In this document: piece after piece, positions 1 to 59,156 of the stretch
How the letters are laid out: every line of letters starts with the position of its first letter
How positions within the stretch are numbered: the first letter of the stretch is position 1
Sequence record: ON922918
Length of the DNA: 59,156 nucleotides
From: Escherichia phage vB_EcoM_PD328
Strand: one strand, 5' to 3'
Made by a program: the position numbers and the translations under genes
Notes under the pieces: generated by a model
The model's input: the letters and a program-made list of their open reading frames with translations, nothing else
Told to the model about the DNA's origin: nothing
The model's database searches: none

Positions 1-2
1 AC

Positions 3-1394
3 ATGCAGAAGCTCCAGGACTTACCGTTCCCAGCGCATTGGGCGCTGTCCATAGAGCAGATTGCTATTGTGCGCTTCTACTGTATTAACGACCTTGATAC
101 AACAATGGCTCTGTTTAACTCACTGGAAGAGCAAATCCATCTACGTGAGATTATGAGTGAAGAGTATAAAGTAGATCTTCGCTCTAAATCTGATGCACAA
201 ATTGCAGAAGCTGTAATCCGTCATGAGATGAAGCAAATGCTGGGCTTTGTACCACAGAAAGGGATGGTGGAAGTCGGTAGAACCTTTAGATACAATCCTC
301 CAGTGTGGTTAGGTTTCCAGACGCCACTAATGAAGTCCGTATTTCAGGTGGTGCTTGACAGTTACTTCCGAGTTGCAGAAGATGGTAAAATTAAGCAACC
401 ATCCACAATGAACTCTCTGAAGTTTACAATCAACCAGACAACTTACAACATGGGTATCGGTGGTCTGCACTCGTGCGAAGAGTTAATGGAGATTGTACCA
501 TCTGAAGACGAAGAGATGTGGGATGCTGACGTAACATCGTACTACCCAATCTGTATCATTAACCAGCAACTGTATCCTGAACACCTGGGCCCGCGCTTTA
601 TAGATATCTTCGTTAAGATCGTAGAACGACGTATTGCAGCTAAGATGGCTCATGACGATAAGACTGCACAAACTCTTAAGATCGTTATTAACGGTTCTTA
701 TGGTAAGTTTGGTTCACCGTTCTCTATTCTGTATGCACCGCATCTTATTATTCAGACCACATTGACAGGTCAGTTAGCTCTACTTATGCTCATTGAAACA
801 CTGGAGCTTAACGGTATCCAGGTTGTTAGTGCTAACACAGATGGTATCGTTATTAAACCTTGCAAAGCTAAGAAGCAATTAATGACTGATATCATTAAGT
901 GGTGGGAAGCGACAACTGGCTTTGAAATGGAACTGAATCAGTACCTGCGCCTTAATTCTGCAAACGTTAACAACTACGTCGCAATTAAGGCGGATGGTAA
1001 AGCCAAGCGTAAAGGTTGGTTCGCAGAGACAGGCCTTGCTAAGAACGCGGAAGGTGAGATCATCATGGATGCTGTGGTTAATCTTCTCCGTGACGGTACG
1101 CCAATTGCTAAAACTATCACAGAGTGTCAGGACATTCGTAAGTTTGTTTGTATCAAGACAGCTAATGGTGGAGCTGCGTGGAATAGTGAGCCATTAGGTA
1201 AGGTTGTTCGCTGGTACTATACAAAAGAAGAAGTACCTGAAATACTGATAGTCAAGAGTGGGGGTCGTGTCGGTAAGACAGCAGGGGGTAAACCAATGAT
1301 GGAACTCACTGACCAGTTACCGCCAGATCTCAACCACGAAGTATACATAGCTAAAGCGGAAAAATTGCTGGAAAAACTCGCATACGCCGCTTAA
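3..1394 (+). CDS. DNA polymerase, 3' part (gene begins at 58452 and wraps across the window join)
   Basis: Family-B-like polymerase motifs in translation: DVTSYYPICII (motif A-like), KIVINGSYGKFG (motif B-like), SANTDGIVI (motif C-like), KADGKAKRKGWF (KxY-like). In frame with the ORF that starts at 58452 once the 125-nt terminal duplication is accounted for. Confidence 0.75.
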   Translation: MQKLQDLPFPAHWALSIEQIAIVRFYCINDLDTTMALFNSLEEQIHLREIMSEEYKVDLRSKSDAQIAEAVIRHEMKQMLGFVPQKGMVEVGRTFRYNPPVWLGFQTPLMKSVFQVVLDSYFRVAEDGKIKQPSTMNSLKFTINQTTYNMGIGGLHSCEELMEIVPSEDEEMWDADVTSYYPICIINQQLYPEHLGPRFIDIFVKIVERRIAAKMAHDDKTAQTLKIVINGSYGKFGSPFSILYAPHLIIQTTLTGQLALLMLIETLELNGIQVVSANTDGIVIKPCKAKKQLMTDIIKWWEATTGFEMELNQYLRLNSANVNNYVAIKADGKAKRKGWFAETGLAKNAEGEIIMDAVVNLLRDGTPIAKTITECQDIRKFVCIKTANGGAAWNSEPLGKVVRWYYTKEEVPEILIVKSGGRVGKTAGGKPMMELTDQLPPDLNHEVYIAKAEKLLEKLAYAA

Positions 1395-1395
1395 T

Positions 1396-1432
1396 AAAAA
1401 GTGGGCCAATACATTTGTACTGGCCCACAATA
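1396..1432. terminator. bidirectional hairpin between convergent polymerase and tail-fibre-assembly genes
   Basis: GTGGGCCA...TGGCCCAC inverted repeat flanked by an A-run upstream and AATAAAAT downstream; lies between convergent stop codons. Confidence 0.5.
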
Positions 1433-1464
1433 AAATGCCCTAAAATGCCGTACGTTGCCTGCGC

Positions 1465-2043
1465 TTATTCTGGAGACTCAGGCCAGATAATATTCTGTGG
1501 ATCATTTTCATTTATGCGGTTGACAAGTACACGAAACTTTCTCCACGAATCCAACATTGAACTTTCTTCGTCAGTAGCTAGATTATAAGTTACAGCATCT
1601 TGTAAAATACTGATTTTATAATCTGCTAAATTAAGAAGATCTGTTTTGTGTTGTGTTGCATCTGCAACCGACTTAGCATGTTGTGCGTCCGGATCGTTTA
1701 CCCACATATTGCCGTTCCACTTCATGTGTTCACCATCGGGAGCGATATAAGTTACATTATCCGGAAGCGACCCAATTGTGGTTATTACTAAAGGAAGTCC
1801 AGTATCTTTATCATATACAACTTTCCCTCGGTGGTCTTCAAGTAAGATCCATACTTGACTTTCTGGTCTAAATATTGCCACGTGATTTTCTGGAGCCACT
1901 GGAGGCTCCATGTCTGTGCAACCTGCTGGAAGACCTGTGTTGGCTACTACATACGCTTCACGGGTTCCCACATATTCGCCAGTATCGCTGGAGTAGTCGT
2001 ACACGGTTACAGTCTGGTCTTCATTACTCATTTCAAAAGACAT
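1465..2043 (-). CDS. tail fibre assembly protein (Tfa-like chaperone)
   Basis: 192 aa; C-terminal region (KFRVLVNRI...IWPESP) resembles the conserved Tfa C-terminal domain; sits immediately downstream of the tail fibre gene, with ATG overlapping the fibre stop. Confidence 0.65.
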   Translation of the reverse strand: MSFEMSNEDQTVTVYDYSSDTGEYVGTREAYVVANTGLPAGCTDMEPPVAPENHVAIFRPESQVWILLEDHRGKVVYDKDTGLPLVITTIGSLPDNVTYIAPDGEHMKWNGNMWVNDPDAQHAKSVADATQHKTDLLNLADYKISILQDAVTYNLATDEESSMLDSWRKFRVLVNRINENDPQNIIWPESPE

Positions 2044-5000
2044 TAAGCAGCCCTCACAATATAGTTGAATGCAACGTTCTTGACAGTGTTTTCTGTGTTG
2101 CCAGTTGCGTTAACTGTAACACCGTGGCTGTGTGAACCTAAAGCGACTGTGTGACTATGAGCACCAATACCAACTGTATGGGTATGAGCACCAATACCAA
2201 CAGTATGTGCGTGAGCGCCTGCGCTTGCAGCAGTACCAGATATAGAGTGCGAATGTGCCCCAGAAGAAGAAGTTCCAAGCGTATTACCACCACCGGCGGA
2301 TCCTCTTATAGCACCAATACCAGGAGCGTTGTTACTTCCCGCATAAAGAGCGCTTGTGTGGCTGTGCGCACCGGCGGTGTTTGTGGAACCGCTCAAACTA
2401 TGCGTATGCGCACCAGTATTATTACTCGTTTTAGTACCGTAATCGAAACTACTTGTCCCTTTAGTACCGTAATCAAAGCTAGAAGTCGTTTTACTTCCAA
2501 GATCGACAGATGCAGTAGACGCAGTGTGGGTATGCGATTTCACACCATCCGCTTCTGTAGAAAGTACGTCACGACCGCTTGCAGGCTTACCTTTGATAGT
2601 TTGACCACGCATGTCTGGCAGTACGCCCGACGGGTATGCAGCAGCCAATTGAGGGTATGCAGCTTTGTCGAATTCCTGCCCTTGCATCACGATGTATCCG
2701 GACGGAGGTGTATCCGTAGGCCACGGTAATGGGACACCTACAGGTAAACTTTCAGCTACAGGAGGTGGGTTCTTTTTAGTGTAAATTTGATCCCAGCCTT
2801 CTTCGAAACCGTGACCATCACGCGATGTACGATACCAAAGACCGCCATTCCTATACGTAGCTCTTATCTGCAAAGAAGGTGTTGAGGAGACAGCATTTTG
2901 ATAGTAATGCACTACAAGGTCCGAGCTGCCCTTTCTCGCATGCTTATAGACACCAGATATAGCGTTCCATGGAACACTGTTATTGTCTATATCACCTCCT
3001 ACAGTAATAATACCTGTTTGTCCTAACGCAAACGCATTCACGTTTCTAGGTGGAATCGATATATCTCCACTACCATCAAAAAGCACATTAGCAATCCTAC
3101 GTGCTGTCTGTAGTTTGGTGGCAGTTGCAGCGTTACCAGTTGTGTTCTGATTACCCTGAATGTTGACGCCTGGAAGATTGACGTCAGCAGTACCGTCGAA
3201 TGAGGCGCCACCAATTTTACGCGCAGTTTGTAGCTTCGTAGCACTGGACGCGTTACCATTCACACCTTGACCGGCGTTCAATTTAGTGCCAATAGTGAAC
3301 TCACCAGTAGCGTTATCAATCATAAATGGTCTTAGATTGTTCCAACCACCGTATTGATCGCCTTTAGCAGTGAATAAAAGATATGTCTTGGTGCCGTCAT
3401 TGCGCCATAATGCACCGTAGTCCCCACCAATCATACGGACCTGATTTCCACCGCGAGCTACAATTTCATCATTAGCGTAGATTTTACGACCACTAATATC
3501 TACATCCGTGATGAGTGCGTGCGAACTATAAAACCCTTTACCATTCGAGAAATCAAGTATAGTATCGGCCTCAATACATTCTGTTTTAGGGTTTGTGGCG
3601 CCCCATTTGTAAGTTGATTGCCCGATAACATAATCGGCAGATGGTACAACAACAGATAAGCCTTCTTCTACATATACAGCAATAGGAAACGCTTCACCTT
3701 CAACATAGAACACAGAACACAGATCATCCGCTTTGTTACCCATCATGATAGAATGAATAGCACGCTCATTTGCGCTATATGCGTGAAACATCCCATAAGC
3801 ATATTTTCCTCTGTCAGTCCAACCACCGGGCATGACAAATCCGTTGAACTCGCAGTTGTTTAGTCTATGGTCTCCTGTTCTTGAACGTGTACTTATCGTC
3901 ACCCTAGATGCTAATTCATCAACGAATCCAGCAGAACGACGAATGACCACAGGATAAAACTTACCTGCTTCAACTCCTGCGGGAGCATTCACTGTCGAAA
4001 ACTTCATTCCCCGTTTAGCGGCCATATCAGTCTTGCTGGCAGCATTAATGTTACTTAGAAAGCGACCCTTGTCCGGTATATCTGCACCGTTCTGATTCTT
4101 CTGCAATGCACCGAGAGCTAAGTTAACAGTCTCGCGTAAACCAACGTTATCAATGAACAGTTGCTTATTAGGAATGTCAGCACCGTTCTGGTCTTTGGCC
4201 AACTTACTGTTAATAAGTGTGGTTATAGTCGTTGCAAAGTTTGGATCATCACCAAGAGCGTCAGCTAACTCTTTCAGAGTGTTTAACGCATCTGGTGCAT
4301 CACCAATCAGTGCGCTTATAATTTGGTGCACAAACTGAGTTGTGGCAATCTGATTGTTATTAACTTCAGGTGCTGGAGTTGGTGCCGTTGGTACACCAGT
4401 TAGAACAGGACTACTTAACGGAGCTTTAGTATTAGCAACGTCCATGACTGCTTTAACAGCTTTCGGTGTAGCTGCCAGGTTCTCGGCGGTGCTGTTAGTA
4501 TCATTGCTAAGACGAACGATACCTTTAGTAGTCAAGGACGCATCTTCAAGACCAATTGCATCAGCAATCTCTTCCGCACGTTCAGCAGCAGCTTCTGAAC
4601 GCAAGGCGGCAGACTCAGATCTTCCAGCTGATGTACCAGCATTAGTTTCTGACGCTTTAGCGTTGGTTTCGCTCGCTTTAGCTGCGGTAGCACTAGCGGC
4701 AGACTCACCGGCTTTGTTAGTCGCAGTCTGAGCGGAAGCTGCCGCATTAGTTTCAGACGTAGACGCTGAAGCTGCCTTCTGTGTTGCAACCGTCTCACTT
4801 GCCTTAGCTGCATTAGCTGCGGTCTGCGATTTACCAGCAGAAGTAGCGGACTCAACTGCACTTGCTTCGGATGCGGCCTTTGCTGCCTCAGCAGCTACTT
4901 TCGCCTGATTAGCAGTGGTTGCACTTGCAGACGCTTCTTTTGCTTTAGTATCAGCCAAAGTCGCATTATTAGCAGATGCAGTTTCTGATACTTTAGCATT

Positions 5001-5660
5001 GTTAGCCGCAGTAGTTGCGGCATTTTTGAGAGCTGTTACTTCAGCGACGCCCTCTTCTTTAATATGCTGCGTGTCGGTTTTTAATTGCTGGACTTCAGCC
5101 TTGAGTCCTTGCACAGCAGTAAGAGCTTGTTGAGCTGATGTAGCAGAACCAGCCGCAGCGTTCTTGGATTGCAATGCGGAAGACGCACTAGCAGCAGATT
5201 CCTGTTTTGACAGCAGAGCTGACGCTGCGTCCGTTGCAGCAGAGTTTTTACTTGTCTCCGCATTAAGCTCACTCTTCTTAGCATTAGCAGCTGATTCAGA
5301 CGCTTGCAATGCAAATTGCTCAGAGTTAGCCACCAGTTGCTTTATCTCCTGAAGTATTTCAGGTGTGGTTTCTTCTGGAGCCCATTTAGTAAGATATGCG
5401 TTAAGTGAACCGTTCTGGCTATCCGCATAGATTACAATGTCACCCGCTTTATATGGTTCCTTACCTTCTGGCCCAATGATAACCACATAATGCCCGGTGT
5501 TCACTGTGACGTCGTAAGCACCTTGCGAATCGGTCTTAAATACCGCTTTACTTCCACCTAGGACTACAATAGTATTGCTTCGTGCAAGTAAGAAGACGTT
5601 TGCATTGACGATTGGTTTGTTCAATCCATCAACTAAAATACCATGTAAACGAATTGCCAT
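2043..5660 (-). CDS. tail fibre protein (long, L-shaped/side fibre type)
   Basis: 1205 aa; long Ala/Ser/Thr-rich coiled-coil shaft; internal repeats of the [11 protein letters not shown] type; Gly-rich C-terminus with multiple HxH repeats (GAHTHT, GAHSHT, GSHSHG). Confidence 0.8.
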
Positions 5661-5746
5661 GAGTTGTGCCCTTATATAAGATCGGGGTTTACATCTTAAA
5701 TTATATCCCTATATAGTTGTTACACACAAACATAAAGGAGTTTGAA

Positions 5747-6025
5747 ATGAAGACTTTAATCTGCGCCATTATCCTTTCTATGACTGCTACGTTTGCTTAT
5801 GCGTCTGGCTCTTCCGGTGGTACTGGTGGTCCAGGTAATGGTGGAGCTGGTGGTTCATCATTAGGTGGGCATACTGGTGGAGTAAGCAACATTGAGCACC
5901 AGACTGTCATCTACGAAGGTACTACAGCCGGTAAAGCTAAAGCTGAATGGATGAAAGGTAAAAAAGTTAAACCGGATTGCTCACCAGCTATGAACCGCGT
6001 TGGTTGGTCCGAAGGTTGTAAATAA
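5747..6025 (+). CDS. small secreted protein of unknown function (candidate receptor-masking or superinfection-exclusion factor)
   Basis: 92 aa from the internal ATG (residue 11 of the track ORF); AAGGAG RBS upstream; N-terminal signal peptide MKTLICAIILSMTATFAYA; Gly-rich mature part with two C-terminal Cys; opposite strand to the flanking tail genes. Confidence 0.5.
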   Translation: MKTLICAIILSMTATFAYASGSSGGTGGPGNGGAGGSSLGGHTGGVSNIEHQTVIYEGTTAGKAKAEWMKGKKVKPDCSPAMNRVGWSEGCK

Positions 6026-6030
6026 TAAAT

Positions 6031-6055
6031 AAGGGCCTTTCGGCCCTTATTTTAT
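6031..6055. terminator. bidirectional rho-independent terminator
   Basis: AAGGGCC-TTTC-GGCCCTT hairpin followed by a T-run; between convergent stops at 6025 (+) and 6052 (-). Confidence 0.7.
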
Positions 6056-9000
6056 GAGTAAGTAAAGGATCCTGAACCTCTTGTTACAATCATTGTTGGA
6101 CTTTTTAACCATCTTTTAGTAGCTCCCTGCTTAAATACGATTTTTGCAGTTACAGTTGACGCAGTAACACCTCTAAAAGTAGCCATAACTGTACCAGACG
6201 TGGCCAACATACCACCTTCTGGATCACGAACAGATGTGCCTGCGGCTGCGCTTTTTGTAACACCATTCACGATGATCTCTACCCCTAGTAACGCCCCTGG
6301 ATAGTTAGGGACACCAGAAAGGTTAGCCATGACTGTAATGGTCTTAGTTGTATTAGCTGTATCCTTATACGTGATTGTACGCGACATGTCATATGTACTA
6401 CCTTCGCCGTATAAATCGTCAGCAACACCCATGTTGCATACATCACCAATGAAACTAGTAGCTTCTACAGTCCCTTTGAACTTACCGCTTGTTGCTTGTA
6501 TCTCACCAGTGAATCTACCGCCATTAGCGTATACTATACCTCTGACAGTTACGTTGTTTAATTCAGCATCCCCAGCTTTATTTAACTTCCAACCAGCAGA
6601 ACCAGCTACATAGTTGTTAGATTGAATATAGTTACCGATCTTAGCATTATCAATAGAGCCGTTCTCAATGAACGTCGCCTTCATAAACACTTGACCGTTC
6701 TTAACTGCAAATGCTAAATCCGCTGTGCTGTTAGTTGGGTTATAGATAGCAAAGTTATTAGCGTTCACCATAAAGTAGGATTGGATAGCTCCACCGGAAC
6801 CTTCCATACCCAACTGAATACCAGCAACGTATTTCTGACCTTTACTATCTACCTGGATCTTAGCGCCCCACTGAGCGTTAACGTTACCTTCAAGGTCTAC
6901 AACAGACTTACTGACTTCCTGTACGGTAGCTTTGACCACATCAATCTGTTGGCCGTTTGTCTCGATCAACTTACCTTGAGCATCTATTAACTGCCCCTGT
7001 TCATTGATTGTGACGCCTTGTTGCTGCACTTTACCGTCAACAAGGACTACGGATTGTTGTACTGTGTCAATCGTCTGAGTTAAGCGGCCCTCGGACGTCT
7101 CGATTTGGTTGTCCACATAACTCTTGACACCATCGCTAACGTTTCCAATCTCAGCCATAAGTTCTCTATAGGTGTTAGTACCTTTGAACTCTGTGTCAAT
7201 TTGTGGAATAAGGCCAGCAGCGTCAGTAAAGCATCTTGCAGCCACCTCTACAAAAGAAGACGAACCGAAGGCGTTAATCGCTCGCACGTACCAGTAATAA
7301 GTGTGGTCATTGAGCAGTCCTTCTGAAGTCCACGTTGTACCCATACCGGCACGGGTAGCCTGTTTCTCTACCACATCTACAGCGGCAGATGGTAATCTTG
7401 TTTCACCGGACGTCCAGAAATCATATTGTGTACTAACGTTCGCTAAATCTGCAGATTTTGGTTTCAGTGTTACTGCAAAGTAACCTTGCGTTACTTCAAC
7501 AGATGTAGGAGCAGAAGGTGCCTGAATGTTAAATTCAAGATATGCTTCTGGGCTGGTTGCACCAGTATATGCTACAGCTTTCACATGTGCTGTATAAGCA
7601 CCGCGAATAAGCCCCGTAATTCGCGTGCTCTGGCCCGGTACTTGCACCGTCAATACGGTAACACCATCTTTCTTAATTATTACGTTGTTGTACGCTACAG
7701 CCATTATATTTTGCCACGACAGTACACCCTGTACCACGTCGCTAATCTGTAGGACCTCATATTGTAGGTTCTGAGGTTGCATAGCGCCACCAGTAGGTAG
7801 ATCCACTAAATCCGGTCGGTCTACAGGTTTACCAATCGCATCGTCCCACAAGTCCGGGAAGTCTTGACGCACAGTTACAGTGACACCGCCTTTCGGGTCA
7901 AACTGCCACTTAATGACTCGCATCTCTACCTTGTTCATTCCAATATTAGGAATGTCAACGTAAACGTACATACCTGGACGGAAACGATACCCGCGCATGT
8001 TGCACGGTATTTCAATAGAACGTCCAATGCGTTTGCGTTTCAATGTCAAGTTAGACAGACGTTGTGCCTGGTATGGGCTTGTCACAAAACGATAGTCCAC
8101 GTCTTGTGTAATTTCCTGTCCATCTTGTTTTATCCATTCCGCAACACTTACAGGAGGAAAGTCTGCTTCCTGATAGTTTTGTAGAGGATCAATGTAAGTA
8201 CCTGTGATTGTATTGGTGCGTTCTTTAAAAGCCGTTTCAGGTGTAATTTTAATGTCGCCAGCAATACAACTCGTGTCAAGTGTTAGTTCAGGAGGACCAT
8301 AATATGCACCGACAAGAATACCATGTTTACCGCCAATATAAGTTAACTCTCCGCCACAAGCGTCGAGCATATCCTCCAGAATCTTAGATGGAGCTTCGTC
8401 AATATCAAACTCACCATTTATGGTGTAACGAGGTTCGAATGTATTGTCTGCGTTCCTTACACTTTCATCACAGATATTAGCAGCTTCTTTGAACTGGTCC
8501 CAAAGAATTGCATCATCAGAACGCTTTAAGTATACTCGCAAATAATCTAGAATGACTAGAGCTGCGTTATTGCTAAATACCATCTTACCAGTTCTAGGAT
8601 CTAATACTTTACGACCTTTCTTAAGGCATTTAACGTTAGGTAGACCGGACGGGAATTTTTCAGAATCGAAAACAAGGTTTAATTGCATCCAGCAAATACC
8701 TTTACCAATCATGTCGCTCTTCCATGATGGGCAACGATTCAACATGTCCTGACTAACTTTAGTAGGATTGTTATGTATTACATATGACGCTTTATCACCA
8801 AAACTTTCGATAGCGTCATCACCTAACCACACTTGTCCTACAGCCGTTAGTTCGTGGCCTGCCAATGCAAGAACCAACGTCAGCTTTTCATGGTTCTCAC
8901 CGTGTTTGTCTGGTTCCTGTACTCCCGGTTCCTCTTCCGCAAATACAAGTACACCACTAGATACAGTTGACCCATAAACTACTGTCCTGGATGCAGCAGC

Positions 9001-9195
9001 AGCACGAATAACCTGCTTGCGCTCACTCTGAGATGTATAGGAGTCAAAGTTATAGCTCTGAGTCTTTGTAAGTAGACTACCAGCAGCACTGGCAGCAATC
9101 CCTATCACAAGAGCTACAGTGGCTGGGATTACACCGACAGCGGCACCGACAGCGGCACCGATAGCAACTACGGCTCCGATTATTGCTGGTGGCAT
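6052..9195 (-). CDS. tail tip / host-specificity protein (lambda J-like central fibre)
   Basis: 1047 aa; position after the minor tail proteins; fibronectin-III-like segment (YYWYVRAINAFGSSSF); hydrophobic Gly/Ala-rich N-terminus. Confidence 0.65.
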   Translation of the reverse strand: MPPAIIGAVVAIGAAVGAAVGVIPATVALVIGIAASAAGSLLTKTQSYNFDSYTSQSERKQVIRAAAASRTVVYGSTVSSGVLVFAEEEPGVQEPDKHGENHEKLTLVLALAGHELTAVGQVWLGDDAIESFGDKASYVIHNNPTKVSQDMLNRCPSWKSDMIGKGICWMQLNLVFDSEKFPSGLPNVKCLKKGRKVLDPRTGKMVFSNNAALVILDYLRVYLKRSDDAILWDQFKEAANICDESVRNADNTFEPRYTINGEFDIDEAPSKILEDMLDACGGELTYIGGKHGILVGAYYGPPELTLDTSCIAGDIKITPETAFKERTNTITGTYIDPLQNYQEADFPPVSVAEWIKQDGQEITQDVDYRFVTSPYQAQRLSNLTLKRKRIGRSIEIPCNMRGYRFRPGMYVYVDIPNIGMNKVEMRVIKWQFDPKGGVTVTVRQDFPDLWDDAIGKPVDRPDLVDLPTGGAMQPQNLQYEVLQISDVVQGVLSWQNIMAVAYNNVIIKKDGVTVLTVQVPGQSTRITGLIRGAYTAHVKAVAYTGATSPEAYLEFNIQAPSAPTSVEVTQGYFAVTLKPKSADLANVSTQYDFWTSGETRLPSAAVDVVEKQATRAGMGTTWTSEGLLNDHTYYWYVRAINAFGSSSFVEVAARCFTDAAGLIPQIDTEFKGTNTYRELMAEIGNVSDGVKSYVDNQIETSEGRLTQTIDTVQQSVVLVDGKVQQQGVTINEQGQLIDAQGKLIETNGQQIDVVKATVQEVSKSVVDLEGNVNAQWGAKIQVDSKGQKYVAGIQLGMEGSGGAIQSYFMVNANNFAIYNPTNSTADLAFAVKNGQVFMKATFIENGSIDNAKIGNYIQSNNYVAGSAGWKLNKAGDAELNNVTVRGIVYANGGRFTGEIQATSGKFKGTVEATSFIGDVCNMGVADDLYGEGSTYDMSRTITYKDTANTTKTITVMANLSGVPNYPGALLGVEIIVNGVTKSAAAGTSVRDPEGGMLATSGTVMATFRGVTASTVTAKIVFKQGATKRWLKSPTMIVTRGSGSFTYS

Positions 9196-9630
9196 TTACA
9201 CCCTCCACGCGTCTGTAATTTCGACGTCCGTTAGTTTAAAGGTAACAACACCATTCGGACCCATTGCCCAAATGCAACCAGTCCACAGTACCCCAGCAGT
9301 TAAGCCAAGATCACCGTTAAATGTCACTACGTCACCGCGTTGAGCAAACTTTTTGTCTACACGAACTGGTAAGAATGAGTCCAGAACCATTGCAAGAGAT
9401 GTGTCTTTAACTCGTTTCAGCATAAAGCGTTTGCAGCTAATCTCCGAGTCATATTGACCAATAACTTCATCTGCAATCTTTGTACCATATTGAGCATCAA
9501 TACACTTAGCCGCAAAGATGCAGCAATCGTTTTGGCCCCATTGGAAAGGTACTTCTTTGAGGGAGTTAACTGTGGTCAGCAATCTCATCTGCCAACCTGG
9601 AGTCTTACTCGTAACTGAATCCTGGTGCAT
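9196..9630 (-). CDS. tail assembly protein with NlpC/P60-like motif (lambda K-like); start uncertain
   Basis: WGQNDCCIFAAKCIDAQYG motif; track ORF extends to 9846 but overlaps the upstream gene by 240 nt, so the internal ATG at 9630 (residue 73) was chosen; ATGs at 9678 and 9723 are alternatives. Confidence 0.4.
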   Translation of the reverse strand: MHQDSVTSKTPGWQMRLLTTVNSLKEVPFQWGQNDCCIFAAKCIDAQYGTKIADEVIGQYDSEISCKRFMLKRVKDTSLAMVLDSFLPVRVDKKFAQRGDVVTFNGDLGLTAGVLWTGCIWAMGPNGVVTFKLTDVEITDAWRV

Positions 9631-10189
9631 CTTTTTTACTTCCCCAATAGATTGAACGCTCCGCCATTTGTGCAACATATCTAAAGAAGCGATCTCCTGG
9701 ATGTAATCGTTGTTGGCTTTCATCCGTGTAACGATCCGGTATACCGGAAGACCACTTTTCAAATATATTTGACACCGTATATGTGATAGCGTTTGTTGTG
9801 CCCGCTTGCATTGCAGTATCACTAATAAAACCTTCAAAAAGGACATTGGCGTTAGTCACCTGCCCTCTTTCATCCATAGTAGCGATATAACATTTCACAT
9901 CGCGTCCTACGCAGTTTTCATTGAGTGTCTGCCCAACAAGTGTCATATCAAGTCCACTTAATGTAAGAGACATTGTACTTGCACTGGTAGTGTTCTCTTC
10001 TGTGACACCACCTACATCACCAAGATTACCAACACCAACGAATGTCTGTCCATCAATAGATAATACACCAGTACCGGAGTGGACTCTTGTTGTTCCTGAA
10101 TCAAAATGAATTGCAACTGCAATTATCATCGTGACACTAGGTTGTTCCATGGAGTCCAATAAAGAGTCACTAAACGGACTAAATATCAT
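9605..10189 (-). CDS. minor tail protein
   Basis: 194 aa ORF between tape measure and tip genes in a tightly packed tail module; no specific motif recognised. Confidence 0.45.
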   Translation of the reverse strand: MIFSPFSDSLLDSMEQPSVTMIIAVAIHFDSGTTRVHSGTGVLSIDGQTFVGVGNLGDVGGVTEENTTSASTMSLTLSGLDMTLVGQTLNENCVGRDVKCYIATMDERGQVTNANVLFEGFISDTAMQAGTTNAITYTVSNIFEKWSSGIPDRYTDESQQRLHPGDRFFRYVAQMAERSIYWGSKKDAPGFSYE

Positions 10190-10780
10190 TTAAAAAGTCT
10201 CCTCAAACTCTAACGTGAACGAGTTATTGAATGCAGGTTGTCGGGATACACCATTTGTGTTATCGGATAAGCGAAACAACCCAAACGGGTTTTCAGTCTC
10301 TATCTTAGCTCCGTCAGGTGGAACATTTCTTAACATCGGTGCGAAGTATACCGTAGCAAGACCACTCGCATCACTCCATACATCTTCGGTAACAAGTTTG
10401 AGTTCATTGTTGACAGTAATATAATCACCTTCTTGCAAAACAAGACGTTTAGCGAGCCAACCTCTTGACTGTATCTGTGTTCCGGTATTACTTGCACCTT
10501 TGACCACAGGTGTCCCGATTGCCGGGCGTCCCCATCTACCGAAGTCGTGCAACTTAATCATGCCAACCATACCATCCAACTTAGCGATAAGGACTTCTAA
10601 CTTTCGGGATTCCCAATCGTCCAAGTTATTGAATTTAAGACTCGCCTTCCAACGCGATCCTGGATATCCTACAACCTGTGAAGCCCCGTTGAAGGGACTT
10701 GTAAATTTTACAGAGTTAGATACGAGATCCCAGTCCATCGTAGAAGGTCTTAAGGCTTCAGGCCAGGTTAATATCGCCAT
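10190..10780 (-). CDS. minor tail protein
   Basis: 196 aa ORF immediately downstream of the tape measure gene; position-based call. Confidence 0.45.
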   Translation of the reverse strand: MAILTWPEALRPSTMDWDLVSNSVKFTSPFNGASQVVGYPGSRWKASLKFNNLDDWESRKLEVLIAKLDGMVGMIKLHDFGRWGRPAIGTPVVKGASNTGTQIQSRGWLAKRLVLQEGDYITVNNELKLVTEDVWSDASGLATVYFAPMLRNVPPDGAKIETENPFGLFRLSDNTNGVSRQPAFNNSFTLEFEETF

Positions 10781-10782
10781 CT

Positions 10783-13700
10783 TTACCCCAACGCTAATTT
10801 TCTGATTGATCCACGGTTAGCAAAGTCTTGGAGTACCATGTTATAACCTTGCTGGGCGCCATCTCTCGCAGCTTGCTGAACTGCGCTTTTCAAAGCTGCA
10901 TCACCATTACCCTGGATATTAAAGTTTTGGTTAATGATAACACCCCCACCCGAATTATTGCCAGTATTTGATTGGCCCTTCATAAAGTTAGTAAAGTCTG
11001 CGTTCTGTTGGGGACTAAGAACTCGTTCACCTTTGTTCAGAAGCCATGTACCCTCTTCTGGAACGTTCGCTATACCATCGTGAGCCATACCAGTAAGAGC
11101 GACACTGGATAATGTCGAAATAATGTTAGCACCAGCGGCTGCAATGGTTGCGTAGTTGGCCATTTTCTGCATCGGTGTCAGTGCTGTCGGGTCAGCTAAC
11201 ACCTGTGACAGTGCGGTAGTGATACTTAACATCGACTGTGCAATACTGAACGATTTAGACAGTGCGAACATAACTCTGTAAGCACCACTCGCATCATCAC
11301 CAGCAGCCGCCATAATTGTGGTCATTGACCCAGCCATAGAGCTCAGACTTTCAATATAAGCCATTGCCGTCTGGTTCTGTGCGAGCATCTGTTTCTGAGC
11401 GTACTTCAACTGAATGTCATGTCGTATGCGCTCGTAGTTCTCTTTGATAGCTGTTAGTTGCTCTTCTTTACCAGCAGCCAATTCAATCGCTGTTTCATAC
11501 TGAGATTTAAGTGTTGCAAGTTCGGCAGCTTCTTGATCGGCAGCTTGTCCAGCAGGGTTCAACTCAGATTGCATCTGCGCACGTTTTGTATAATAATCTG
11601 CCTCCAGATTTAATCTGGCTGTATACGCCTGTTGATCTGTCAATAAACCAGCTTCAAGCAACTGGTTTATTTCTTGCTGGGCTTCTTTGTATGCACGAAC
11701 CATTGCAACGCCCGGCTTATACTGTTCCGCCAGTTCTGCACGTTTCAAATCATATTTACGCTGAATAGCAAGTAATGCGTTCTGTAATTCTTCTTCAGAT
11801 GCTTTAGCTCGTTCAGCTTTATCGCGAATAGCACGAACTTCCGCTTCTTGCTGTAAGTTAAGACGCTGTAAACCAGTAGCACCACGCGCTTCCACACGTT
11901 CATACGCCTTATCCCATTGTTCAGCATAGCGTGCGGCAGCTTTATTGTCTTTCTTATTCTGACGCTCTTTTTCTTGCTGTTCATGGATCTTCTTCTGAGC
12001 GTCGTAGTTCTTTCCGGATAAATTGAGAAGTTCAACTAGTCCTTGCTGCTCATCTGTTAATACAGCAGTTGCGTCAGCATGGCCGCTGATATAGTTCTTA
12101 ATGAACTTTTCGTTTTCTTTATACTTCTTACCGAGAGCTGTCTGAGCATCTTTGAGGATACTTGCTTGTCGTGCGTGTCCAGACATCTTCAATTGAGCAA
12201 CATCTAACTCATTATTTTGAGCCTGAATTGCACTCACTAATTCCTGCGAACGACCGGCAGCAGAGCTGATGTTAATACTCAACTGCTCGTTTTCTGCTTT
12301 GAGTGCATCAGTATGACCCATTACAGCAGCAGTTAAATTGTTCAGCACAGTTGTTAAGTTAGATTTGATCTGTTGTGCTTTTTGCTCAAGAGTAGATATT
12401 TCACCAATCTTGATAGCAACATCACCTTCTAATTCCTTACGGTCTTTAGTGAGTCTGTTATACTCACTTGTTCCTTCAGTTGCTTCAGCTTGATAGCGGG
12501 TTACTGTACTAAGACGGTTCTTTAATTCAGCCAGCTCTCTGTTTTCAGCAGCAATCTGTTCGTCCAACGTAATAGCGGCACGTTGCAACTGAACACTAAG
12601 AGCTCGTTGTTGTTCAAGAGTTGTTTCTTTTAACTTGTTCTTTAAATCTTCTTGAGAGGAAGCAAGGTTCTGTGCATCCTGGACAGCTTGTTTACTGTTT
12701 TGACTCCACATGAACCATGCGGCAGCAGCCAATGTGACCACACCTACAGGTCCACCCATCAGTCCCATTACAGTCCGCAAGCCAGTCATGGTAACAGTAA
12801 GCACACGGGACGCTACGGTCGCGGCAGCCATACGCGCCTGCATGGTAGTCTGGGCAATAGCAACCGCTTCCGTAGCTTCGCGCACCTGCCGCGTATTCTG
12901 CATGTATGCGTTGAGTGTCGCTATACCTTTATAATACGTCTGATTGGCTTGTAATGCTGCCTGAATCTTGGTGCGCTCGGCTGCAACCTGTGCTAACGTT
13001 GCTTGTGCTTCGTTATAACGAGCTACTGCGGATCGTGTGATACCATCAATAGTCTTAATGTTTATAGCTGAGCTACTTGCCTGTATTGCATTGAGCTTAA
13101 TGAATGCTGCGATTTGTGCGGACAGCGCAGTGATCATTCGACCGCCAATAATAGCAGCAACACCGATTGCTGTATTAGACAGCAAGGTGAGGTGATCTGT
13201 AGCAGTTTCGATCACAGCACCCATTGAATTGACCACAGTTTGTACTGAGGTTGACGTTCCCGCGAATTTAATTAAGTTATTGTTCGCAATCTCCATTCGT
13301 TGTGAGAACGTTGGTATCGTACGAGCAAACTCATCATTGATAGTTGATGCAGCTTTAGAAATGGAGTTAATAACAACGTCTGCGGTCAATTGTCCGGTGT
13401 TAGCCATCTGGCGAAGACCAGCAGTACCAACACCAAGACCATCTGCAATCATCTTACCAAGACGAGGAGCCTGTTCCATTACAGAACGGAATTCGTCCCC
13501 ACGTAACACACCAGATTGCAGACCCTGTGAGAACTGGATAATAGCAGCAGTGGATTCCGCAGTGGTCGCACCAGAAACAATCATCGCTTTGTTAATTGTT
13601 TCAGTGATCTGAGCGACCTGTTTACCAGTCACGCCATACTGGTTCAGCGAACGTTCCATACGAGCATAAAGAGTTGACGTAGCTTCTAGGCTCGTACGAG

Positions 13701-14043
13701 TCCTTTGAGCGATACCAAATACACGCTCTTGGATATCAACCATCCGCTCGTTTGCAGAGTTGGCGTTAGCCAGTTTGTTTGTAACGTCCAGCCACGCATC
13801 CGATAACTTAGCAAGCCCACCGACGTAGGTTGTCAGTGTGGTTACAGTCATTACCGTATAGATTGCACTAATGGCATGATGGAATGCGTCAGCACTTGTA
13901 GCCGCACGTTGAAAACCATTCTCCATACGCGAGCTGACAGTCTCAACTCTTACACCTGCCGCTTGCAAGCGTCGCAGTGCTGTTTCAGCATTCTGGATAC
14001 CTTCAGCACGGACTCTAATGACGATGTCAGCTGCATCAGCCAT
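10783..14043 (-). CDS. tail tape measure protein
   Basis: 1086 aa, largely alpha-helical coiled-coil composition with hydrophobic central segments; located between the tail chaperone genes and the minor tail genes. Confidence 0.85.
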   Translation of the reverse strand: MADAADIVIRVRAEGIQNAETALRRLQAAGVRVETVSSRMENGFQRAATSADAFHHAISAIYTVMTVTTLTTYVGGLAKLSDAWLDVTNKLANANSANERMVDIQERVFGIAQRTRTSLEATSTLYARMERSLNQYGVTGKQVAQITETINKAMIVSGATTAESTAAIIQFSQGLQSGVLRGDEFRSVMEQAPRLGKMIADGLGVGTAGLRQMANTGQLTADVVINSISKAASTINDEFARTIPTFSQRMEIANNNLIKFAGTSTSVQTVVNSMGAVIETATDHLTLLSNTAIGVAAIIGGRMITALSAQIAAFIKLNAIQASSSAINIKTIDGITRSAVARYNEAQATLAQVAAERTKIQAALQANQTYYKGIATLNAYMQNTRQVREATEAVAIAQTTMQARMAAATVASRVLTVTMTGLRTVMGLMGGPVGVVTLAAAAWFMWSQNSKQAVQDAQNLASSQEDLKNKLKETTLEQQRALSVQLQRAAITLDEQIAAENRELAELKNRLSTVTRYQAEATEGTSEYNRLTKDRKELEGDVAIKIGEISTLEQKAQQIKSNLTTVLNNLTAAVMGHTDALKAENEQLSINISSAAGRSQELVSAIQAQNNELDVAQLKMSGHARQASILKDAQTALGKKYKENEKFIKNYISGHADATAVLTDEQQGLVELLNLSGKNYDAQKKIHEQQEKERQNKKDNKAAARYAEQWDKAYERVEARGATGLQRLNLQQEAEVRAIRDKAERAKASEEELQNALLAIQRKYDLKRAELAEQYKPGVAMVRAYKEAQQEINQLLEAGLLTDQQAYTARLNLEADYYTKRAQMQSELNPAGQAADQEAAELATLKSQYETAIELAAGKEEQLTAIKENYERIRHDIQLKYAQKQMLAQNQTAMAYIESLSSMAGSMTTIMAAAGDDASGAYRVMFALSKSFSIAQSMLSITTALSQVLADPTALTPMQKMANYATIAAAGANIISTLSSVALTGMAHDGIANVPEEGTWLLNKGERVLSPQQNADFTNFMKGQSNTGNNSGGGVIINQNFNIQGNGDAALKSAVQQAARDGAQQGYNMVLQDFANRGSIRKLALG

Positions 14044-14381
14044 TATTTACCTCCTTTATTATTTGATTGAGCGTGTTCTATAAGTTCTTGTTGACGCCTA
14101 ATATCAAACGCTTGTCGTTCAAGACAAATCTGTCGAATTAGTTCACGCTCTCTAAAATCAAGTTCTACACCTATATAATCTTGCCAGGCGTTAAATTCGC
14201 TGTAACTGAATTTATCACCATTATAAAAGTCAAGAAATAGCTTGTAAATGTATCTGAGTTCGTGTGGTACGGAGCTGGATTCATACTTTGCTAGTAAGGA
14301 GGGAGTCTTACCAGTGACTTTTTTAACGTGCTGGAGATGTTTAATTGTCGGAGTCTTACTGCCCGCTGGGCAACTGTACAA
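14043..14381 (-). CDS. tail assembly chaperone, frameshift extension (lambda T-like; expressed as G-T fusion)
   Basis: By track coordinates this ORF is in the -1 frame relative to the upstream chaperone ORF and lacks its own convincing start; a T-run lies at the 3' end of the upstream ORF. Confidence 0.45.
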   Translation of the reverse strand: MYSCPAGSKTPTIKHLQHVKKVTGKTPSLLAKYESSSVPHELRYIYKLFLDFYNGDKFSYSEFNAWQDYIGVELDFRERELIRQICLERQAFDIRRQQELIEHAQSNNKGGK

Positions 14382-14425
14382 TTGCCATTCGAGCAGTAAG
14401 TGATCAATTAGCTTTTCGCGGGATC

Positions 14426-14854
14426 TTAGAAAAAAAGGGAATCTTGCGCTGCCAGACGATTAATGTCGTCATATGCAAACGGGTTGTTATTAAAGAACTC
14501 CATCAGGTTGTCTTCGTTACATTCTTCTTCGAAGCTCCACGAAGCAACCAGCTTACAGAACGCTCGCATATTAATATCATCGAGCATGTCTTTATCAATC
14601 TTTTCAAAAGATCCGTTAGCAACGACAAGCGCACTAATCTGACGTTGTGCTTTTAAATCCGCTTGACGGAATTCTTCGCTGTGGCGGTTACGAATTTTCA
14701 ACCAATGACCTGTATCGCCCTGTCCTGGAAAAACAAGCGGGTAATGCAGCAGCGGAGCATTTTCTAATTTCTTTTTCAGGTTAAAGTCACGGAAAGATGC
14801 ACTAACAGCTTTCTTTGCAACTTCGGTGGATACTTGTTTGTTTTCTGAAGACAT
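14426..14854 (-). CDS. tail assembly chaperone (lambda G-like)
   Basis: 142 aa acidic protein between the major tail protein and tape measure genes; ends in a poly-T slippery stretch. Confidence 0.5.
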   Translation of the reverse strand: MSSENKQVSTEVAKKAVSASFRDFNLKKKLENAPLLHYPLVFPGQGDTGHWLKIRNRHSEEFRQADLKAQRQISALVVANGSFEKIDKDMLDDINMRAFCKLVASWSFEEECNEDNLMEFFNNNPFAYDDINRLAAQDSLFF

Positions 14855-14861
14855 AATCGTT

Positions 14862-14890
14862 CCTTAATAAAACGGGGTTTGCACCCCGTT
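14862..14890 (-). terminator. rho-independent terminator/attenuator downstream of the major tail protein gene
   Basis: AACGGGGT-TTGC-ACCCCGTT hairpin followed on the minus strand by a U-rich stretch. Confidence 0.55.
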
Positions 14891-14897
14891 CCAATTA

Positions 14898-16076
14898 TTA
14901 ACCAGCATTGACAGCAACCAGGCAAGGTGTGCTCGGTATGGTACGACCGTGTGAATCTGTTACTTCACATACATACTGACCGGCATCCGCCTCTTGTGCG
15001 TTAGCTTTAGTGTATGTCGCTTGTTTAGCTTCCGGAATAACAACACCACCTTTCTTCCATACATAGGTATAAGGTTCTTCGCCACCTTTGACCACAACTG
15101 AAAGGGTCAGCGTCTGCCCTTTAGTGATAGTCTTGTTTGCGGTAAGATCGGTCGTGAAAGACATCGGAGGAAGTTTGGTAATGCGAATGCTGTAACCTTC
15201 GTCCTGATCCAACAGACCAGTATAACTCATGTTCAGCATGATATCGCCTTCACCATCGATTGGACGAGGAGCTTCCGTAATCTTGATACGAGGCATACTG
15301 AAACGATAGCCAGCACCAGTAGTTCCGTCCAGGATGTCGATAGTCAGGTCACTTTCCTGTTCGTTCAGGAATTTACTACGCAGTTTGTTATCTTCGTAGT
15401 AGGCGGTCAGTGTACCACTAATCTGACGACGTTTAGAGCTTGGCTTAATGGAGAACTTGGAACCAACAACGAAGCGAGGCTCGATGCCGTTTTCAAGGTT
15501 AATAGCCATCTCAGTAATAACATCAACGGACACATCGCCCATAGCCAGCTTACCAGAGAAGCCATCCATAGGTGGTGTAGTCGTACGAGTGCCTTTACTT
15601 AGACCAGACGGCAGGGTAGCAGCTTGCTCCATTGTACGACCAACAATACCGAATTCTACGCCGGTGATAGCTTCAGCACTCACAGTAATTGCAAGACTGT
15701 TAACTTCACAACCGCGATAGATGGTATATGGGAAGTCCGTAATATCTGCGTTATAGTCGATAAAAGTAAAGGATTGGCGCTCGATGCCTGCGGTCAGCAC
15801 TTCACCCGCAAACGTACCACGTAATGCACCACCCAACAGGTCATCAAATGTCTCATAAGACAGTTCACCAGTTGCTGTACCTTCTACGTGACGAGCGCCA
15901 AGACGGAAATCCGCCACTTCCGCGTCATCCCGAATTTCTTCAGATTGCAGAGTAGCGACTTTAATATCAAGACCCGATTTAGTAGCACGAAAGACCTTCA
16001 GAGTTCCGCTAGACGGAGTGACACCGGAGGTCTGTTCTTTGATGTAATAGCTACTATAACGTGAACCTTCAGCCAT
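14898..16076 (-). CDS. major tail (tube) protein with C-terminal Ig-like domain
   Basis: 392 aa; position directly upstream of the chaperone genes; C-terminal Ig-like segment (TLTLSVVVKGGEEPYTYVWKKGG...GQYVCEVTDSHG). Confidence 0.7.
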   Translation of the reverse strand: MAEGSRYSSYYIKEQTSGVTPSSGTLKVFRATKSGLDIKVATLQSEEIRDDAEVADFRLGARHVEGTATGELSYETFDDLLGGALRGTFAGEVLTAGIERQSFTFIDYNADITDFPYTIYRGCEVNSLAITVSAEAITGVEFGIVGRTMEQAATLPSGLSKGTRTTTPPMDGFSGKLAMGDVSVDVITEMAINLENGIEPRFVVGSKFSIKPSSKRRQISGTLTAYYEDNKLRSKFLNEQESDLTIDILDGTTGAGYRFSMPRIKITEAPRPIDGEGDIMLNMSYTGLLDQDEGYSIRITKLPPMSFTTDLTANKTITKGQTLTLSVVVKGGEEPYTYVWKKGGVVIPEAKQATYTKANAQEADAGQYVCEVTDSHGRTIPSTPCLVAVNAG

Positions 16077-16078
16077 CG

Positions 16079-16546
16079 TTATATCCTCTGTTTAGGCTCA
16101 CGTGCGAGCCAGTAGATTGTTACATATTGAGCGTCCCAAACACCTTCAACACCACCGCGAGTGAAGTCTGCAATTGACGTTTGTCCACCTTGAGAAAACG
16201 TCTTTCTTGTCAGTCTTAACATGCAGCCGTCCGGTGCCTGGAGCTGTCTTGGTACACTAAAGATTTTACTCACATGGCCAAGAACAGCATTAGATTCTTC
16301 AATACCAGTATTCAATTGTGAATATACACCAATCTGTAAAAACCCACGCATTTCATTATCGCCATAAGGGCCTAACGTTACAGGGTCTTCACTGGATGGG
16401 GTATTGATGATCTTTAACCACACTTTAAAGCCGCTGGCATCAAATGTCAAGTTCTTCCACGCCATAGCGTGTGACATTTCAGCATAGTTATTCACTAAAT
16501 GTGATTTCAGGGTATCTTCGACCCATTGAAACGGATACGGGATCAT
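16079..16546 (-). CDS. tail completion / tail terminator protein (putative)
   Basis: 155 aa ORF in the head-tail joining block upstream of the major tail protein; positional inference only. Confidence 0.35.
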   Translation of the reverse strand: MIPYPFQWVEDTLKSHLVNNYAEMSHAMAWKNLTFDASGFKVWLKIINTPSSEDPVTLGPYGDNEMRGFLQIGVYSQLNTGIEESNAVLGHVSKIFSVPRQLQAPDGCMLRLTRKTFSQGGQTSIADFTRGGVEGVWDAQYVTIYWLAREPKQRI

Positions 16547-16962
16547 TTATCAAAGCTCCCAAGTTTAAATCCACTGAATGCTTGTCCACCTCTTGCGATG
16601 TTTTTACGCAACATACCGTTCGGGGCCTGCTTACTGTAACCCTCATATTCAATCTTTTGAGCATAAGGTTTACCGTTACCAAAATAAATATCCCAATCTT
16701 GATGGATTGGGAGATATCTTATTTTAGTAAACAATCTTTGTTTCGTAGCAACTCCGGACGGGTCTTCTGGTAGATTGTCCTCAATAAGGTCGGGTGATTT
16801 CTGTATCTGCCAGCTTCCGCGTAATCCACCGTCCTTAACAGGAGTGTCATCAACAACAGCACTAACGAAGCCATAAAGTCTTTGTTTTACCTCACCTGCG
16901 GCTTTTTGCATAGCTCTTAATTGAGCACTGGTAAATTGATCACGGAAGCTCTTCTTAGCCAT
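16543..16962 (-). CDS. head-tail connector protein (putative)
   Basis: 139 aa; overlapping start/stop with neighbours; positional inference. Confidence 0.35.
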   Translation of the reverse strand: MAKKSFRDQFTSAQLRAMQKAAGEVKQRLYGFVSAVVDDTPVKDGGLRGSWQIQKSPDLIEDNLPEDPSGVATKQRLFTKIRYLPIHQDWDIYFGNGKPYAQKIEYEGYSKQAPNGMLRKNIARGGQAFSGFKLGSFDK

Positions 16963-17336
16963 TAGGAACCGACCTTAACGTAACTAATGATTGTAGTTCC
17001 ACCCGCACCGATGGGCTCGACCGCATTGACCGTAAACGAGCGGCCTTTGTGGTCAATAAATTTAAAACCAATGCAGTCTTCTAAACTAATACCGTCCGGT
17101 TCATAAGTGATAAAGACCTTTTCACCTTGAAGAATTATGCTACCGTTTACGTTAGTTTTTGACTGCTCATCATAGAACAAGCGCAGTGGTACTTCCTGCT
17201 CCTTGAAAGTCGGAGCCCAAGGCTTTGATTCACTTCCCTCTTCTTTTACTTTGACAATGAGTGTTCCATCAAAACCAATCTCTTGGTCATTCAGCATCTC
17301 GTGCGCCATCGCAATAAACTCTGAGGCAATTGTCAT
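16962..17336 (-). CDS. head-tail connector protein (putative)
   Basis: 124 aa; translationally coupled to neighbours; positional inference. Confidence 0.35.
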   Translation of the reverse strand: MTIASEFIAMAHEMLNDQEIGFDGTLIVKVKEEGSESKPWAPTFKEQEVPLRLFYDEQSKTNVNGSIILQGEKVFITYEPDGISLEDCIGFKFIDHKGRSFTVNAVEPIGAGGTTIISYVKVGS

Positions 17337-17842
17337 CGCATTACTCCTTGTGATCCAGAGCTTCGCAGATAGTCATTTATCAAAGCCCAGAAACGTGGAT
17401 GTGGTGTTGCACTTTCTAACATAGCACTCTGACCGACTGCGTATTCAAGTGTCAGTGGACCAAGAACACGCTTTTTCAGTGCATAGTTGGTACTGTTACT
17501 TAATAACGGCTTACCGCTCTGCACCGTATCCGCGACCAGTTGGGCCTGTGCCCGCTTAATTGCTACAGGTATGGTGTTACCTGGAATCTTTACACCGTCG
17601 CTGTATAAGCCGCTGCGCGGGAACTGTAGCTCCTGATCTTGGTTAGTGCGCTTACCCTTATAGCGGTTAAGGCTCTCCATAAAATCCATAGCATTGATAA
17701 GCATAGGTTTCAACTTATCCTCTGCAGGAACTTTAATTCCACGGTCTTCTAAATACTGCGTAGCATATTCAACATCAATATAGCTATTTGCGTTAGGCAC
17801 ACAAGACCCATCTTCAACAATGATAGTCACAGCCATATGCAC
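17333..17842 (-). CDS. head completion / adaptor protein (putative)
   Basis: 169 aa; positional inference. Confidence 0.35.
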   Translation of the reverse strand: MHMAVTIIVEDGSCVPNANSYIDVEYATQYLEDRGIKVPAEDKLKPMLINAMDFMESLNRYKGKRTNQDQELQFPRSGLYSDGVKIPGNTIPVAIKRAQAQLVADTVQSGKPLLSNSTNYALKKRVLGPLTLEYAVGQSAMLESATPHPRFWALINDYLRSSGSQGVMR

Positions 17843-17843
17843 C

Positions 17844-18173
17844 TCAGGCGATATCTATTGTAGCATTAAGAATCTGACCGTCTGCGCTTATAATTTTAAT
17901 ATCATATCTTGCAGAGGACGATTTGTTGATTGTAAAGGTCTGCAAGTCAAACTGGTTTTGTGAAACCAATTCTTTATCTTTGAAGACCTGTACAACGTAA
18001 GGCGTCTGGCCATTCTGCCACGTCATAACGTAATCAGTATCTACGACACCTGTCGACGGAGGTGGTGTTACCCACCCCAGGACACCGCTTACAGGGTTCA
18101 ACGTGGCATCTCGACGACGTCTGTTACGTTGCATCATATGAAACAAGAACTTTTTGTCTGTTCGAAATGCCAT
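17844..18173 (-). CDS. hypothetical structural protein
   Basis: 109 aa ORF within the structural operon. Confidence 0.3.
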   Translation of the reverse strand: MAFRTDKKFLFHMMQRNRRRRDATLNPVSGVLGWVTPPPSTGVVDTDYVMTWQNGQTPYVVQVFKDKELVSQNQFDLQTFTINKSSSARYDIKIISADGQILNATIDIA

Positions 18174-18181
18174 ATGTCACC

Positions 18182-18853
18182 TTAACGAGTGCGGATACCG
18201 TTACGAACAACCATACGAGGTTGATTGACCACATGTGGTACTTGTGCCATTTGGTCGCGGAAAGATGCTAACGTGTGAGCCAGCTCTGTCTTAGGTTTAC
18301 GGCGTTCAATTTCCGTGTTGACTTTTGCGTACAGTTTAGCACGAGCTTCGACAAGTTCGTTCATTGCAGATAACATCTGGTTGTCTGCGTTGACTTGTTC
18401 CGAAAGAACTTTTTCATATTCTTTAAGCTCTTCCACAGAAACAGTGTCAAAGTCAATATCTGGAATATCTTTGAGCATTGCTTTGACTGCATCGCTCACG
18501 TTGACTTCTAAAGCTAATCGCGTAGTGACAATCGATTTACCGTTAACAGTTTCCTTATCTGCTTCAGCCTTAGATAAGGACTCATATTGTGCATTGTCGG
18601 TATCTGCAACAATTTCCGTCTGTTTGGTTTCCTGCAATGAGGAAGTGTCATGCTTTTCTTCATGTTCGACGTCCTCAATTACAGGATTTGAACGAGTGAA
18701 CCCAGGCGCAACAGAATTGACATCTTCTCGCGTGACGGATGGGCCAACTGTAAACTTCAATGCTTCAATTTTAGGCAGGCCATCGGCAGTCCAATGATTG
18801 TCATTCTCAACGTTGAGTTTACGAAGCCCTTCAATGATCTTGTCTTTCATCAT
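18182..18853 (-). CDS. hypothetical acidic protein (structural module)
   Basis: 223 aa, strongly acidic, helix-rich; between the capsid-associated genes and connector genes. Confidence 0.35.
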   Translation of the reverse strand: MMKDKIIEGLRKLNVENDNHWTADGLPKIEALKFTVGPSVTREDVNSVAPGFTRSNPVIEDVEHEEKHDTSSLQETKQTEIVADTDNAQYESLSKAEADKETVNGKSIVTTRLALEVNVSDAVKAMLKDIPDIDFDTVSVEELKEYEKVLSEQVNADNQMLSAMNELVEARAKLYAKVNTEIERRKPKTELAHTLASFRDQMAQVPHVVNQPRMVVRNGIRTR

Positions 18854-18861
18854 TCATTCCT

Positions 18862-18898
18862 CAAAATAAAGGGTGTTACAAGCGAAGTGTAACACCCT
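18862..18898 (-). terminator. rho-independent terminator
   Basis: About 12-bp stem (AAGGGTGTTACA...TGTAACACCCTT) followed on the minus strand by TTTATTTTG. Confidence 0.6.
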
Positions 18899-18922
18899 TT
18901 AAAACATCTAGCAATTTAACGT

Positions 18923-19384
18923 TTATGCTGCGGGAGCTGCGGACCAGGCTTGCGTTAACGCAGTTCCCGTAACTTCTGTCCCATAACTGTCTTCAACTGT
19001 ACAGTTGACACTGAACGTTTTACTCAGCATACCTTCCGGAGCCGTACCAGAGATTTTTGCTTTGTTAACGCCCGTGTTTTGAAGGGACAGCGCATCGCCA
19101 GTTCCAGGAGCAATTTTGAACTTATAGATATAAGAACCATCATCCTCTGGATCTACTTCTTTAGCACGGATGTAGAAAGTCAGTGGTGTACTTACTTTCA
19201 TAAGACCTTCAGGGATTGTATCTTGCCAACCACTTTCACCATCAGCTGAATACTGAACTTTACCTACAGTCTTAATCTTTGCTTTAGGTGTTGCATCTGA
19301 ACCGTGACGTTCATGACGTACATAACGACGATGTCTTGAATGACGTTGATAACGCATGTTTCCTCCTAACAAAAAAGGGACCAT
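18923..19384 (-). CDS. Ig-like domain protein (possible capsid decoration protein); start uncertain
   Basis: 153 aa; Arg/His-rich N-terminus then beta-rich Ig-like body; directly downstream of the major capsid gene; ATG at residue 10 (19357) is an alternative start. Confidence 0.4.
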   Translation of the reverse strand: MVPFLLGGNMRYQRHSRHRRYVRHERHGSDATPKAKIKTVGKVQYSADGESGWQDTIPEGLMKVSTPLTFYIRAKEVDPEDDGSYIYKFKIAPGTGDALSLQNTGVNKAKISGTAPEGMLSKTFSVNCTVEDSYGTEVTGTALTQAWSAAPAA

Positions 19385-19405
19385 ATAGGCCCCTTTAATT
19401 ACATG
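19373..19405 (-). terminator. rho-independent terminator after the major capsid gene
   Basis: AAAGGGGCC...GGTCCCTTT stem followed by a T-run on the minus strand. Confidence 0.5.
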
Positions 19406-19414
19406 GCTAAAGCA

Positions 19415-20518
19415 TTAAGCGTGTTCGCGAGTGATCAGGCGAGCAATCTTAATCTGTTTACGCTCAGGGAATACACGAGCCCAGTTGGTAGCAGTCTTCA
19501 GAGCGGCGTTATCCGGACCACCTTCAGCAGCAGTACCAACCCATGCGTGACCGACAGGGTGAATGATGTTTTCCCAGCGGTGGAACAGGATTTCAGAACC
19601 ACCACCTTTGTAGGATGCAGGTTTACGTTCAGTTTCAACAGGAACTTTCGGTGAACCAACACCTAACTGGAATGCACCACGACCGACCAGCCAAGTTTCG
19701 TACTTACCGCTGTCGTGAGGCATCATATCATCAACGATAACTTCACGGCCCATATAAGTCGGGATCATGACTTCAGCACGAGCATCCGGGATGAAGTCGA
19801 TCAGGTTCATCAGCTGCATACGCTGGTAGACCACACTGTGTACCATCATCATGGACAGGTCGTTCAGGGAGTCACCCATAGTACCAGCAGCCAGGATAAC
19901 ACCAGCCGGGTTGAAGTTAGTTACACCGTCAGTGAAAGTTGAACCAGAGATGTCATGGGTCATATCGTTCTGAACGTGAGTAGACTTCTTATCACCGGAA
20001 CCAGCCGGAGCAGCGGCGTTCATAGCAAACACACCACTTACAGTCGCAACGAATGCACGTTGCAGACGGCTCTGACGGTAGCTTGCCACCAGATTGATGA
20101 TAGCATCCAGCGGGTCAGGAGAGATCAAGCTGTCCAGCAGGTCTGCAGAACCCCAGGAATGGTTACGGGACAGACGGATCTGAATTTCACGCCCAGATTT
20201 GATACCACCAGGAGTAGAATCAGTTGAATCGCTTGCGCTTGAAACGTTTTCTTCGTCACGATCCAGGTCTTTGAAGAAACGCTGGTTAAAGGTAGTACCT
20301 TCACCCATCAATGCAGCGTTCAGACGTTCAGAGATCTCAATGGCACCAGACTGAATCAGTCGGGACTTTTCAGTTGTGCGGTTCTGCACATACGGTACGA
20401 AGATTTCTGGAACGATAACATCTGCAAGTTCAGTGATCGCACCACGACGAACAGCAGACAGAAGAATTGAATTAGTAGCTCGCAAATTAAGCATCGGAGC
20501 TGACAGAATTTTAGACAT
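19415..20518 (-). CDS. major capsid protein
   Basis: 367 aa from the internal ATG (residue 45 of the track ORF), which is preceded by a GGAGA RBS; position after scaffold and portal genes; followed by a terminator. Confidence 0.7.
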   Translation of the reverse strand: MSKILSAPMLNLRATNSILLSAVRRGAITELADVIVPEIFVPYVQNRTTEKSRLIQSGAIEISERLNAALMGEGTTFNQRFFKDLDRDEENVSSASDSTDSTPGGIKSGREIQIRLSRNHSWGSADLLDSLISPDPLDAIINLVASYRQSRLQRAFVATVSGVFAMNAAAPAGSGDKKSTHVQNDMTHDISGSTFTDGVTNFNPAGVILAAGTMGDSLNDLSMMMVHSVVYQRMQLMNLIDFIPDARAEVMIPTYMGREVIVDDMMPHDSGKYETWLVGRGAFQLGVGSPKVPVETERKPASYKGGGSEILFHRWENIIHPVGHAWVGTAAEGGPDNAALKTATNWARVFPERKQIKIARLITREHA

Positions 20519-20656
20519 GGTAGTCTCCGCAAAGTTAATCGATTTACTTTGGAACTCTACCGCCGTGGGAGGCTCCAATAATCCTTGATTGATCGGAGCC
20601 CGTGCTCCGGTTGATGTAAAACTAGCACCAACCGGAGGGAGTGTCAACAAATTTTA

Positions 20657-21535
20657 TTATTTTTTAACTGGACGTACTGGACGCTTCAAGTCTACGCCAA
20701 CCATGGCTGCAAGACGGCCTGCTTTTTCAGGGTTTTCACGCAGAATTTTACCCTGCTCAGTAAGGTTCCAACCTTCAGCACTCCACGGGTTCTTACCAGC
20801 GACGCCAGGAGTACGGGAGCCACCAGCACCACCGCCAACGTTTCCAGGGAACCAGTGTGGCTTCTTATCCTGGATATCCTGTAACCACATTTCTGGAGTG
20901 ATACCTGGCGTTACACCCACGCCGTCGCGAGTAACAACCTGACCGTCTTCGGTGAGCTCAAACAAACGAGAACCAATCAGCTCAACGTCGTCAATAGCTT
21001 CTGTGATCACTTTAGCAGACATCGCAGCCTTGCTCAGTGCGCTCTTAACGATGCGGTTCTTCTCTTTTGTGGTCAACTCTTCTACTTGCTTCTCATAAGT
21101 AGAAAGTTTGTTTTTCAGCTCGTCACGTTCACGCTCAAGCGGAGTCAACTTGTTACGAATACGCACGTTAATGATTTGTTCCAGCTTTTCATCATCAACT
21201 TTATCCGCACGCAATTTAAGCTCTTCGTATTCAGCGTCGCGCTGTAAAAGCTCATCAATATCACGTCCGTTCAGCTTACTTAGCTTACTCTTGACTGCTT
21301 TATGATCGTTACGTTCTTTTTCAAGTGCAGATTGCAACCTGTCAATATTCTGCTTACCGCCACCTTTTACGCCAGTGAGGATCCACTTATCACCTTCTTG
21401 GGAATAATACTCACGCGCGTTTTCCGGGATTTCGTCTTCAGAATTATATTCAAGTTCCAATGCACCAAAACGAGGCATGGACTGGAAGAAGCCAGCGGAA
21501 TAAGCTACCGCTAGATGAATGTGATACTTGTTCAT
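20657..21535 (-). CDS. scaffolding protein (putative)
   Basis: Helical, charged coiled-coil protein (ERNDHKAVKSKLSKL, LERERDELKNKLSTYEKQVEEL) between portal and capsid genes; start taken at residue 10 of the track ORF. Confidence 0.5.
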   Translation of the reverse strand: MNKYHIHLAVAYSAGFFQSMPRFGALELEYNSEDEIPENAREYYSQEGDKWILTGVKGGGKQNIDRLQSALEKERNDHKAVKSKLSKLNGRDIDELLQRDAEYEELKLRADKVDDEKLEQIINVRIRNKLTPLERERDELKNKLSTYEKQVEELTTKEKNRIVKSALSKAAMSAKVITEAIDDVELIGSRLFELTEDGQVVTRDGVGVTPGITPEMWLQDIQDKKPHWFPGNVGGGAGGSRTPGVAGKNPWSAEGWNLTEQGKILRENPEKAGRLAAMVGVDLKRPVRPVKK

Positions 21536-21645
21536 AAAATTCTCCATTGTGGACCGTTCCACTAAAAAGCGCGATAGACCGTTCTACCGCGCTATAAAGA
21601 CTAATACATCATTAAGAATGAAGCAACTATTTTTTACTCAAACCT

Positions 21646-23172
21646 TTATTTATTGGCGTTTTCATTCCCCGTTTGTTCTCCAGTTGTTTGCTGGATTTGG
21701 TTCTGGTCATTCTTAACTTGAGGTAGAAGGAATGGATATTCTTCACGTTCTTTCTCAAGTCGTTCCATCTCTTCTTCAAACGTCAAAGAGGTCATTCCCT
21801 TATCCTGCAACCAGTTGTGCATAGACTCAGCACACAACGGAGCACCAAGATTCTTAGCAGTCTGTACCTGCACCAGTTCCTGACCTTCGATGTTAGCTTT
21901 GCTGAAGTCAAGGTTAGGTGTAACTTTAACTTCTTCAGGATCAAGACCCATCCATATAGCACAGATACGAAGGATTTTTTCTAATGCAGCAGCACCAGTC
22001 TTAGCGATACCGACCAGTGAAGCAGTCTTGGTAATAAGACGTGTTTCCAGTGCATCGCCAGACTCTTGAGCAGCACTCTCTGAACTGGTCAAATGTCCAG
22101 AGCGGGCCTGAGCGTCTTTATGATCAGCTTCAAGTGCTTTACGTTGTTCCGGTAAACCTTGTGAGTTAGTGCCGATGTATTTAGCATCGCCATCTGGAGA
22201 TACATCAATACGAGCTCCAGCACCAACACGAACAGGCGCTTTATCATCAATTGCGTCACTATTCGTAATACCACCACGAACAACCAGCGTATCCTGGCTC
22301 TGCATAAACAAAGCCTGTCGATAATCAGCTTCACCCTGATAGATGGAAATACATCTGTTTGCTAATGCAAGTAGCGGTGGCTTATCTGGTTCTGGCACTA
22401 AGTCCATAGCGTTACAGAATACGAAAGGTATCTGCTCAAGTGGAGTACCTTTATATTGAGGGACTACAACATCAGAGCTTACTTCTTCTGGTTCGTCATC
22501 CTCACCAGGAAGCAATTCTGTCATGTACTGCCCGTACACGTAACCGCTATCCGATGGTTCATCTACAGTGGCACTTCCAAGAACAAGAACTCGGTATTGA
22601 ACTTTATAAGTCCAATCAAATGAAGTCTTGTCCATTACATCTTTAGACTCATCTAATACGACTAGGTTAAGATTAACTGAACCAAGATCGTCTTCACCAT
22701 CATCCCAGTTTCGTATACTTAACGCTTCGTATACCGCGATGTACGGCAGCGTGTCGCGGGTACTTCCCGCTGGCAGCTCCAACAGAAGGCCAAGACGACC
22801 ATCGCGTAGCTGTAGCTCGTTTATGCGGCGTAGCAACTGGTCTAAACTTTCGCGCTTGCTGGTAGCAGCCTGACGAAGTGGTTCCATTGCTGAAGGCAAC
22901 TGGATAATAGCTGCCTTACTATGCAACATACCACCGTGGTTGATTACGGCATCCGCCACATATTCCGGGAACACCGCACGTTCTTTATAATCATTATAAC
23001 GAGTATAGCCATCTTCGCCTGGTTTCATACCGTCATAACGCATAGCAGGTGTCGGTGGAAGATACAAAGTACCTTGAGCCTTAATGTGGTCAGCTCCAAG
23101 GAAACAGTCTCGCATCTTCAACCATAATGCACTAAACTGTAAATATTTAGGATGAACCGAAGAAATGGCCAT
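21646..23172 (-). CDS. portal protein
   Basis: 508 aa ORF immediately downstream of the large terminase gene; size and position typical of a portal. Confidence 0.6.
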   Translation of the reverse strand: MAISSVHPKYLQFSALWLKMRDCFLGADHIKAQGTLYLPPTPAMRYDGMKPGEDGYTRYNDYKERAVFPEYVADAVINHGGMLHSKAAIIQLPSAMEPLRQAATSKRESLDQLLRRINELQLRDGRLGLLLELPAGSTRDTLPYIAVYEALSIRNWDDGEDDLGSVNLNLVVLDESKDVMDKTSFDWTYKVQYRVLVLGSATVDEPSDSGYVYGQYMTELLPGEDDEPEEVSSDVVVPQYKGTPLEQIPFVFCNAMDLVPEPDKPPLLALANRCISIYQGEADYRQALFMQSQDTLVVRGGITNSDAIDDKAPVRVGAGARIDVSPDGDAKYIGTNSQGLPEQRKALEADHKDAQARSGHLTSSESAAQESGDALETRLITKTASLVGIAKTGAAALEKILRICAIWMGLDPEEVKVTPNLDFSKANIEGQELVQVQTAKNLGAPLCAESMHNWLQDKGMTSLTFEEEMERLEKEREEYPFLLPQVKNDQNQIQQTTGEQTGNENANK

Positions 23173-23184
23173 CTGTTGAACTCC

Positions 23185-24783
23185 TTATGTCCCCACAGTC
23201 TTACCGACACTACCGCCACGTGCTTCGTTGGCTATACGATAACGAGCTTCGTCAGCAATGTGGTCTTCAGAATCAGTATCGATATCATCAAGATCATCTT
23301 CGTCTCTAGCAAGAGTTGGAACAAGATCTATAAAGTGATGACAGTTGTCAAAAATAAACATAGAAGGTCTTTCACGTAGAGCGGCAACCTTAGGATCCGG
23401 AATTGAAGCAGCTAAATATTCCCGCATTCGTTTCCAACCTGCTTTACGTGATCCAGGAGATTTATCACTTCGAATCCACTGTACACCAGGATAAGACCGA
23501 CCATTGATAGTTATTGGCTTAGACATTGTTGCTGCGGTACTGTTACCGTCTTTAACGTCCCAAATGCTGTTATCAGCAGGTCCTGGAACTACGCGACCGT
23601 ATAAACCAGCTTCAATTTCCCTGACGATGATACCACGAGCAATTTCAGAATCCAATAATCTTAAACCTTCGTTCGGTTTCCCGTTAGTACCATACCACTC
23701 CATGATCCTAAACAAGTCACCTCGTACAGTTCGTACACGACGCCCATTCGGATACACGATATCACTACCATCACTTCTTGCCCACCAACCGACAGAGAAT
23801 GGTTTACTTGAGCCCCAGTCAAATGATCTATCAATTCTCCAAGAGTGAGGTATTGGGAATGGTTTGACCACATGTATATTCTGGCGCCACAGGTCATCGA
23901 ACATACCACCGGACGTGATATCCCAGCTACCACCGAGCCACGCCATGCGGAGGTTAGGATCGTCAATGTTTACAAGCTGTGCAACATACTCAGGTGTTAA
24001 GTTTCGGTTCTCTCTGTATGAACCAAATATATGGCAGCGAGTACGAACTACGTCTTCCCGTTTCTGTGTACGCGGGTTGAATACGTTCGTTACTTCCTTC
24101 TTCATTGACCCAAGCGGGCAAGAGTTAATAAAATACTTCTTGACCCAGTTATGTCCAACTCCAAATGGGTTAGTCGTAGAAAAGATCTGCAACGGCAAAG
24201 GTGGCAGTATGAACTGCATTGCGTATTCGTGGTCAGGTTGAACGAGGACAAGACGCCCAGTTCGTTGATACACATCACCGTCAATAATTATTGGGTTTTC
24301 TTCCGCAACAAAGGATGTACGGTTACAGGACTTCATCGCTTCATAAAGCCCACTGTCTGGATATTTAGTTAATTCGTTCCATCCAATAAATGGAAATTCC
24401 TGACCGTGGTACAGCCAGTAATCCTTAGGCTTTTTAGCAACACGGAACATTAGTTCTTCACCGCTAGGCCATACCCATTTATAATCTGACTTGGAAGATA
24501 AGAACTTACAACCGTCATTAAATTCAGGAAACCAACGTTGTGACTTTGCTACTAAGTCATCTAAGTTTTTGTATTCTCGGTCAAAAATGATACCGCGCCA
24601 GTGTTTCCCGTACCCCATGCCAACATAACGACGAAAACGCATCAACTGCGCATCAGTCTTTCCAGGACCACGAGTACCGTGATAAAGGATCTCATCGGCT
24701 GGGCAACTCAGTGCCAGCACCTGAGATCCTGGATGTGGTTTCCATACTACCTTAGTGGACGGTGTCTGAATCATTGAGTCCAT
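23185..24783 (-). CDS. terminase large subunit
   Basis: 532 aa; N-terminal Walker A (HGTRGPGKT); followed by the portal gene. Confidence 0.8.
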   Translation of the reverse strand: MDSMIQTPSTKVVWKPHPGSQVLALSCPADEILYHGTRGPGKTDAQLMRFRRYVGMGYGKHWRGIIFDREYKNLDDLVAKSQRWFPEFNDGCKFLSSKSDYKWVWPSGEELMFRVAKKPKDYWLYHGQEFPFIGWNELTKYPDSGLYEAMKSCNRTSFVAEENPIIIDGDVYQRTGRLVLVQPDHEYAMQFILPPLPLQIFSTTNPFGVGHNWVKKYFINSCPLGSMKKEVTNVFNPRTQKREDVVRTRCHIFGSYRENRNLTPEYVAQLVNIDDPNLRMAWLGGSWDITSGGMFDDLWRQNIHVVKPFPIPHSWRIDRSFDWGSSKPFSVGWWARSDGSDIVYPNGRRVRTVRGDLFRIMEWYGTNGKPNEGLRLLDSEIARGIIVREIEAGLYGRVVPGPADNSIWDVKDGNSTAATMSKPITINGRSYPGVQWIRSDKSPGSRKAGWKRMREYLAASIPDPKVAALRERPSMFIFDNCHHFIDLVPTLARDEDDLDDIDTDSEDHIADEARYRIANEARGGSVGKTVGT

Positions 24784-25303
24784 TTAAAGTATCCTCTTGC
24801 AGCTTAGTCTGAGACTCCCCAGCAACCCTTTCCCAATCGTCCATAGAACCGACCATAGGAACCAGCATAACACCAGTAGATACACCAACATCCATCTTCT
24901 GTTGCTTAGGAGCTTCAAATCCAAAGATGCTACATAATTGTTTATATGCAGCAACACGAGCAGCTTGAGAAGATCCAGGACCACGATAAGTGGATTCAAA
25001 TCTAAGACCTTCAATGATGCGCTGGCGCTCTTGTTCTATTTCATATTTGCGGTCACGTTCAGCACTTCTTGCTTTCTGCTGTTGAAGTTCTTTGATTCGT
25101 CTTTGGCAATAGCTATCATCCTGAAAACGTTTGGCATAATCAAACGCCATTGCGGAGCTCATACCAACACGTTTACACGCATTAACCCAATCATAATCGA
25201 ACAGATATTCTTCAACGACAGAGTCACGTATAGCCATCTCTTCTTTAGTGAGATCGGCTTCGTATTCGATGCTACGTGTCCAAGGTAGAATAGGCTTTAC
25301 CAT
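24752..25303 (-). CDS. terminase small subunit (putative)
   Basis: 183 aa from the ATG at residue 20 of the track ORF (AGGAG RBS upstream); overlaps the start of the large terminase gene. Confidence 0.5.
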   Translation of the reverse strand: MVKPILPWTRSIEYEADLTKEEMAIRDSVVEEYLFDYDWVNACKRVGMSSAMAFDYAKRFQDDSYCQRRIKELQQQKARSAERDRKYEIEQERQRIIEGLRFESTYRGPGSSQAARVAAYKQLCSIFGFEAPKQQKMDVGVSTGVMLVPMVGSMDDWERVAGESQTKLQEDTLNGLNDSDTVH

Positions 25304-25383
25304 AACGTTACTCCTGTCGATTCTTGACACGAATATAAGCGGTGGATTAATTAATTGCAAGGGTTATAGTAAATGTCAATAAA

Positions 25384-25423
25384 AAGCCCGCTCGATATAA
25401 ATTCAAGGAGCGGGCTTTACTTA
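25384..25423 (-). terminator. rho-independent terminator between lysis genes and terminase genes
   Basis: AAAGCCCGCTC...GAGCGGGCTTT stem followed on the minus strand by TTTTATTG. Confidence 0.55.
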
Positions 25424-25432
25424 TAAACCAAT

Positions 25433-25675
25433 CTACATCTCTGTTTTAGGAATGTACATTATCTCCTGGATGTCTTGTCTCATTTGTTCGACCTTATTGA
25501 CCACATATACAGGTGGTGTTGAAGGTTGCAAATTTACCCTGTGTCTCTTGTGCATCTGATCAATGGCGATAGCACTGACTCCGATTTGTGTAAGTCCAAT
25601 CATCATATAGATGAAAAGCAGTCGTGGTTTCTTACACAATATAAGAAGATCATTGATGAAATGACGCATAATCAA
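25433..25675 (-). CDS. small membrane protein (lysis-associated, possible holin/antiholin)
   Basis: 80 aa with one predicted transmembrane segment (LLFIYMMIGLTQIGVSAIAI); adjacent to the lysis cassette. Confidence 0.3.
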   Translation of the reverse strand: MIMRHFINDLLILCKKPRLLFIYMMIGLTQIGVSAIAIDQMHKRHRVNLQPSTPPVYVVNKVEQMRQDIQEIMYIPKTEM

Positions 25676-25980
25676 CCTCTTTCCTTTTCTCGGTCATATG
25701 CTTGCGTTTTTCTCTGTAGAAACTTTAGCATGGTTCTTGAACCTGACCAAGATAACACGCCTATGAACGCCCCACTGAGCCCAAGTGGGACACCATGTTC
25801 CACGTTAATTACACCTATCAAGAAACCAAAGAATGCAGAAAAAGCACCCTCTTGAATGAAGGAGCTGAGTCTGAACCTTTCTTTAGCATCATGGGTTCTT
25901 GCAGCGTAGCCAAGGGAACCCCCTACCATCGCAATGGCAGTGAGAATAAAGACTATATTCCAATCCCAGTTCGGCGACAC
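25672..25980 (-). CDS. holin (putative)
   Basis: 102 aa with two to three hydrophobic transmembrane segments and a charged C-terminus; directly downstream of the endolysin gene. Confidence 0.45.
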   Translation of the reverse strand: MSPNWDWNIVFILTAIAMVGGSLGYAARTHDAKERFRLSSFIQEGAFSAFFGFLIGVINVEHGVPLGLSGAFIGVLSWSGSRTMLKFLQRKTQAYDREKERG

Positions 25981-25993
25981 TTATAACCCCTTA

Positions 25994-26428
25994 CTATGCC
26001 ATATGGATACCCGCGAGCAAGACTTCATCAGAATAAGGTTGCACACCGTTCTCATGTTTGATAATCGCCTTCACGATCGCAAGCATGAGCTTATCATCGG
26101 TCAATGAAATCGGCTGTTCTGCACCAACACCACAAGCCTTAGACACGGATTGAATATAGGCTTCAGTGTTATTTTCATTCGGCGGAGCCCAGCGTGAAAT
26201 AATTTCCCGTACAGTGTCAATCCCTTTATTACCGACGCGCTTCATCCCTTCGCGGTTCCGGTAGTTTAGTAGAATGCGCGCAATGGCGCGAATACCGTAT
26301 TTTACATCGATAAATTGACAGAAAGAACGATCAGTTCGTTTGTCTTCTGGAACAAGACCTTTCCAGTTATCACCCCAACGAATATTTCCCGGATTGTTAT
26401 TCCGGATACCTCGTGGTTGCACAGTCAT
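25994..26428 (-). CDS. endolysin (putative peptidoglycan hydrolase)
   Basis: 144 aa soluble protein between spanin and holin candidates; NNPGNIRW motif; function inferred mainly from cassette context. Confidence 0.45.
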   Translation of the reverse strand: MTVQPRGIRNNNPGNIRWGDNWKGLVPEDKRTDRSFCQFIDVKYGIRAIARILLNYRNREGMKRVGNKGIDTVREIISRWAPPNENNTEAYIQSVSKACGVGAEQPISLTDDKLMLAIVKAIIKHENGVQPYSDEVLLAGIHMA

Positions 26429-26519
26429 AAAAAAGCTCCATTCAGTTAAACCGAATAGAGCATAGTTGAATTATCACACGCACACAATCAATTATGTGCA
26501 ATTAGGATGGAACGTTTAG

Positions 26520-26864
26520 TTACGCAATCCGGCAAGGACTTTGCAGTTTATCACCGTTCTTTACGCGGATTTCGCATTGCATCATACTGTAGTTCGCACT
26601 GCTCGCCGGCAAGACGATACTTTTCAGCCTCTTCTGCCATTTGTCTGTATTCTGTGACGCTTTCTGAATACAGTTCGGTGAGCACACGGGCGATCTGGGC
26701 GGTTGTCTTGCTGTCGGGCTGAGGGCCGGTAGCGTCACCGAGGTACTTACGGATGGTTGTGATTTCGTTGTGCAACCTGTCATTAGTAGCACGATAATCA
26801 TTAAGATCGGCAACCAAAGACTCAATGCGAGATTGGTACTGGCGTTCGATAACGTCTTTCTCAT
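26520..26864 (-). CDS. o-spanin (Rz1-like outer-membrane lipoprotein), embedded in the i-spanin gene
   Basis: Alternative frame inside the i-spanin ORF; signal peptide ending in lipobox LMTGC; Pro-rich mature part with a C-terminal Cys. Confidence 0.6.
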   Translation of the reverse strand: MRKTLSNASTNLALSLWLPILMIIVLLMTGCTTKSQPSVSTSVTLPALSPTARQPPRSPVCSPNCIQKASQNTDKWQKRLKSIVLPASSANYSMMQCEIRVKNGDKLQSPCRIA

Positions 26865-27051
26865 ACGCTCTTCTTTTCTCCTCCTCGAAATCAATCGCTT
26901 TCTGAGTTTCTTTTTGGTACGACACACCGGCATCGAAACCCTCCTTTCTAGCTGTTTCTATGGCATTGTCATAAGCCCAGTTGGCTAGAATAACAATTAG
27001 GACAAGTGGTATCCAAGGTGCAACCAAACCGATTATTTTTCTAAGGAGCAT
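26551..27051 (-). CDS. i-spanin (Rz-like)
   Basis: 166 aa; N-terminal transmembrane segment (IIGLVAPWIPLVLIVILANW) followed by a charged coiled-coil periplasmic domain. Confidence 0.6.
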   Translation of the reverse strand: MLLRKIIGLVAPWIPLVLIVILANWAYDNAIETARKEGFDAGVSYQKETQKAIDFEEEKRRAYEKDVIERQYQSRIESLVADLNDYRATNDRLHNEITTIRKYLGDATGPQPDSKTTAQIARVLTELYSESVTEYRQMAEEAEKYRLAGEQCELQYDAMRNPRKER

Positions 27052-27260
27052 ACCTTCTCACCAATTCCCATAGACAAGTATTGAATCGCAAGAAGAAATG
27101 CTATAGCTTCCTTCGTATCCCCTAAGTCTTTAAGGGTCTTGAACGTATCTTCAAGTTGCTGCACGTACTTCTCGAATTGTGGTAAGGCATCAATCTCAGC
27201 AGCAGCTCCGCGCATATACACTCTTGCAGCCGCTAATTGTGCGTCAGAAGTATCACTCAT
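27033..27260 (-). CDS. hypothetical protein
   Basis: 75 aa ORF in the minus-strand early block. Confidence 0.3.
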   Translation of the reverse strand: MSDTSDAQLAAARVYMRGAAAEIDALPQFEKYVQQLEDTFKTLKDLGDTKEAIAFLLAIQYLSMGIGEKVCSLEK

Positions 27261-27472
27261 GATATTCTCCAGATTACACTATTTCGAATTTCATCATTCC
27301 AAACGTATTTCCCCTTCTCGCCATTTTTATAGGATGGAACAGAAAAAACGGAGGAACTTGGATATAGATCTGATGTTGTTAAGCGTATACGCTTACCGTC
27401 AAAAGGTCCACCAACACAAAGGAACAGACCAGTCTTAGGTTTCTTCAAAATGGTTCCTCCTCGTCTGTACAC
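27257..27472 (-). CDS. hypothetical protein
   Basis: 71 aa ORF overlapping its neighbours by 4 nt. Confidence 0.3.
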   Translation of the reverse strand: MYRRGGTILKKPKTGLFLCVGGPFDGKRIRLTTSDLYPSSSVFSVPSYKNGEKGKYVWNDEIRNSVIWRIS

Positions 27473-27939
27473 TGAGCCATTTTAAGAGTATAAGCTACGT
27501 CATAGAAGTCAACACCCTGACCACAGCTATCGCAGTAATGGCAGGCCAATCTCACAGCTTCTTCTGCGCCGCAACCTGCCGCCATTGTACCCATCAAGAA
27601 CTCAAACGCACTACCCTCGGCAATAAATTCGTTAGTGTCTGGTAGACCCAATTTACCATCGCCGTAGATAGGATACACGACAAGTTCCTGCGTCACTGCA
27701 ATACCATAACGGGAATCTGGATTCATATCCGAGAAAGGTTCTTTACGTCCACGAACCGTAGTTTTCAGATGTTCTACAATGTCATTTACAGGACGTAGTT
27801 TACCAGACATTGCAACAAGACACAGTCCAACCCCTGGAATATTGACAGTATGAACTTTATTCGTAGTTGTTGCAATATTACCCCATGTGACCTGACGATC
27901 CACAGCCAGTATACCATCACGATAAGCAATTGCGGTCAT
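27445..27939 (-). CDS. HslV/proteasome-beta-like Ntn-hydrolase peptidase (putative)
   Basis: Starts MT-AIAYRDGILAVDRQVTWGN, paralleling the HslV N-terminus (MTTIVSVRRNG...GDGQATLGN) with Thr as residue 2; later GSAFEF...GxGVDFY resembles the HslV GSGG region. Confidence 0.5.
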   Translation of the reverse strand: MTAIAYRDGILAVDRQVTWGNIATTTNKVHTVNIPGVGLCLVAMSGKLRPVNDIVEHLKTTVRGRKEPFSDMNPDSRYGIAVTQELVVYPIYGDGKLGLPDTNEFIAEGSAFEFLMGTMAAGCGAEEAVRLACHYCDSCGQGVDFYDVAYTLKMAQCTDEEEPF

Positions 27940-28289
27940 ATTAAACGCCCATATATGTGATAAATTTTATAAGCAGTGGAAAGACCAATATTGAATTCTC
28001 TCGCTGCAACCTGAAATCTATTCTCTTTACCAGTGTAATTTCTGAGAAATTGATAAATTTCCTCTTTATCCATGTGTCTGTTTCGCACAAGTGTTGGCGA
28101 CCAAAGCCGGCGCATTTCGAGCGTAGCCGCGAATCTTCGCTTGATCTGAGCTACTGTACCAACGTACCAATACTTTGCCCCATTTTGCCCAATAGCCGCG
28201 TGGACGCACCGCGGCGTACCTGTTTTAGCGAACTTGCGCTTTGCAAATTCACACGCGAGTTCCGCATTGTCAAAACGTTGCAAGCCCAT
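27936..28289 (-). CDS. hypothetical protein (possible DNA-binding)
   Basis: 117 aa basic protein; C-terminal segment (GLSTAYKIYHIYG) could form a helix-turn-helix. Confidence 0.3.
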   Translation of the reverse strand: MGLQRFDNAELACEFAKRKFAKTGTPRCVHAAIGQNGAKYWYVGTVAQIKRRFAATLEMRRLWSPTLVRNRHMDKEEIYQFLRNYTGKENRFQVAAREFNIGLSTAYKIYHIYGRLI

Positions 28290-28292
28290 AAA

Positions 28293-28733
28293 TCACCCCG
28301 GCAATATAATTTCGTAATCAATCAGGAAAGACCGCAGAGGATACGCCAGATCGTTACCCTCTGCAACGTGGTCATAGGAATAGTATTGTTTCCCTTGCAG
28401 ACCTTTACATGGGTCATATACCTTAACATCACCGAAGCGAGCGTCAATAATGATCTGATGGAAAAGTCCAGGTAGCTGCAAAGAGGGTACAGTCGCAAGA
28501 TACAAGCGCCCAGGTCGAATCTGGTGCATACCAGCAGTGATATGCGGCTGTGCAAAGACACCATGCTTATACAGATAGTTCGACACGTCAGTAAAACCAT
28601 GAATATAATCATTTGTGAACTCGTCATACACCTGCTCAGGGTCTTTGTCAAGAAGCATAGCAAGGCAGGTAGGGATGCAAGCCATTATGCTTTTCTGAGT
28701 TTTATGCTTGATTGGGTCATTGATAGTAATCAT
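28293..28733 (-). CDS. papain-like cysteine peptidase, C39-like (putative)
   Basis: N-terminal QKSIMACIPTCLAMLL resembles the C39 peptidase Q...C...CLAM active-site region; downstream His (HQIIIDARFGD) and Asp candidates. Confidence 0.4.
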   Translation of the reverse strand: MITINDPIKHKTQKSIMACIPTCLAMLLDKDPEQVYDEFTNDYIHGFTDVSNYLYKHGVFAQPHITAGMHQIRPGRLYLATVPSLQLPGLFHQIIIDARFGDVKVYDPCKGLQGKQYYSYDHVAEGNDLAYPLRSFLIDYEIILPG

Positions 28734-29071
28734 TAGAACACTTCCTTAAACAAATCAAATTTAACATGCTCGTAGATTTTATTCAGCTGAGTCAGCTTAC
28801 GAATAAATTCTTTACTGGTATTCTCGTCAATTGCACAGGTATCCGTCTGGATCTTCCATGTGTCGGAACGCAAGCGAAGCAGGAACGAACCGTTCGGGTA
28901 AACCGTCTTCGCTTCTGGCATATAGTGCAGAATACAGGATATCGTCCCTTCAGGTGGTATAAGAACAATATAAGTATCATTCACGTCGCTGTGACTAATA
29001 ATCCAACCGCTCTGCAACAAAGCATCCCGGAGCTGGCAATACATTTTCGGAATAACGATATCTTTGGCCAT
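28733..29071 (-). CDS. hypothetical protein
   Basis: 112 aa ORF, translationally coupled to neighbours. Confidence 0.3.
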   Translation of the reverse strand: MAKDIVIPKMYCQLRDALLQSGWIISHSDVNDTYIVLIPPEGTISCILHYMPEAKTVYPNGSFLLRLRSDTWKIQTDTCAIDENTSKEFIRKLTQLNKIYEHVKFDLFKEVF

Positions 29072-29436
29072 TATTGTACTTCCACAATTAATAATTCACC
29101 ATGACGTACACGAGCAAGTTCGTATAAATCTTGTTTCTGCGCAATGTCCAATTGGCAATCAAGGATTGCAATATCACAATGGAAGCCACTCGTACGAATG
29201 ACAGTGTCTTCATATGAGGCTTTGTGATAAGAAACCAAACGAATGTGGAAACGATCAAACTGTACTACGGACGACTCACGCGACAGTTGCACACAGCGAA
29301 CGAATTCAGGATCTTCACGCAACACTTCTTCGAGCTGGCGGCGATAATCATTATTCGGACACAAAGTAAAAGCGATGCGATCGTCTTTCAACTGTGGCCT
29401 CAACATAGACCAGGCTTTAACTATATTCTCGTTCAT
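29071..29436 (-). CDS. hypothetical protein (first gene of the minus-strand early operon)
   Basis: 121 aa ORF adjacent to the divergent control region. Confidence 0.3.
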   Translation of the reverse strand: MNENIVKAWSMLRPQLKDDRIAFTLCPNNDYRRQLEEVLREDPEFVRCVQLSRESSVVQFDRFHIRLVSYHKASYEDTVIRTSGFHCDIAILDCQLDIAQKQDLYELARVRHGELLIVEVQ

Positions 29437-29941
29437 ATAACCCCCTTTAACGTTAACGGAATAACTATAGCAGGATACGCAAGTTGATTAACATACGTGA
29501 TCGCAACAATTAATAACCACAGTTAGTCGTCTCGTGTGCTTTAATTCATGATGCCGCAAATCAGCTACGCATACCGGCAAACCGAATATTGTAATCGTCT
29601 CTCGAGTATTTACATACGGAACTAGCTTCATACGAACAATATAGGACAGGTGAGGTGGGGATACAAAGTGTCTAGTGACGAGATAATCTACAAACGATGA
29701 ATCCTTGGCAGAGATCTAAGAGCCGCCCCGCGGCGTTACTATAACGTCCCGTGATCGTCAGTGAGGTGATTGTTACGTCATGTGACTGTCGCGCGCTCTA
29801 TTGTAACGTTGTTTATTATTACACGCGTTATTATTTTTTATTTGATTAGTGTGCTATCTATCGCATGACTATATTATACCGTCCAGTATAATTACATCTG
29901 TTACTATCTACCTGCCCACTATGTGCTGTCTATGTATGTGC

Positions 29942-30008
29942 TACCTGGTATTTCCTGCGCGTGCTGTTACCTGGTATTTTCGACACGCTCGCGCTACCTG
30001 GTATTTCC
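29942..30008. repeat. three direct repeats of TACCTGGTATTTYC in the divergent intergenic region
   Basis: Copies at about 29942, 29968 and 29995 with 26-27 bp periodicity, each preceded by GTGCT. Confidence 0.6.
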
Positions 30009-30089
30009 GGCACACCGTCTACCGTATAGTCCCGGATGTTATTATTATGAAACACAACTAAAAAAGTTCTAAAATAATGCAGATAATAG

Positions 30090-30118
30090 TTGCATCTGAT
30101 ACCCTGCTGTCATATTAT
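30090..30118 (+). promoter_or_regulatory. sigma70-type early promoter (TTGCAT-17 bp-TATTAT)
   Basis: Near-consensus -35 and -10 hexamers with a 17-bp spacer, about 75 nt upstream of the first plus-strand gene. Confidence 0.55.
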
Positions 30119-30193
30119 AAACGCGTGGGGTAAAGGGGGTTTTCAAGCGGGACACGGGTTCCGCGCCCGCTTCACCCGAAGGGAGATTGCATT

Positions 30194-30499
30194 ATGTCCA
30201 TTATCTACTTACCGCGTTCTATGTCCCAGTCCATGATCACCAAACGTATTATCGGCAAGCGCCTGCACCAACTGGGCCTTACTGCGGAAAAGGTTAACGG
30301 GGATTGGGATTTCGACGAGTATCTGGTAATGCTCCCGGGCAACGAAAAATATTCCAGCACCGCGTTGTATATTCGCATTAACGAGGACGGCACTGTCAGC
30401 TCTTATAGCGTAATGTATGGTAGACCAGTATGTCAAGCGAATAGCCTTTGGTCTGTGTTCTGCTTTATTACAATGATAGCGAAAGCTATCCAACAATAA
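30194..30499 (+). CDS. hypothetical early protein (paralogue of the 32116 gene)
   Basis: 101 aa; shares SQSMITKRIIGKR with the 32116 protein (NQSMITRRIIGKR) and a conserved Y...DG.V...GR.V segment. Confidence 0.5.
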   Translation: MSIIYLPRSMSQSMITKRIIGKRLHQLGLTAEKVNGDWDFDEYLVMLPGNEKYSSTALYIRINEDGTVSSYSVMYGRPVCQANSLWSVFCFITMIAKAIQQ

Positions 30500-30575
30500 T
30501 AGCGTGCTAATGGTTGCCCATTGTTACAGTGGGCTCCCACTAGCAATCCGCTAGATCAACATGGAGATAATCACA

Positions 30576-31055
30576 ATGGTTACTATCACCCGCGTAGCAA
30601 AAGACGCTCGCTTTTTCACCAACATGTCTAACGCTCGCCGCGCCTTAAAAAAGGTTCTGGATGTAGACACTGCGACAGCTAATAGCTTTATTCACCAGGA
30701 ACCGCACGAGGACGGTGGCCGCTACTGGTTCAGCGAAAGCGCGGTTAATAAGGCAGCTAACGATCTGGTTGAAGCTGATAAAGCGACTGTCGTGGAAGTG
30801 ACCACACAACAAGCTCCAACCGCTCCCGTTAAAAGTAAAACGCGCAGCGAAACGCGCAACGGGGTCCGCCGGCCCATTAAAGGTAAATGCGCAGACGTTT
30901 GGAACGCTCTGGATAATATGTTGCCTAATGGTGTGCCAACTATTGGTAACGTCCGTGACCTTGCGAAAGCTAATGGTTGGAATATTAATAATGCAACGAT
31001 TGAATTCTACGCATGGCGTAAATTCCACGGGCTCAATAATAAAGGGGGTAACTAA
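30576..31055 (+). CDS. hypothetical protein
   Basis: 160 aa from the second ATG (GGAGA RBS); no recognised motif. Confidence 0.4.
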   Translation: MVTITRVAKDARFFTNMSNARRALKKVLDVDTATANSFIHQEPHEDGGRYWFSESAVNKAANDLVEADKATVVEVTTQQAPTAPVKSKTRSETRNGVRRPIKGKCADVWNALDNMLPNGVPTIGNVRDLAKANGWNINNATIEFYAWRKFHGLNNKGGN

Positions 31056-31133
31056 TTATGTTCTACTTATTAGCGTTCTTGGTATTCGGTGCTCCAATAG
31101 TTGCGGGTCTGTATTATACGGAGGGCAAATAAT

Positions 31134-31319
31134 ATGGAAACTATAGTTCTGAATTGCTGGGTTGACCTGGACGAACACGAATATTGCGTGAATATTAACA
31201 ACGGACCAGTCCCGGACGTGACTTTCGCATCCTATGACGAAATGGATGCGTATGTAAAAGGTTTCCGCGAGTGCGCTCGCATTGCAAATATTAACGTGAC
31301 TGTAATTTTACCGGAGTGA
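31134..31319 (+). CDS. hypothetical protein
   Basis: 61 aa from the ATG after a GAGG RBS. Confidence 0.3.
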   Translation: METIVLNCWVDLDEHEYCVNINNGPVPDVTFASYDEMDAYVKGFRECARIANINVTVILPE

Positions 31320-31324
31320 TTATC

Positions 31325-31591
31325 ATGCGTAAAGCTAACAAGAATTCTTTCGTTGAAATGGCTCGTGTTGTTCTCAACCGTCAGTCCTTCTACCTGTACC
31401 ACCGTCACGAATTTGATCTGTGGACTGAAGAGGAAACGTGCTGCCAGTACGAGATCCATACACGGAATGGTGTAATATTCACTTCCAGTAATTATCCGGA
31501 AGTTAAAGAATACTGGGACAAGCTGATCGCTGAAGCGTATGCTGAATTCCAGAAGCAAACTATTTACCCGATGGGCCTTCGCGCTGAGTAA
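31325..31591 (+). CDS. hypothetical protein
   Basis: 88 aa ORF, tightly packed. Confidence 0.35.
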   Translation: MRKANKNSFVEMARVVLNRQSFYLYHRHEFDLWTEEETCCQYEIHTRNGVIFTSSNYPEVKEYWDKLIAEAYAEFQKQTIYPMGLRAE

Positions 31592-31626
31592 TTATTAACG
31601 TCAACATAATTTAAGGAGTGACTATC

Positions 31627-31872
31627 ATGGCCCAAGCTATTATCACAAAATTCGTGAACCCAACTGCCGCTCGTGCTCCGCGCGTAAAAGCAACCGGCTG
31701 GAGCGGTTCTGTAACTATCACATGGCGTGACGATCTGGGCGTTTACGGCAACCACCGCGCAGCAGCGGAGGAGCTGATAAATAAGTTTAACGTTAAAGCG
31801 GGCGTTGAATTTGGGATCCTTGCTGGTGGTGAGCTCCCGGATCAAAGTGGTTACGCGTTTATCGTTCAATAA
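31627..31872 (+). CDS. hypothetical early protein (paralogue of the 32403 gene)
   Basis: 81 aa; AAGGAG RBS; shares a ...AAAEEL...N...ILAGGELPD pattern with the 32403 protein (AAAQELL...ILGVGTLPD). Confidence 0.45.
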   Translation: MAQAIITKFVNPTAARAPRVKATGWSGSVTITWRDDLGVYGNHRAAAEELINKFNVKAGVEFGILAGGELPDQSGYAFIVQ

Positions 31873-31882
31873 GGGGATAATC

Positions 31883-32047
31883 ATGGAACGCAACTATTTC
31901 CAGCTTATTTATCGCGGTCGTTGCTATCACATCCGCAACAAGTTTCGCAACCTGACCCGCGATCAACTTGAGTACGCTATTAATCTGGTTGGTGATGGTC
32001 ACTTCGCTACACTATCAGAAGCGTTAGAATATGTGTCCGCTGAGTGA
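31883..32047 (+). CDS. hypothetical small protein
   Basis: 54 aa from the ATG after an AAGGGG RBS. Confidence 0.3.
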   Translation: MERNYFQLIYRGRCYHIRNKFRNLTRDQLEYAINLVGDGHFATLSEALEYVSAE

Positions 32048-32115
32048 CATATACATTGCCCATAGTAACAGTGGGCAATAATATGCACTTCGCATAGTTA
32101 ACTGAGGAAACTATT

Positions 32116-32373
32116 ATGTCTACAATATTAAACCAGTCCATGATCACTCGTCGCATTATTGGAAAACGTATAGCTAATCTTGCGACTATCACCGCAGAGC
32201 TGGAAACTTTCGGTAATAACGCGCGCAAATATCGCGTCCGTTGCAATGGTCTTAACGTTTATTTAACAGTGTTCAACGACGGTAGAGTTCACGCGGAACT
32301 GCATACTATGGGCCGCCTGGTTGCAACCGCGTCCACGCTGGTGGGCTTCATCAACCTGTTAAAAAGCTGCTAA
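32116..32373 (+). CDS. hypothetical early protein (paralogue of the 30194 gene)
   Basis: 85 aa; N-terminal motif NQSMITRRIIGKR shared with the 30194 protein. Confidence 0.5.
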   Translation: MSTILNQSMITRRIIGKRIANLATITAELETFGNNARKYRVRCNGLNVYLTVFNDGRVHAELHTMGRLVATASTLVGFINLLKSC

Positions 32374-32402
32374 CTTTTAAAATTGTAACGGAGGTAAATA
32401 AT

Positions 32403-32651
32403 ATGAACGCTATCCATGTCAAAGCACTAGCACCGACTCAATCCAAAGGTATGCGCTTCAAAGCGGTCGGCCTCGGTATGTGCGCAGTAACTGCAAACGA
32501 CTACAACCTCAACGGTGAAGCGAACGCGGCTGCCGCTGCCCAGGAGTTACTGGACAACTACAATATGCAGAACCAGTCGCTTCAACTTAAAATACTTGGA
32601 GTTGGTACGCTTCCAGATAATACCTGGGCGGTACTATTAACCTGTAAATAA
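32403..32651 (+). CDS. hypothetical early protein (paralogue of the 31627 gene)
   Basis: 82 aa; conserved pattern shared with the 31627 protein. Confidence 0.45.
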   Translation: MNAIHVKALAPTQSKGMRFKAVGLGMCAVTANDYNLNGEANAAAAAQELLDNYNMQNQSLQLKILGVGTLPDNTWAVLLTCK

Positions 32652-33689
32652 CTTCTAACTGCATTATATAATCCGCGCCCTGTTGAAGTCCAACGGGGCG
32701 CTTTCGTTTTTGTACCCGCACCACCTCCCCGCGCTACCCTGCTGACCACATGTTACTCACCCATAACTCCACCATTCGCGCTCTAAGAGCGTAAACCCTT
32801 CCTCCGTATATTACCATTGACACAAATATAGTCGCCTTATACGCGCTTACAGCGATCCACTCCCTGCATCCCTGTACGCGATTTGGGGGCATTTTCACCC
32901 CTCGCTGCCACCCTTACACCGATCCAACCGCTTTATCGCGCTACGTGCCCCGTTTTCGCGGCTATTTTCGCTTTATGGGCGACCCGCTACACCGATCTCA
33001 GCCACCCAACCTCACCGAAAAGCCACCTTTCACCGAAAAATCCGGCATTTATACCATAAAATAGAATCGTTTTCGGGCTACAAAATTTCAAACTCAAAAA
33101 TCCGATTCGCTCCGAGAGTCACTTCAACAAAAATCGCTTGCAATCCAATTTTATTTTGTGTTAGACGCACGGGCACGCATTATGCGCAGGCGCCAGGCTC
33201 TGCCCTGTCTACTGACGAGCCAAATTTATAAAGTTCATAAATTCGTATATTTTCGCGTAATATACGAAATGAAAGGAGGTAAGTGCATGAAAAATAAGGT
33301 AAAAATGTGTATATGTGTGTATTTATATAAATTTTATAAAGATTTTTTGTTTTTTGAGTTGTCTACTGACGACCCTACGAGACCCCTTTATAAAATTTAT
33401 AAATTCACACGTTCCCCCCAACCCTCAAAATTTTCCCTTGTTTTTCATACACTTCGCTTCGCCGTTTCGTATATTGCTGGGTCTTTATAAATTGTGCATT
33501 TTTTCACCGATCTTTATAAATGTACAATTTCTCACCTTCAGACTGTTGTAATTTTTGCAAAAGCAAAAACTTTGCATATACAAAACACCGCAAAACATCA
33601 CAGTTGCAAATAGCAAAAACTTTGCATAAATTAAAACTTGGCAACTGAATTTCAAAATCAGTCGATTTATTATTATCAAGGGTGAGGTT
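32652..33689. repeat. about 1 kb non-coding repeat-rich region (candidate replication origin or regulatory/ncRNA locus)
   Basis: No credible ORF on either strand; GC-rich left part with repeated ACACCGATC and CACCGAAAA motifs; AT-rich right part with at least 7 copies of TTTATAAA-type palindromes and two copies of GCAAAAACTTTGCATA. Confidence 0.5.
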
Positions 33690-34310
33690 ATGCGCAATCG
33701 TAAAATTGAAATAACACACGCACACGTACAAGAAATGTTCGGTTACGACGAAGTGATGTACGCCAAAGCGGTAGCTATATTAGAGCAACATAATGATAGC
33801 CTAAGTAATGTGGTCAAAGCATGGAAGGAGGCTGGCCTCGTGTTGCGGCCGAATGCGGTCAAGACGCTGGACGACGGGCGGAAGTATATGTGCTGGTCGG
33901 CTCCGGTGTTGGGGATGATGTTCACTATCGACATCTACTTCGCATACTGGTTGTTAGAGGTGGATTGTGTGATTCCGCTCGACAAGTATATGCGCAGTAA
34001 AGGGTTCAATAGTTGCTTTGATGTTTGCTCTGACACGGAAGGTAACGGTGTTATGATCCTGGGCTTTAAGTGGGTGGATGATAAGTGTGAAATAAGGCCG
34101 CTGCGATATCCACGTGGTAAAGCGCGTCGTGCATATATCGAAGACGGTATTGTTCATTGGTGCAATGTAACGAAGCGTCGAATTAGCACTAACCACATTG
34201 CTCATATCAAAGAGTGCCTCGTTAGACTTCAGACGAATAATAGTGGTAATGTGCAGTTACAGAAAGAATTGCAAGAACTCATTGAGTACATTGATCAGTT
34301 CGGAGCGTGA
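33690..34310 (+). CDS. hypothetical protein
   Basis: 206 aa ORF, Cys-rich, no recognised motif. Confidence 0.45.
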   Translation: MRNRKIEITHAHVQEMFGYDEVMYAKAVAILEQHNDSLSNVVKAWKEAGLVLRPNAVKTLDDGRKYMCWSAPVLGMMFTIDIYFAYWLLEVDCVIPLDKYMRSKGFNSCFDVCSDTEGNGVMILGFKWVDDKCEIRPLRYPRGKARRAYIEDGIVHWCNVTKRRISTNHIAHIKECLVRLQTNNSGNVQLQKELQELIEYIDQFGA

Positions 34311-34311
34311 G

Positions 34312-34581
34312 ATGGCTGACAAACAAGATCTGCTTCCTAAGTGGTATCCAGATTATCGTAAGTCGGATACTTTGATGCGTATTCAGTTTATCTTGGATCA
34401 CCAGACTGACTTTTCATTGCATTTAAGGGAAGAGCTCAAAGAAACGGATGTGAAGAACCTGTGGGCCATTAAGAAACGTCTTCGTTTACGGAAACATCTT
34501 GATGACCTGCATAAAGTTATGCAGAAACTTATACGGTACATAATCCGTATTGAACAATCGCGTGAGATTTGGAGGAAGTGA
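34312..34581 (+). CDS. hypothetical protein
   Basis: 89 aa from the ATG after a GGAG RBS. Confidence 0.35.
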   Translation: MADKQDLLPKWYPDYRKSDTLMRIQFILDHQTDFSLHLREELKETDVKNLWAIKKRLRLRKHLDDLHKVMQKLIRYIIRIEQSREIWRK

Positions 34582-34586
34582 CGAGA

Positions 34587-34919
34587 ATGATTAAGTTAAA
34601 ATGGTACGTGGATCCTGAGCCGACAGGGCCATACAGGTCTTTCCAACGTAGAGGATGGCCGACTTGTTACAATGGTAATCCTGATAAAGAAGATTGCGAT
34701 GTGCTTGCAACCATTGTTAGTCTTAACCGTGATGGGTATGAAGGTTATTACGCAAGGGCGACTGACTTACGTCTGAAAGTCCGTATATACTTCAAGGTTG
34801 GCGGAGAACACCGCACGGGACTCTCTAAAGAAGAGTTCAGTAGCATTGCTGAAGCAAAGGCGTGGCTTAAAACCTTCTACAAGAATAACCCTCAATACTA
34901 TCCATTTAAGGAGAAGTAA
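34587..34919 (+). CDS. hypothetical protein
   Basis: 110 aa from the ATG after a GGAGG RBS. Confidence 0.4.
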   Translation: MIKLKWYVDPEPTGPYRSFQRRGWPTCYNGNPDKEDCDVLATIVSLNRDGYEGYYARATDLRLKVRIYFKVGGEHRTGLSKEEFSSIAEAKAWLKTFYKNNPQYYPFKEK

Positions 34920-35269
34920 TGGAAACGGTAAGCAATTCACCTTTATATAAAGCAAAGGTGCGACTCCTTGAACAAGCTAAACAAGCAAGCCTGCATACAA
35001 ATCCTGATTTACTTGACGCTATTGTGAATGCGATGGAAGTTATGGACGCGGCGGACTTCCTGCTGCATCGTGTGTCGCACGTCGCCAAGGCTTTAGGTTA
35101 CACGGGTAATGTCGAAGATTTTCAAAGTGCGTTCGAATACCTTATGCGTAACCGCGAGAAGGCGCTGGTGGTGGATCGTCAATATCAACTTATCAAAAAT
35201 AAATCGAAGGTCGAACGTCTACTTCGTGAGACTTTGGAAATAGTAACGGGAGGTGAAGATGCAAATTAA
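34919..35269 (+). CDS. hypothetical protein
   Basis: 116 aa ORF with overlapping stop/start to its neighbour. Confidence 0.4.
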   Translation: METVSNSPLYKAKVRLLEQAKQASLHTNPDLLDAIVNAMEVMDAADFLLHRVSHVAKALGYTGNVEDFQSAFEYLMRNREKALVVDRQYQLIKNKSKVERLLRETLEIVTGGEDAN

Positions 35270-35645
35270 TCTTACTCAGAAGGCTGTGCGATACTTCGGT
35301 GAAGTGTTCTTTGTTCCAGTGTGGGCGAAATACCTTGCGGTAGACGAGGACGGTACTTTAACTGCATTTGAGAATGAACCTCAGTGGTGTGAGTGTATTG
35401 ACGGCGATGGTTTTTGGGTATTGACCGAGCCAGGTATTGAAATCGACATCTGCTATAACGTAGATCTTGAAGGCATGGACTTCAAAGAAACGTGTGTTAA
35501 TATAGACTATAAAGTAAGCGACAATCCTCATGACCACACTGAATGGTTCGAGCGTATGCGCAAAGGTGAATATAAGCGCGAATTCCTTGGAGAATGTACA
35601 TCAGAATGTGGTCAACTGAATAAAGAAGGTGATAAGGATGAGTAA
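35259..35645 (+). CDS. hypothetical protein
   Basis: 128 aa from the ATG after a GGGAGG RBS. Confidence 0.4.
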   Translation: MQINLTQKAVRYFGEVFFVPVWAKYLAVDEDGTLTAFENEPQWCECIDGDGFWVLTEPGIEIDICYNVDLEGMDFKETCVNIDYKVSDNPHDHTEWFERMRKGEYKREFLGECTSECGQLNKEGDKDE

Positions 35646-35853
35646 AGAACTCCAGACTCCGTTAACCCAAGAAGAAATCGATATTCTTCAGACCGACATC
35701 CTTACTTTATGCAAGCGTATTAAAGACGCGTATGAAGAAGGATTATTTGATAAGCAATGGAACCAGGAAGTTCAGACAGATGAACAACTGTGGAACGCGT
35801 CTACTGCGAAACTTATCCATGACGCATTGATCAAACAAGCTATGGAGCAATAA
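35638..35853 (+). CDS. hypothetical protein
   Basis: 71 aa from the ATG at residue 4 of the track ORF. Confidence 0.35.
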   Translation: MSKELQTPLTQEEIDILQTDILTLCKRIKDAYEEGLFDKQWNQEVQTDEQLWNASTAKLIHDALIKQAMEQ

Positions 35854-35855
35854 TT

Positions 35856-36125
35856 ATGATTACAGCACAAGAAGCTCGTACAAATAGTGAAAACTTGGAT
35901 ACCAGTGCATATCTTGATGATTTGGATAAATGGATTACTAAAGCGTCTCTAGATGGCAGGGATCATATTAAATTATTTAAAAAGCCATATAGTGAAATTG
36001 GTAGTCCTAATGCACGTCCTGTAATGAGAAAGGTGACTGAACAACTGGTATCATTTGGATATACGATCTCATATAAGCAACCATTGAGTCAGATGGATAC
36101 TGAAAGTGTAGAAATTTTATGGTAA
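35856..36125 (+). CDS. hypothetical protein
   Basis: 89 aa ORF. Confidence 0.35.
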   Translation: MITAQEARTNSENLDTSAYLDDLDKWITKASLDGRDHIKLFKKPYSEIGSPNARPVMRKVTEQLVSFGYTISYKQPLSQMDTESVEILW

Positions 36126-36140
36126 TTGTGAAGGTAATAT

Positions 36141-36539
36141 ATGCTAGTCAAACTCGTTGTTGATGTTAAATTTGAAGAACCAATTAAAGGTCAAAATATC
36201 CATACTTTGGAAATTGGCTCTTTTAATACCGATAAATTAATCAAAGGGAAGCTACCTGCTTTAGACTTACCGTGTGATATTGACCACAGACTACCAGCTG
36301 AGTCAACCGCTAAAGTCCGTGGAAATGGGCGTATCCTGTCTTTTGCTGATTCTATGAAAGATTGGGAAGATTTAAAATTTATTGTTAGCGCACGTATATT
36401 AAAGACCGAATATAAAGTAGCTTCTGATAATTATATGAAACACTTTTATCCGAGAATAATTTTTAAAGATCGTATAAATATCTCTAAAGAAGAGATAACG
36501 TGCCAACCTATCGCTTGTCGCTGGGTCTTAGTACCATAA
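36141..36539 (+). CDS. hypothetical protein
   Basis: 132 aa ORF. Confidence 0.35.
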   Translation: MLVKLVVDVKFEEPIKGQNIHTLEIGSFNTDKLIKGKLPALDLPCDIDHRLPAESTAKVRGNGRILSFADSMKDWEDLKFIVSARILKTEYKVASDNYMKHFYPRIIFKDRINISKEEITCQPIACRWVLVP

Positions 36540-36612
36540 TCTGCAGGGGGTTAACCCCCTGCGATCCATCAGTATATACTATGTGTGTCCTAATGGATCG
36601 TAGGAGAATAAC

Positions 36613-36849
36613 ATGTCAGATTTAATTACCGTTCACTATTATGGTTCAGATGTAGAAGTACCAAAAGACACAAGATATATTGCAACAGATTCTGATGGTT
36701 GCGTGTACGCATTTAATAATGACAAGCCCGTCTTTAATGAAAAGGTCGGTACATGGTGTGTTTACACGAATTCTTTTAAGCTGGTAGATGTTAACTTTGA
36801 TGTTGTACCATCCCGTTCGTTATTTGAAATTAATCCCGCTACGTTTTAA
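36613..36849 (+). CDS. hypothetical protein
   Basis: 78 aa ORF. Confidence 0.35.
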   Translation: MSDLITVHYYGSDVEVPKDTRYIATDSDGCVYAFNNDKPVFNEKVGTWCVYTNSFKLVDVNFDVVPSRSLFEINPATF

Positions 36850-36858
36850 GGTAATAAC

Positions 36859-39408
36859 ATGCTGGAACTTTTTCCTCAAGAAATTAAACAATACGAACAG
36901 TGGGCTGTCTGCGGTTTTCATCCAGGTACATCATCAGAAAAACAACCTTATGTATGGGACGATGATTTAGGGGATATGGTCCCACTTCGTAAAGACGGCA
37001 ACGATAAAAAACCGTCTAACTTGCATTTACTAATGTCCTTTGAAGATGCGGAACGTTGTATTCGTTACTATAACGAAATCGGTCATAATCTGCGTCTAGG
37101 TTTCTATCTACTTCCAAGTGATCCGTTCTGTTGTATAGACATGGATATTAAAGACACCATGTCTGAAATGGAAAAGAAAGTTGCTGGCGAGCGATATAAG
37201 AAGATTGTTGAATCGTTCCACAGTTATACGGAAATTTCCAGAAGCGGTGATGGGTTGCATACATGGATTTATTCCATCCCTCAAGCTGGTAAGCGCCGTG
37301 ATGGTGTAGAGGTATATTCGCAGTATCGCTTTATTATCTGTACAGGTGATCACTGGGATGTTACTCCGCGTACTGTGTCCGGTGCTCCAGGTAGTGAAAG
37401 CGAAGGATATATTGCTAATCTCATTCATCAACTTATGTCAGAGATGAGTGAAATTAATGAATCCGATGGCTTCCAAATGTTGGAACTTACTGAAGAAGAT
37501 TTCAGTAATGATCCATATGCAATGGAGGATCAGGATGTTTATATCCAGTTATGCGAACAAGAAAACGGAACGTTGTTTAAACAGCTATGGGAAGGTCGTT
37601 GGAGAGCTGAAGAAGTTGATACTTCTATCGGTGAACGCTGTTTCCCTTCTCAGTCTGAAGCAGAATTTGCATTAATTGACTTTCTTTGCTTTAAGAGTAA
37701 GTACAATTTCCAGGTAAGACGTCTATTCATGTATTCACCAATGAGTAGTCGTTACGATGATTCACGTCGTATGCCTGGTGAAAAAATTAAGCGTCCGTAC
37801 CACCTGGATAGAATGATTCGCAACTATCGCTACGATGCCCATGTTAAATCTATGGGACTTATGCAGATAGTTCAGAATAACGTTAATGCAGCTATAGAGC
37901 GCACGGAGAAACTGCGTCAGGCAACTACACCAGAACGCCCACCTGAAGAGGTGTTGACCACAGATGGTAATTACACTGAAGAACAGGCAGACGGTTTAGC
38001 TTGGCCTCCAGGATTTATGGGCGAGGTTGCTCGTAATATGTATAAAGCGAGCTTGTTGCCTATTAAAGACATTAGTATTCTGTCTGCTCTTGCTTTATTT
38101 AGTGGTATGTGCGGTAAGGCGTGGAACACAGTTACACGAAGCGGTCTGAACAACTACTTTGTATTAATTGCACGTTCTGGTATTGGTAAAGAAGCGTTTC
38201 GCTCTAACATTGAAACCATTCTTTCTCAGGTGTCCAATTATGGCGGTCAGGACGGCCAGCAGATATTCGGTATTGAACGTGTTTTAGATACTAGTACCTA
38301 TGCGTCTGATGCTGCATTGCGCAAAGACGTCATTATGGATACATCGGTTATGTCTTGTGGCTCATCCATTAACTATAAGACTGAAGTCGGCGCGTTTTTC
38401 CGTAACGGTAAGATGGAAGTCGGTAAAGCTAAAGATATTATGGATGAAATGCTTTCCCTTTACGATAAGGGGCATTTCTATGCTTTCTCTGGTGGTTCAA
38501 AGCACTCTAGCAAAGATAATACAACCGCTGGTGGTAAGGTCAAGGCATATAGTTTTGCAGGTGAAACTACACCGGATGAATTTTACGGGAACGTTGATGA
38601 CCGCATGATGTCGAGTGGTTTTATGTCTCGTATTATTGCATGGGAATGTACAGCTAACAGGCCACTAATGAATAAGAGTATGCTCCTGGAATATCCAGAA
38701 GCAATTCTGCGCACTATTGGAGCTATCTATAAACAAGCTGTGCGTATTATGTCAGGGACTGCTCCATGTTATGTTGAAATGGAAGCAGAGGTACACGAAG
38801 CGTTTGATAACCTTGATAATGTTGTTGCGAAGTTCCTGAATAGCGGTAATGACGGTGAACAGGTACAGGATGAAGTAATTCGTCAGATGTACACAAGAAA
38901 GGCGTTGAAGGTATTGCGTATCGCCTCCCTTCTTGCTGTAGCGGATAACAGTGAGCGTCCTATTGTTACTATGGAACATTATCGTTGGGCTGAGTCATTT
39001 ATTGATCAGGGTAACGAGCGTTTCTTAGAGAAGCGTAATAGTGGGCAGATTGGCTCTACAGATAGTACCAGTCGTGAGAAAATAATGCTCAACTCTATCA
39101 AGAAGTTCTTGGATGGGGAAGTTAAAGCTGGCGTGTATAAACGGTTCCCGATGTTCAAGGGTGCGTTTATTGTTGCACGGAGTGACTTATGTACTTATTG
39201 TAGACAATTTAAAGCGTTCAAGCAGACAAGAAATGACAACATCCTGCAAGTCATAGACAATACAATCTATGGTTTAATGTCTATGGAAGTTCTTACTGAG
39301 ATGAGGCCAATGGACTTTTCAAGTTTCTTCGGTGCTGAGTTTACACCACCGAGAATGAAATGTTATTTGGTAGACATTGAAAGAATGAACGAGATTATTA
39401 AGTTATAA
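36859..39408 (+). CDS. DNA primase, AEP/PrimPol-like, with large C-terminal domain (putative primase-helicase)
   Basis: 849 aa; N-terminal region has a DxD-type motif (FCCIDMDIKD) typical of archaeo-eukaryotic primase folds; central degenerate P-loop-like ARSGIGKE; largest protein of the replication block. Confidence 0.45.
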   Translation: MLELFPQEIKQYEQWAVCGFHPGTSSEKQPYVWDDDLGDMVPLRKDGNDKKPSNLHLLMSFEDAERCIRYYNEIGHNLRLGFYLLPSDPFCCIDMDIKDTMSEMEKKVAGERYKKIVESFHSYTEISRSGDGLHTWIYSIPQAGKRRDGVEVYSQYRFIICTGDHWDVTPRTVSGAPGSESEGYIANLIHQLMSEMSEINESDGFQMLELTEEDFSNDPYAMEDQDVYIQLCEQENGTLFKQLWEGRWRAEEVDTSIGERCFPSQSEAEFALIDFLCFKSKYNFQVRRLFMYSPMSSRYDDSRRMPGEKIKRPYHLDRMIRNYRYDAHVKSMGLMQIVQNNVNAAIERTEKLRQATTPERPPEEVLTTDGNYTEEQADGLAWPPGFMGEVARNMYKASLLPIKDISILSALALFSGMCGKAWNTVTRSGLNNYFVLIARSGIGKEAFRSNIETILSQVSNYGGQDGQQIFGIERVLDTSTYASDAALRKDVIMDTSVMSCGSSINYKTEVGAFFRNGKMEVGKAKDIMDEMLSLYDKGHFYAFSGGSKHSSKDNTTAGGKVKAYSFAGETTPDEFYGNVDDRMMSSGFMSRIIAWECTANRPLMNKSMLLEYPEAILRTIGAIYKQAVRIMSGTAPCYVEMEAEVHEAFDNLDNVVAKFLNSGNDGEQVQDEVIRQMYTRKALKVLRIASLLAVADNSERPIVTMEHYRWAESFIDQGNERFLEKRNSGQIGSTDSTSREKIMLNSIKKFLDGEVKAGVYKRFPMFKGAFIVARSDLCTYCRQFKAFKQTRNDNILQVIDNTIYGLMSMEVLTEMRPMDFSSFFGAEFTPPRMKCYLVDIERMNEIIKL

Positions 39409-39445
39409 AAAAAAAATGGGCGCTATATGCGCCCATTATATTATT
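39407..39445. terminator. bidirectional rho-independent terminator
   Basis: A10 run, TGGGCGC-TATAT-GCGCCCA hairpin, then T/A-rich tail; between convergent stops at 39408 (+) and 39441 (-). Confidence 0.65.
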
Positions 39446-39671
39446 CATGCAATTCTAAGAAACCGCATACGACATATTCAAACATTTCATCATAATCCGG
39501 TGTTGAAAAGTCTCCAACGTGATACTCACCTTTCTCAAACGTAACCACAGTTGAAGAGTTCATGTATGTGTACTTAATCTTGTGAGTTCCGTCTATGCAG
39601 TTGTGTGAGAATTCCTCTGACTTGTTCATTGCATTTCTGATGTTTCTTTTTACAAGATCTTGGTGAGTCAT
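39441..39671 (-). CDS. hypothetical protein (isolated minus-strand gene within the plus-strand block)
   Basis: 76 aa ORF ending at the bidirectional terminator. Confidence 0.35.
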   Translation of the reverse strand: MTHQDLVKRNIRNAMNKSEEFSHNCIDGTHKIKYTYMNSSTVVTFEKGEYHVGDFSTPDYDEMFEYVVCGFLELHE

Positions 39672-39769
39672 TTTGTGTTCCTCCGCTTACAAACTGTATA
39701 ATACATACTATAGAGCATTTCCTTAGGAATGCAATAGGTATCAAGAATTATTTTACGTCCGAGGGTCAA

Positions 39770-40048
39770 ATGTCCAGTTACAATCTAGCAGCTATTAAAA
39801 TTGTGTACGGCGCTCTATACCAGGATGAAGAATTCCCAGGCATTGAGCAGGCAATTAAAAGAATCAAGTCCAATCGTGTTGACTCGGAACAACTGTTCGC
39901 CTATGCTTTAGCCATAAGTAAGAACGAGGTCCGTCCTTACTATGAAACGCTGTCACGCCAGTTACGAAGTGTAATAGAAGAACGTGACTTAATGCGGCAC
40001 TGTGGATACACCTTCTTAACCGGTAGAGCCATACGTGTCAGCAAATAA
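39770..40048 (+). CDS. hypothetical protein
   Basis: 92 aa ORF. Confidence 0.35.
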   Translation: MSSYNLAAIKIVYGALYQDEEFPGIEQAIKRIKSNRVDSEQLFAYALAISKNEVRPYYETLSRQLRSVIEERDLMRHCGYTFLTGRAIRVSK

Positions 40049-40065
40049 ATGAAAGGAGTTAAAAC

Positions 40066-40263
40066 ATGCAAAAGCATCAACCTCTATATAAAGTCCGTCG
40101 TCTTGGTGGTGGTCTCTACGCAGTAGAGCGCAATAAACGTTCTATTACAATCGTCAGTGTTAAAGTGGGATTACGTAAATTCTACAGCGTTCCTAATTGT
40201 TCGCCCTTGTTACCAACACTGCGCGACGCTGTGTTGTATGTACTTACTGGTGCGTTCTTTTAA
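40066..40263 (+). CDS. hypothetical protein
   Basis: 65 aa ORF with RBS. Confidence 0.3.
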   Translation: MQKHQPLYKVRRLGGGLYAVERNKRSITIVSVKVGLRKFYSVPNCSPLLPTLRDAVLYVLTGAFF

Positions 40264-40299
40264 CTTCCAGTTTGTCATTAAAGATTTAAGGAGTGGGCG

Positions 40300-40521
40300 A
40301 TGGGTAAATTAAAAACGACAATTTATACTAAAAAATCTCTTGAGGGATTCATGCAACATCTGGCTGAGTTGGGTCTGAGTGTGTATGGGCCTTGTATGAA
40401 GGATGAGGTCGAGTACCCTTCCTTGATGGACTACAATGTCGAAGATATTATTAATCGACGTAAACGTATCCAGGACGATAGCTTATTTTTTGTGGATGAT
40501 ATCACATTAATTGATGATTAG
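40300..40521 (+). CDS. hypothetical protein
   Basis: 73 aa ORF with GGAG RBS. Confidence 0.35.
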   Translation: MGKLKTTIYTKKSLEGFMQHLAELGLSVYGPCMKDEVEYPSLMDYNVEDIINRRKRIQDDSLFFVDDITLIDD

Positions 40522-40537
40522 GACACTGGAGAAATAA

Positions 40538-40747
40538 ATGGCCTTTATATACTGCGATGAGTGCGAAGCTGGTATGGATCGACCTTCTCAGAGGGAAGTG
40601 TTAACTAACCAGTACATCTGTCCGAATTGCGGTTCTAATCAATCACATCGTATAGATGAAGACACTAAGTCCGAGTATATTGATAGATTATTGACACGAA
40701 TTGAAATAATTGAAGATAAACTAGGTATAATTTCTGATAAATATTGA
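40538..40747 (+). CDS. zinc-ribbon protein (putative)
   Basis: 69 aa with CxxC...CxxC (CDEC...CPNC). Confidence 0.4.
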   Translation: MAFIYCDECEAGMDRPSQREVLTNQYICPNCGSNQSHRIDEDTKSEYIDRLLTRIEIIEDKLGIISDKY

Positions 40748-40758
40748 GGAGAAATAAT

Positions 40759-40983
40759 ATGTGTGATAAATTTGAAGAAATGATGACTATGATAGACGAG
40801 AGAATGTTAGTGTCTCTGGCAATCATTGAAGCAGCGCAGAATTCCTTCATTGAAGCCTATCGTTTATGTAAACCAGAATCCTCGTTAGATGAAATTGAGA
40901 AAGCCTGGCAGAAATCAAATACATGTAGCATGTTGGGGCATCTTATGATGGGCGAAGAACAACCTAAAGAGAATCTACACTAA
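40759..40983 (+). CDS. hypothetical protein
   Basis: 74 aa from the ATG at residue 6 of the track ORF. Confidence 0.3.
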   Translation: MCDKFEEMMTMIDERMLVSLAIIEAAQNSFIEAYRLCKPESSLDEIEKAWQKSNTCSMLGHLMMGEEQPKENLH

Positions 40984-41291
40984 TGCCCAGCAGAATATAC
41001 AAAGTGTTAGGATGGAAGCCTTATACTTTTCGCTCAAACTACAACAAGGAAATGAAGTGTATACGATGCCCAAAGTGTGGTCACACTGAGTTTACAGAGA
41101 CTGTTGTAGCTCAAGTTGATGGTTACTATTCTCCTGTGTGCGAGTCACAGATTAATTGTAATCATTGTGGGCAAGAGGTAAACTATTGGGCATATGGTTA
41201 CTACGAACCGCATCATATGGTTGCAGATCGTAGCATGTCCATGTTAATTAATCGTATTGAAGCTAAATTAAGGAGAATTAGTTTACCATGA
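40983..41291 (+). CDS. zinc-finger protein (putative)
   Basis: 102 aa with CxxC pairs (CIRCPKC ... CNHC). Confidence 0.4.
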   Translation: MPSRIYKVLGWKPYTFRSNYNKEMKCIRCPKCGHTEFTETVVAQVDGYYSPVCESQINCNHCGQEVNYWAYGYYEPHHMVADRSMSMLINRIEAKLRRISLP

Positions 41292-41467
41292 GTAAGAAAA
41301 CCGATATCCGCAATCGCAATGCCGCTATTACTGCTTATCGTATGCGGGAGAAAGGTTTTACTTATAACCACATTGCTGAACATCTTGGCAAGAAGCCACA
41401 TCAAATTAAATCGCTCATTCTGTTAGGTGAGCGCCTGGAATCTTTAAATGAGGAGACGACACAATGA
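41288..41467 (+). CDS. small helix-turn-helix protein (putative)
   Basis: 59 aa ORF not in the track (below its length cutoff), read by eye: MSKKTDIRNRNAAITAYRMREKGFTYNHIAEHLGKK...; HTH-like FTYNHIAEHLG; start and stop overlap neighbours. Confidence 0.3.
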   Translation: MSKKTDIRNRNAAITAYRMREKGFTYNHIAEHLGKKPHQIKSLILLGERLESLNEETTQ

Positions 41468-41739
41468 ATGTAACTGTACGCCAGCCTAATAAGAAAGAAA
41501 TGGACATGATGATTGGCTTTACTATGCCTGCGCCACTTGTACATATCGGAGCGTTATTACGCTGCACAAACGCGAACACGCGGCGCTTTACGCATAACTC
41601 CGTGTATAAAGTTCACCGCACGGTACACAATGCCCGTAGCGGCCTACCTTTGCCTGTGGTACGCGATGATGACGGGCTGGAAGTTGTTTGCACTTCGCTG
41701 TCATTTTCTATGGGCCATTGGCAAAAATGTACGGTATGA
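41464..41739 (+). CDS. hypothetical protein
   Basis: 91 aa ORF. Confidence 0.3.
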   Translation: MNVTVRQPNKKEMDMMIGFTMPAPLVHIGALLRCTNANTRRFTHNSVYKVHRTVHNARSGLPLPVVRDDDGLEVVCTSLSFSMGHWQKCTV

Positions 41740-41880
41740 CCTGTGAATTCTGACGAATTCGTGTATTGTAATCAAACACGTAAACAGGTTAACATTATTT
41801 GCGAGAGTGGTTGGTAGATTACCCCTTTTCGAAGGCTGTCTCTCGCTGACATGTTATTATCTATTATATGCTTCGCTTTC

Positions 41881-41908
41881 GGGGGTACTTGTGTACCCCC
41901 TATTTTTT
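41881..41908 (+). terminator. rho-independent terminator
   Basis: GGGGGTAC-TTGT-GTACCCCC hairpin followed by TATTTTTT. Confidence 0.65.
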
Positions 41909-41925
41909 AGATGGAGATTTATAAC

Positions 41926-42387
41926 ATGGGAGCTAATCCTCGTACTAAAGGTCAGACAGGCGAGCGTGAGATTTGTAAATTCTTTAATGATATCTACGAA
42001 GAAGTTTACGCCGCTCTTGGAATGACTTATCCAGAAAAGCCCATAGCACAGCGTAACCAGAATCAGAGTGCCGTAGGTGGTTGCGATATCACAAATACCT
42101 GTTTCTATGCGGTGGAAGTTAAACGCCAGGAACAGTTATCAATTAACACATGGTGGGCACAGTGTGTTAAGAGTGCATTAGAAGCAGACAAGTTTCCAGT
42201 TCTTATGTACCGTCAGAATAAAAAGCCCTGGCGCGTAGTCCTGTATATGAACCCTATCATGCTTTTCGCTGATGAAGCGAGACATCACCCCGAAGATCCG
42301 CCGAGATGTGAAATATCCCTGGAAGATTTTCGGATAATCTTTAAATCACACGCTTATGAATATATTAAGAGGAACGGTCATGCCTAA
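41926..42387 (+). CDS. PD-(D/E)xK nuclease, VRR-NUC/Hjc-like (putative)
   Basis: 153 aa; GGCDI ... FYAVEVKRQ fits a D...E-x-K nuclease core. Confidence 0.4.
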   Translation: MGANPRTKGQTGEREICKFFNDIYEEVYAALGMTYPEKPIAQRNQNQSAVGGCDITNTCFYAVEVKRQEQLSINTWWAQCVKSALEADKFPVLMYRQNKKPWRVVLYMNPIMLFADEARHHPEDPPRCEISLEDFRIIFKSHAYEYIKRNGHA

Positions 42388-42904
42388 GAAAGACGATATG
42401 TCTAATGTTATTAAAGATGCAACTGTCAAAGGTACTATTGCAGTCGAAGACGGTGCTGTGAAAGGTATCACTGTGGAACAGCTAATTGTGGAGCTTCTTA
42501 CTGACACTGCTCAAATGCCACGATTTGCTACTCCTGGTTCTATGTGCTTCGACATCTACGCGGATGAACCTGAACCTGTGACAATCTATGCTGGTCGTGC
42601 GTACACGTTCAACACGGGTATTAAGTTGCAGATCCCTCATGGTTATGGCATGGAAGTCTATTCACGTAGCGGTCATGGGTTTAAACACGGGATTCGTTTA
42701 GGTAACTGTATTGGTATCATTGATCACGATTACCGTGATGAGTTGAAAATACGTCTGCACAACGACTCTTATGCACCTTACACGGTCCAGGTTGGCGAAC
42801 GTATTGCACAGGCGCGTCTTGTGGAGCTGGTTCGTATGCGTATTGTTTCTGGTGTAGTAGAAGAAACAAATCGCGGTGGTTTTGGTTCTACTGGTAAGTT
42901 GTAA
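42380..42904 (+). CDS. dut: dUTP diphosphatase (dUTPase)
   Basis: Conserved dUTPase motifs: RSGHGFKHGIRLGNCIGIIDHDYRDE and C-terminal RGGFGSTG. Confidence 0.75.
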   Translation: MPKKDDMSNVIKDATVKGTIAVEDGAVKGITVEQLIVELLTDTAQMPRFATPGSMCFDIYADEPEPVTIYAGRAYTFNTGIKLQIPHGYGMEVYSRSGHGFKHGIRLGNCIGIIDHDYRDELKIRLHNDSYAPYTVQVGERIAQARLVELVRMRIVSGVVEETNRGGFGSTGKL

Positions 42905-42979
42905 TCATACTTAGGGGTATTTACAAGGAATTTAATTCTAAGTATTATACCCCTACTAGCAAACAACGAGGGCGATAAC

Positions 42980-43405
42980 ATGGTCCAGTTACCAGAAATG
43001 AACTTAACTGAAGAGCAGAAATACGAACTTCTTTATAAGTGGTATTCTAAGAAAGAAGAATTAGCCAAGGTGCAAGCGCAAGAACGCGCACTGCGTCAAA
43101 GTGTAGTTAGCGTCTTCTTTCCTGATGGTCTTAACGAAAATACTAATAAGATCAAACTTGATACAGGTGACGATCTTGTTGTTACTCAACCTTATACGCG
43201 TAAAGTCGATAAGGCGATCTTTAGTCAAATCTTACCAGATCTTATTGAAGCTGGTGTGGATGTCAACGAAGTTACTGAAACTAAAGTGGAACTCCGTGTG
43301 GCTGCATATCGTAAGCTGACAGCTGAACAGTTGGCGATCTTTGACGAATGCGTGACCACAACTCCAGGTTCTCCACAAGTTAAGATCGCTGTTAAGAAGG
43401 GTTGA
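42980..43405 (+). CDS. hypothetical protein
   Basis: 141 aa ORF. Confidence 0.4.
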   Translation: MVQLPEMNLTEEQKYELLYKWYSKKEELAKVQAQERALRQSVVSVFFPDGLNENTNKIKLDTGDDLVVTQPYTRKVDKAIFSQILPDLIEAGVDVNEVTETKVELRVAAYRKLTAEQLAIFDECVTTTPGSPQVKIAVKKG

Positions 43406-43996
43406 ATGCTCATCACGATAATATCGGATGCGTCGTTCTGTCACCGTACTAAATGTGGAGGCTATGGAATTTGGGTAGCCTCCAAACGGGGTAAGAAGGC
43501 TTTTGGTGGCCCTGCACATGGTCACACGGATAATACCGTAGTTGAATGTATTGCAGTAGCTAACGGTTTATATCACGGTATAGAGGCTGGACTTATCTAC
43601 ACAAACGACGTTATATTGTTTCAGACGGATTGCAAAGCAGCTATCCACATGTTCGAAGGTAAACGTCCACCAAGAGGAGAAGAGCAACAGATTTATAAAT
43701 GGTTCATGGATACTATTGTTGAGAATAGGCTTAGTTTCCAGTTCCGTCATGTTAAAGGTCATTCAGGTAGGATGGATTCCCGTAGCCTTGCACAAGACAA
43801 GTGCGATGAAATTGCGGGTATGCACATGCGAACAGGTAGACGTCGCATGGACTACGATAAATTGAAAGTAGATACAGCAAAATCCGTTATTCCTAAACCG
43901 AAGAAAGTTAACATTGAGAAACAGCAATCTTGGGTTAGGAAGTTAAAACTTCTTGTTCGGGAACACACAAAGGTAAATTTCAATGGCTCGATTTAA
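43406..43996 (+). CDS. ribonuclease H
   Basis: RNase HI-like catalytic residues in order: ISDASF (Asp), VVECIAV (Glu), FQTDCKA (Asp), HVKGHSG, DKCDEIA. Confidence 0.65.
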   Translation: MLITIISDASFCHRTKCGGYGIWVASKRGKKAFGGPAHGHTDNTVVECIAVANGLYHGIEAGLIYTNDVILFQTDCKAAIHMFEGKRPPRGEEQQIYKWFMDTIVENRLSFQFRHVKGHSGRMDSRSLAQDKCDEIAGMHMRTGRRRMDYDKLKVDTAKSVIPKPKKVNIEKQQSWVRKLKLLVREHTKVNFNGSI

Positions 43997-44927
43997 ACCT
44001 TATCTAGCAACAGATTGGGATTCAGCTAAACAGAAATATCCCGTAGGCGTCATGCCTAAAATTGACGGAGTTCGTGGGATGAAACCGTTTGGGGAGCTTG
44101 TTGGGCGAAGTCTTAAATCTTTTGCAAATAAGCAGGTCGCAAAGGTATTTGGATCTTCCATTTACGATGGCATGGACGGTGAGCTTGCCGTTGGAGAAGA
44201 AACGGACTTTGACTTATGTCGTAAGACAAGTAGTGCAACATCTAAAATTGAAGGTGAATACGTTTGGACGTGGCATGTATTTGATTTGTGTGAACCAAGC
44301 GTTGCACATCTGCCGTACAAAGAGCGGTACGACATGCTTAAGAAGTATGTGGACGAATGCCATGCTAACGGTGAGTTGATGGACGTGAAGGTTGTGCCGT
44401 TGTATGTGGTCAACAACGAACAAGAACTCCTGGAGTGGGAAAATATTTGGCTTGATATGGGGTACGAAGGTGTAATCATTCGTGACCTTGAAGCAAAATA
44501 TAAATGGGGTCGTAGTACGCAGCGTGAAGGCGGTTATCTCCGCATTAAACGTTTCACTGATGGTGAAGGTGAGATCATTCGTATCATCGAAGGTTGCACC
44601 AATGCAAATGAGGCTCAGATTAACGAATTAGGACAGACGTTCCGTTCATCCCATCAGGAAAATATGATTCCAAATGGTATGGTTGGCTCATTTGATGTAC
44701 GTGTGCTTACAGTACCAGAAGGACTCGAAGATCTTATTGAAGTCGGGCAAGAGATGCGTGTAGGTGCTGGTCGTCTTACGCACGAAGAACGTAAATATTA
44801 CTTTGAGCATCCTGATGAATTTATTGGGAAGATTTCTAAATGGAAATTCTTTGCTCACGGTATGAAGGACAAATTGCGTATTCCTACGCATCAAAGTTTC
44901 CGTGATCCAACGGATATTAGTGAATAA
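43983..44927 (+). CDS. ATP-dependent DNA ligase
   Basis: Motif I KIDGVRG (active-site Lys), DGELAV, EGVIIR and LRIKR motifs in canonical order. Confidence 0.8.
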   Translation: MARFKPYLATDWDSAKQKYPVGVMPKIDGVRGMKPFGELVGRSLKSFANKQVAKVFGSSIYDGMDGELAVGEETDFDLCRKTSSATSKIEGEYVWTWHVFDLCEPSVAHLPYKERYDMLKKYVDECHANGELMDVKVVPLYVVNNEQELLEWENIWLDMGYEGVIIRDLEAKYKWGRSTQREGGYLRIKRFTDGEGEIIRIIEGCTNANEAQINELGQTFRSSHQENMIPNGMVGSFDVRVLTVPEGLEDLIEVGQEMRVGAGRLTHEERKYYFEHPDEFIGKISKWKFFAHGMKDKLRIPTHQSFRDPTDISE

Positions 44928-44991
44928 TCACGTTTGCATTCAGGGTAATTGGGTCCTAGTATTGCAGCCGTAACCACACAAGAGGTAACTT

Positions 44992-45738
44992 ATGCAATTT
45001 ACAACTACCGCTCAAGCAGTTCTGGACACTGGTGTTAAGATGCTTGTGTATGGTGAATCTGGTATGGGTAAGACCATGCTTACAGCAACTCTTCCAAGAC
45101 CGTTGCTGATTTCTGCGGAGTCTGGGCTTTTATCTTTAACACCGAATAACATTGCTCGTGTATTTGGTGAAAACAGACCAGATATCTGCTACGATATTCC
45201 AACCATCACGGTTGAAAATATCCAGGATGTAGAGCAGGCTTATGTTTGGGCGACTAACCCTGCAAACAATCCTGTAGGTGAAGATGGTTTACCGCGCTTT
45301 CAGTCTCTTGCGCTGGATTCACTTACTGAGATTGCTGAAAAGTGCCTTAACAATGCGAAGCGTACTGTGAAAGATCCGCGTCAGGCTTATGGGGATCTTA
45401 TTGAGAAGATGCAAACTTTAGTTCGCGCTTTTCGAGATATCCCTGGACTTAACGTGTACATGGCAGCTAAAATGTCCCGTAACAAGGACGAGTTGACAGG
45501 TATTACGTCTTACGGTCCTTCTATGCCTGGTGCAAAATTAGGTCCAGAATTACCATACTTTTTTGACGAAGTGTTCAAAATTAGTGTTGGTAAAGACCAA
45601 AATACTCAAGCAGATTTTCGTTATCTGCTGACCAGACCAGATCTGTCAAATGTATGTAAAGATCGTTCTGGTTCGTTAGAACAGATGGAATATCCACATC
45701 TTGGTGCAATCATTAACAAAATCAAAGGGGTACAATAA
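44992..45738 (+). CDS. RecA-like AAA ATPase (Sak4-like recombination protein, putative)
   Basis: 248 aa; Walker A GESGMGKT near the N-terminus; Walker B-like LALD; size typical of phage Sak4-type ATPases. Confidence 0.5.
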   Translation: MQFTTTAQAVLDTGVKMLVYGESGMGKTMLTATLPRPLLISAESGLLSLTPNNIARVFGENRPDICYDIPTITVENIQDVEQAYVWATNPANNPVGEDGLPRFQSLALDSLTEIAEKCLNNAKRTVKDPRQAYGDLIEKMQTLVRAFRDIPGLNVYMAAKMSRNKDELTGITSYGPSMPGAKLGPELPYFFDEVFKISVGKDQNTQADFRYLLTRPDLSNVCKDRSGSLEQMEYPHLGAIINKIKGVQ

Positions 45739-46664
45739 TGGCCGGTTTAGGAATGCAATTTAACGCTGGACAACACGCAGAGCGTCAACACAATAGCTTG
45801 ATGCCCGCTGGTTGGTATGTTGTTCAGATTGTAAACTCTGAAATCAAACCGACTAAAACTCCAGGCGGTGCGCGTCTGAATCTTCAGTTTAAGATTATGC
45901 AGGGTGATTTTGCTGGTCGTGTAATGTTTGGCGGTTACAACGTCAAGAACGCGAACCCTGTCGCTGTACAGATTGCAATGGAAGAACTGGCAGAGCTGTC
46001 CCGTGCTGTTAAAGTTCCAGTTTGGAACGATACCGAACAACTGCACGGTATTCCGTTCAACCTGAAAGTGAAAGTTCGTCAGCAACCTGGCTATGAGCCA
46101 AACAACGAACCTCAGATTTATCAAGCAATTGATAATATGGAAGGTGTTGTATACGCAACTAAGGCGGACATGGCTAACCTGCCTAAATCAACTCCGGCAG
46201 CGGCAGCACAGTCTCCAGCATTTGGTGGTGGTGCGTTCGGTGGTACTCAGCAGCCACAGCAGCAACCGCAGCAGGGTTTCCCTGGTGCATTTGGGCAGCA
46301 GCCGCAGCAACAGCAGCAGCAGCAGCAACCTCAGACTCAGGGGTTCCAGCAGCAAGTACAGCAACAACAGCCGCAGCAGCCGGTACACCAACAGCAGCAA
46401 CCGCAGCAGTCTGGAACAGTTGATTTTAACAGTGCGGCACAATCTCAACCGTGGGTTAATGGTGCTCAGCAGCAGACTCAGCAGCAACCTAACTGGGCAA
46501 CTCAGCAGGTACAGCCTGGAGCAGAGCAACCACAAACTCAAGCTCAGAATACTGGTACTGCTAACCATGCAGAACCTGAAGTCCAGGATGATATCGCTAA
46601 AGCAGCTCAGACCAAGACTCCACCATGGAAACGTTCCACTGAAGGCGATGACGCTGCACAGTAA
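45738..46664 (+). CDS. hypothetical protein with Gln/Pro-rich low-complexity linker (possible ssDNA-binding protein)
   Basis: Folded N-terminal domain of about 150 aa, then a Gly/Gln/Pro linker encoded by CAG/CAA repeats (46250-46420), then an acidic C-terminus; architecture resembles bacterial SSB but lacks a DIPF tip. Confidence 0.4.
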   Translation: MAGLGMQFNAGQHAERQHNSLMPAGWYVVQIVNSEIKPTKTPGGARLNLQFKIMQGDFAGRVMFGGYNVKNANPVAVQIAMEELAELSRAVKVPVWNDTEQLHGIPFNLKVKVRQQPGYEPNNEPQIYQAIDNMEGVVYATKADMANLPKSTPAAAAQSPAFGGGAFGGTQQPQQQPQQGFPGAFGQQPQQQQQQQQPQTQGFQQQVQQQQPQQPVHQQQQPQQSGTVDFNSAAQSQPWVNGAQQQTQQQPNWATQQVQPGAEQPQTQAQNTGTANHAEPEVQDDIAKAAQTKTPPWKRSTEGDDAAQ

Positions 46665-46683
46665 TTAAAAATCATGTTATAAT

Positions 46684-46710
46684 AAAGCTCCTCCGGGAGC
46701 TTTATTTTTC
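46684..46710 (+). terminator. rho-independent terminator
   Basis: AAAGCTCC-TCCG-GGAGCTTT hairpin followed by ATTTTTC. Confidence 0.65.
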
Positions 46711-46726
46711 TATATAGGGTTATGAT

Positions 46727-47677
46727 ATGCCACATTTTTATCCTGCTACTAAGACAATGGAGTTATTCAATGACTGTATTGAACGAGATCAAGGATCCGC
46801 TTACAGAGTATGGCTCGGAAAAGTATTACCGCATATTGAAGACGCATATCGAGAGGGAGATGGCGGATTCCGTTCGCATCTTGGGATTAGTCTTATCGGG
46901 CAAGAATGTAGTAGAGCAATCTTCTACGGATGGAGATGGGCAACTAAACCACACTTTAACGGTAAAACCTTACGTCTATTCAATCGCGGGCATCTTGAAG
47001 AAGGTCGTTTCGTGGCCTTACTACTTACCGCCGGTATGCAAGTCATCCAACAAGACGAAAATGGCAGCCAGTATCGAGTCAGCTATCTCAACGGGCACTT
47101 TGGATCTGCAATAGATGGTATTGTCATTGGTTGCCCTGACATGCCACAACCTTCTACACCAATCTTGACGGAAATGAAAACGCACAATAACGATTCGTTC
47201 AAGAAACTTGTCGTTAATGGTGTGATGGAATCCAAATGGGAGCACTATGTTCAGATGCAGGAATACATGTTGTATTATGGACTCCCAGCCGCTCTTTATA
47301 TTGCAGTTAATAAGAACACGGATGAGATTTGGGCAGAGCTTGTACCGTTTGATAAAGAAACCGCAGAACGCTACAAAGACCGTGGATTTGTAATTGCACT
47401 AGCAGAATGCCCACCACCTAAGATCAATGAAAGTAAATCCTACTATAAATGCAAATGGTGTGACCACAAGGCGGTGTGCCATAACAACAAAATGCCTGAA
47501 GTTAACTGCCGTACATGTAAACACTCATACCCGCTTGAAGATGGAACCTGGAGATGTGCAATTAAGGTAGCTTCCGCTACTGCATACATCACCGATGGAA
47601 CAGAAGGTGTGTTAACGAAGGAAGATCAGATGGCAGCATGTGGTCAATACGAAGCAGCAGATTATTACGGTGAGTAA
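46727..47677 (+). CDS. PD-(D/E)xK exonuclease, Cas4/RecB-like with predicted Fe-S cysteine cluster
   Basis: IDGIV ... TEMKTH fits D...E-x-K; Cys at GQECSRA plus C-terminal CKWCDHKAVC (C-x2-C-x5-C) matches the four-cysteine arrangement of Cas4/AddB-type nucleases. Confidence 0.5.
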   Translation: MPHFYPATKTMELFNDCIERDQGSAYRVWLGKVLPHIEDAYREGDGGFRSHLGISLIGQECSRAIFYGWRWATKPHFNGKTLRLFNRGHLEEGRFVALLLTAGMQVIQQDENGSQYRVSYLNGHFGSAIDGIVIGCPDMPQPSTPILTEMKTHNNDSFKKLVVNGVMESKWEHYVQMQEYMLYYGLPAALYIAVNKNTDEIWAELVPFDKETAERYKDRGFVIALAECPPPKINESKSYYKCKWCDHKAVCHNNKMPEVNCRTCKHSYPLEDGTWRCAIKVASATAYITDGTEGVLTKEDQMAACGQYEAADYYGE

Positions 47678-49681
47678 ATGTTCAAACTACGTGATTATCA
47701 GCAAGAAGCTGTAAATAGTACATTGCGCTATTTTATCAAGCATGGTGAAAAGTCAGGAAATCCTGTTATCTTGTTGCCTACAGGGACTGGTAAGTCCCTT
47801 GTAATTGCTGGTCTATTAAAGACAATTCATGATAATTGGGGTAGTACCCGCATGATGGTAATTACTCACGTAAAAGAATTGATAGACCAGAACCACGATA
47901 AGTTCAAGAAGTTATGGCCTGAAGCACCGACTGGTATTTATAGTGCTGGTATGGGTCGCAAGGATAAGAACGCAATGATAACGTTCGCAGGTATTCAGTC
48001 TGTTGCAAAACAAGCTAAATACTTTGAGGACGTTGATATTATTATAGTGGACGAATGTGACCTTATTAGTCCAAATCAGCAAACAAGTTATCAGAAGTTC
48101 TTTGCACATATCCGTGAAAAGAACCCATATCTAAAGATTATCGGTCTTACTGCTACAAGCTGGCGTCTTGGTTTTGGTTCTATTATCAAAGATGACTATG
48201 CTCCTAATGCTCTATTTGATGAAATCGTATTTAACGCGTGTACTGTAGAGTGCTTCAACTGGTTTATTGATGAAGGTTATCTGGTTCCATTAGTACCACG
48301 TAAAACAAAGAAAGAGTATGATGTAAGTGGTGTTCATACTCGAGGCGGTGAGTTCATTGAAAGTGAACTTCAGAAGGTTGTAAACGACCCTGATGTAACA
48401 CGCCATTTGTTAGATGATGCGATTAGTATTGCGGAAGAAGAGGGCAGAATGAGTTGGCTTATCTTTTGTGCTGGTGTAGACCATGCAAAAGATGTAAAAG
48501 ACTATCTCAATGAACGCGGTATTAGTTGCGAAGTTGTAACTGGTGATACACCGAAAGCCTTGCGTGACCAGTACCTCATTGACTTTAAAGCTGGTCGTTT
48601 GCAGGCAATAGCGAACAACAACGTATTGACCACAGGCTTTGACCATCCTGGTCTTGACTTGATAATTGGTATGCGCCCGTCCCAATCTTCCCGCTTATGG
48701 GTTCAGATGCTTGGACGTGGTACTCGACCTGATTATGCTGATGGTTTTGATTTGACCACAACGGAAGGTCGTTTGCAAGCTATCTCCGCTTCGCATAAAC
48801 AGAACTGTCTTGTACTAGACTATGCGGGTAATACAAGACGTCTTGGACCTATTAACGACCCTGTAATTCCTAAGCGTCCAGGGCAGAAAGGAAAGTCCGC
48901 TGCACCTGTTAAAGAATGCCCGGTATGTAAAACCTGGAACCATGCGTCGGTTCGCTATTGTGGTGGGTTAAAACCATTCGATACAAGCAGTATGTCCCAT
49001 GAAGAAATACTCTATCTTCAAGGATTAGGGTATACCATTACAAATAATAAAGCGTGTCGTGCTGGTTATTGCGGTCATGAGTTTACTTTTGAGAAGAAAC
49101 TGATGGCGAGTGCTAGTACGAAAGCTATTATCAAGAATGATTTACCAGTCACTGAGGTATTGAAAGTTGATATGGTGAGTTACTATCGTCATGAGAACAG
49201 GGGTGACCGTTCTAAGCCACCAACACTTCGTGTCGATTATCTTTGTGGCTCACAAACTATTCAACAATATATTTGTCTGTTCCATACTGGCTTTGCAGGC
49301 AAGAAAGCGCGTAACTGGTGGCGCGAGCATTGCAGCTTGGCAATCCCAGCCAACATTGACGAAGCTCTTAATGTGGTCAGCCAACTCCGTGTACCGACGC
49401 ACATCTATGTCAACTTGAAGGGTAAGTTCCCTGAAGTGTTGAATAGTTGTTATGACGGTAGTGAGTTTGGTAAGAAAGAAGCAACTAATGAACGTCCGGT
49501 TGTACAAATCGCGGCAATGAATGGCTTGTCCCAGTTTGGTGGAAGTTATACGAATAAGTTTGATGAAGACGAGCAGACTGATTCTCGTACGACAGTGTTG
49601 CATTCTACGTCTAATCAACCTATTCTTACTGGTAACGGTAAAGAGCTACCACCAGATTTTGATGACGACATTCCATTTTGA
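47678..49681 (+). CDS. SF2 DEAD/DEAH-box-type helicase with SSB-like C-terminal tail
   Basis: Walker A LPTGTGKS, motif II VDECDL, helicase C-domain motifs; protein ends ...LPPDFDDDIPF, identical to the conserved C-terminal tip of E. coli SSB. Confidence 0.7.
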   Translation: MFKLRDYQQEAVNSTLRYFIKHGEKSGNPVILLPTGTGKSLVIAGLLKTIHDNWGSTRMMVITHVKELIDQNHDKFKKLWPEAPTGIYSAGMGRKDKNAMITFAGIQSVAKQAKYFEDVDIIIVDECDLISPNQQTSYQKFFAHIREKNPYLKIIGLTATSWRLGFGSIIKDDYAPNALFDEIVFNACTVECFNWFIDEGYLVPLVPRKTKKEYDVSGVHTRGGEFIESELQKVVNDPDVTRHLLDDAISIAEEEGRMSWLIFCAGVDHAKDVKDYLNERGISCEVVTGDTPKALRDQYLIDFKAGRLQAIANNNVLTTGFDHPGLDLIIGMRPSQSSRLWVQMLGRGTRPDYADGFDLTTTEGRLQAISASHKQNCLVLDYAGNTRRLGPINDPVIPKRPGQKGKSAAPVKECPVCKTWNHASVRYCGGLKPFDTSSMSHEEILYLQGLGYTITNNKACRAGYCGHEFTFEKKLMASASTKAIIKNDLPVTEVLKVDMVSYYRHENRGDRSKPPTLRVDYLCGSQTIQQYICLFHTGFAGKKARNWWREHCSLAIPANIDEALNVVSQLRVPTHIYVNLKGKFPEVLNSCYDGSEFGKKEATNERPVVQIAAMNGLSQFGGSYTNKFDEDEQTDSRTTVLHSTSNQPILTGNGKELPPDFDDDIPF

Positions 49682-49688
49682 GGCTTAT

Positions 49689-49928
49689 ATGGCAAAAATG
49701 ACTTTTAGGAGTAATGACCATTTACCAGAAGAAGGTGAATGGAAGACTTTTAAAGAGTGGGAAGAGTTAGGCTATGGTGTAATTAAAGGTGAAAGAGCTA
49801 AACGGTTTATTCACGGTGTTGCAGTTTTTCACGAAAGTCAAGTAATCAATATTGAAGACGAGTTCGAAAAATATAAACGTGAAGAACTGCAAGGAATGTA
49901 TTGCGGACCAGAATGGTGGAAGGATTAA
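49689..49928 (+). CDS. hypothetical protein
   Basis: 79 aa from the ATG at residue 57 of the track ORF. Confidence 0.35.
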   Translation: MAKMTFRSNDHLPEEGEWKTFKEWEELGYGVIKGERAKRFIHGVAVFHESQVINIEDEFEKYKREELQGMYCGPEWWKD

Positions 49929-50651
49929 ATGTATATCTTAGTTGATTATGATCGGATGCAGGTATTAGCCAAACATCCAAACTTCCAACGTCTTCATGAG
50001 TATGGAATTCTGTGTTGTAGCGAAAGCTCTGTAGTCCTTCCGTTGGAAGTTGAAGAACTGTATAAAGAGTTTGATGATGTGCAAATGCAACTCTTGTACA
50101 TCAACTTAACGGGTAACAAGCAAGGTGCTTTATATCCAAAGAAAATGATCAGTAAGATCATTCATTATTTTTTAAATGAGATACCGGAGACAGTAATAGA
50201 TGCGGATGTGGCTGAACAAGCGGACTGGGCAATTGCTAGTAATAAAGAGGGTGAGTGCATGTACCGCGAAGGCAGCTCTGTTCCAGATTTGGGGGAGGAG
50301 CCTAATATTCAAGTACGGAATGATAGTTCATTGGAATCCACCATCATTGACGGCCCAACCGTACAAACAAACATGGGCATACAACGGGCATGGACACCGA
50401 CAAAAGAGCGGCAAGGTACTAGCACACCGGCAACCGAAAAACGTGCCGCAACGTCGCGTACAGCCGGCACTCGCGATATTATTTTCGCTATTGCTGACGA
50501 AATGTGGAAAGAAGCTGGTGAACCTCGTGACAAGAAGGAAATCCTTCAGCTTAGAAAACAAATGATGGATCGTTTAGAGGCACAAGGTGTGAAGCGTAAT
50601 ACATCAAGTAATACATTAGGGGTCTGGGTAAAAGAACGTGGCTTAAATTAA
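49929..50651 (+). CDS. hypothetical protein
   Basis: 240 aa ORF; basic C-terminal region. Confidence 0.4.
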   Translation: MYILVDYDRMQVLAKHPNFQRLHEYGILCCSESSVVLPLEVEELYKEFDDVQMQLLYINLTGNKQGALYPKKMISKIIHYFLNEIPETVIDADVAEQADWAIASNKEGECMYREGSSVPDLGEEPNIQVRNDSSLESTIIDGPTVQTNMGIQRAWTPTKERQGTSTPATEKRAATSRTAGTRDIIFAIADEMWKEAGEPRDKKEILQLRKQMMDRLEAQGVKRNTSSNTLGVWVKERGLN

Positions 50652-50663
50652 TTAACTAAAATA

Positions 50664-50692
50664 TTGCATAGTTCTTTTAGAGGGGTTATAGT
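50664..50692 (+). promoter_or_regulatory. sigma70-type promoter (TTGCAT-17 bp-TATAGT)
   Basis: Near-consensus hexamers with a 17-bp spacer, about 55 nt upstream of the 50748 gene. Confidence 0.55.
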
Positions 50693-50747
50693 GCAACCAC
50701 TTAGAACGTAGTTCACAACCAATAACCACACTGTGAGGATTTAAATC

Positions 50748-51572
50748 ATGGCTAAAGAGAAAACTCCAGAGCAACTGGAAGCAGAAGAAGCAGCAAAGAA
50801 AGCAGCAAAAGAAGCTGAAGCAAAGAAAAAACGTGAAGCTGAAGAAAAAGCAGCACGTGAATTGCAGGCTAAAGTTGATGCCGCAATGAACGAAGCCACT
50901 GCCGGTTACAATGTGATCGAAGGTGTTGTGTCCGCTGTTAAAGAACAGTTTGACACTCTGCACGAAGGTTCGTTGCTGGACGAAGTTAAAGCAGTTGAAG
51001 GCGTAGTTACCGCTCAACTGAAGACCGCTAAAGAAGGTCTGAAAGCTGTTAAAGCAGCAGCACGTAAAGTTAAAGACAACGATCAACTGAAAACTGCCGT
51101 TGCAGCATCTGAAGATCTGGTTTCCGGTGTTGAAGCCACTCTGAAAGATGTTAAAGGCCGTGTATCCGCTGCCCGCGAAGCCACTAAAGCCGCTGAAAAA
51201 GCGAAACGTGACGCTGAACGCGCTGAGAAGAAACGTCTGCAAGACGAAGAGCGCGCTCGTAAAGCAGCAGAACGCGAAGCTAAGAAAGAGCCGGAACAGA
51301 ACGGTATTCGTAAGCCTGGTGTTGGTACTCTGTGCCGTGCTGCATGGGACATCTTTGATGCTGTTACCCTGGAGCTGGGCCAGACTGCACCGATCAGCTA
51401 CGTTCTGCCGGTTGCACTGGACAAAGGCCTGAACGAAGCGAACGTCAAAGCAGAATACGCTCGCTGGAAGAAATACATGGGCATTACTGGTCGCGTATCA
51501 GTTCCAGTACCTGCTAATATTGCACAGGCGGCCGCTAACGTAGAAATTCCGTCTCAGAAATCTGCAGAGTAA
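50748..51572 (+). CDS. Lys/Ala/Glu-rich coiled-coil protein of unknown function
   Basis: 274 aa; highly charged helical N-terminal two-thirds, distinct C-terminal domain of about 90 aa; own promoter and terminator; codon usage typical of highly expressed genes. Confidence 0.45.
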   Translation: MAKEKTPEQLEAEEAAKKAAKEAEAKKKREAEEKAARELQAKVDAAMNEATAGYNVIEGVVSAVKEQFDTLHEGSLLDEVKAVEGVVTAQLKTAKEGLKAVKAAARKVKDNDQLKTAVAASEDLVSGVEATLKDVKGRVSAAREATKAAEKAKRDAERAEKKRLQDEERARKAAEREAKKEPEQNGIRKPGVGTLCRAAWDIFDAVTLELGQTAPISYVLPVALDKGLNEANVKAEYARWKKYMGITGRVSVPVPANIAQAAANVEIPSQKSAE

Positions 51573-51596
51573 TCTGTAGACACTTCGGAAACTCAG

Positions 51597-51622
51597 AAGG
51601 GGCATTTACTGCCCCTTTGTTA
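51597..51622 (+). terminator. rho-independent terminator
   Basis: AAGGGGCA-TTTAC-TGCCCCTT hairpin followed by TGTTATC. Confidence 0.5.
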
Positions 51623-51640
51623 TCTTACCCCGAGGTTCAA

Positions 51641-52405
51641 ATGTTTGCACAAGCCATTATCGCCCACCACTGGGCTCAAGCCAAATTTGGAAATCATATG
51701 AAAATTATTAATACTCAGGAACCTGAGAAGTTAGTTCGTGAACGTGGTATTCTTGACGTACATTCCATTTTTCATACCATTCAAGGCGAAGGCCCATTTT
51801 GTGGTCAACCTGCCGTATTCGTTCGATTAGCTGGTTGTAACCTGCAATGCCCAGGTTGCGATACAAACTATACGTCCAATCGTAAGAAAATGAGTCACAG
51901 TGATATTTGGCAAGAAATTGTTCGTGTCACTGGTGAAGCCAAGACTAAATTAGTTGTCATTACTGGTGGCGAACCTTTCCGTCAACCTGAAGTTGCTAAT
52001 TTTATCAACTACCTTATTGATATGAAAGGATATCGTGTGCAGGTTGAAACTAACGGAACTATGCCTATCCCGCGTGAACTCAACTATAACTGTGTGGTAG
52101 TATGTAGTCCTAAGGCAGCAAAGATTCACCCTAGCGTTTCCGCTCGAGCAAATGCTTTCAAATATGTAATGAAAAGCGGAAACGTCAACGAGGAAGATGG
52201 ATTACCGTTGCAGGCACTGGATCACCGTGCAACACCATTTATCGCACGTCCGCCTGTACACTTTAAAGGTAATATTTATCTTCAGCCTATGGATGAACAG
52301 GACGACGATGCTAATAAAGCAAACGCTCAAGCTGTCGTTAAATACGCAATGAAACATAATTATATCGTGCAATTGCAAGTTCATAAGTATTTAGGGGTTG
52401 AGTGA
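51641..52405 (+). CDS. queE: 7-carboxy-7-deazaguanine synthase (QueE, radical SAM)
   Basis: N-terminal HTIQGEGPFCGQPAVFVRLAGCNLQCPGCDT (QueE-type cysteine cluster) and VVITGGEPF; start taken at the ATG at residue 9 of the track ORF. Confidence 0.75.
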   Translation: MFAQAIIAHHWAQAKFGNHMKIINTQEPEKLVRERGILDVHSIFHTIQGEGPFCGQPAVFVRLAGCNLQCPGCDTNYTSNRKKMSHSDIWQEIVRVTGEAKTKLVVITGGEPFRQPEVANFINYLIDMKGYRVQVETNGTMPIPRELNYNCVVVCSPKAAKIHPSVSARANAFKYVMKSGNVNEEDGLPLQALDHRATPFIARPPVHFKGNIYLQPMDEQDDDANKANAQAVVKYAMKHNYIVQLQVHKYLGVE

Positions 52406-52656
52406 TGCGTGTAAAAGCTCTGTTTAAGACTACTAAAGTTATTGAGTTTCATGGTATTAAATTGACAGTTCCAAATTGGGTCACCTATCTTGCTTGTGAT
52501 AAAAACGGAACTCTGATGGGTTATGAAGGCGGGCCAATACATTGTAATGTGGAATATGGTCGTTGGGTTCCTGATATTGATGTTGGTTATTACGAGAAGA
52601 TTGCAAAAGTTGATCTTGAAGGGTTAGATTGGACTCGAACGTTGATTAAGGTATAG
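52402..52656 (+). CDS. hypothetical protein
   Basis: 84 aa ORF, start overlaps the QueE stop. Confidence 0.35.
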   Translation: MMRVKALFKTTKVIEFHGIKLTVPNWVTYLACDKNGTLMGYEGGPIHCNVEYGRWVPDIDVGYYEKIAKVDLEGLDWTRTLIKV

Positions 52657-52773
52657 AATGAAGTTATACGTTTTTGAAAACGCGTGGATGATCCCTGCCG
52701 CTAATGATCATTATGCGGGCGACGGTCAGCGTGCTAAAAGATACAATGTGTTCAACTAATAAGGTAAATTATT

Positions 52774-53526
52774 ATGATCAAATATGTCCAATTACTTGGT
52801 GAGATTGTTCCAGAAGATGTATTGAATAAGTGTCTGTTCGATGAAGACGGATTTGTAAAACATTATGTAGATACACCTTCACAGTTTGCATCTCACTCGG
52901 CTCTTGGATTTGTAATTCGAGCTGGATATGCAGTGGATGTGTTGAACGACATGAGTCCTACAGTCACTGTTTTTGTTGAAGGTATGGACGTACATGATCT
53001 TATGAATTTAAAGACCGTTTATAATACTCACGTCACGCCACCACGTAATGCACTTTACAAATGGCGTATCAATACTTCTGTTAGCAGAAGCCAGAAAGCA
53101 GCAGAAGAGAATGCCAAGAAGTATACGACATCTACTCAGAAATTAGCTTGTATGATGGACGATCTACTTAAAAACGCCTTTAAAGTTGAGCGGGACAAAG
53201 AAGGTGAGCCAGAAGTATTCATTAATGAAGCATTAATTAAAAAGGATCGTATCCAGGAGATTAAAGCTCCGCGTCCGAATAAATATATGCGCAAAATTAA
53301 AACTTTTGAATCGCATGATATTAACGGTAGCCCGATTGAAATTGATGTATGGGTTGACGTGTACGACGTAATTAAAGCATTCAATGTAACCAGTGGGCCC
53401 ATGCAACATACACTGAAGAAAGTGCTGTGTGCTGGTGAGCGCGGTCATAAAGACTTGCTGCAAGACCTCAACGACATTATTGCATCCGTTGAGCGTGAAA
53501 TTGAAATGGTTAAGGAAGGTAATTAA
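52774..53526 (+). CDS. hypothetical protein
   Basis: 250 aa ORF between queE and the Gat-QueC gene; no recognised motif. Confidence 0.4.
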   Translation: MIKYVQLLGEIVPEDVLNKCLFDEDGFVKHYVDTPSQFASHSALGFVIRAGYAVDVLNDMSPTVTVFVEGMDVHDLMNLKTVYNTHVTPPRNALYKWRINTSVSRSQKAAEENAKKYTTSTQKLACMMDDLLKNAFKVERDKEGEPEVFINEALIKKDRIQEIKAPRPNKYMRKIKTFESHDINGSPIEIDVWVDVYDVIKAFNVTSGPMQHTLKKVLCAGERGHKDLLQDLNDIIASVEREIEMVKEGN

Positions 53527-53527
53527 T

Positions 53528-54943
53528 ATGTGCTCTATCTTTGGTGTTATTACTAACGGTCAACCTGAAAGTCTTATCATTCGTAACGATATCAATGATC
53601 TTATTAAGGCTAGTATCAACCGTGGTCGTGACGGTCTTGGTGTACGCTTTACGCATGGTGACCACAGTATGCACCCGCAACGTATCGTCAGTGTCGGTAA
53701 GCAAACATCGCTGGAACGTCTTGTTAAAGTCGGGCGCATTACATCTCACGCTGGAGCTATTGGTAGCTTCACAATGATTGGTAACGCTCGCGCCGAACCG
53801 ACTACAGAGTGGGTTATTGACAAGAATGAGTGGGACCAGCAACCGTATCATATGGATGGTTGGACTATTGTTCATAACGGTACTATTGCGAACGATAAAG
53901 ACCTTCGTACCTATGCACTACAGACTAAAATTGATAGTGCTGCCATTGTTGAACAGTTAGCAGAATGTACACTTTCAGCGGATGAAATGTGTTTGTCTGA
54001 CTTTAATTACCTGTACAGTGTATTTCATGAAGTTATTCGTAAATTGAAAGGTAGCTTCGCAATCCTTGCAACACATGATTCCTTTCCGGGATGTGTGTTT
54101 ACAGCATGTAATTATCGTCCAATCTGGATCGGTAAGACTGATACTGGTATGTATTTCGCCAGCCAGGAAGACATGCTACCAACCCGTGCGATTAAGCAGA
54201 TGCTGAAACCTTATTCATGTAATGTGGTTACATCTACTGATGTATGCAATGAAGTTGATCTTATTCCAAATAAACAGACTCAACGCGCGTTAGTTGTCGC
54301 CAGTGGTGGCATGGACAGCACGGTGGCAGCTCAGATGTGCAAGTCCAATGGTCTGGAAGTCACTCTGATTAACTTCCAGTATGGTTGTCGTGCAGAAACT
54401 AATGAGTTAAAGGCTATTCGTAAGATTGCGGAAGTGATGGAAGTTCCGTTAGTTGAGTTCCCAATTCCAATCTACGATAAGAAAGACAGCCCGTTATTTG
54501 ATCAAGATGCTGCAATTGCTGGTGGCGAAGAAGGTGCTGAGTTTGCCCACGAATGGGTTCCAGCTCGTAACCTTGTGATGCTTTCTGTTGCTACTGCATA
54601 CGCAGAAGCTAACGGTTTCGACTATATTGTTCTTGGTAACAACCTAGAAGAAGCTGGAGCCTATCCGGACAACGAGCCTGAGTTTATTAACCGCTTTAAT
54701 CAGGTGCTACCATTCGCTGTAGGCGACGGTAAGCGCGTTGAAGTGCTCATGCCTGTAGGTAACTTAATGAAGCATGAAATTGTCGCTACAGGCCTGCGTT
54801 TAGGGGCCCCGCTTGAGCACACCTGGAGCTGTTACCGTAACGGGGATTTGCATTGTGGTACTTGCGGCCCTTGCATGATGCGTCGGACTGCGTTTAATAT
54901 TAATAACGCACAAGAAGTTATTAAATACGAAAGCGAGGCGTAA
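53528..54943 (+). CDS. queC: glutamine amidotransferase-QueC fusion protein (Gat-QueC)
   Basis: Starts MCSIFGV (N-terminal Cys nucleophile of class II amidotransferases); C-terminal half has the QueC PP-loop VVASGGMDST and zinc-binding CYRNGDLHCGTCGPC. Confidence 0.75.
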   Translation: MCSIFGVITNGQPESLIIRNDINDLIKASINRGRDGLGVRFTHGDHSMHPQRIVSVGKQTSLERLVKVGRITSHAGAIGSFTMIGNARAEPTTEWVIDKNEWDQQPYHMDGWTIVHNGTIANDKDLRTYALQTKIDSAAIVEQLAECTLSADEMCLSDFNYLYSVFHEVIRKLKGSFAILATHDSFPGCVFTACNYRPIWIGKTDTGMYFASQEDMLPTRAIKQMLKPYSCNVVTSTDVCNEVDLIPNKQTQRALVVASGGMDSTVAAQMCKSNGLEVTLINFQYGCRAETNELKAIRKIAEVMEVPLVEFPIPIYDKKDSPLFDQDAAIAGGEEGAEFAHEWVPARNLVMLSVATAYAEANGFDYIVLGNNLEEAGAYPDNEPEFINRFNQVLPFAVGDGKRVEVLMPVGNLMKHEIVATGLRLGAPLEHTWSCYRNGDLHCGTCGPCMMRRTAFNINNAQEVIKYESEA

Positions 54944-55267
54944 ATGAATAAATTGAGCAGCTTGGCAAGGATGGGTATAGCCCACAAGTGTTTCGGTAAT
55001 CCAATTCCTCAACAGGCTTATGATTTAATCGAAGCCGTTGAAGAAGCTATTTTGGACTTCAATCCTCAGTTGAAAGTGAATAAAGAAATTTACAAAGGAC
55101 ATAAATCACTTGAAGACATGATTAAAAGTCACATATCCGTATGGCGAGATGCGTTAGAAAAACTACATGAAGAGTCAACAGAACCGGATGATATAAGTTA
55201 TTATGCTCATGAACTTAGAGCACTCGCAGAGATTGAAGCAGCAGTTAAAGCAAAGTTAGGAGAATAA
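54944..55267 (+). CDS. hypothetical protein
   Basis: 107 aa ORF between the queC and queD homologues. Confidence 0.35.
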   Translation: MNKLSSLARMGIAHKCFGNPIPQQAYDLIEAVEEAILDFNPQLKVNKEIYKGHKSLEDMIKSHISVWRDALEKLHEESTEPDDISYYAHELRALAEIEAAVKAKLGE

Positions 55268-55268
55268 A

Positions 55269-55790
55269 ATGGGTTACACTGTTATTCGTTCACATGAGAT
55301 TTGCGCTGGTCATCGTGTTGTAGGGCATGAAAGTAAATGTCGCCACCTTCACGGTCACAACTATAAGTTCCATTTTAAAGTTGCGCCGAAGAAGACATTG
55401 TCGGAAGGTTACGTTAAGTCTGTAAGTGGATTTGCTCTAGAAGGATCCTTGGACGATGTAGGTCGCGTTATCGACTTTAGTGTGGTTAAAACTACACTCT
55501 GCCAATGGTTGGAAGATAACTGGGATCATAAGTTCCTGCATTGGAATCGTGATAATTTGATTGACGCTTTAAAAATTGCAGCAAGTCGCCCGAGTTGCCC
55601 TCTGGAACATGAAGACCATGAGCATTTCTTAAACTCGTTGGTAGCTTTACCATTCAACCCAACTGCGGAAAACTTAGCTGCATATATGGTTGACGTAATT
55701 GGTCCTCAACTGCTTGACCAATATGGTGTTGAATTGGTAGAATGCACCATTGAAGAAACGTCCAAATGTCATGTTAACTATTGCAAATAA
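55269..55790 (+). CDS. queD: 6-carboxy-5,6,7,8-tetrahydropterin synthase (QueD-like)
   Basis: CAGHRVVGHESKCRHLHGHNY zinc-binding Cys/His pattern typical of QueD/PTPS. Confidence 0.7.
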   Translation: MGYTVIRSHEICAGHRVVGHESKCRHLHGHNYKFHFKVAPKKTLSEGYVKSVSGFALEGSLDDVGRVIDFSVVKTTLCQWLEDNWDHKFLHWNRDNLIDALKIAASRPSCPLEHEDHEHFLNSLVALPFNPTAENLAAYMVDVIGPQLLDQYGVELVECTIEETSKCHVNYCK

Positions 55791-55816
55791 TTGACCACAC
55801 AAGGAAACTGCAAACC

Positions 55817-56431
55817 ATGAATGAATTTACAAAGATGACAAACCGAGCAGAAATTTCGCACAGTATTGAAAAGATTTTAAAGTTGATTGAAGGTGGCGAT
55901 GACTTGCGTGAAGGTTTAGTTGAAACTCCATTGCGCGTCGCTAAAGCATTTGAGACGTGGTTCGGGGGTTATTCTGTCGATATCGCATCCCTGTTCAAGA
56001 CATTTGAAGATGGTGGGGAAAACTGCGATGAAATGGTCATCGTCCGTGATATCCCTGTCTACAGTCATTGTGAGCATCATATGGCTCCTATTATTGGTCA
56101 TGCTGTGGTCGGGTATGTCCCGAATGGAAAAATTGTTGGCCTAAGTAAGTTATCTCGTGTGGTTGATGCTTTTAGCCGTCGTTTGCAAGTTCAGGAGCGT
56201 CTGACTAACCAGATTGCGGATGCTATCGTGGAACACTTAGACCCAAAAGCTGTGTGTGTTTACATTGATGCAAAACATATGTGTATGGAGTCGCGCGGTG
56301 TTAAACAAGTGTGTGGAAGCTCAACCATTACTAAAGCATTCCGTGGGCGTACTGCATTGGGCGATGGTGTATTACCTGATGTGACGGGTGACACATGGCG
56401 TCGGGAATTTCTTGAAGCGTGTAAAAAGTAA
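55817..56431 (+). CDS. folE: GTP cyclohydrolase I (FolE)
   Basis: Conserved SHCEHHMAP active-site motif and GTP cyclohydrolase I-like flanking regions; start at the ATG at residue 13 of the track ORF. Confidence 0.75.
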   Translation: MNEFTKMTNRAEISHSIEKILKLIEGGDDLREGLVETPLRVAKAFETWFGGYSVDIASLFKTFEDGGENCDEMVIVRDIPVYSHCEHHMAPIIGHAVVGYVPNGKIVGLSKLSRVVDAFSRRLQVQERLTNQIADAIVEHLDPKAVCVYIDAKHMCMESRGVKQVCGSSTITKAFRGRTALGDGVLPDVTGDTWRREFLEACKK

Positions 56432-56466
56432 CTGATTTGCGAATCATACATTATCTTTAATATAAT

Positions 56467-56491
56467 AAGCGCCTACGGGCGCTTATTTGTT
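56467..56491 (+). terminator. rho-independent terminator between folE and the DpdA-like gene
   Basis: AAGCGCC-TACG-GGCGCTT hairpin followed by ATTTGTT. Confidence 0.6.
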
Positions 56492-56500
56492 AGGTGAACA

Positions 56501-57454
56501 ATGCACAGAGAAGACATCAACTATACCTTTCAGATTTATATGGCTGCCGTGTATACGAACAGCTATAAACCGGGAATGAACCGCTATGTTAAACTCAACG
56601 AACAAGAAAAACGTGTTGTCGAAAATATTCCAAACATTCTTGAATCCTGGCACTACGTTGGAAAGCAATCATATGTTGATGCCATGCGTGCCGATGGGGC
56701 CAAGATATTCCTCGACTCCGGAGCGTTCTCAGCTTACACTTTGGGAGTTACGTTATCAGTTAAAGAATACTGCGATTATATCCAACGAAACATAGATATC
56801 ATTCGTGTAGAGGATGGTTCACTTATGGCTTCTGTACTCGATGGTATCGGAGATCCACTTCAAACGTGGCGCAACCAGGAAGAGATGGAAGCCAGGGGTG
56901 TAAGACCTTTACCATGCTTCCACGCGGGTGAACCTTTTGAATACCTGGACCATTATGTGCGAAATTATGAATACATCACTCTTGGTGGTCTTGTTGGAGC
57001 GAGTACACAACAACTCCAGGTATGGTTGGACAGGGTATGGGATAAACACCTTGTGGACGGTAGTGGGCGCGCGAAGATTAAAGTTCACGGATTTGGTATT
57101 ACGTCCCGTCCACTTATGGAGCGTTACCCGTGGTACTCTTGTGACTCATCCTCCTGGATCCAATCTGCAGCGTTCGGTGCTATTGAAACGCCTAAATGGG
57201 GGCCAATGCAGGTATCAGAAAAGTCTCCGTCACGTCACTATCAAGGGCAGCATATTTGTAACCTTTCAGAAATAGAACAGAATAACGTTCTACGCTACTT
57301 AGAGGAGTCAGGTTTCACATACGAGCGACTTTCAACGATATACGAATCACGCGCTGCATATAATTTATGGGCGTATGGTGTGGTCAACGCTATGATTCTT
57401 GCTAACCACAATGGGAAGTTCAACGAACGTCTCCAGGATTTATTTGACGAGTAA
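56501..57454 (+). CDS. dpdA: DpdA-like 7-deazaguanine DNA transglycosylase (TGT superfamily)
   Basis: TGT-fold-like motifs IFLDSGAFSA and VHGFG; immediately downstream of the preQ0 biosynthesis genes. Confidence 0.6.
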   Translation: MHREDINYTFQIYMAAVYTNSYKPGMNRYVKLNEQEKRVVENIPNILESWHYVGKQSYVDAMRADGAKIFLDSGAFSAYTLGVTLSVKEYCDYIQRNIDIIRVEDGSLMASVLDGIGDPLQTWRNQEEMEARGVRPLPCFHAGEPFEYLDHYVRNYEYITLGGLVGASTQQLQVWLDRVWDKHLVDGSGRAKIKVHGFGITSRPLMERYPWYSCDSSSWIQSAAFGAIETPKWGPMQVSEKSPSRHYQGQHICNLSEIEQNNVLRYLEESGFTYERLSTIYESRAAYNLWAYGVVNAMILANHNGKFNERLQDLFDE

Positions 57455-57462
57455 GGTTACTT

Positions 57463-58455
57463 ATGGATTTACTTGATGCTTTAAAGTTTGTTCAGGGTTC
57501 TGTAGCTAAGAAAGAACTCCAGGAAGGTTTAACTCACTTCCGTATTGTTGATGGTACTGTTCGCGGGTTCAACGGAACTATTTCATTGTGTAGCCCAGTA
57601 CCTTTGAACATTGACTGTACACCGAAAGCTGAACCAATGCTCAAGGCTATTGCAGCATGTGACGAAGCTGTACAGATGACAATGTTAGCGAACGGTAAGT
57701 TGAGCATTAAGTCTGGTGGCTTTAAGGTTAGTGTAGATACTCTTCAGAAACCAACTGCACACGTAGAGCCAGAAGGAACGATTCACGAAATAGACGGTCA
57801 GCTTTTTCTTAACGGTTTAAGCCGCGTAACGCCGTTTATAAGCGACGATGCTTCCCGCCCGTGGTCTTGTGGCGTGCTGGTAAAACAGGGCAGCATGTAC
57901 GCGACCAACAACGCTAGTATTATACAATATTGGTTCGGTGCTGTGTTCCCTGTTGATTGTGTTGTACCACGTATGGCCATCAAAGAATTATTGCGCATTA
58001 AAAAGCCACCAGTAAGAATTCAATGTACAGATACCAGTATGACATTTCACTACGAAGACGGTTGCTGGTTGCGTACCCAATTGCTGGAATTAAAGTGGCC
58101 CAACATTGACAAGATAATTGAGCGTACAGAAAAGGGGTCTGACGTCTATACGCTTGATACTGAACTTTTTAACTGCTTAGAGAAAATAAAACCGTTCTGT
58201 GAACGTGATGGGCGTATTTATATGGAAAATGGCGTCGTGCGTACCCATTACAACGAGCTGGACGGTGCTAGTGCAATGTTCCGTGAATCCAAGTCAATTG
58301 GCGTGTATAATATAGATCTTATTATGCAGTTGAAAGGACTTGCAACGGATTGGGACGCTTCTCGTTTCAATGAAAAGGACGAAAGGGGTCTTTCAACTCC
58401 TATTATTTTTTATGGTGAAAATCTACGTGGGGTAATTGTAGGATTTCGTCTATGA
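57463..58455 (+). CDS. DNA polymerase sliding clamp, beta-clamp (DnaN)-like (putative)
   Basis: 330 aa; pattern similarity to bacterial beta clamp over three repeated domains; directly upstream of, and overlapping by 4 nt, the DNA polymerase gene. Confidence 0.45.
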   Translation: MDLLDALKFVQGSVAKKELQEGLTHFRIVDGTVRGFNGTISLCSPVPLNIDCTPKAEPMLKAIAACDEAVQMTMLANGKLSIKSGGFKVSVDTLQKPTAHVEPEGTIHEIDGQLFLNGLSRVTPFISDDASRPWSCGVLVKQGSMYATNNASIIQYWFGAVFPVDCVVPRMAIKELLRIKKPPVRIQCTDTSMTFHYEDGCWLRTQLLELKWPNIDKIIERTEKGSDVYTLDTELFNCLEKIKPFCERDGRIYMENGVVRTHYNELDGASAMFRESKSIGVYNIDLIMQLKGLATDWDASRFNEKDERGLSTPIIFYGENLRGVIVGFRL

Positions 58456-59156
58456 GAAAAGATGCTATTGGTTTCTTTTGGGAGGATTTACCTCCCGCTA
58501 AGAAAGAGAAGAAACAGAAAGTAAAACGTCAACCAGTTGAAAGGGTATGGGAGCGCCCAGACTACCTTCCAGGTCTTGATGCAGCAATGCGTTTTGCAGC
58601 TAACGATCCGCGTATGACAGACGGTGAGTTAGTGGAGATGTATTTTGCACAAGAAACGTTCGTATACGATATCGAATGCTATAAGAACTATTTTCTTGTA
58701 GCGTTTAAAGGGGTTAAGTTCGGTAAGGTTTATTATCTAGAAATGACTGCCGGTCAGACACTTGACACGGAAAAGTATGAATGGATAATGAAGAACTTTC
58801 GTACCGTTGGTTTCAACTCAAGAAACTACGATAATACGATGACATTCCTTGCCATTGCGGGTCTGACTGTTGACAAGCTGAAAGAAGCAAGTGACAGGAT
58901 GATCCAGGAAGAGTGGGCCCCGTGGGACGTTCTCAACAGTTTTGGTGTGGAGCAGTTTTGGATTGACCACATTGACGTTCAAGAAGTAGCGCCTGGCTTC
59001 GGTTCACTGAAGCTGTATGGTGGCCGTATGCACATGCAGAAGCTCCAGGACTTACCGTTCCCAGCGCATTGGGCGCTGTCCATAGAGCAGATTGCTATTG
59101 TGCGCTTCTACTGTATTAACGACCTTGATACAACAATGGCTCTGTTTAACTCACTG
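58452..59156 (+). CDS. DNA polymerase, 5' part (continues at position 3 across the window join)
   Basis: ORF runs to the window end with no stop; contains an exonuclease-I-like FVYDIE motif; last 125 nt identical to the first 125 nt and in frame with the 3..1394 ORF. Confidence 0.7.
   Translation, partial: MRKDAIGFFWEDLPPAKKEKKQKVKRQPVERVWERPDYLPGLDAAMRFAANDPRMTDGELVEMYFAQETFVYDIECYKNYFLVAFKGVKFGKVYYLEMTAGQTLDTEKYEWIMKNFRTVGFNSRNYDNTMTFLAIAGLTVDKLKEASDRMIQEEWAPWDVLNSFGVEQFWIDHIDVQEVAPGFGSLKLYGGRMHMQKLQDLPFPAHWALSIEQIAIVRFYCINDLDTTMALFNSL

Follow-up and report, generated by a model that had tools for sequence, protein, structure and literature searches.

The locus examined here raises the question of what kind of protein is encoded directly downstream of a sak4 gene in Escherichia phage vB_EcoM_PD328, and what its long, Gln- and Pro-rich tail might contribute. 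The window, the whole stretch of DNA analysed (record ON922918), is 59,156 nt long. A preliminary description, made from the sequence alone, had likened the protein to bacterial SSB without its acidic tip. We find that the gene is the annotated phage SSB of a published family and was already known as such, so that its rediscovery from raw sequence adds little by itself. It probably serves as the phage's own SSB, of the DUF669 (N4-SSB-like) type, with a tethering tail and a tip that docks partners. The features are listed in Table 1.

Table 1. Features of the SSB gene and its surroundings in the window
Feature	Coordinates	Strand	Details
sak4, Sak4-like RecA-fold ssDNA-annealing ATPase, 248 aa	44992..45738	+	Pfam AAA_24 E 6.8e-23
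Shine-Dalgarno-like AAGGGG	45725..45730	+	7 nt 5' of SSB ATG; sequence reading
DUF669-family phage SSB gene	45738..46664	+	308 aa; identified with gp13 of phage 9g
N-terminal arm, residues 1-22, MAGLGMQFNAGQ...	45738..45803	+	pLDDT 60-63; lower model confidence
OB-fold core, residues 23-130	45804..46127	+	
Intrinsically disordered C-terminal tail, residues 151-308	46188..46661	+	34% Q, 13% A, 11% P, 9% G
CAG/CAA/CCG near-microsatellite, Q/P tract, residues 171-225	46248..46412	+	length-polymorphism hot spot
Two conserved Trp islands	46410..46520	+	SGTVDFNSAAQSQPW (46410-46454), QPNWATQQVQPG (46485-46520)
Tip motif DDIAKAAQTKTPPW, residues 284-297	46587..46628	+	core TPPW at 46617-46628
Acidic appendix KRSTEGDDAAQ, 3' of PPW motif	46629..46661	+	limited to the closest relatives (Nonagvirus level) plus two or three near ones
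Intrinsic-terminator-like hairpin, 11-bp stem, 4-nt loop, then T run	46681..46716	+	17 nt past SSB stop; pattern scan
Cas4-domain exonuclease (PD-(D/E)XK, Cys-cluster)	46727..47677	+	PHROG 1990 E 7.9e-115; position conserved in relatives
SF2 helicase, 667 aa	47678..49681	+	Pfam ResIII, DEAD, Helicase_C

The protein belongs to the DUF669 family of phage SSBs

The window is a Nonagvirus sequence, 95-98% identical to phages SE1, JenP1 and 9g. Its SSB protein matches Pfam PF05037 (DUF669) over residues 14-116 (E 1.4e-8, 35.3 bits with a cut-off of 21) and PHROG 6015, 'single strand DNA binding protein', over residues 3-300 (E 1.7e-94). The RefSeq label of 9g gp13 is "single strand DNA binding protein, DUF669"; the proteins of SE1 and JenP1 are annotated too, and relatives from CAjan, PaMx25, Shy and UPF_BP2 also match PF05037. 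The canonical bacterial SSB model, PF00436, does not match the protein, and we found neither sequence nor structural similarity to SSBs of the T7 gp2.5-like type (DUF2815 / Enc34 ORF6). Nonagvirus orthologues are 94-99% identical to the window protein over their alignable parts. Gene order is shared among SSBs of DUF669/PHROG 6015, such as 9g gp13, Salmonella phage SE1 gp72, CAjan gp50 and PaMx25 gp49, and in each a low-complexity tail ending in PPW comes after the OB core. Nothing essential separates the window protein from these relatives; it is 308 aa long, and it and its closest relatives carry an 11-residue acidic appendix after PPW. The DUF669 family was predicted in 2016 to consist of phage SSBs with a diverged OB fold (Kazlauskas et al., PMC4889955).

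The SSB gene is coupled to sak4 within a conserved module

The preliminary description had placed a Sak4-like ATPase beside this gene, and indeed the upstream product matches both AAA_24 (Table 1) and PHROG 124, 'Sak4-like ssDNA annealing protein' (E 1.4e-54). The ATG of the SSB gene overlaps the sak4 stop codon (TAATG), and the RNA fold centroid of the hairpin beyond its stop is -15.7 kcal/mol (z = -2.8), with terminators annotated in the equivalent place in PaMx25 and other relatives. The SSB gene is translationally coupled to sak4 and is the last of its transcription unit. In all 11 phages examined, and in both metagenomic contigs examined, sak4 lies immediately 5' of the DUF669 gene, and the full module of Sak4, DUF669 protein, Cas4-exonuclease and SF2 helicase is present in 11 of 11 relatives examined, from at least eight classified genera. 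In the literature, about 80% of sak4 genes adjoin an ssb gene.

This arrangement would also suit a protein that acts purely as an accessory of Sak4 in recombination, as in temperate HK620, with replication forks served by the host SSB. The translational coupling and the Sak4/exonuclease/helicase block point that way, as does the position of the HK620 equivalent in a recombination module. However, 9g-like phages bring a polymerase, clamp, primase, ligase and RNase H of their own and have no second SSB (gp13 is the only one listed in the 9g annotation). HK620 itself uses the host replisome. Kazlauskas et al. (PMC4889955) point out that other SSBs are missing from DUF669 phages, and suggest a replicative role. 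We consider a role confined to recombination unlikely.

The N-terminal domain is predicted to adopt an OB fold

The predicted structure of the N-terminal domain (pLDDT 86.4) is a five-stranded barrel with the b1-b2-b3-helix-b4-b5 topology of an OB fold, which bears out the earlier expectation of a folded, OB-like domain and supplies the OB-fold core of a DUF669 protein. The core comprises strands at residues 25-38, 45-53 and 62-70, a helix at 74-90, a short helix at 99-102, and strands at 107-114 and 122-129. [quoted passage not shown] Conserved residues cluster in the loops b1-b2 and b4-b5, where OB domains usually contact nucleic acid. Sequence searches of the PDB with the single protein and with two family profiles returned low-complexity or chance matches only, and detected no solved structure of any family member.

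The nearest structure, PrgE of the conjugative plasmid pCF10 (PDB 8S4S/8S4T; Breidenstein et al. 2024, PMC11137577), is 13-14% identical and shows no similarity to the family by sequence profile. It differs in having only a short C-terminal tail, in binding dsDNA equally well, and in being neither phage-encoded nor linked to Sak4. [quoted passage not shown]

The Gln/Pro tract is resized by whole codons

The near-microsatellite that had been noted at about 46250-46420 is indeed present. Codons 171-225 include 26 CAG, 8 CAA and 8 Pro codons (34 of 55 are CAG or CAA; 62% Q and 15% P), and the three runs of at least four CA[AG] codons in the 59-kb window, on either strand, all fall inside the SSB gene. 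The Gln content of the protein peaks at 49 per 100 aa, compared with a median of 5 across all stop-free stretches that are 100 aa or longer. Analysis with TRF yields (GCA)11, with a score of 52, as the sole period-3 array of the window, nested within an array of 27-nt period at 46295-46409; the longest uninterrupted run is (CAG)5. The tract is broken by Phe 'islands', GFPGAFG (46275-46295) and QGFQ (46338-46349). Two other-frame ORFs that cross the repeat, a Ser-rich one at 46093-46668 (+) and a Leu-rich one at 46188-46568 (-), were rejected as genes because their products are other frames of (CAG)n.

The preliminary description had also expected linker length to differ among related phages. 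Based on a protein alignment of 47 close relatives and a codon alignment of eight isolates, the SSB is 266-315 aa long among phages whose proteins are at least 91% identical, with seventeen distinct lengths among the 47, and all indels lie inside the Q/P tract. They are of 1-4 codons, or larger (up to about 42 residues), and fall in CAG/CAA/CCG runs, both in the near-microsatellite and at residues ~245-255. Q-to-P substitutions are frequent within the tract. The tract is thus resized by whole codons, leaving the OB domain, the Trp islands and the tip untouched. Phase variation by the repeat can be rejected, because the repeat unit is three bases and slippage preserves the frame. For the same reason, triplet slippage would alter the length of the linker but never its frame, and would generate length alleles that are neutral or almost so, not an on/off switch. 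The natural alleles, from 266 to 315 aa, provide a ready series for relating linker length to SSB function.

If the tract were a passive spacer under neutral drift by triplet slippage, with the OB domain doing everything and the islands and PPW lacking any specific partner, we would expect variation of this kind: the seventeen lengths, the frequent Q-to-P substitutions, and natural short alleles without ~30-40 tail residues (P0046, 266 aa, and P0047, 275 aa, both from phage-sized contigs). The conservation pattern of the rest of the tail bears against such a spacer.

The tail carries conserved Trp islands and a near-terminal PPW motif

The tail of the window protein contains three Trp and six Phe on a background of Gln, Pro, Gly and Ala. 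The two Trp islands are nearly invariant among the 47 close relatives. Both islands and the last ~45 residues show only scattered point substitutions and almost no indels (the one case is a deletion of two residues in P0033), and the W residues and PPW are invariant while the flanking Q tracts vary. The pattern extends to the wider family. Conservation of the PPW columns in alignment A1 is 90% or higher, and the near-terminal PPW is retained in representatives that are only 30-45% identical in the OB domain. A tail Trp is found in 142 of the 146 family representatives that are 150 aa or longer; Trp accounts for 2.4% of tail residues, above Phe or Tyr. In these 146 representatives the median distance of the last Trp from the C-terminus is 4 residues, and P precedes it at -2 in 78% and at -1 in 86%. 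An extended form of the tip, [E]PxHPAQ[SA]x[TV]PPW, also occurs in other genera. At E<=1e-3, the OB domain is matched by 5517 cluster representatives; in the best 150 of these, PP[FWY] is found near the end in 94, and the tails are mostly near-neutral with ends of the PPW type, few having DDDIPF or VPF. Because the islands, PPW and the tail Trp are conserved, a purely neutral spacer is disfavoured, and we regard it as quite improbable. The tail is more than a plain linker, since it carries conserved Trp and Phe islands.

The interpretation in the preliminary description is supported, as neither an N-terminal domain unlike an OB fold nor a linker of constant length, either of which would have spoken against it, was observed; two corrections apply, to the linker and to the tip. 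The Q/P linker that it described is predicted to be disordered and is variable in length, but includes the conserved aromatic islands. There is a short acidic C-terminus, in that the last 33 residues hold 7 acidic and 4 basic residues (net charge -3), but the acidic part is the appendix KRSTEGDDAAQ, which is restricted to the closest and two or three near relatives. Finally, an acidic tip is missing in the sense that there is no DIPF, but the tail has a tip-like element, AAQTKTPPW, that is shared across the subfamily and is the conserved part of the end; the protein terminates in ...TPPWKRSTEGDDAAQ, not in the acidic IPF-COOH of an SSB-Ct tip. The appendix is near-identical in all full-length close relatives, with single substitutions in four, and P0048 stops earlier. 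A related ...EDGAAQ end is kept in two or three nearer relatives (P0051/P0053/P0056, P0059), while in the rest of the family mostly 0-8 residues follow the Trp before the C-terminus. The peptide sequence of the tip region is AAQTKTPPWKRSTEGDDAAQ.

A second possibility is that the tail mainly self-associates, with the Trp/Phe stickers and PPW binding OB domains of neighbouring SSBs and giving rise to cooperative filaments or condensates rather than recruiting enzymes. All relatives have 1-6 Trp motifs in tails rich in Q, G, P and A, a sticker-and-spacer composition (in distant relatives these are QPW, GW or AW repeats, the counterparts of the Trp islands), and the best 80-residue window holds 44 Q or N. 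Non-nearest-neighbour cooperativity and phase separation of E. coli SSB depend on its disordered linker (PMC7584906; 10.1101/2022.01.17.476650), and the structural neighbour PrgE forms beads-on-a-string filaments (PMC11137577). The best-conserved motif, however, is near-terminal, as docking tips for partners typically are, and the HK620 case described below is one of partner loading. We consider self-association as the main role a possible but less favoured reading; both roles could coexist.

A precedent for a partner-docking tip

The precedent for docking is the SSB of HK620 (HkaK/'Abc1'), which binds ssDNA experimentally and works together with the Sak4 encoded beside it; the final six residues of this SSB, NDYPPF, are needed for Sak4 binding, for loading onto SSB-coated ssDNA and for stimulation of annealing (Hutinet et al. 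2018, PMC5928155). Like the window SSB, it is encoded directly 3' of sak4 and is a small OB-type protein with a Pro-Pro-aromatic tip (NDYPPF there, TPPW here). The two proteins differ in that HK620 SSB has 195 aa, its tail is short and not Gln-rich, and its tip stands at the very C-terminus with Phe as the last residue (invariant in the HK620 family), while the window protein is 308 aa and Gln-rich, with 11 residues after PPW.

Sequence comparisons of the window SSB with the tested SSBs of HK620 and N4 are not significant. BLASTP of HK620 SSB with the window SSB gives E 16, and hhalign of the family profile with the single HK620 sequence gives a probability of 0.7%; a comparison of the two family profiles yields a co-linear alignment of 78 columns, with a probability of 2% and E 0.022. 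N4 SSB is not significantly similar to the family, either by profile comparison (hhalign) or by BLASTP, and neither HK620 SSB nor N4 SSB matches Pfam DUF669 at E<=0.1 (hmmscan), although NCBI labels HK620-like proteins 'DUF669 domain-containing'. The link to the tested SSBs therefore rests on the literature, which ties N4 SSB to DUF669 at the HHsearch level (PMC4889955), and on synteny, the N4 SSB gene too being 3' of a sak4 gene. The SSB assignment is a predicted function, supported by sequence and structural models; ssDNA binding is known from remote relatives only (HK620 SSB and, according to the literature, N4 SSB).

The relationship to N4 raises a further alternative. N4 SSB activates late transcription via its C-terminus, and the window SSB could double as a late-gene activator in the same manner. 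The HHsearch link and the shared position after sak4 are in favour of this, but the N4 tail (…AAKSLFGKK) shares nothing with the window tail, the profile comparison is not significant, and the window holds no pointer to such a role. We consider it very improbable.

The preliminary comparison with bacterial SSB holds for the layout. E. coli SSB (PF00436) has the same three parts, an OB core, a disordered Gly/Gln/Pro linker and a tip, and its linker of Q, P and G with isolated Trp and Phe is similar in composition to the window tail. This linker acts in cooperativity and condensation (PMC7584906, 10.1101/2022.01.17.476650, PMC12143593). The tips differ: that of E. coli is acidic, DDDIPF, whereas that of the window SSB is PPW plus further residues. 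An acidic C-terminal tail 'typical of SSBs' was ascribed to the DUF669 family (PMC4889955), and we found no description of a PPW motif as a phage SSB tip in the searchable literature. In many virulent siphoviruses, the DUF669 subfamily beside Sak4 has the near-terminal PPW and internal Trp repeats, not the classical acidic tip.

In the preferred reading, that of a phage SSB with a tethering tail, the OB domain would coat ssDNA at phage replication forks and at ends resected by the exonuclease and helicase encoded nearby. The tail would be a flexible tether whose aromatic 'stickers' make multivalent weak contacts, comparable to the Gly/Gln/Pro linker of E. coli SSB. AAQTKTPPW may be a docking site for phage partners, most likely Sak4, by analogy with the NDYPPF of HK620, and W297 within TPPW offers a concrete handle on the recruitment of Sak4 or the phage replisome.

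The mode of docking would differ from that of the bacterial tip. Partners bind an SSB-Ct through the free carboxylate of its last residue, Phe; PPW cannot bind in this way because 11 residues follow it here (family median, 4). In an AlphaFold model that joins Sak4 to SSB residues 151-308, Sak4 folds well (pLDDT >90 for residues 11-240), while the tail, PPW included, stays at pLDDT <50 over nearly its whole length and forms no secondary structure, and no docking on Sak4 is predicted. This would be expected of a passive spacer as well, but it is a weak negative, since the HK620 interaction needs ssDNA-bound SSB and ATP, and there was no contact map. DUF669 proteins that end in DDDIPF, VPF or ESVPF are also found directly 3' of AAA_24/Sak4, and the type of tip is therefore not dictated by Sak4 alone.

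The neighbouring helicase carries a tip like that of bacterial SSB

The DIPF that the SSB lacks is found, as had been pointed out, at the end of the nearby helicase. The last residues of its ~70-residue C-terminal extension, PPDFDDDIPF (49649-49678), copy the tip of bacterial SSB, and this host-like DFDDDIPF end is a more unusual feature than the SSB tail. The tip is conserved in related phages although the linker before it diverges, and it is missing from the shorter helicases of four other genera. Variants include PMDFDDDIPF in a Klebsiella phage, DLDDDIPF in a Pseudomonas phage, and acidic VPF or APW elsewhere. The peptide sequence of the helicase tail is GKELPPDFDDDIPF. Capture of the tip from a host ssb as DNA was considered but found no support: the last ~46 nt are only 80-89% identical to annotated ssb 3' ends (E 0.2-10), as constraint on the peptide could also explain, and give no evidence of recent capture. 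We found nothing in the literature on tips of the DDDIPF type on phage helicases.

In T7, both gp2.5 (the SSB) and gp4 (the helicase-primase) reportedly have acidic, Phe-terminated C-terminal tails that bind the polymerase, according to work from the Richardson laboratory. T7 gp4 is thus a precedent for a phage helicase with an SSB-like C-terminal tail, as in the window, but the folds and families differ from those of gp2.5 and gp4, and in the window the acidic Phe tip is on the helicase only. Moreover, the window helicase copies the tip of the host SSB and not that of the phage SSB, unlike T7.

A more speculative reading is that the two jobs of the bacterial SSB tail may be split between two proteins in 9g-like and related ~60-kb siphoviruses. 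The PPW tip and internal QPW of the SSB would address phage partners only (Sak4 or the replisome), the host-like tip of the helicase would recruit or titrate host SSB-interacting proteins, and PPW would be an undescribed class of tip in the bulk of the DUF669 subfamily; we think this combined proposal rather unlikely. The helicase mimic itself suggests a route by which a phage might plug into, or jam, the host SSB interactome. The one paper found on a Nonagvirus helicase concerns a retron trigger (PMC12746101) and has no bearing on the SSB.

The SSB gene and its neighbourhood

[quoted passage not shown] The ORF, of 308 codons, is confirmed as real; sak4 ends within its ATG (TAATG), and the signals around it are collected in the table. 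The promoter match at the end of the gene could, judged from its sequence, drive the downstream exonuclease and helicase genes.

Features of the window around the SSB gene and elsewhere
Feature	Position	Remarks
DUF7173 protein	42980-43405(+)	upstream of ligase/Sak4 block
sak4	44992-45738	
SSB gene	45738-46664(+)	DUF669 type
Shine-Dalgarno-like AAGGGG		7 nt upstream of SSB ATG
CAG/CAA/Pro-codon repeat	46248-46412	codons 171-225
Sigma-70-like promoter match	46655-46683	10/12, extended -10 TG; overlaps SSB gene end
Terminator-like strong hairpin	46681-46716	11-bp stem, then T run; 17 nt past SSB stop
SF2 helicase	47678-49681	
Helicase tail	49460-49678	
Helicase tip	49649-49678	
Protein with acidic Pro-Phe end	27445-27939(-)	164 aa
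Other tandem repeats	2156-2216, 9132-9165, 50780-50861	27-nt x2.2 (87-96% match); 12-nt x2.8; 12-/24-nt AAG/GCA-rich

The SSB matches Pfam DUF669 above the gathering score (E 1.4e-8) and PHROG 6015, ‘single strand DNA binding protein’ (E 1.7e-94), with no match to the canonical SSB family. The product of the gene before it resembles Sak4 (AAA_24, E 6.8e-23; PHROG 124, E 1.4e-54). The 2.7 kb around the gene are 95-98% identical to 17 Nonagvirus records, including SE1, JenP1, JenK1, JenP2, 9g, BRET, ESCO3 and FritzHoffmann. The RefSeq orthologue, 9g gp13, is already labelled ‘single strand DNA binding protein; DUF669 family member’ and is flanked by a ‘Sak4-like ssDNA annealing protein’, a ‘Cas4-domain exonuclease’ and a ‘DNA helicase’; no second SSB is annotated across the 9g genome. 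The family is very large, with 5517 matches at E ≤1e-3 when residues 1-160 were searched against 1.84 billion cluster representatives, and 375 phage records carry a member by tblastn. The preliminary description is borne out and its interpretation supported, but the protein already carries this annotation and its family has been published, which makes the finding unremarkable in itself; the residual novelty lies in the PPW-type (Pro-Pro-Trp) tip with its Trp-repeat tails, the natural series of linker lengths and a helicase that mimics the host SSB tip.

The order Sak4, DUF669, (small ORFs), Cas4-domain exonuclease and SF2 helicase is kept in 11 phages from at least eight classified genera, with hosts in Escherichia, Klebsiella, Pseudomonas, Salmonella, Pantoea, Providencia and Vibrio. 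The SSB genes of HK620 and N4 likewise directly follow sak4, and the AAA_24-DUF669 pair is also found on two metagenomic contigs, where the DUF669 proteins end in DDDIPF or VPF. A DUF7173 protein (E 1.8e-37), labelled ‘putative DNA binding protein’ in 9g, is also encoded in the window, and on an unrelated metagenomic contig (L022) DUF7173 (3038-3445) immediately precedes AAA_24-DUF669; this hints that DUF7173 and the Sak4-SSB pair share a conserved functional connection.

The literature backs the SSB assignment at a distance. HHsearch ties DUF669 to the N4 SSB, which has been characterised by experiment, with a diverged OB fold predicted for DUF669, and DUF669 phages have no other SSB (Kazlauskas et al. 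2016, PMC4889955). The protein encoded beside HK620 sak4, which its authors place in DUF669, is a genuine SSB that boosts Sak4 annealing and recombineering (Hutinet et al. 2018, PMC5928155). NCBI similarly calls HK620-like proteins ‘DUF669 domain-containing’. However, the Pfam DUF669 model matches neither the HK620 SSB (L002, 4481-5068) nor the N4 SSB (L017, 15322-16119) at E ≤0.1, and thus the experimental case for DUF669 being an SSB family depends on remote-homology arguments. BLASTP found no homology between the window SSB and an experimentally tested SSB; profile-profile comparison with the HK620 SSB family gave a plausible, co-linear alignment of 78 columns at a probability of only 2%.

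The N-terminal OB domain

The preliminary description proposed an OB-like N-terminal domain, and structure prediction agrees. With 48 homologues as input, AlphaFold2 models residues 1-160 confidently (pLDDT 86.4, pTM 0.76), with strands at 25-38, 45-53, 62-70, 107-114 and 122-129, a helix at 74-90 and a short helix at 99-102; the predicted order, b1-b2-b3-helix-b4-b5, is that of an OB fold. By Foldseek the model is matched by DNA-bound PrgE (E 2e-5), an atypical SSB whose monomers sit on ssDNA ‘like beads on a string’ and whose N-terminal arm contacts the neighbouring subunit (PMC11137577). The nearly invariant residues G25, W26 and Y27 (start of b1), K37, P38 and T39 (b1-b2 loop), N68, N71 and N73 (after b3), and Y119 and N123 (b4-b5 loop and start of b5) fit the usual nucleic-acid face of an OB fold. 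Two residues of the N-terminal arm, M1 and F8, are also nearly invariant and, by analogy only, may serve a PrgE-like contact between neighbours. Across genera, Sak4 homologues are ~57-62% identical versus ~35-45% for the SSB OB domain; Sak4 is thus much better conserved, and the SSB evolves faster even outside its repeat.

The repeat and linker length polymorphism

The CAG/CAA/Pro-codon repeat that had been noted at about 46250-46420 is indeed present there, with 26 CAG, 8 CAA and 8 Pro codons (62% Gln, 15% Pro). The longest pure run is only (CAG)5, so the repeat is an interrupted, imperfect microsatellite. The SSB gene holds three CA[AG] runs of 4 or more codons, and neither strand of the 59-kb window has another. 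Gln peaks at 49 per 100 residues in the SSB, against a median of 5 over all long stretches free of stop codons, and Tandem Repeats Finder places the sole period-3 array of the window here. Two further ORFs over the repeat, 46093-46668(+) (191 aa, Ser/Arg/Leu-rich) and 46188-46568(-) (126 aa, Leu-rich), are not genes but artefacts of reading (CAG)n in other frames.

The length polymorphism that had been anticipated is found among the relatives, which span 266-315 aa. The 47 cluster representatives that share 91% identity or more with the window SSB come in 17 different lengths (266-309 aa), with zero gaps in the alignment of the first 170 residues and near-identity, apart from a few point substitutions, in the last ~45; all indels fall within residues 171-275, nearly all of them in 171-225 and 245-255. 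Similarly, a codon alignment of eight isolates (301-315 aa) has indels of 1-4 codons within the CAG/CAA/CCG runs. This pattern has the sequence signature of slippage or of unequal recombination between short repeats. In JenP2, a GFPGAFGQQP unit is duplicated, its second copy replacing QPQQPVHQQ (codons ~216-224 of the isolate alignment), which points to unequal recombination between Phe islands besides simple triplet slippage. Because the repeat grows and shrinks by triplets, translation always stays in frame, and the outcome is length alleles, not phase variation. Two natural alleles (relatives P0046 and P0047) are short by ~30-40 tail residues and lie on phage-sized contigs; considerable shortening of the tail is therefore tolerated.

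Tail motifs and the PPW tip

Three Trp islands (SGTVDFNSAAQSQPW, QPNWATQQVQPG and PEVQDDIAKAAQTKTPPW) stand amid the variable Gln tracts; in close relatives they hardly vary, and their Trp residues do not vary at all. In the wider family, the sole conserved element beyond the OB domain is Pro-Pro-Trp near the C-terminus (columns ≥90% in the family alignment). Of the 146 family representatives that reach 150 aa or more, 142 carry one or more Trp in the tail. The final Trp is a median of 4 residues away from the C-terminus, with Pro at -2 in 78% and at -1 in 86%. Tails carry 1-6 Trp, mainly in PPW (103 cases) or QPW (73 cases), and Trp makes up 2.4% of tail residues, above Phe or Tyr. QPW/GW/AW repeats in Q/G/P/A/N-rich tails are found in CAjan, PaMx25, Vid5, PSTCR7, Yazdi-M, Shy and Vibrio phages, and an extended tip, [E]PxHPAQ[SA]x[TV]PPW, in several relatives from other genera (window counterpart DDIAKAAQTKTPPW). 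A few family members end in DDDIPF or ESVPF instead of PPW.

The view that the protein lacks the acidic tip is thus literally correct, but a tip does exist, and it is Pro-aromatic and family-conserved. The acidic C-terminus, KRSTEGDDAAQ, is present as described; beyond the closest relatives it recurs in only two or three near ones. The tip of this family is Pro-aromatic like those of bacterial SSB (IPF) and HK620 SSB (PPF). Its aromatic residue is Trp, a few more residues usually come after it, and as a rule it is not acidic. The contact made by the acidic tip of bacterial SSB (SSB-Ct) includes the terminal carboxylate. Since residues follow the Trp of PPW, its binding mode cannot be that of SSB-Ct.

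We propose that the OB core would coat ssDNA, that the ~160-residue disordered tail would act as a flexible tether with aromatic stickers, and that the near-terminal PPW would dock phage partners. Family membership, the predicted fold and disorder, gene order, motif conservation and length variation are shown by the analysis, whereas binding of ssDNA by the window protein, the function of its tail and the partner of PPW are inferred. The tail is predicted to be disordered (pLDDT <50 almost throughout in a model of Sak4 fused to the tail), and its composition agrees; the Gly/Gln/Pro linker of E. coli SSB contributes to cooperativity and condensation (PMC7584906, 10.1101/2022.01.17.476650, PMC12143593). 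Sak4 is the first candidate partner, given that in HK620 Sak4 binding to SSB-coated ssDNA requires the last six SSB residues, NDYPPF (PMC5928155). In the AlphaFold fusion model the PPW region was not ordered, a weak negative because the HK620 interaction needs ssDNA-bound SSB and ATP.

A helicase with a host-like SSB tip

The DIPF end ascribed to the nearby helicase is confirmed and is arguably more unusual than the SSB itself. Past its conserved body, the SF2 helicase has an extension of ~70 residues that terminates in PPDFDDDIPF; in bacterial SSB, DDDIPF is the conserved hexapeptide of SSB-Ct (PMC5872125, PMC10018359). Among relatives the tip is conserved and the preceding linker diverges: the helicases of Klebsiella phage vB_Kpn2-P2 and Pseudomonas phage PaMx25 end in PMDFDDDIPF and DLDDDIPF, while CAjan (EDPDYVPF) and Vid5 (LPDPDVPF) have acidic VPF variants and PSTCR7 (NPDEAPW) an acidic APW variant. 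Yazdi-M, Shy, UPF_BP2 and Vibrio K251 g3 have shorter helicases without the extension, and Vibrio R29Z ends in ...PVISF, which is not tip-like. Our literature search found no description of a DDDIPF-tipped phage helicase. Going by the sequence of the tip, it may be the helicase and not the phage SSB that talks to host SSB clients. The DNA of the helicase tail bears only a weak resemblance to ssb 3' ends.

Among window ORFs of at least 80 aa, acidic Pro-Phe ends are found only in the helicase and in a PHROG 1040 member (‘peptidase HslV family’, E 7e-35), which ends in ...CTDEEEPF; the same scan also caught one non-acidic end, ...QYYPFKEK.

Follow-up and report, generated by a model that had tools for sequence, protein, structure and literature searches.

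A phage helicase of the RadD family carries the docking tip of bacterial SSB on a predicted disordered tether

Bacterial genome maintenance has its central docking currency in the SSB-Ct, the C-terminal docking peptide of bacterial SSB, which is also a drug target. The same peptide is displayed on a non-SSB protein by a large family of phage helicases, and the locus described here raises the question of what the peptide does there and which proteins read it. In E. coli, the SSB-Ct has at least 17 partners (PMC10018359), and its Gram-negative sequence is MDFDDDIPF (PMC10238739, PMC5531588). The window analysed is the whole stretch of 59,156 nucleotides from Escherichia phage vB_EcoM_PD328 (ON922918), and the genome carrying the helicase gene is assigned to the genus Nonagvirus (9g-like). 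On the plus strand, the coding sequence at 47678..49681 begins with ATG and specifies 667 aa plus a stop; its product ends ...GNGKELPPDFDDDIPF, directly before the stop codon. An earlier note had described this product as an SF2-type phage helicase whose final eight residues, DFDDDIPF, match the C-terminal tip of E. coli SSB. The first statement is borne out by Pfam (ResIII/DEAD at aa 2-160, Helicase_C at aa 249-350), by a PHROGs match to phrog_16 'DNA helicase' and by the RadD matches given below, and the second by translation of the ORF, in which the D-D-D-[IL]-P-F consensus stands at the extreme C-terminus.

The helicase is organized as a motor followed by two further folded regions and a tail, all encoded on the plus strand. 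RecA-like motor domain 1 (aa 2-160; 47681..48157; Pfam ResIII) contains the Walker A (GxGKS/T) and DExx motifs of an SF2 motor, with G38, K39, S40, D125 and E126 invariant in a 111-sequence alignment. RecA-like motor domain 2 (Helicase_C, aa 249-350; 48422..48727; PF00271, E=2.6e-12) has Q343, G346, R347, G348 and R350 invariant in the same alignment, and the Cys cluster or zinc-ribbon region (aa 414-469; 48917..49084) has invariant C414, C417, C428 and C465. In the AF2 model, aa 1-615 are folded, including a C-terminal domain (about aa 490-615; 49145..49522; pLDDT 91-96 for aa 490-610) of beta strands and the helices H538-551 and H560-569. The remaining residues form a linker predicted to be intrinsically disordered and lacking secondary structure (aa 616-659; 49523..49654) and the SSB-Ct-type tip (aa 660-667; 49655..49678), which is followed by the stop at 49679-49681. 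The whole tail, aa 616-667, was modelled from the 111-sequence alignment at a pLDDT of 36-41. No OB-fold ssDNA-binding core was detected in the protein by Pfam, phmmer or Foldseek, all of which return an SF2 helicase.

Searches against known structures point to one family. The best phmmer match in the PDB was E. coli RadD (6jde_B/7r7j; 586 aa in the PDB entries; E=7.3e-65), aligning helicase aa 2-417 with RadD 3-387 and reaching the start of the CPAC zinc-ribbon of RadD; the next match was SauUSI at 1e-14. A Foldseek search with the AF2 model retrieved RadD chains with E values of 8e-36 to 1.5e-33 over 639-665 aligned columns, the next family following at 1e-15; the superposition gave a TM of 0.43-0.52 and an rmsd of 17-18 Å, and the domain orientation differs. 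The Foldseek alignment and the invariant cysteines indicate that the full-length RadD fold is present, including the C-terminal domain and the zinc-ribbon region, which for RadD is described in PMC9049331. By sequence and modelled fold, the phage helicase is a member of the RadD family.

The tip is not peculiar to this genome. The earlier note had proposed looking for the tail in homologous helicases of related phages, and the outcome was strongly positive: a tip of about [DE][DE][DE][IV]PF ends 176 of 197 unique homologues, reaching down to ~33% identity, with exact DDDIPF in 85 and a PF end in 173 of the 197. The gene is also present, with 100% of its length covered, in 17 GenBank Nonagvirus records, which show nucleotide identities of 93.7-97% and a protein identity of at least 99%, and the 90% cluster of the helicase protein has 205 member sequences. 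The occurrence of the tip in these independent genomes and in homologues this distant, with synonymous sites free to vary, contradicts the frameshift origin that the earlier note had named as a refutation. Simple arithmetic on background amino-acid frequencies puts the chance of a given protein ending in DFDDDIPF at ~4e-11, and among the 628 six-frame ORFs of at least 40 aa in the window the pattern [DE]3[IVLM]PF occurs once, at the C-terminus of the helicase. No point in favour of chance resemblance or of a sequencing or frameshift artefact was found, and we consider such an explanation ruled out by the conservation data, its probability being negligible.

Anchored at the C-terminus, the alignment shows where conservation begins and ends. 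Information is highest at the last three positions (F at -1, 4.55 bits; P at -2, 4.41; I/V at -3, 3.31), remains high at -4 (D, 3.03), -5 (D, 3.23) and -6 (D/E, 2.33), and falls to 0.98 at -7 and 1.37 at -8. Upstream of -8 the linker is hypervariable across the family, at <0.55 bits per position; it is rich in A/P/T/V/S/D/E, and the tail measured from the conserved FG597-598 to the C-terminus spans 10-112 aa (median 41), so that a disordered, poorly conserved linker precedes the tip as in the SSB-Ct. The favoured residues at -7 among the 176 are hydrophobic (F 34, L 23, M 23) or acidic (D 30, E 21); the counterpart of this position in EcSSB, F172, matters for PriA stimulation (PMC5531588). In 31 distinct loci, the tip codons vary synonymously and all three stop codons are used, and this free variation indicates that selection acts on the C-terminal peptide. 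Comparison across the homologues shows family-wide purifying selection on the tip peptide, which on the alignment and the model is a sharply bounded short linear motif on a disordered tether.

What happens when the tail is lost is informative. One nested clade of helicases has lost both linker and tip, and in 21 of 22 such tail-less loci the helicase lies beside a ~65-aa Cys-rich protein (phrog_23504) that ends in [DE][IV]PF and starts at -1 to -41 nt relative to the helicase stop. Among 5791 ORFs in 80 loci, the only tip-like ends outside the helicases (16) belong to these small Cys-rich proteins, so that, at the level of sequence, the tip is shown to be kept on another carrier when the helicase tail is lost. 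We consider the tail functional because the tip is family-wide, sharply bounded and retained on the small protein after tail loss; SSB-type docking is the natural reading of a tail so conserved. A likely function would thereby be given to phrog_23504, a family of small, uncharacterised proteins that at least one GenBank phage record leaves without annotation; Salmonella phage emhyr and Vibrio phage GH32 are among the phages with the small ORF. A database search with a 71-aa member returned one match, the word index of that search being insensitive to short proteins. The window ORF at 49689-49928 (...CGPEWWKD), which recalls the ending ...GCPEW..EIPF of the small tip proteins, was rejected as a member because it belongs to phrog_24889 rather than phrog_23504 and has no Cys cluster; it has a weak ArdC-N match. 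Tail-less helicases of mycobacteriophage Rosebush and of a Brucella phage sit in other gene contexts and are uninformative.

The retention is not universal. In ~15 loci of a more distant Acetobacteraceae-associated clade, several of which sit in large contigs of isolate genomes, no tip carrier was found within 4 kb, which is a point against the tip as a recruiting hub. A universal rule of one tip per module is broken by this clade and by Vibrio phage 1.005.O.

The genes next to the helicase make up a replication and recombination module. A Cas4-domain (PD-(D/E)XK) exonuclease (46727..47677, plus strand; phrog_1990, E=7.9e-115) has a stop that abuts the helicase ATG, and the two genes adjoin in nearly all related loci. 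Upstream lie, on the same strand, a DUF669-type phage SSB with a Q-rich tail (45738..46664; Pfam DUF669, E=1.4e-8; phrog_6015 'single strand DNA binding protein', E=1.7e-94) and a Sak4-like (AAA_24, RecA-core) ssDNA-annealing protein (44992..45738; phrog_124, E=1.4e-54; Pfam AAA_24, E=6.8e-23). The DUF669 SSB ends ...KTPPWKRSTEGDDAAQ, and no SSB-Ct tip is present at its C-terminus; a PPW motif near this end (aa 295-297, nt 46620-46628) is conserved in homologues, and neither the window protein (...PPWKRSTEGDDAAQ) nor the family-wide ending, PPW plus 2-11 aa, is acidic or F-terminated. When the ORFs from all six frames of the window were searched with an HMM of 23 canonical phage SSBs, no canonical OB-fold SSB was found at E<=10. 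The phage's DUF669 SSB is without the tip, and the helicase displays it instead. Simple transfer of the tip from DUF669 to the helicase was considered and rejected, since DUF669 keeps its own PPW and one DUF669 protein, L185, has both PPW and DDDIPF.

Could the helicase itself be the reader? E. coli RadD reads the SSB-Ct through a pocket in motor domain 1 framed by R21, R49 and R145, WMDFDDDIPF alone binds RadD with a Kd of 5.4 uM, and the SSB-Ct peptide raises the ATPase about 3-fold (PMC10238739). Motor domain 1 of the phage helicase is the counterpart of the region holding this pocket, and the tip could in principle dock there in cis, either activating the ATPase without host SSB or autoinhibiting the enzyme until displaced. 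The hydrophobic pocket positions are kept in the phage family, with F19 invariant, the R145 equivalent is K or R in 119 of 120 aligned phage-family sequences, and a tether of ~45 aa would be expected to raise the local concentration of the tip. However, the alignment contains no conserved basic residue at the equivalents of R21 (I/R/E/A/D or a gap after invariant F19) and R49 (N/G/S/T after a 5-aa insertion), each of which is essential in RadD, and with two of the three essential arginines not kept, the family would not have a RadD-type pocket built on R21, R49 and R145. Moreover, the AF2 model is no more confident at the tip than along the rest of the tail (weak evidence), some tails reach only about 10 aa past the folded domain, and unrelated proteins, among them a processivity factor, an Erf-like annealase and SSBs, bear the tip as well. 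The absence of any sign of cis-docking in the model, combined with the loss of two pocket arginines, favours a function in trans, and we regard cis-regulation as improbable.

The explanation that we prefer, with a rough probability of 0.45, is that the tethered SSB-type docking peptide turns the helicase into a hub that recruits other proteins, the likeliest being host SSB partners, with the phage's Sak4-like recombinase as a possibility. The linker of ~45 residues and the docking peptide would form a selected 'tethered tip' on a RadD-family motor for recombination or branch migration, one component of a conserved phage module whose other members are a Sak4-like recombinase, a DUF669 SSB and a Cas4-like exonuclease. 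Wherever the helicase works, at forks, ends or D-loops, it would offer a docking site to proteins with an SSB-Ct-binding pocket, and it would serve as an SSB-independent recruiting hub. Host SSB-interacting proteins are the most likely readers because the exposed peptide is identical to the host SSB-Ct, and the candidates include PriA, chi/Pol III, RecQ, RecJ/ExoI, RecO, RecG and DnaG. The earlier note had likewise suggested that the tip serves to hijack or compete for host SSB-interacting factors, or that such factors recruit the helicase. We infer that the tip binds SSB-Ct pockets, and which pockets these may be, from the ability of free SSB-Ct peptides of identical sequence to bind SSB partners unaided (PMC10238739); the terminal Phe and its carboxylate would be what enters these basic and hydrophobic pockets.

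Some observations tell against host readers. Enterobacterial relatives (Seuratvirus-like phages and Hafnia phage yong3) carry the drifted tips DPDYVPF and EEDLDVPF despite hosts that keep DDDIPF, and the phage encodes its own polymerase (phrog_1252, window 3-1394), primase, RNase H and ligase, which makes its need for host replisome factors less certain. Across a wider range, the tip agrees with the host type, being DDLPF, the Firmicute SSB type, in Firmicute phages and IPF or VPF in proteobacterial phages; as evidence of host-tip covariation this lends coarse support only. Most relatives are metagenomic or binned contigs of uncertain host.

Competition for the same pockets follows necessarily from identity with the host SSB-Ct, and the tip might be a decoy: rather than bring anything to the helicase, it would vie with host SSB for partners and thereby disable the repair or nuclease activities of the host on phage DNA; two tandem DDDIPF copies, as seen in four homologues, would suit such a role. 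Monovalent peptides of micromolar affinity are, however, weak stoichiometric inhibitors of the interactions of abundant, tetrameric SSB, and a decoy could do without coupling to any single enzyme, whereas the tip remains linked to the helicase, either physically or through translation. A decoy function seems to us very unlikely.

Instead of a host protein, the reader might be encoded by the phage, a serious rival that we nevertheless regard as possible but doubtful. The tip would then either bind the phage DNA polymerase, in the manner of T7 gp4 and gp2.5 with their acidic F-terminated tails, or recruit the Sak4-like recombinase, so that ssDNA from the Cas4-exonuclease/helicase pair passes straight to the annealase, analogous to the loading of Red-beta by lambda Exo. 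The Sak4-like protein is a candidate for this role by analogy with HK620, in which Sak4 needs NDYPPF, the last six residues of the DUF669 SSB, to bind SSB-coated ssDNA, the same tail being needed for Sak4 stimulation in vitro and in vivo; the phage Sak4 is the sole experimentally shown tail reader in such modules (PMC5928155). The window and most loci with sufficient flanking sequence have a Sak4-like gene in this module, Firmicute phages have the order Sak4-like, helicase and a DUF669 SSB that bears the tip (DDLPF), and the polymerase processivity factor carries the tip in Pseudomonas phage 73 and in L165. A domain that serves both kinds of partner is known, in that lambda Exo and host SSB are both ligands of the C-terminal domain of Red-beta (PMC6393309). 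The VPF clades with drifted tips fit a co-evolving phage partner, and the much less acidic tips of the small Cys-rich proteins (AEIPF, GEIPF, SAVPF) suit such a reader better than fixed host pockets. On the other hand, the helicase tip matches host SSB at 8/8 residues, a far better agreement than it has with NDYPPF of HK620; the conserved PPW of DUF669 could itself be the Sak4 handle, its coexistence with DDDIPF in L185 marking the two motifs as distinct; and SSBs with the tip are often met in phages that lack Sak4.

The tethered tip as a recruiting hub for host SSB partners can be set in a wider context by the other carriers of the motif. Of 112 DDDIPF-stop ORFs sampled from viral contigs, most encode SSBs of several folds, 4 encode RadD-like helicases, and the non-SSB remainder includes an Erf-like annealase, a processivity factor and several unknown families. 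Non-SSB carriers thus appear to be a minority class without earlier description; our literature search, which had most subscription journals outside its reach, found no earlier account of such a helicase tail. We tentatively entertain the idea that the tip is a portable module moved among the carriers of phage cassettes (DUF669 SSB, RadD-like helicase, a translationally coupled Cys-rich protein, polymerase processivity factor and Erf-like annealase) and that the RadD lineage has reversed its role from reader to displayer of the SSB-Ct, although we hold this to be less probable than not by some way.

Were this idea true, phages whose own SSB lacks the tip could build an SSB-independent hub plugged directly into the host SSB interactome. 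The maintenance of the tip even after a change of carrier offers a testable handle on how virulent phages with non-canonical SSBs meet the host SSB interactome or build their own, on the role of RadD-type helicases beside RecA-like proteins, and on the migration of short linear motifs between the proteins of one machine.

Among known systems, the helicase tail resembles the bacterial SSB-Ct, with which it shares the last 8 residues, the position at the extreme C-terminus, the free Phe carboxylate and a disordered, poorly conserved linker; the carrier, however, is a monomer-type SF2 helicase rather than an OB-fold homotetramer, with one tip per chain in all but the four tandem-copy homologues. 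In T7, the gp4 helicase-primase and the gp2.5 SSB have acidic C-terminal tails ending in Phe; these are replisome docking elements that imitate the SSB of the phage itself and bind its polymerase. T7 gp4 is likewise a phage helicase with an SSB-like acidic tail and a terminal aromatic residue, but the tip described here follows the consensus of host SSB. The tail of the DUF669 SSB differs from that of the helicase, and the two proteins do not have acidic F-terminated ends in common as the T7 pair does. E. coli RadD (YejH; PDB 6JDE/7R7J/8H5Y) has a homologous motor, zinc-ribbon region and C-terminal domain, a likeness that suggests a recombination-accessory role beside a RecA-like protein; RadD reads the SSB-Ct through its three arginines (PMC10238739), whereas the phage helicase carries the tip and has not conserved two of them. 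HK620 resembles the window in its Sak4-like plus DUF669 module, with a C-terminal hexapeptide ending in P-F as the recruitment handle (PMC5928155), but its carrier is the SSB and its sequence is unlike the host tip, whereas in the window it is the helicase that bears a tip, with the sequence of the host. Finally, the phage and plasmid SSBs with host-type tips illustrate that mobile elements commonly copy DDDIPF, and the helicase family belongs to the minority that does so on another protein.

In the window, a Nonagvirus (9g-like, Queuovirinae) coliphage genome, the ORF at 47678..49681(+) encodes a 667-aa protein (phrog_16 'DNA helicase' in PHROGs) with the C-terminal end ...GNGKELPPDFDDDIPF. 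Its final 8 residues are the final 8 of the Gram-negative SSB C-terminal peptide (SSB-Ct), MDFDDDIPF (PMC10238739; PMC5531588). The earlier note described an SF2-type helicase ending with the E. coli SSB tip DFDDDIPF; the ORF translation agrees as to the tip, and the Pfam domains (ResIII/DEAD, aa 2-160; Helicase_C, aa 249-350) and homology to RadD agree as to the type. The pattern [DE]3[IVLM]PF has a single match in the six frames of the window, the helicase C-terminus, and the chance of the tip per given protein, calculated from background amino-acid frequencies, is ~4e-11. Seventeen GenBank phages, including SP8, SE1, BRET, JenP1/2, JenK1 and 9g, match the whole of the 2004-bp helicase stretch with 93.7-97% nucleotide identity.

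The genes 5' of the helicase share its strand and run from an AEP/DUF3987 primase (36859-39408) through a RusA-like resolvase, a dUTPase, a DUF7173 protein, RNase H (43406-43996), an ATP-dependent ligase, a Sak4-like AAA_24 recombinase (44992-45738) and a DUF669 'SSB' (45738-46664) to a Cas4-domain exonuclease (46727-47677), whose stop abuts the helicase ATG; a DNA polymerase gene lies at the start of the window. Since the DUF669 protein ends ...KTPPWKRSTEGDDAAQ, without the SSB tip, and an HMM of canonical OB-fold SSBs found none in the window, the helicase is the sole tip carrier in this genome. DUF669 SSBs of this family (the window protein and its homologues in loci L001-L080) share a conserved near-C-terminal PPW followed by 2-11 residues, e.g. 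...ATPPWAAPQQ (aa 295-297, nt 46620-46628 in the window), which by analogy with the ...YPPF of HK620 may be a partner-binding motif proper to these proteins. A long Q/P-rich low-complexity run, QQPQQQPQQ..., at 46170-46560 (DUF669 aa ~145-275) is probably the counterpart of the bacterial SSB disordered linker. Downstream, a 79-aa ORF (49689-49928(+); phrog_24889) starts 8 nt past the helicase stop, ends ...MYCGPEWWKD and resembles ArdC-N weakly (E=2.7e-4, under the Pfam cut-off). At 51617-52405 lies a QueE-like gene of the radical-SAM type and at 53429-54943 a fusion of GATase and QueC; such genes belong to 7-deazaguanine DNA modification, believed typical of Queuovirinae.

Of the PDB sequences, E. 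coli RadD (6jde/7r7j/8h5y) matches the helicase best, at E=7.3e-65 and fifty orders of magnitude ahead of the rest, with aa 2-417 aligned to RadD 3-387. AlphaFold2 was run on a 111-sequence alignment; in the resulting model (mean pLDDT 86.9), residues 1-615 are confident save for a disordered loop at 473-487, and residues 616-667 stand at pLDDT 36-41 without secondary structure. Foldseek of this model against the PDB again placed RadD on top (E ~1e-35; next family 1e-15), with 639-665 aligned columns covering all of RadD and a TM of 0.43-0.52, the domain orientation being different. C414, C417, C428 and C465, in the zinc-ribbon region as in RadD, are invariant in the helicase alignment. On the sequence match and the model search together, we assign the protein to the RadD family of SF2 helicases, with the predicted zinc-ribbon region and C-terminal domain of RadD. 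To this plan it adds a ~45-aa disordered linker and then the tip, which is the layout of SSB itself.

Among the 120 best homologues in a 5.8-billion-protein collection (44-100% identity; many labelled 'DNA repair protein RadD' by JGI), ~117 have an acidic stretch and then [IV]PF as their C-terminus, and the ~40 residues before it are unalignable. When the set was enlarged by 80 IMG/VR loci to 197 unique helicases, the tip was present in 176, so that related phage helicases do carry the same tail, as the earlier note had asked. Information content is 4.55 bits at position -1 (F), 4.41 at -2 (P), 3.31 at -3 (I/V), 3.03 at -4 (D), 3.23 at -5 (D), 2.33 at -6 (D/E), 0.98 at -7 (F/D/L/M/E) and 1.37 at -8 (D/E), and falls below 0.55 over the variable positions -9 to -20. 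The tail past the conserved FG597-598 measures 10-112 aa (median 41), a second DDDIPF lies ~25 aa upstream of the tip in four homologues, and homologues of 32-35% identity, on contigs from Lentisphaerae, Victivallales and Verrucomicrobia bins, still have the tip. DDDIPF-stop occurs in 31 distinct nucleotide versions, with both codons for Asp and for Phe, three for Ile, four for Pro and each of the three stops; this free variation argues for selection on the terminal peptide and not on a nucleotide element. Judged from these alignments, the conservation profile is that of a functional short linear motif. The 121-sequence alignment also contains one very large insertion, which separates GNPxV from PTGTGKS directly ahead of the P-loop, and a 995-aa homologue, P0032, has homing-endonuclease/intein-type Pfam domains (PF05204, PF05203, PF14528).

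Eighteen helicases, forming one clade nested among the tip-bearing ones, have neither linker nor tip and end directly after the folded C-terminal domain; as this clade is monophyletic, tail loss is essentially one evolutionary event. In 21 of the 22 tail-less loci, which include the cultured Salmonella phage emhyr and Vibrio phage GH32, a small protein of 60-76 aa is encoded (phrog_23504, 'unknown function' in PHROGs), with the pattern C-x-N-C...C...PP-x-VIV-x-GC...W-x-x-[DE]-[IV]-P-F, the F being its last residue; in most of them its start codon is offset from the stop of the helicase by -1 to -41 nt. The small proteins of emhyr (L087:7652-7873; MT074444, record 23119-23340) and GH32 (L088:7742-7957) overlap the helicase stop, have 71-73 aa, are Cys-rich and end DYDVPF or QIDIPF. 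The former is without annotation in MT074444, where the next annotated CDS begins at locus position 7920, and in locus L073 an HNH gene is inserted between helicase and small protein. The 80 loci contain 5791 ORFs of 50 aa or more; helicases apart, a tip-like end was seen on just 16 of these ORFs, all of them such small proteins, and on none in a locus whose helicase bears the tip. In this clade the helicase has lost its tail, yet the tip is kept, closely coupled to the helicase gene.

One tip per module is valid in the wider clade of the window, but not universal. A clean tip is absent in homologues P0057 and P0048 (...DDDFAFS) and in locus L045; no tip carrier was found within 13.6 kb in Vibrio phage 1.005.O, or within 4 kb of the tail-less helicases (~40% identity) of ~15 Acetobacteraceae-associated loci, several of which sit in large contigs of isolate genomes. 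These loci (L218, L221-L231, L233, L257, L265; Roseomonas, Falsiroseomonas, Neoroseomonas, Roseicella and Crenalkalicoccus) contain the Sak4/DUF669/Cas4/helicase module, and the gene after the helicase belongs to a different conserved family, ...AGEYL[DE]SIGK[ST]DLA..., with a tip-like end only in L220 (...GEPPF) and L219 (...DEFPY).

Elsewhere the tip sits on other proteins. Pseudomonas phage 73 has a tail-less helicase and, two genes downstream, a processivity factor for DNA polymerase (phrog_947; L085:7959-9122) that ends NYEDDIPF; a 392-aa phrog_947 ORF in L165 ends IEDDDIPF, the tip thus being borne by a clamp-like protein, and the emhyr homologue has 331 aa. Streptococcus phage Javan7 and Lactococcus phage 98203 have the order Sak4-like, tail-less helicase, DUF669, and their DUF669 proteins end EEDDLPF or EPDDLPF, sharing the tip type of Firmicute SSB, DDDLPF (PMC5531588). 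A DDDIPF-stop scan of viral contigs gave at least 120 stretches; the 112 ORFs recovered, a sample, include 34 canonical OB-fold SSBs, 12 mini-SSBs (phrog_18154), 8 phrog_862 proteins, at least 6 DUF669 proteins, 4 RadD-like helicases, 4 phrog_1811 proteins of 73-75 aa (L115, L164, L098, L126), 2 phrog_2402 proteins (L104, L124), one Erf-like annealase (L109, 270 aa) and one phrog_947-like processivity factor, the three phrogs 862, 1811 and 2402 being of unknown function. By these counts, replication or recombination proteins other than SSBs are a recurrent minority among the tip carriers. The DUF669 protein of L185 carries both PPW and DDDIPF (...VPPWAAKPAEGLDDDIPF); also ending DDDIPF are L119 (291 aa, N-terminus TIR-like by eye) and L150 (504 aa, extremely acidic/basic repeats).

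Sequence identity suggests that DFDDDIPF, exposed at the end of a flexible tether, should bind the pockets that free SSB-Ct binds. The phage's own DUF669 SSB has no tip; in the most economical reading, the helicase would supply the hub function, recruiting, or being recruited by, SSB-Ct readers where it acts. Our first choice for these readers is the host SSB partners, at a probability of about 0.45. A phage-encoded reader, which we rank a close second and regard as possible, is the sole experimentally documented case for this module type: the HK620 DUF669 SSB ends NDYPPF, and Sak4 recruitment requires this hexapeptide (PMC5928155). The best candidate would be the Sak4-like recombinase, for which HK620 and the loading of Red-beta by lambda Exo offer analogies, and the drift of the tip in VPF clades and small proteins fits co-evolution with a phage partner. 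The tip might also regulate its own helicase in cis. E. coli RadD reads SSB-Ct (Kd 5.4 uM) through a pocket that R21, R49 and R145 frame on its motor domain 1; the peptide stimulates its ATPase, and charge reversal at any one of these arginines abolishes binding (PMC10238739). The phage family retains the hydrophobic pocket positions, and R145 as K/R in 119/120, but the R21 and R49 equivalents are non-basic in the alignment and AlphaFold2 shows no docking of the tail, so we consider cis-regulation improbable; that the tip is purely a decoy we hold to be slightly less probable again.

In the full-text literature searched, mostly from non-subscription journals, neither phage RadD-like helicases nor phrog_23504 were found to be described with an SSB-Ct tip. 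Related UvsW/D10 helicases have been reported as retron triggers in a study that mentions Nonagvirus but not the tail (PMC12746101); its T4 reverse primer uvsW3' implies a UvsW end of ...DEVEESF, so that a further SF2 recombination helicase of a phage would have an acidic tail closed by Phe. What appears to be new is the carrier of the tip, the reversal from reader to bearer in the RadD lineage and the fused-versus-split distribution. SSB-Ct docking is already known in principle, as is an SSB-like tail on a phage helicase, T7 gp4; whereas E. coli RadD reads SSB-Ct, the phage RadD-family helicase bears the SSB-Ct tip instead.

Follow-up and report, generated by a model that had tools for sequence, protein, structure and literature searches.

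Directly before the 7-deazaguanine genes of Escherichia phage vB_EcoM_PD328 lies a gene with the codon usage of a highly expressed protein whose product is called a 'hypothetical protein', and the question that this locus raises is what such a product does in the replication and DNA-modification region of a phage. The stretch of DNA that we analysed (59,156 nucleotides, hereafter the window) is 96-98% identical to phages SE1, SP8, JenP2 and 9g and represents a Nonagvirus (phage 9g-like) genome. The gene (Table 1) encodes a protein of about 29.5 kDa and pI 8.7, rich in alanine (19.7%), glutamate (12.8%) and lysine (12.8%), that is 98-99.6% identical to the proteins of SE1, BRET and JenP2 and 96% identical to 9g gp09 (YP_009032332.1). 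The PHROG 11298 profile spans the full protein (E = 9.2e-130, residues 1-274 against positions 15-273 of 273); together with PHROGs 18634 and 21588, this PHROG represents a family of unknown function and so gives no functional clue. In the literature we found no description of the C-terminal domain, the paralogues or the expression signals of the 9g gp09 family, and no expression data or virion proteomics for any Nonagvirus. We suggest, tentatively and at somewhat less than even confidence, that the protein is an abundant, non-virion, DNA-binding architectural protein of the replication/DNA-modification module of 9g-like (Queuovirinae-type) phages.

Table 1. Features of the gene, its paralogues and a comparison gene, in window coordinates
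Feature	Position	Strand	Details
Head scaffolding gene (PHROG 206)	20657-21547		between portal and capsid genes
Early gene with third domain copy	30561-31055	+	164 aa, PHROG 17772; domain at C-terminal residues ~87-161
Upstream neighbour	49929-50651	+	240 aa, 9g gp10; C-terminal ~80 residues are a divergent domain copy
Predicted sigma-70-type promoter	50664-50692	+	-35 TTGCAT 50664-50669, 17-nt spacer, -10 TATAGT 50687-50692
Shine-Dalgarno GAGGA	50735-50739	+	8 nt 5' of ATG; relatives aligned there show AGGA/GGAG
CDS	50748-51572	+	274 aa, ATG start; phage 9g gp09, PHROG 11298, 'hypothetical protein'
Conserved N-terminal peptide	50754-50795	+	residues 3-16, KEKTPEQLEAEEAA
Helical region	50766-51281	+	residues 7-178; helices 7-68, 77-107, 112-178 (AlphaFold2)
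C-terminal conserved domain	51288-51497	+	residues 181-250, ~70 aa; beta-hairpin then three helices
Intrinsic terminator	51597-51626	+	stem AAGGGGCA/TGCCCCTT with loop TTTAC (51597-51617), tail TGTTATCTT

Expression signals and predicted abundance

The promoter element is present exactly where the first-pass annotation had placed it, directly 3' of an A/T-rich stretch (50643-50663), and the description of it as near-consensus was overstated: it agrees with the sigma-70 consensus at three of six -35 positions and five of six -10 positions (8/12 in all), and a consensus promoter scanner did not list it. By the same scanner, promoter-like sites were not in excess in the 48-54 kb interval (15 against 12.7 expected). 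The element is nevertheless credible because it recurs at the same place in diverged relatives, with TTGCNN-17-TANNNT, whose -10 hexamer ends 37-64 nt 5' of the ATG, occurring in 35 of 63 non-identical homologous upstream regions (control rate 0.7% per 75-nt window). In two Klebsiella-phage-like loci (L015 and L016) both hexamers and the subsequent GCAACCAC are conserved and the spacer is variable. Sites of the TTGCAT type (at most one mismatch) are enriched in the window, with 16 found against 6.7 +/- 2.6 expected, and they are found in the correct orientation 5' of other operons (30090+, 44934+, 25332- and 29638-).

At the other end of the gene, the terminator hairpin has a fold energy of -16 kcal/mol (z = -2.3), and the corresponding hairpin is annotated as a terminator in the record of phage SP8. 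In 22 of 62 diverged loci the gene is likewise followed by a hairpin of terminator type, though its stem sequence differs (controls 1.4%). The earlier view of a single gene framed by a promoter of its own and an intrinsic terminator thus stands, and the layout is common to distant relatives. We predict that the gene is its own transcription unit, running from a conserved host sigma-70-type promoter to a conserved intrinsic terminator. There is no terminator in the interval between the stop of the upstream ORF (50651) and the gene, so read-through from upstream may occur, and the terminator downstream probably passes just part of the transcription into queE-queC-queD-folE-dpdA. Rfam has no RNA family match in 50500-51800.

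Optimal E. coli codons make up a fraction of 0.81 and rare codons one of 0.007, both values being the most extreme among the 77 genes of the window. Corrected for amino acid composition, the codon bias (z = 6.9) ranks second of 77, behind the major capsid gene (9.6) and above the tail tube (4.65) and SSB (4.56) genes, in agreement with the abundant expression that the first-pass annotation had suggested from codon usage and signals. To the extent that codon bias predicts abundance, the protein seems made for expression at a very high level.

A helical region and a conserved C-terminal domain

The AlphaFold2 model of the protein (mean pLDDT 90.6) places a three-helix bundle between Lys/Ala/Glu-rich ends. 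The charged helical N-terminal part and the separate C-terminal domain described earlier are both borne out, but an established coiled coil is not, the prediction being a three-helix bundle flanked by Lys/Ala/Glu-rich helix. Short homologues are without residues ~45-150, and the bundle is inserted only in the enterobacterial lineage. Foldseek comparison of the full-length model with the PDB was uninformative, returning just generic or designed three-helix bundles with E values of at least 0.07. In the N-terminal peptide, residues E8 and A12 hardly vary across alignments of 24 and of 121 sequences, and a TPEQ(I/L)AAE-like motif reappears at the N-termini of distant homologues.

The C-terminal domain consists, in order, of a hairpin (PEQNGIRKP), an HTH-like segment (A-x3-G-L-N-x2-N-V...EYARWKK) and G-x-x-G-R, and in the alignments the helix2-turn-helix3 segment fits the usual HTH pattern A-x3-G-(L/I/V)-(N/S)-x2-(T/N)-(V/I). 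Four basic residues are nearly invariant (R188, R239, K242 and R249); the domain as a whole is mildly basic (pI 8.2), and the acidic D204 is invariant. Structure models of the domain are of high confidence, and the predicted fold resembles winged-helix/HTH domains, including RecX, the winged helices of MCM and RPA32, Z-alpha, BrxR/CapW, ArsR and Fur. With the RecX repeats, the MCM/RPA32 winged helices, Z-alpha and BrxR/CapW the predicted domain would share a core of three helices whose turn is HTH-like, and tandem repetition is seen in some members of the present family, as in RecX. The domain falls in no family of Pfam, NCBIfam or the PDB. The best Pfam match of the whole protein (DUF948, E = 1, 10.1 bits) does not reach the curated cut-off of 37.2 bits, NCBIfam gave no significant match to the protein, and none of 28 C-terminal-domain sequences matched a Pfam family. 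Sequence searches of the PDB with the protein and the domain profile gave chance matches alone (complexin and ribosomal eS26, E ~0.1), and the BFVD fold library returned uncharacterised family members alone.

Three genes of the window carry this domain, which occurs in one to three tandem copies per protein across a family of more than 1800 representative sequences. The early gene is linked to the family by tblastn (E = 2.6e-13), by HMM matches to the profiles of the target type (1.6e-10) and the upstream type (1.9e-6), and by shared PHROG matches. For the upstream neighbour, the comparison of family profiles gave an hhalign probability of 95.4% (E = 1.7e-8) in the same register; BLASTP between the two window proteins gave no match, and comparing profiles built from single sequences gave a weak one (E = 0.07). 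The homology of these two neighbours is seen solely in the family-to-family comparison. The two genes are adjacent in all 79 loci. Apparent fusions of the pair in three family members (P0141, P0168 and P0190) were discounted, since the junction keeps the Met and leader-like residues of the downstream gene; from their sequences they look like read-through or frameshifted gene calls.

Among 146 representatives, the domain lies at the C-terminus in 120, and in 113 at least 70% of the 50 residues before it are K, A, E, Q or R. The family seems confined to virulent 9g-like (Queuovirinae-type) phages, where it lies beside helicase and 7-deazaguanine genes. A scan of bacterial genomes gave seven loci, which are on phage-like contigs where the contig is long enough to judge, and no prophage or chromosomal context was found among them. 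Ksap1, taken up from a paper on triggers of Avs2 that mentions Seuratvirus, was dropped as a candidate: it is a Dhillonvirus protein of 74 aa, and in Queuovirinae the terminase is what Avs2 senses.

Possible roles of the protein

Among the three functions that the first-pass annotation had proposed, DNA binding or nucleoid association is the best supported, although we infer it from the HTH/winged-helix-like fold and the sequence pattern. The C-terminal domain would bind dsDNA through the basic hairpin RRPKP, the third helix EYARWRKF and the following G-R, and would do so with little sequence preference, because the putative binding residues barely vary even where the hosts of the phages are very different. 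The charged helices, as a rod or bundle, may space or oligomerise the protein, and the conserved N-terminal peptide may recruit a partner. Since two other window proteins bear the domain on different N-terminal parts, it may also act as a common module that targets several phage proteins to one ligand. The expression signals, the HTH-like fold, the basic residues, the K/A/E/Q/R-rich architecture and the replication context support such a DNA-binding role, whereas the mild pI of the domain and the invariant D204 would count against it, and the conserved putative recognition surface would suit a protein partner equally well. Oligomerisation through the modelled rod is a conjecture, given the scarcity of classical heptad hydrophobic positions in the helical region.

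Abundant dsDNA-binding 'histone-like' proteins are found in several phages, such as phi29 p6, SPO1 TF1, T5 gpD5 and T4 MotB. The present protein would resemble them in early or middle expression, a non-virion nature, predicted abundance and a small domain of DNA-binding type, and SPO1 and T4 have hypermodified DNA, as do 9g-like phages. In the order of their parts, an N-terminal helical (oligomerising) region, a linker and a small C-terminal DNA-binding domain, the nucleoid-associated proteins H-NS, MvaT, Lsr2 and Rok would be similar as well, and the conserved G-R after the last helix of the 9g gp09 domain loosely recalls the Q/R-G-R minor-groove hook. However, these proteins have no significant sequence or structure match to the domain (PDB, Foldseek), the winged helix of a phage Rok being a weak, non-significant Foldseek match (rank 38, E = 2.5). 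The 9g gp09 family also differs in occurring in virulent phages and not in bacterial chromosomes, and in contrast to the oligomerising N-terminal coiled coil of H-NS-like proteins, the long helices here are modelled as an intramolecular three-helix bundle.

The same surface could instead serve protein docking. In this alternative, which we regard as unlikely, the C-terminal domain docks on a conserved hub of phage or host origin (for instance the polymerase processivity factor, the helicase, SSB, DpdA or RNA polymerase), the protein is a replisome or transcription accessory, and the three paralogues are adaptors carrying different N-terminal modules to that hub. Several of the best structural matches are indeed protein-binding winged helices (RPA32C, Stn1, the WHB of cullin/APC2 and the MCM C-terminal domain), conservation of the domain surface is extreme even among phages whose hosts are very different, one domain occurs on three different N-terminal parts per genome, and the gene pair persists even when moved, as in Synechococcus phage Yong-L2-223, where the paired domain genes follow PolA. 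A capsid-like codon bias would be odd for an accessory factor of a catalytic complex, however, and the HTH signature and conserved basic residues suit nucleic-acid binding. That codon bias, together with the elongated helical model and its small C-terminal helical domain, would also fit an internal virion, decoration or scaffolding protein. The scaffold of P22, gp8, is likewise helical, charged and abundant, with a small helix-turn-helix at its end, and invites the comparison. We consider a structural or morphogenetic role highly improbable, because the gene lies on the opposite strand in the early/replication arm, ~30 kb from the head genes, the genome already has a scaffolding gene, and the domain also closes the early protein and the helicase-adjacent neighbour. 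In addition, mass spectrometry of virions from two relatives, R7M (PMC8265664) and Vid5 (PMC6266253), detected proteins of the morphogenesis module and a few others, with no homologue of 9g gp09 among them. The earlier suggestion of an internal virion protein is therefore disfavoured, both by these virions and by the gene's place in the replication/DNA-modification module. For the third function proposed there, a host-takeover factor, the analysis gave evidence neither for nor against.

That place raises another possibility. The gene is always surrounded by replication genes, 3' of the helicase gene and 5' of queE...dpdA, the processivity factor, at 57463-58455 in the window, and the polymerase. 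The next gene downstream is queE, both here and in 79 IMG/VR loci; the downstream neighbours QueE, Gat-QueC, QueD, FolE and DpdA were identified separately. The protein might hence be an accessory or 'reader' of the 7-deazaguanine modification, recognising modified (dG+/dPreQ0) DNA or aiding DpdA, which would explain its position. DpdA is present in every examined phage with the domain, including one contig (L088) that is without preQ0 genes and has kept a DpdA homologue beside a triple-domain protein. We regard this role as improbable, since all these phages form one syntenic supergroup and the co-occurrence may merely reflect shared ancestry, and since among the 149 phage records matched, other lineages that carry DpdA yielded no member of the family. 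Moreover, the domain genes do not adjoin queE in Yong-L2-223, five genes intervene in RHEph04, and the protein has no Pfam or PHROG match to 7-deazaguanine pathway families. Hutinet and colleagues reportedly found that expression of 9g dpdA and gat-queC suffices for DNA modification in E. coli, which also argues against a need for it. More doubtful still is a wider form of the idea, in which the domain would be a new 'reader' of 7-deazaguanine-modified DNA or a DNA-targeting module coupled to DpdA, the three paralogues would tell modified phage DNA from that of the host, and the abundant rod-shaped one would serve to coat or organise the modified genome; the preference of SPO1 TF1 for hydroxymethyluracil DNA is a parallel.

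A sequence-specific transcriptional activator, finally, is what the GenBank records of several homologues would suggest, with 'transcriptional activator' or 'FtrA domain-containing protein' in those of Vid5, CAjan, SD04, CSP1, EC151, AL-2 and R7M, and the C-terminal domain is indeed HTH-like. We nonetheless think this very unlikely. AraC/FtrA and other regulator families are unmatched in Pfam and NCBIfam, where neither the window protein nor family members match AraC-type HTH_18 or DJ-1/PfpI, and other records name homologues 'plectin 1' or 'outer capsid protein', which suggests low-complexity matches. The recognition helix is almost invariant though phage promoters and hosts differ, and so high a codon bias is atypical of a regulator.

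Implications for 9g-like phages

The gene belongs to the core genes of a large group of virulent phages that serve in studies of phage-host interaction and defence, including those of the BASEL collection, and by codon usage its product would rank among the most abundant of these phages. Its C-terminal domain lies outside Pfam, NCBIfam and the PDB despite its many representatives and its three copies per genome. The conserved layout of a predicted strong promoter and a probably leaky terminator before the que genes suggests a way to graded expression within one direction of transcription. If the protein were a reader of the modification or a partner of DpdA, 7-deazaguanine DNA would gain its first accessory factor of this kind. 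If, as we tentatively prefer, it coats or organises DNA, it would extend the few phage 'histone-like' proteins by a new fold and would give a handle on the organisation of replication and the switch to late transcription in phages with hypermodified DNA.

Transcription unit and codon usage

The target gene, an ORF for a Lys/Ala/Glu-rich helical protein with a separate C-terminal domain, was described in the first-pass annotation as a stand-alone cassette of promoter, gene and terminator. This description is largely right and the feature is real: on reading the sequence, each part (ORF, promoter hexamers, terminator) lies exactly where that annotation had placed it. The promoter had also been called near-consensus, which is too strong, since the hexamers of TTGCAT-17-TATAGT agree with the sigma-70 consensus at 3 and 5 of 6 positions, respectively. 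It is absent from the output of a consensus scanner, whose promoter-like sites between 48 and 54 kb show no excess (15 vs 12.7 in shuffled sequence). Judged on sequence, the putative promoter is by itself an ordinary-looking match, and its credibility comes from conservation. IMG/VR supplied 79 related loci, in each of which the orthologous gene was located; TTGCNN-17-TANNNT, with the end of the -10 hexamer 37-64 nt before the ATG, occurs in 35 of 63 non-identical upstream regions vs 0.7% per 75-nt control window, a count whose p-value is not a true probability because the loci share kinship. Two Klebsiella-phage-like loci (L015 and L016) keep both hexamers and the following GCAACCAC, with a changed spacer.

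Within the window, TTGCAT-17-TATNNT with at most one mismatch occurs 16 times vs 6.7 +/- 2.6 in shuffles. The intergenic sites (Table), each oriented for the operon downstream of it, suggest together with the target promoter a phage-typical -35 hexamer TTGCAT, and this putative element looks like a phage-specific version of a host-type promoter. Just upstream of the early promoter-like site, in non-coding DNA between the divergent early and late arms, a 19-nt unit (GCTACCTGGTATTTCCTGC) is present as three direct copies at spacings of 26 and 27 nt, candidates that could be operator or origin-type binding sites; phage MMDA13 is reported to carry a similar 12-bp repeat in four copies (PMC7472734).

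The terminator hairpin (AAGGGGCA/TGCCCCTT, then TGTTATCTT) folds at -16 kcal/mol (z = -2.3) and is annotated as a terminator in the SP8 record; among 62 diverged loci, 22 have a terminator-like hairpin after the orthologue, vs 1.4% of control windows, and the stem sequences differ. No terminator was found between the upstream ORF and the target promoter, so the 5' side of the unit is not fully insulated, and Rfam gave no RNA family in the target region. The SSB gene (PHROG 6015), with a strong codon bias (z = 4.6) and an annotated terminator after it in SP8, has a layout in common with the target: a protein predicted to be abundant, then a terminator.

Abundant expression, as the first-pass annotation had proposed, is well founded by codon usage, and it is still a prediction. 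Among 77 genes, the target has the highest E. coli optimal-codon fraction (0.81) and the lowest rare-codon fraction (0.007). Because Ala, Glu and Lys inflate the optimal-codon measure, the bias was corrected for amino-acid composition; on this scale only the major capsid gene (9.6) exceeds the target (z = 6.9), and the tail tube and SSB genes reach 4.65 and 4.56.

Coordinates of the target, its neighbours and other features of the window
Feature	Position	Strand	Remark
Head scaffolding protein (PHROG 206 match)	20657-21547		between portal and capsid genes
TTGCAT/TTGCAA-17-TAnnnT site	25332-25360	-	before small terminase gene
TTGCAT/TTGCAA-17-TAnnnT site	29638-29666	-	start of late arm
19-nt direct repeats	29940-30011		
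TTGCAT-17-TATTAT early promoter-like site	30090-30118	+	before first early gene
Second early protein	30561-31055	+	164 aa
TTGCAT/TTGCAA-17-TAnnnT site	33604-33632	+	intergenic, oriented for downstream operon
TTGCAT/TTGCAA-17-TAnnnT site	44934-44962	+	before 44992
SSB gene	45738-46664	+	
Cas4-type exonuclease			first in local order, before helicase
Helicase	47678-49681		follows Cas4-type exonuclease
Helicase C-terminus	49658-49681		
79-aa ORF	49689-49928	+	between helicase and 240-aa ORF
240-aa upstream ORF (9g gp10)	49929-50651	+	immediately upstream of target
Target	50748-51572	+	after 240-aa ORF, before QueE
QueE, 250-aa ORF, Gat-QueC, QueD, FolE			in this order, downstream of target
DpdA	56501-57454		after FolE
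Polymerase processivity factor	57463-58455		after DpdA

The protein and its C-terminal domain

The target protein (274 aa, 29.5 kDa, pI 8.7; Ala 19.7%, Glu 12.8%, Lys 12.8%) yielded an AlphaFold2 model with a mean pLDDT of 90.6 from a 121-sequence alignment, with predicted helices at 7-68, 77-107 and 112-178, a beta-hairpin at 183-188, and short helices at 195-210, 216-225 and 230-243; Foldseek with the whole model returned generic three-helix bundles only. Three pieces are conserved in the alignment of homologues: a short peptide at the N-terminus, (E)KTPEQ(I/L)AAE, a helix rich in Lys, Ala and Glu whose length varies widely, and the C-terminal domain. Most homologues have 150-200 aa, and the bundle (residues ~45-150) is an insertion of enterobacterial lineages only.

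Nine residues of the domain are invariant (P182, N185, P190, W200, D204, Y237, A238, W240 and G248) and others nearly so (E183, Q184, G186, R188, C196, G211, I216, G227, L228, N229, N232, E236, R239, K242, G245, R249 and P253). The usual helix-turn-helix pattern has a turn glycine, a capping N/S, then T/N and V/I; the putative helix 2-turn-helix 3, A-x3-G-L-N-x2-N-V-x-x-E-Y-A-R-W-K-K, fits this pattern as a reading of the alignment, not as a statistical test. A profile search among 1.84 billion proteins returned 1832 cluster representatives with E of 1e-3 or lower, 805 of them with 1e-10 or lower. The best 150 representatives included 146 that were newly returned; 120 of these carry the domain at the C-terminus and 140 have a single copy, with two or three tandem copies in a few proteins. 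In 113, K/A/E/Q/R make up at least 70% of the 50 residues that precede the domain; the target thus has the typical architecture of its family. It belongs to PHROG 11298, a catalogued family with no assigned function, and a literature search found no paper describing the target or its family. The domain is new: neither it nor the protein matches Pfam or NCBIfam, and the PDB holds no sequence match to either.

Three proteins of the window end in this ~70-residue domain. The second early protein is recognized by tblastn (E 2.6e-13), HMM (E 1.6e-10) and shared PHROG hits, and the upstream protein carries a divergent copy. Pairwise BLASTP gave no match between the target and the upstream protein; a profile of 58 upstream-gene C-termini matches the domain profile (probability 95.4%, E 1.7e-8) and also the early protein (1.9e-6). 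Two or three adjacent domain-ending genes directly follow the helicase in PaMx25, Baskent_P4_1, VPv64, RHEph04 and many IMG/VR loci. Since the domain is joined to different N-terminal parts in several genes, it is a shared module. By tblastn, 149 of 50,697 phage records match, with hosts including Escherichia, Pseudomonas, Vibrio, Rhizobium, Klebsiella, Providencia, Stenotrophomonas, Pantoea, Sphingomonas and Synechococcus, and only seven loci turned up across 185,579 bacterial and archaeal genomes, those with enough contig to judge looking like phage contigs. The family seems to be confined to virulent phages.

Gene neighbourhood

The 1.5 kb around the target, on the rightward arm (early / DNA metabolism), have 96-98% identity to Nonagvirus phages (Queuovirinae), namely Salmonella phage SE1 and Escherichia phages SP8, BRET, JenP2, JenK1, ChristophMerian, FritzHoffmann and 9g (counterpart gp09, YP_009032332.1), in every one of which the target is annotated as 'hypothetical protein'. 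The order helicase, (domain gene), upstream-gene homologue, target, (QueE), QueC, QueD, FolE, DpdA, processivity factor is found in 79 of 79 IMG/VR loci. Rhizobium phage RHEph04 has five small genes between the target homologue and QueE; contig L088 has no preQ0 genes and encodes a triple-domain protein between the helicase and a DpdA homologue. Synechococcus phage Yong-L2-223 (OM868081.1, 8047-9294) has two adjoining domain genes after DNA polymerase I, a site that differs from the usual helicase-to-queE interval, and the pair appears to have moved as one unit.

Other features of these loci deserve mention. The 79-aa ORF falls just short of the Pfam cut-off (21.6 vs 22.6 bits; E 2.7e-4) for the ssDNA-binding N-terminal domain of ArdC, an anti-restriction factor, a borderline match. 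The helicase ends in PPDFDDDIPF, the ending found in the E. coli SSB C-terminal tail (MDFDDDIPF), the docking site for SSB-interacting proteins, and the phage helicase may mimic this tail to recruit host or phage partners. A domain gene also occurs in the 349-kb record of Vibrio phage V07 (MT135025.1, 279382-289588), classed as a T4-like Schizotequatrovirus, flagged UNVERIFIED_ORG and with all genes annotated 'hypothetical'; by layout alone the locus resembles the Queuovirinae helicase / domain-gene / que module, and the record may be a chimeric assembly.

Possible roles of the target protein

We see directly a conserved promoter-gene-terminator unit with capsid-like codon bias, and a strongly conserved novel domain, common to three window proteins, at a constant site in a replication / DNA-modification module. 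Tentatively, we read the target as an abundant DNA-binding architectural protein, a prediction that we consider possible, if short of probable. The protein would be produced abundantly, starting in the early or middle phase, and its HTH-like domain would bind DNA with low sequence specificity, because the putative recognition helix EYARW(R/K)K and the basic hairpin hardly vary between phages whose hosts and promoters differ widely. The charged rod or bundle would space or oligomerise the protein, the N-terminal peptide may recruit a partner, and the terminator probably reduces read-through into the que genes, so that the ratio of this protein to the enzymes would be high. The proposed role would resemble in function that of phi29 p6, SPO1 TF1, T5 gpD5 and T4 MotB, which are abundant phage DNA-binding proteins, and in layout the target would resemble H-NS-type proteins; no homology to any of these was found.

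DpdA is present in every domain-bearing phage examined, as would be expected if the role of the target were tied to 7-deazaguanine DNA, and a functional link to DNA modification is inseparable from shared ancestry because all of these phages form one syntenic supergroup; we regard such a role as unlikely. A specific transcription factor, to which a helix-turn-helix pattern would also be suited, is more doubtful still given the near-invariance of the putative recognition helix. GenBank names of homologues (CAjan, Vid5, SD04, CSP1, EC151, Greed and CSP1C) include 'transcriptional activator (FtrA domain)', 'plectin 1' and 'outer capsid protein'; family searches support none of these, and the names probably stem from low-complexity Lys/Ala/Glu matches. 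A structural role is the least credible to us. The head scaffold is accounted for by another gene, matched by PHROG 206, and the internal virion protein offered in the first-pass annotation conflicts with virion mass spectrometry of two relatives, in which no homologue is reported among the 14 proteins of R7M (13 predicted structural proteins and ORF28 in the head-tail module; PMC8265664) or the 11 of Vid5 (PMC6266253).

The target merits experiments on several grounds: it is predicted to be abundant, it is a core gene, each genome has three paralogues, and the DNA hypermodification genes are its constant neighbours. A DNA-binding architectural role, if real, would make it a new structural form among the known phage proteins of this sort.

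Follow-up and report, generated by a model that had tools for sequence, protein, structure and literature searches.

The genome of Escherichia phage vB_EcoM_PD328 (ON922918) carries, at positions 51641-57454 of the + strand, five intact genes in the order queE, gat-queC, queD, folE and dpdA, which we assign, with a probability of roughly 0.93, to the dG+ (2'-deoxyarchaeosine) DNA-modification module of Nonagvirus, the 9g-like genus of coliphages. The module is an already described and experimentally tested gene set of 9g-like coliphages and does not constitute a new system. The window, i.e. the whole stretch of 59,156 nucleotides that was analysed, comprises a complete Nonagvirus genome in circular assembly, with ends that overlap by 125 nt. 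An earlier note, made from the letters of the sequence, had proposed the five genes with their order and location, the encoding of every step from GTP to preQ0, and a DpdA-like transglycosylase of the TGT superfamily; all three proposals were borne out by the analyses below.

The window displays about 93% DNA identity to phages 9g, JenK1 and HdK1, with 9g covering 93% of the whole genome at 92.9% nucleotide identity and JenK1 covering 98% of the first 25 kb at 92.8%. Genome-wide nucleotide similarity, together with synteny with 9g-type phages, places the phage in Nonagvirus (Queuovirinae), where, with the usual 95% threshold applied to these sequence comparisons, it probably represents a species of its own. 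Across the module itself, 17 Nonagvirus records cover 89-93% of the length at about 90-92% nucleotide identity. The module of 9g (KJ419279, 9g_00003 to 9g_00008) agrees with that of PD328 in its five genes, their order and strand, and its flanks (a helicase upstream, a clamp and PolB downstream), and protein identities between the two phages lie at 86-99.7% over the full length.

Directly downstream of the PD328 module, on the same strand, lie the genes for the sliding clamp (57463-58455; phrog_947 8.5e-82, TIGR00663 8.7e-6), a neighbour outside the pathway, and for a family-B DNA polymerase, in agreement with the 9g annotation; the 5' part of the latter occupies 58452-59156 and the remainder is found at positions 126-1394, because the window ends overlap. 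The proximity to replication genes reported earlier is thus correct. Upstream, a terminator-like hairpin (51596-51618, + strand; 9-bp stem with 5 G-C pairs and a T-rich tail, a consensus match only) separates the preceding gene from queE and may act as a transcriptional border of the module. When the module was scanned for promoters and terminators, the hits remained at shuffle background, hairpin-type sites being no more frequent than expected from shuffled sequence.

Catalytic motifs are kept in four of the five enzymes, and the same four were assigned by Pfam, NCBIfam or PHROG profiles. QueE (51641-52405, + strand, 254 aa), the radical-SAM 7-carboxy-7-deazaguanine (CDG) synthase, was identified through profiles (Pfam Radical_SAM 9.7e-12; phrog_2076 1.9e-69), a CX3CX2C cluster at residue 66 and 97% identity to 9g QueE; it aligns to E. 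coli QueE (6nhl), and five NCBIfam QueE models match it at 1e-21 to 2e-27, none of them reaching its equivalog cut-off. Gat-QueC (53528-54943, + strand, 471 aa) fuses an N-terminal class-II glutamine amidotransferase domain (GATase_7, residues 96-217, 1.1e-6) to a QueC preQ0-synthase domain (residues 253-458, Pfam QueC 1.4e-56), also matches TIGR00364 above the cut-off, and aligns to the QueC structures 2pg3 and 3bl5. Its motifs comprise the Met-Cys start, an SGGMDS PP-loop at residue 259 and a four-Cys cluster at 435-449, and the protein is 96.6% identical to 9g Gat-QueC over the full length. It provides the amidotransferase that the dG+ type needs for the step from preQ0 to G+, a role taken by Gat-QueC, ArcS or QueF-L.

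QueD, the 6-carboxy-tetrahydropterin synthase (55269-55790, + strand, 173 aa), resembles its 9g counterpart less closely (86% identity) than any of the other four enzymes. A phmmer search of the PDB at 1e-3 returned no match and TIGR03367 scored below the NCBIfam equivalog cut-off (7e-17); the assignment draws on the Pfam PTPS match (7.2e-21, above cut-off), phrog_2389 (9.5e-56), the CxxxHGH signature found at residue 24 and the likeness to the 9g protein. FolE, a GTP cyclohydrolase I (55817-56431, + strand, 204 aa), was recognized by Pfam GTP_cyclohydroI (3e-62), TIGR00063 above its cut-off, PDB matches down to 9e-43 and the CEHH and HxC zinc/catalytic motifs, and is 97.7% identical to its 9g counterpart. 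Its start at ATG 55817, preceded by an AAGGAA Shine-Dalgarno sequence, coincides with that in the 9g annotation; the mechanical ORF call begins at TTG 55781. A complete GTP-to-preQ0 set (FolE, QueD, QueE, QueC) is hence encoded, all four being full length relative to the 9g proteins.

The fifth protein (56501-57454, + strand, 317 aa) is a predicted DNA-guanine transglycosylase of the phage subfamily DpdA1. The profile searches proposed earlier as a check succeeded for QueE, Gat-QueC, QueD and FolE, whereas DpdA was matched by phrog_887 only (2e-98): searches of Pfam (including PF01702), NCBIfam and the PDB, with the single sequence or a close-homologue profile, gave no match. A wider search yielded 6248 representatives, and a broad profile built from 40 diverse ones among them matched bacterial DpdA (7ui4) at E = 0.08, which is not significant. 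Weak matching to curated TGT models is typical of the divergent DpdA1 subfamily. The assignment is based on the fold search and the identity to 9g DpdA: the predicted structure adopts the TIM-barrel TGT fold of the TGT/DpdA superfamily, its best matches being bacterial DpdA and TGTs, with generic TIM barrels ranking clearly lower, and 316 of the 317 residues (99.7%) are those of 9g DpdA. The AlphaFold model has a moderate pTM of 0.67, and its C-terminal third stays under pLDDT 50. Neither the fold match nor the likeness to 9g DpdA is outweighed by the missing sequence match to curated TGT models, and the locus encodes the DpdA-family transglycosylase required of the dG+ type. Several public records label the orthologue 'queuine tRNA-ribosyltransferase'.

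Candidate catalytic residues of DpdA are D72 (with F76), D114 and D215. In bacterial DpdA (bDpdA) the three invariant active-site aspartates are D95 as acid/base, D130 for base recognition and D256 as nucleophile (PMC10164549). D215 is invariant in the 40 diverse homologues and, in the E = 0.08 profile comparison, aligns with the SIDST aspartate of 7ui4, which we infer to be Asp256 of bDpdA provided that a tag of some 20 residues is present on the deposited chain. D72 and F76 repeat the D95/F99 spacing of bDpdA and D114 is nearly invariant among homologues, both mappings being drawn from motif spacing with no significant alignment.

In the proposed pathway, FolE would convert GTP to dihydroneopterin triphosphate, QueD would form 6-carboxy-tetrahydropterin, the radical-SAM enzyme QueE 7-carboxy-7-deazaguanine and the QueC domain of Gat-QueC preQ0. 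The TGT-fold DpdA would then remove guanine from finished double-stranded phage DNA and insert the 7-deazaguanine base, while the glutaminase domain of Gat-QueC would supply the nitrogen that turns the preQ0 nitrile into the G+ formamidine, before or after insertion. As a result, approximately a quarter of the G positions would become dG+, and many restriction enzymes of types I and II would be blocked. The fusion of QueC to an intact class-II glutamine amidotransferase domain makes dG+ the expected final base, rather than dPreQ0 or dADG, and by analogy to 9g the predicted product is 2'-deoxyarchaeosine at roughly 25% of G.

Phage 9g provides the experimental reference: its folE, queD and queE complement E. 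coli mutants (ΔqueE in the case of queE), and its dpdA and gat-queC put dG+ into DNA, including plasmid DNA in E. coli (PMC6884629). The presence of dG+ in virion DNA and restriction resistance are known for 9g and its BASEL Nonagvirus relatives, and the anti-restriction function has been experimentally shown for the near-identical 9g genes (PMC6884629, PMC8594841). The earlier claim that a 7-deazaguanine derivative replaces dG as a shield against restriction is accordingly sound as to function for the 9g genes, but 'replacing dG' was an overstatement, since the modification is expected to be partial, at about 25% of G in 9g. Carrying the enzyme activities, the dG+ product, the ~25% level and the restriction protection over from the 9g experiments, we infer that PD328 behaves as 9g does; its quantitative behaviour could differ, because QueD is 86% identical and PD328 has ORFs absent from 9g. 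The measured dG+ level in 9g is 25-27% of G, and G in a GA context represents 26.6% of G in the PD328 genome and 26.3% in 9g, so the target of Nonagvirus DpdA could be G in this context. The fraction is a weak clue to the motif because the GC context, at 24.7%, fits the measured 9g level almost equally well.

A closely related pathway with another outcome is found in the Seuratvirus CAjan, which shares the core pathway and gene order of PD328 (QueE...QueC...QueD-FolE...DpdA-clamp-PolB), with identities of 69% for DpdA, 78% for FolE and 74% for QueD, and makes dPreQ0, not dG+, its modified sites being GA and GGC motifs (PMC10484667). It is very improbable that PD328 likewise stops at dPreQ0, through an inactive Gat domain or an effect of its variant ORFs. 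The affinity of orf107 (described below) and the flanking QueD/FolE region to CAjan, and the position of QueD as the least 9g-like enzyme, would fit such an outcome, but Gat-QueC is full length and nearly identical to the 9g enzyme, retaining its N-terminal Met-Cys nucleophile and GATase_7 match. CAjan, in contrast, encodes a plain QueC without a Gat domain, only 28% identical to the QueC domain of PD328, and carries an ORF with the annotation 'putative preQ0 transporter'.

The earlier suggestion that modification is coupled to replication drew on the adjacency of clamp and polymerase, which does not prove it, and published evidence favours post-replicative base exchange, the field holding all DpdA-linked modifications to be post-replicative (PMC10516641). 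A mechanism in which a modified dNTP is incorporated by the adjacent phage polymerase and clamp would suit a module lying directly upstream of both genes on the same strand, yet it has a slightly smaller chance still than a dPreQ0 product: Pfam, NCBIfam and PHROG searches revealed no recognizable nucleotide kinase, 2'-deoxyribosyltransferase or dNTP-forming enzyme in the interval, and a level of ~25% of G is more in keeping with site-selective exchange than with the use of a modified nucleotide pool. Moreover, DpdA, a base-exchange enzyme, modified E. coli plasmid DNA without the phage polymerase (PMC6884629).

That the module instead boosts or alters queuosine or archaeosine in the tRNA of host or phage, and so tunes translation, is the least credible reading, largely refuted already for 9g, even though all five protein families stem from the tRNA queuosine/archaeosine pathway and the public label of the DpdA orthologue points the same way. 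The archaeal Gat-QueC/arcTGT pathway does use the same fused amidotransferase-QueC architecture to yield the G+ base, and phage and archaeal Gat-QueC form one cluster in similarity networks (PMC6884629), but it acts on tRNA (position 15) via arcTGT, which has RNA-binding domains that the 317-aa PD328 DpdA lacks.

In the bacterial Dpd restriction-modification system (DpdA/DpdB/DpdC of Salmonella Montevideo; 7ui4), bDpdA depends on DpdB, a ParB-like ATPase, and places preQ0 at <0.1% of G, DpdC then making dADG. No DpdB- or DpdC-type protein was recognized among the 13 ORFs searched (47678-58455), and the search for a DpdB-/ParB-like ATPase in the upstream ORFs at 49686-51572 returned only PHROGs without assigned function. 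Unlike bDpdA, the 9g enzyme is active in E. coli with no phage partner except Gat-QueC (PMC6884629).

Three further ORFs, of 84, 250 and 107 aa and with no assigned function, are embedded in the module and vary between relatives in Nonagvirus and Seuratvirus; the earlier note had not listed them. The small orf84 (52402-52656, + strand), located after queE, has a likely start at ATG 52405, overlapping the queE stop codon; it matches phrog_1972 (function not assigned, 2.4e-21) and nothing in Pfam or NCBIfam, and is 86% identical to the ChristophMerian ORF directly downstream of queE (bas19_0035). It is absent from 9g, where 52406-52748 has no counterpart. The other small ORF missing in 9g, orf107 (54944-55267, + strand; phrog_24659 1.6e-26), precedes queD in a region not covered by 9g DNA, and has a homologue in the same position in CAjan (AJT60524, 72% amino-acid identity). 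By contrast, orf250 (52774-53526, + strand) is conserved in position in Nonagvirus and 83% identical to its 9g homologue. Its conserved C-terminal domain of ~85 aa occurs in 762 phage records, including Jersey-like Salmonella phages, T1-like coliphages, Vibrio ICP2 and Acinetobacter phages, most carriers apparently not being 7-deazaguanine phages as judged from names only. For this reason, a role of orf250 as a module-specific hidden pathway component was rejected, the domain being a generic phage one. Members of the orf250 alignment matched no meaningful Pfam family, and a suspected likeness to DUF3310 was not confirmed. It seems rather unlikely that at least one of the three ORFs contributes to modification, e.g. 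to target choice, level or channeling.

PD328 thus represents one more natural variant of a characterized module and has modest value for comparisons of which embedded ORFs such phages can do without. Its gene content and likeness to 9g mark the genome as that of a predicted dG+-modifying Queuovirinae phage. Its DNA should withstand many restriction enzymes, as well as some procedures used in sequencing or cloning. The phage should also be vulnerable to the newly described glycosylases that target 7-deazaguanines (bioRxiv 10.1101/2025.10.29.685425).

The five genes proposed in the earlier note as a 7-deazaguanine DNA-modification module of Escherichia phage vB_EcoM_PD328 (ON922918) are all present between 51641 and 57454, in the claimed order and on the + strand, and all are full length relative to their counterparts in Enterobacteria phage 9g (KJ419279, Nonagvirus), a 2'-deoxyarchaeosine (dG+) phage. 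They do not form a clean five-gene block, however, as ORF calling returned eight + strand ORFs in this interval, three of them additional to the module genes.

The family assignments of QueE, Gat-QueC, QueD and FolE held in Pfam, NCBIfam, PHROG and PDB comparisons, with their motifs kept. QueE (51641-52405, +) matched phrog_2076 'QueE-like radical SAM domain' (1.9e-69) and Pfam Radical_SAM (9.7e-12). Five QueE models of NCBIfam hit it at 1e-21 to 2e-27, each short of its strict equivalog cut-off, and E. coli QueE (6nhl) aligns with it across the CX3CX2C cluster. Gat-QueC (53528-54943, +) carries a class-II glutamine amidotransferase domain (GATase_7, 1.1e-6) N-terminal to a QueC domain (Pfam QueC, 1.4e-56; TIGR00364, above cut-off), with a Met-Cys start typical of N-terminal-nucleophile amidotransferases, an SGGxDS PP-loop and a four-Cys cluster that aligns to the QueC structures 2pg3 and 3bl5. 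QueD (55269-55790, +) matched Pfam PTPS (7.2e-21) and retains the CxxxHGH signature of QueD proteins (PMC10516641). FolE (+) matched GTP_cyclohydroI (3e-62) and exceeded the cut-off of TIGR00063, and its matches to GTP cyclohydrolases of solved structure reach 9e-43; an ATG at 55817 is a better start than a TTG at 55781, because it follows an AAGGAA Shine-Dalgarno motif and agrees with the 9g annotation.

DpdA (56501-57454, +) is the weakest of the five assignments by sequence. It matched phrog_887 'queuine tRNA-ribosyltransferase' (2e-98), but neither the single sequence nor a close-homologue profile gave a match in Pfam, NCBIfam or PDB sequences. A fold search with the predicted structure placed 7ui4, the bacterial DNA preQ0 insertase DpdA (bDpdA) of the Salmonella Montevideo Dpd system, on top (13.0), followed by bacterial TGT (12.9), QTRT2 (12.1), archaeal arcTGT (11.6) and Cap10 (10.8), the best unrelated TIM barrel reaching at most 9.7. 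The family is large: a profile run against 1.84 billion cluster representatives found 6248 of them at E <= 1e-3. A profile of 40 diverse members retrieved 7ui4 weakly (E = 0.08). In that weak alignment the invariant D215 (SCDSSSW) pairs with the aspartate of the bDpdA SIDST motif; allowing for an N-terminal tag offset of about 20 residues, we infer that it corresponds to Asp256, the proposed nucleophile of bDpdA (PMC10164549). D72 and F76 (FLDSGAFS) show the same spacing as the bDpdA acid/base Asp95 and stacking Phe99, and the nearly invariant D114 is a candidate equivalent of Asp130; motif spacing, rather than a significant alignment, suggests these last two mappings.

The locus belongs to the 9g-type dG+ system of the genus Nonagvirus, a known system of which a near-identical version has already been studied by experiment. 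Amino-acid identity to 9g amounts to 97% for QueE, 96.6% for Gat-QueC, 86% for QueD, 97.7% for FolE, 99.7% for DpdA and 99% for the clamp. At the nucleotide level, 17 Nonagvirus records (including 9g, JenK1, JenP1/2, HdK1, SE1 and the BASEL phages ChristophMerian and FritzHoffmann) cover 89-93% of the module at about 90-92% identity. JenK1 covers 98% of the first 25 kb at 92.8% identity and 9g covers 93% of the whole genome at 92.9%; at most, the phage represents a new species within the genus. Nucleotides 1-125 are repeated at 59032-59156, which shows the record to be a complete genome, assembled as a circle, with 59,031 unique bases. Its family-B polymerase gene runs across the junction (58452-59156 and 126-1394) and encodes 657 aa, as in 9g. 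At 29724-29756, on the minus strand, the 12-bp core SRYCRCGGGRCG occurs twice at a distance of 21 bp (chance expectation 0.03), and both copies match direct repeats described beside the pac site that the 9g terminase cuts (PMC5567051). The main difference from the module of the dPreQ0 phage CAjan (Seuratvirus) is that the latter has a plain QueC instead of Gat-QueC, with only 28% identity between CAjan QueC and the QueC domain found here. The bacterial Dpd system differs in having DpdB and DpdC, neither of which was recognised among the 13 ORFs searched (47678-58455).

Tests on the 9g orthologues make the proposed DNA-modification role the most likely function of this module. The 9g folE, queD and queE genes complement the corresponding E. 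coli mutants, while dpdA does not complement Δtgt and gat-queC leaves ΔqueC without tRNA queuosine; dpdA alone yields dPreQ0 in plasmid DNA (about 0.03-0.3% of G), and in 9g virion DNA dG+ replaces 25-27% of dG (PMC6884629). By analogy, FolE, QueD, QueE and the QueC domain would convert GTP via H2NTP, CPH4 and CDG to preQ0, DpdA would replace G with the deazaguanine base in duplex DNA, and the Gat domain would perform the glutamine-dependent conversion of nitrile to formamidine, either before or after insertion. Of the products initially considered (dPreQ0, dADG and dG+), dG+ is expected as the main one, given the fusion of Gat to QueC. The clamp and polymerase genes do adjoin the module, but this adjacency is no evidence for the suggested coupling of modification to replication, which is disfavoured because DpdA is a base-exchange enzyme and could modify plasmid DNA with no phage replisome present; DpdA-dependent modifications are considered post-replicative by the field (PMC10516641).

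The three embedded ORFs, named by their length in amino acids, have no recognisable function in Pfam, NCBIfam or PHROG. orf84 (52402-52656, +) is shared with ChristophMerian and missing in 9g, orf250 (52774-53526, +) is conserved across Nonagvirus, and orf107 (54944-55267, +) is missing in both 9g and ChristophMerian. The orf107 product is 72% identical to a CAjan hypothetical protein in the same position, directly upstream of queD, and different small ORFs occupy its slot in ChristophMerian; the gat-queC/queD gap looks like an exchange hotspot between Nonagvirus and Seuratvirus. Structure prediction and fold search gave nothing informative for orf250. Its C-terminal ~85 aa (53266-53523) are strongly conserved (NKYxRxIK ... 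VDVYDV ... QHAxKKVLxAGxRGHKDxxxDL) and correspond to no Pfam family, occurring in nearly always unannotated proteins of 762 phage records (Salmonella, Escherichia, Acinetobacter, Klebsiella and Vibrio phages). As most of these, judged by names only, are apparently not 7-deazaguanine phages, orf250 is unlikely to be a hidden module-specific component.

Upstream, a G+C-rich hairpin with a 9-bp stem and a T-rich tail (51596-51618) separates queE from a lysine/glutamate/alanine-rich ORF (50748-51572) and could be a terminator or attenuator at the start of the module. Further upstream, an 80-aa ORF (49686-49928) downstream of an SF2 helicase gene weakly matches the N-terminal domain of the anti-restriction factor ArdC (PF08401, E = 2.7e-4, under the curated cut-off).

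G in GA context, which is the motif that the related DpdA enzymes of iggy and CAjan use, makes up 26.6% of all G here and 26.3% in 9g, against the measured 25-27% of dG+ in 9g. This agreement is weak evidence, because GC context (24.7%) fits nearly as well, and gives only a hint that GA may be the target context of Nonagvirus DpdA. By simple counts alone, no depletion of EcoRI (18) or EcoRV (27) sites is apparent. The EcoKI site AAC(N6)GTGC is absent from both strands (8.8 +/- 3.2 expected from shuffles), and the complete genome of 9g lacks it as well. It therefore seems that these phages avoid this type I site in addition to modifying their DNA with dG+.
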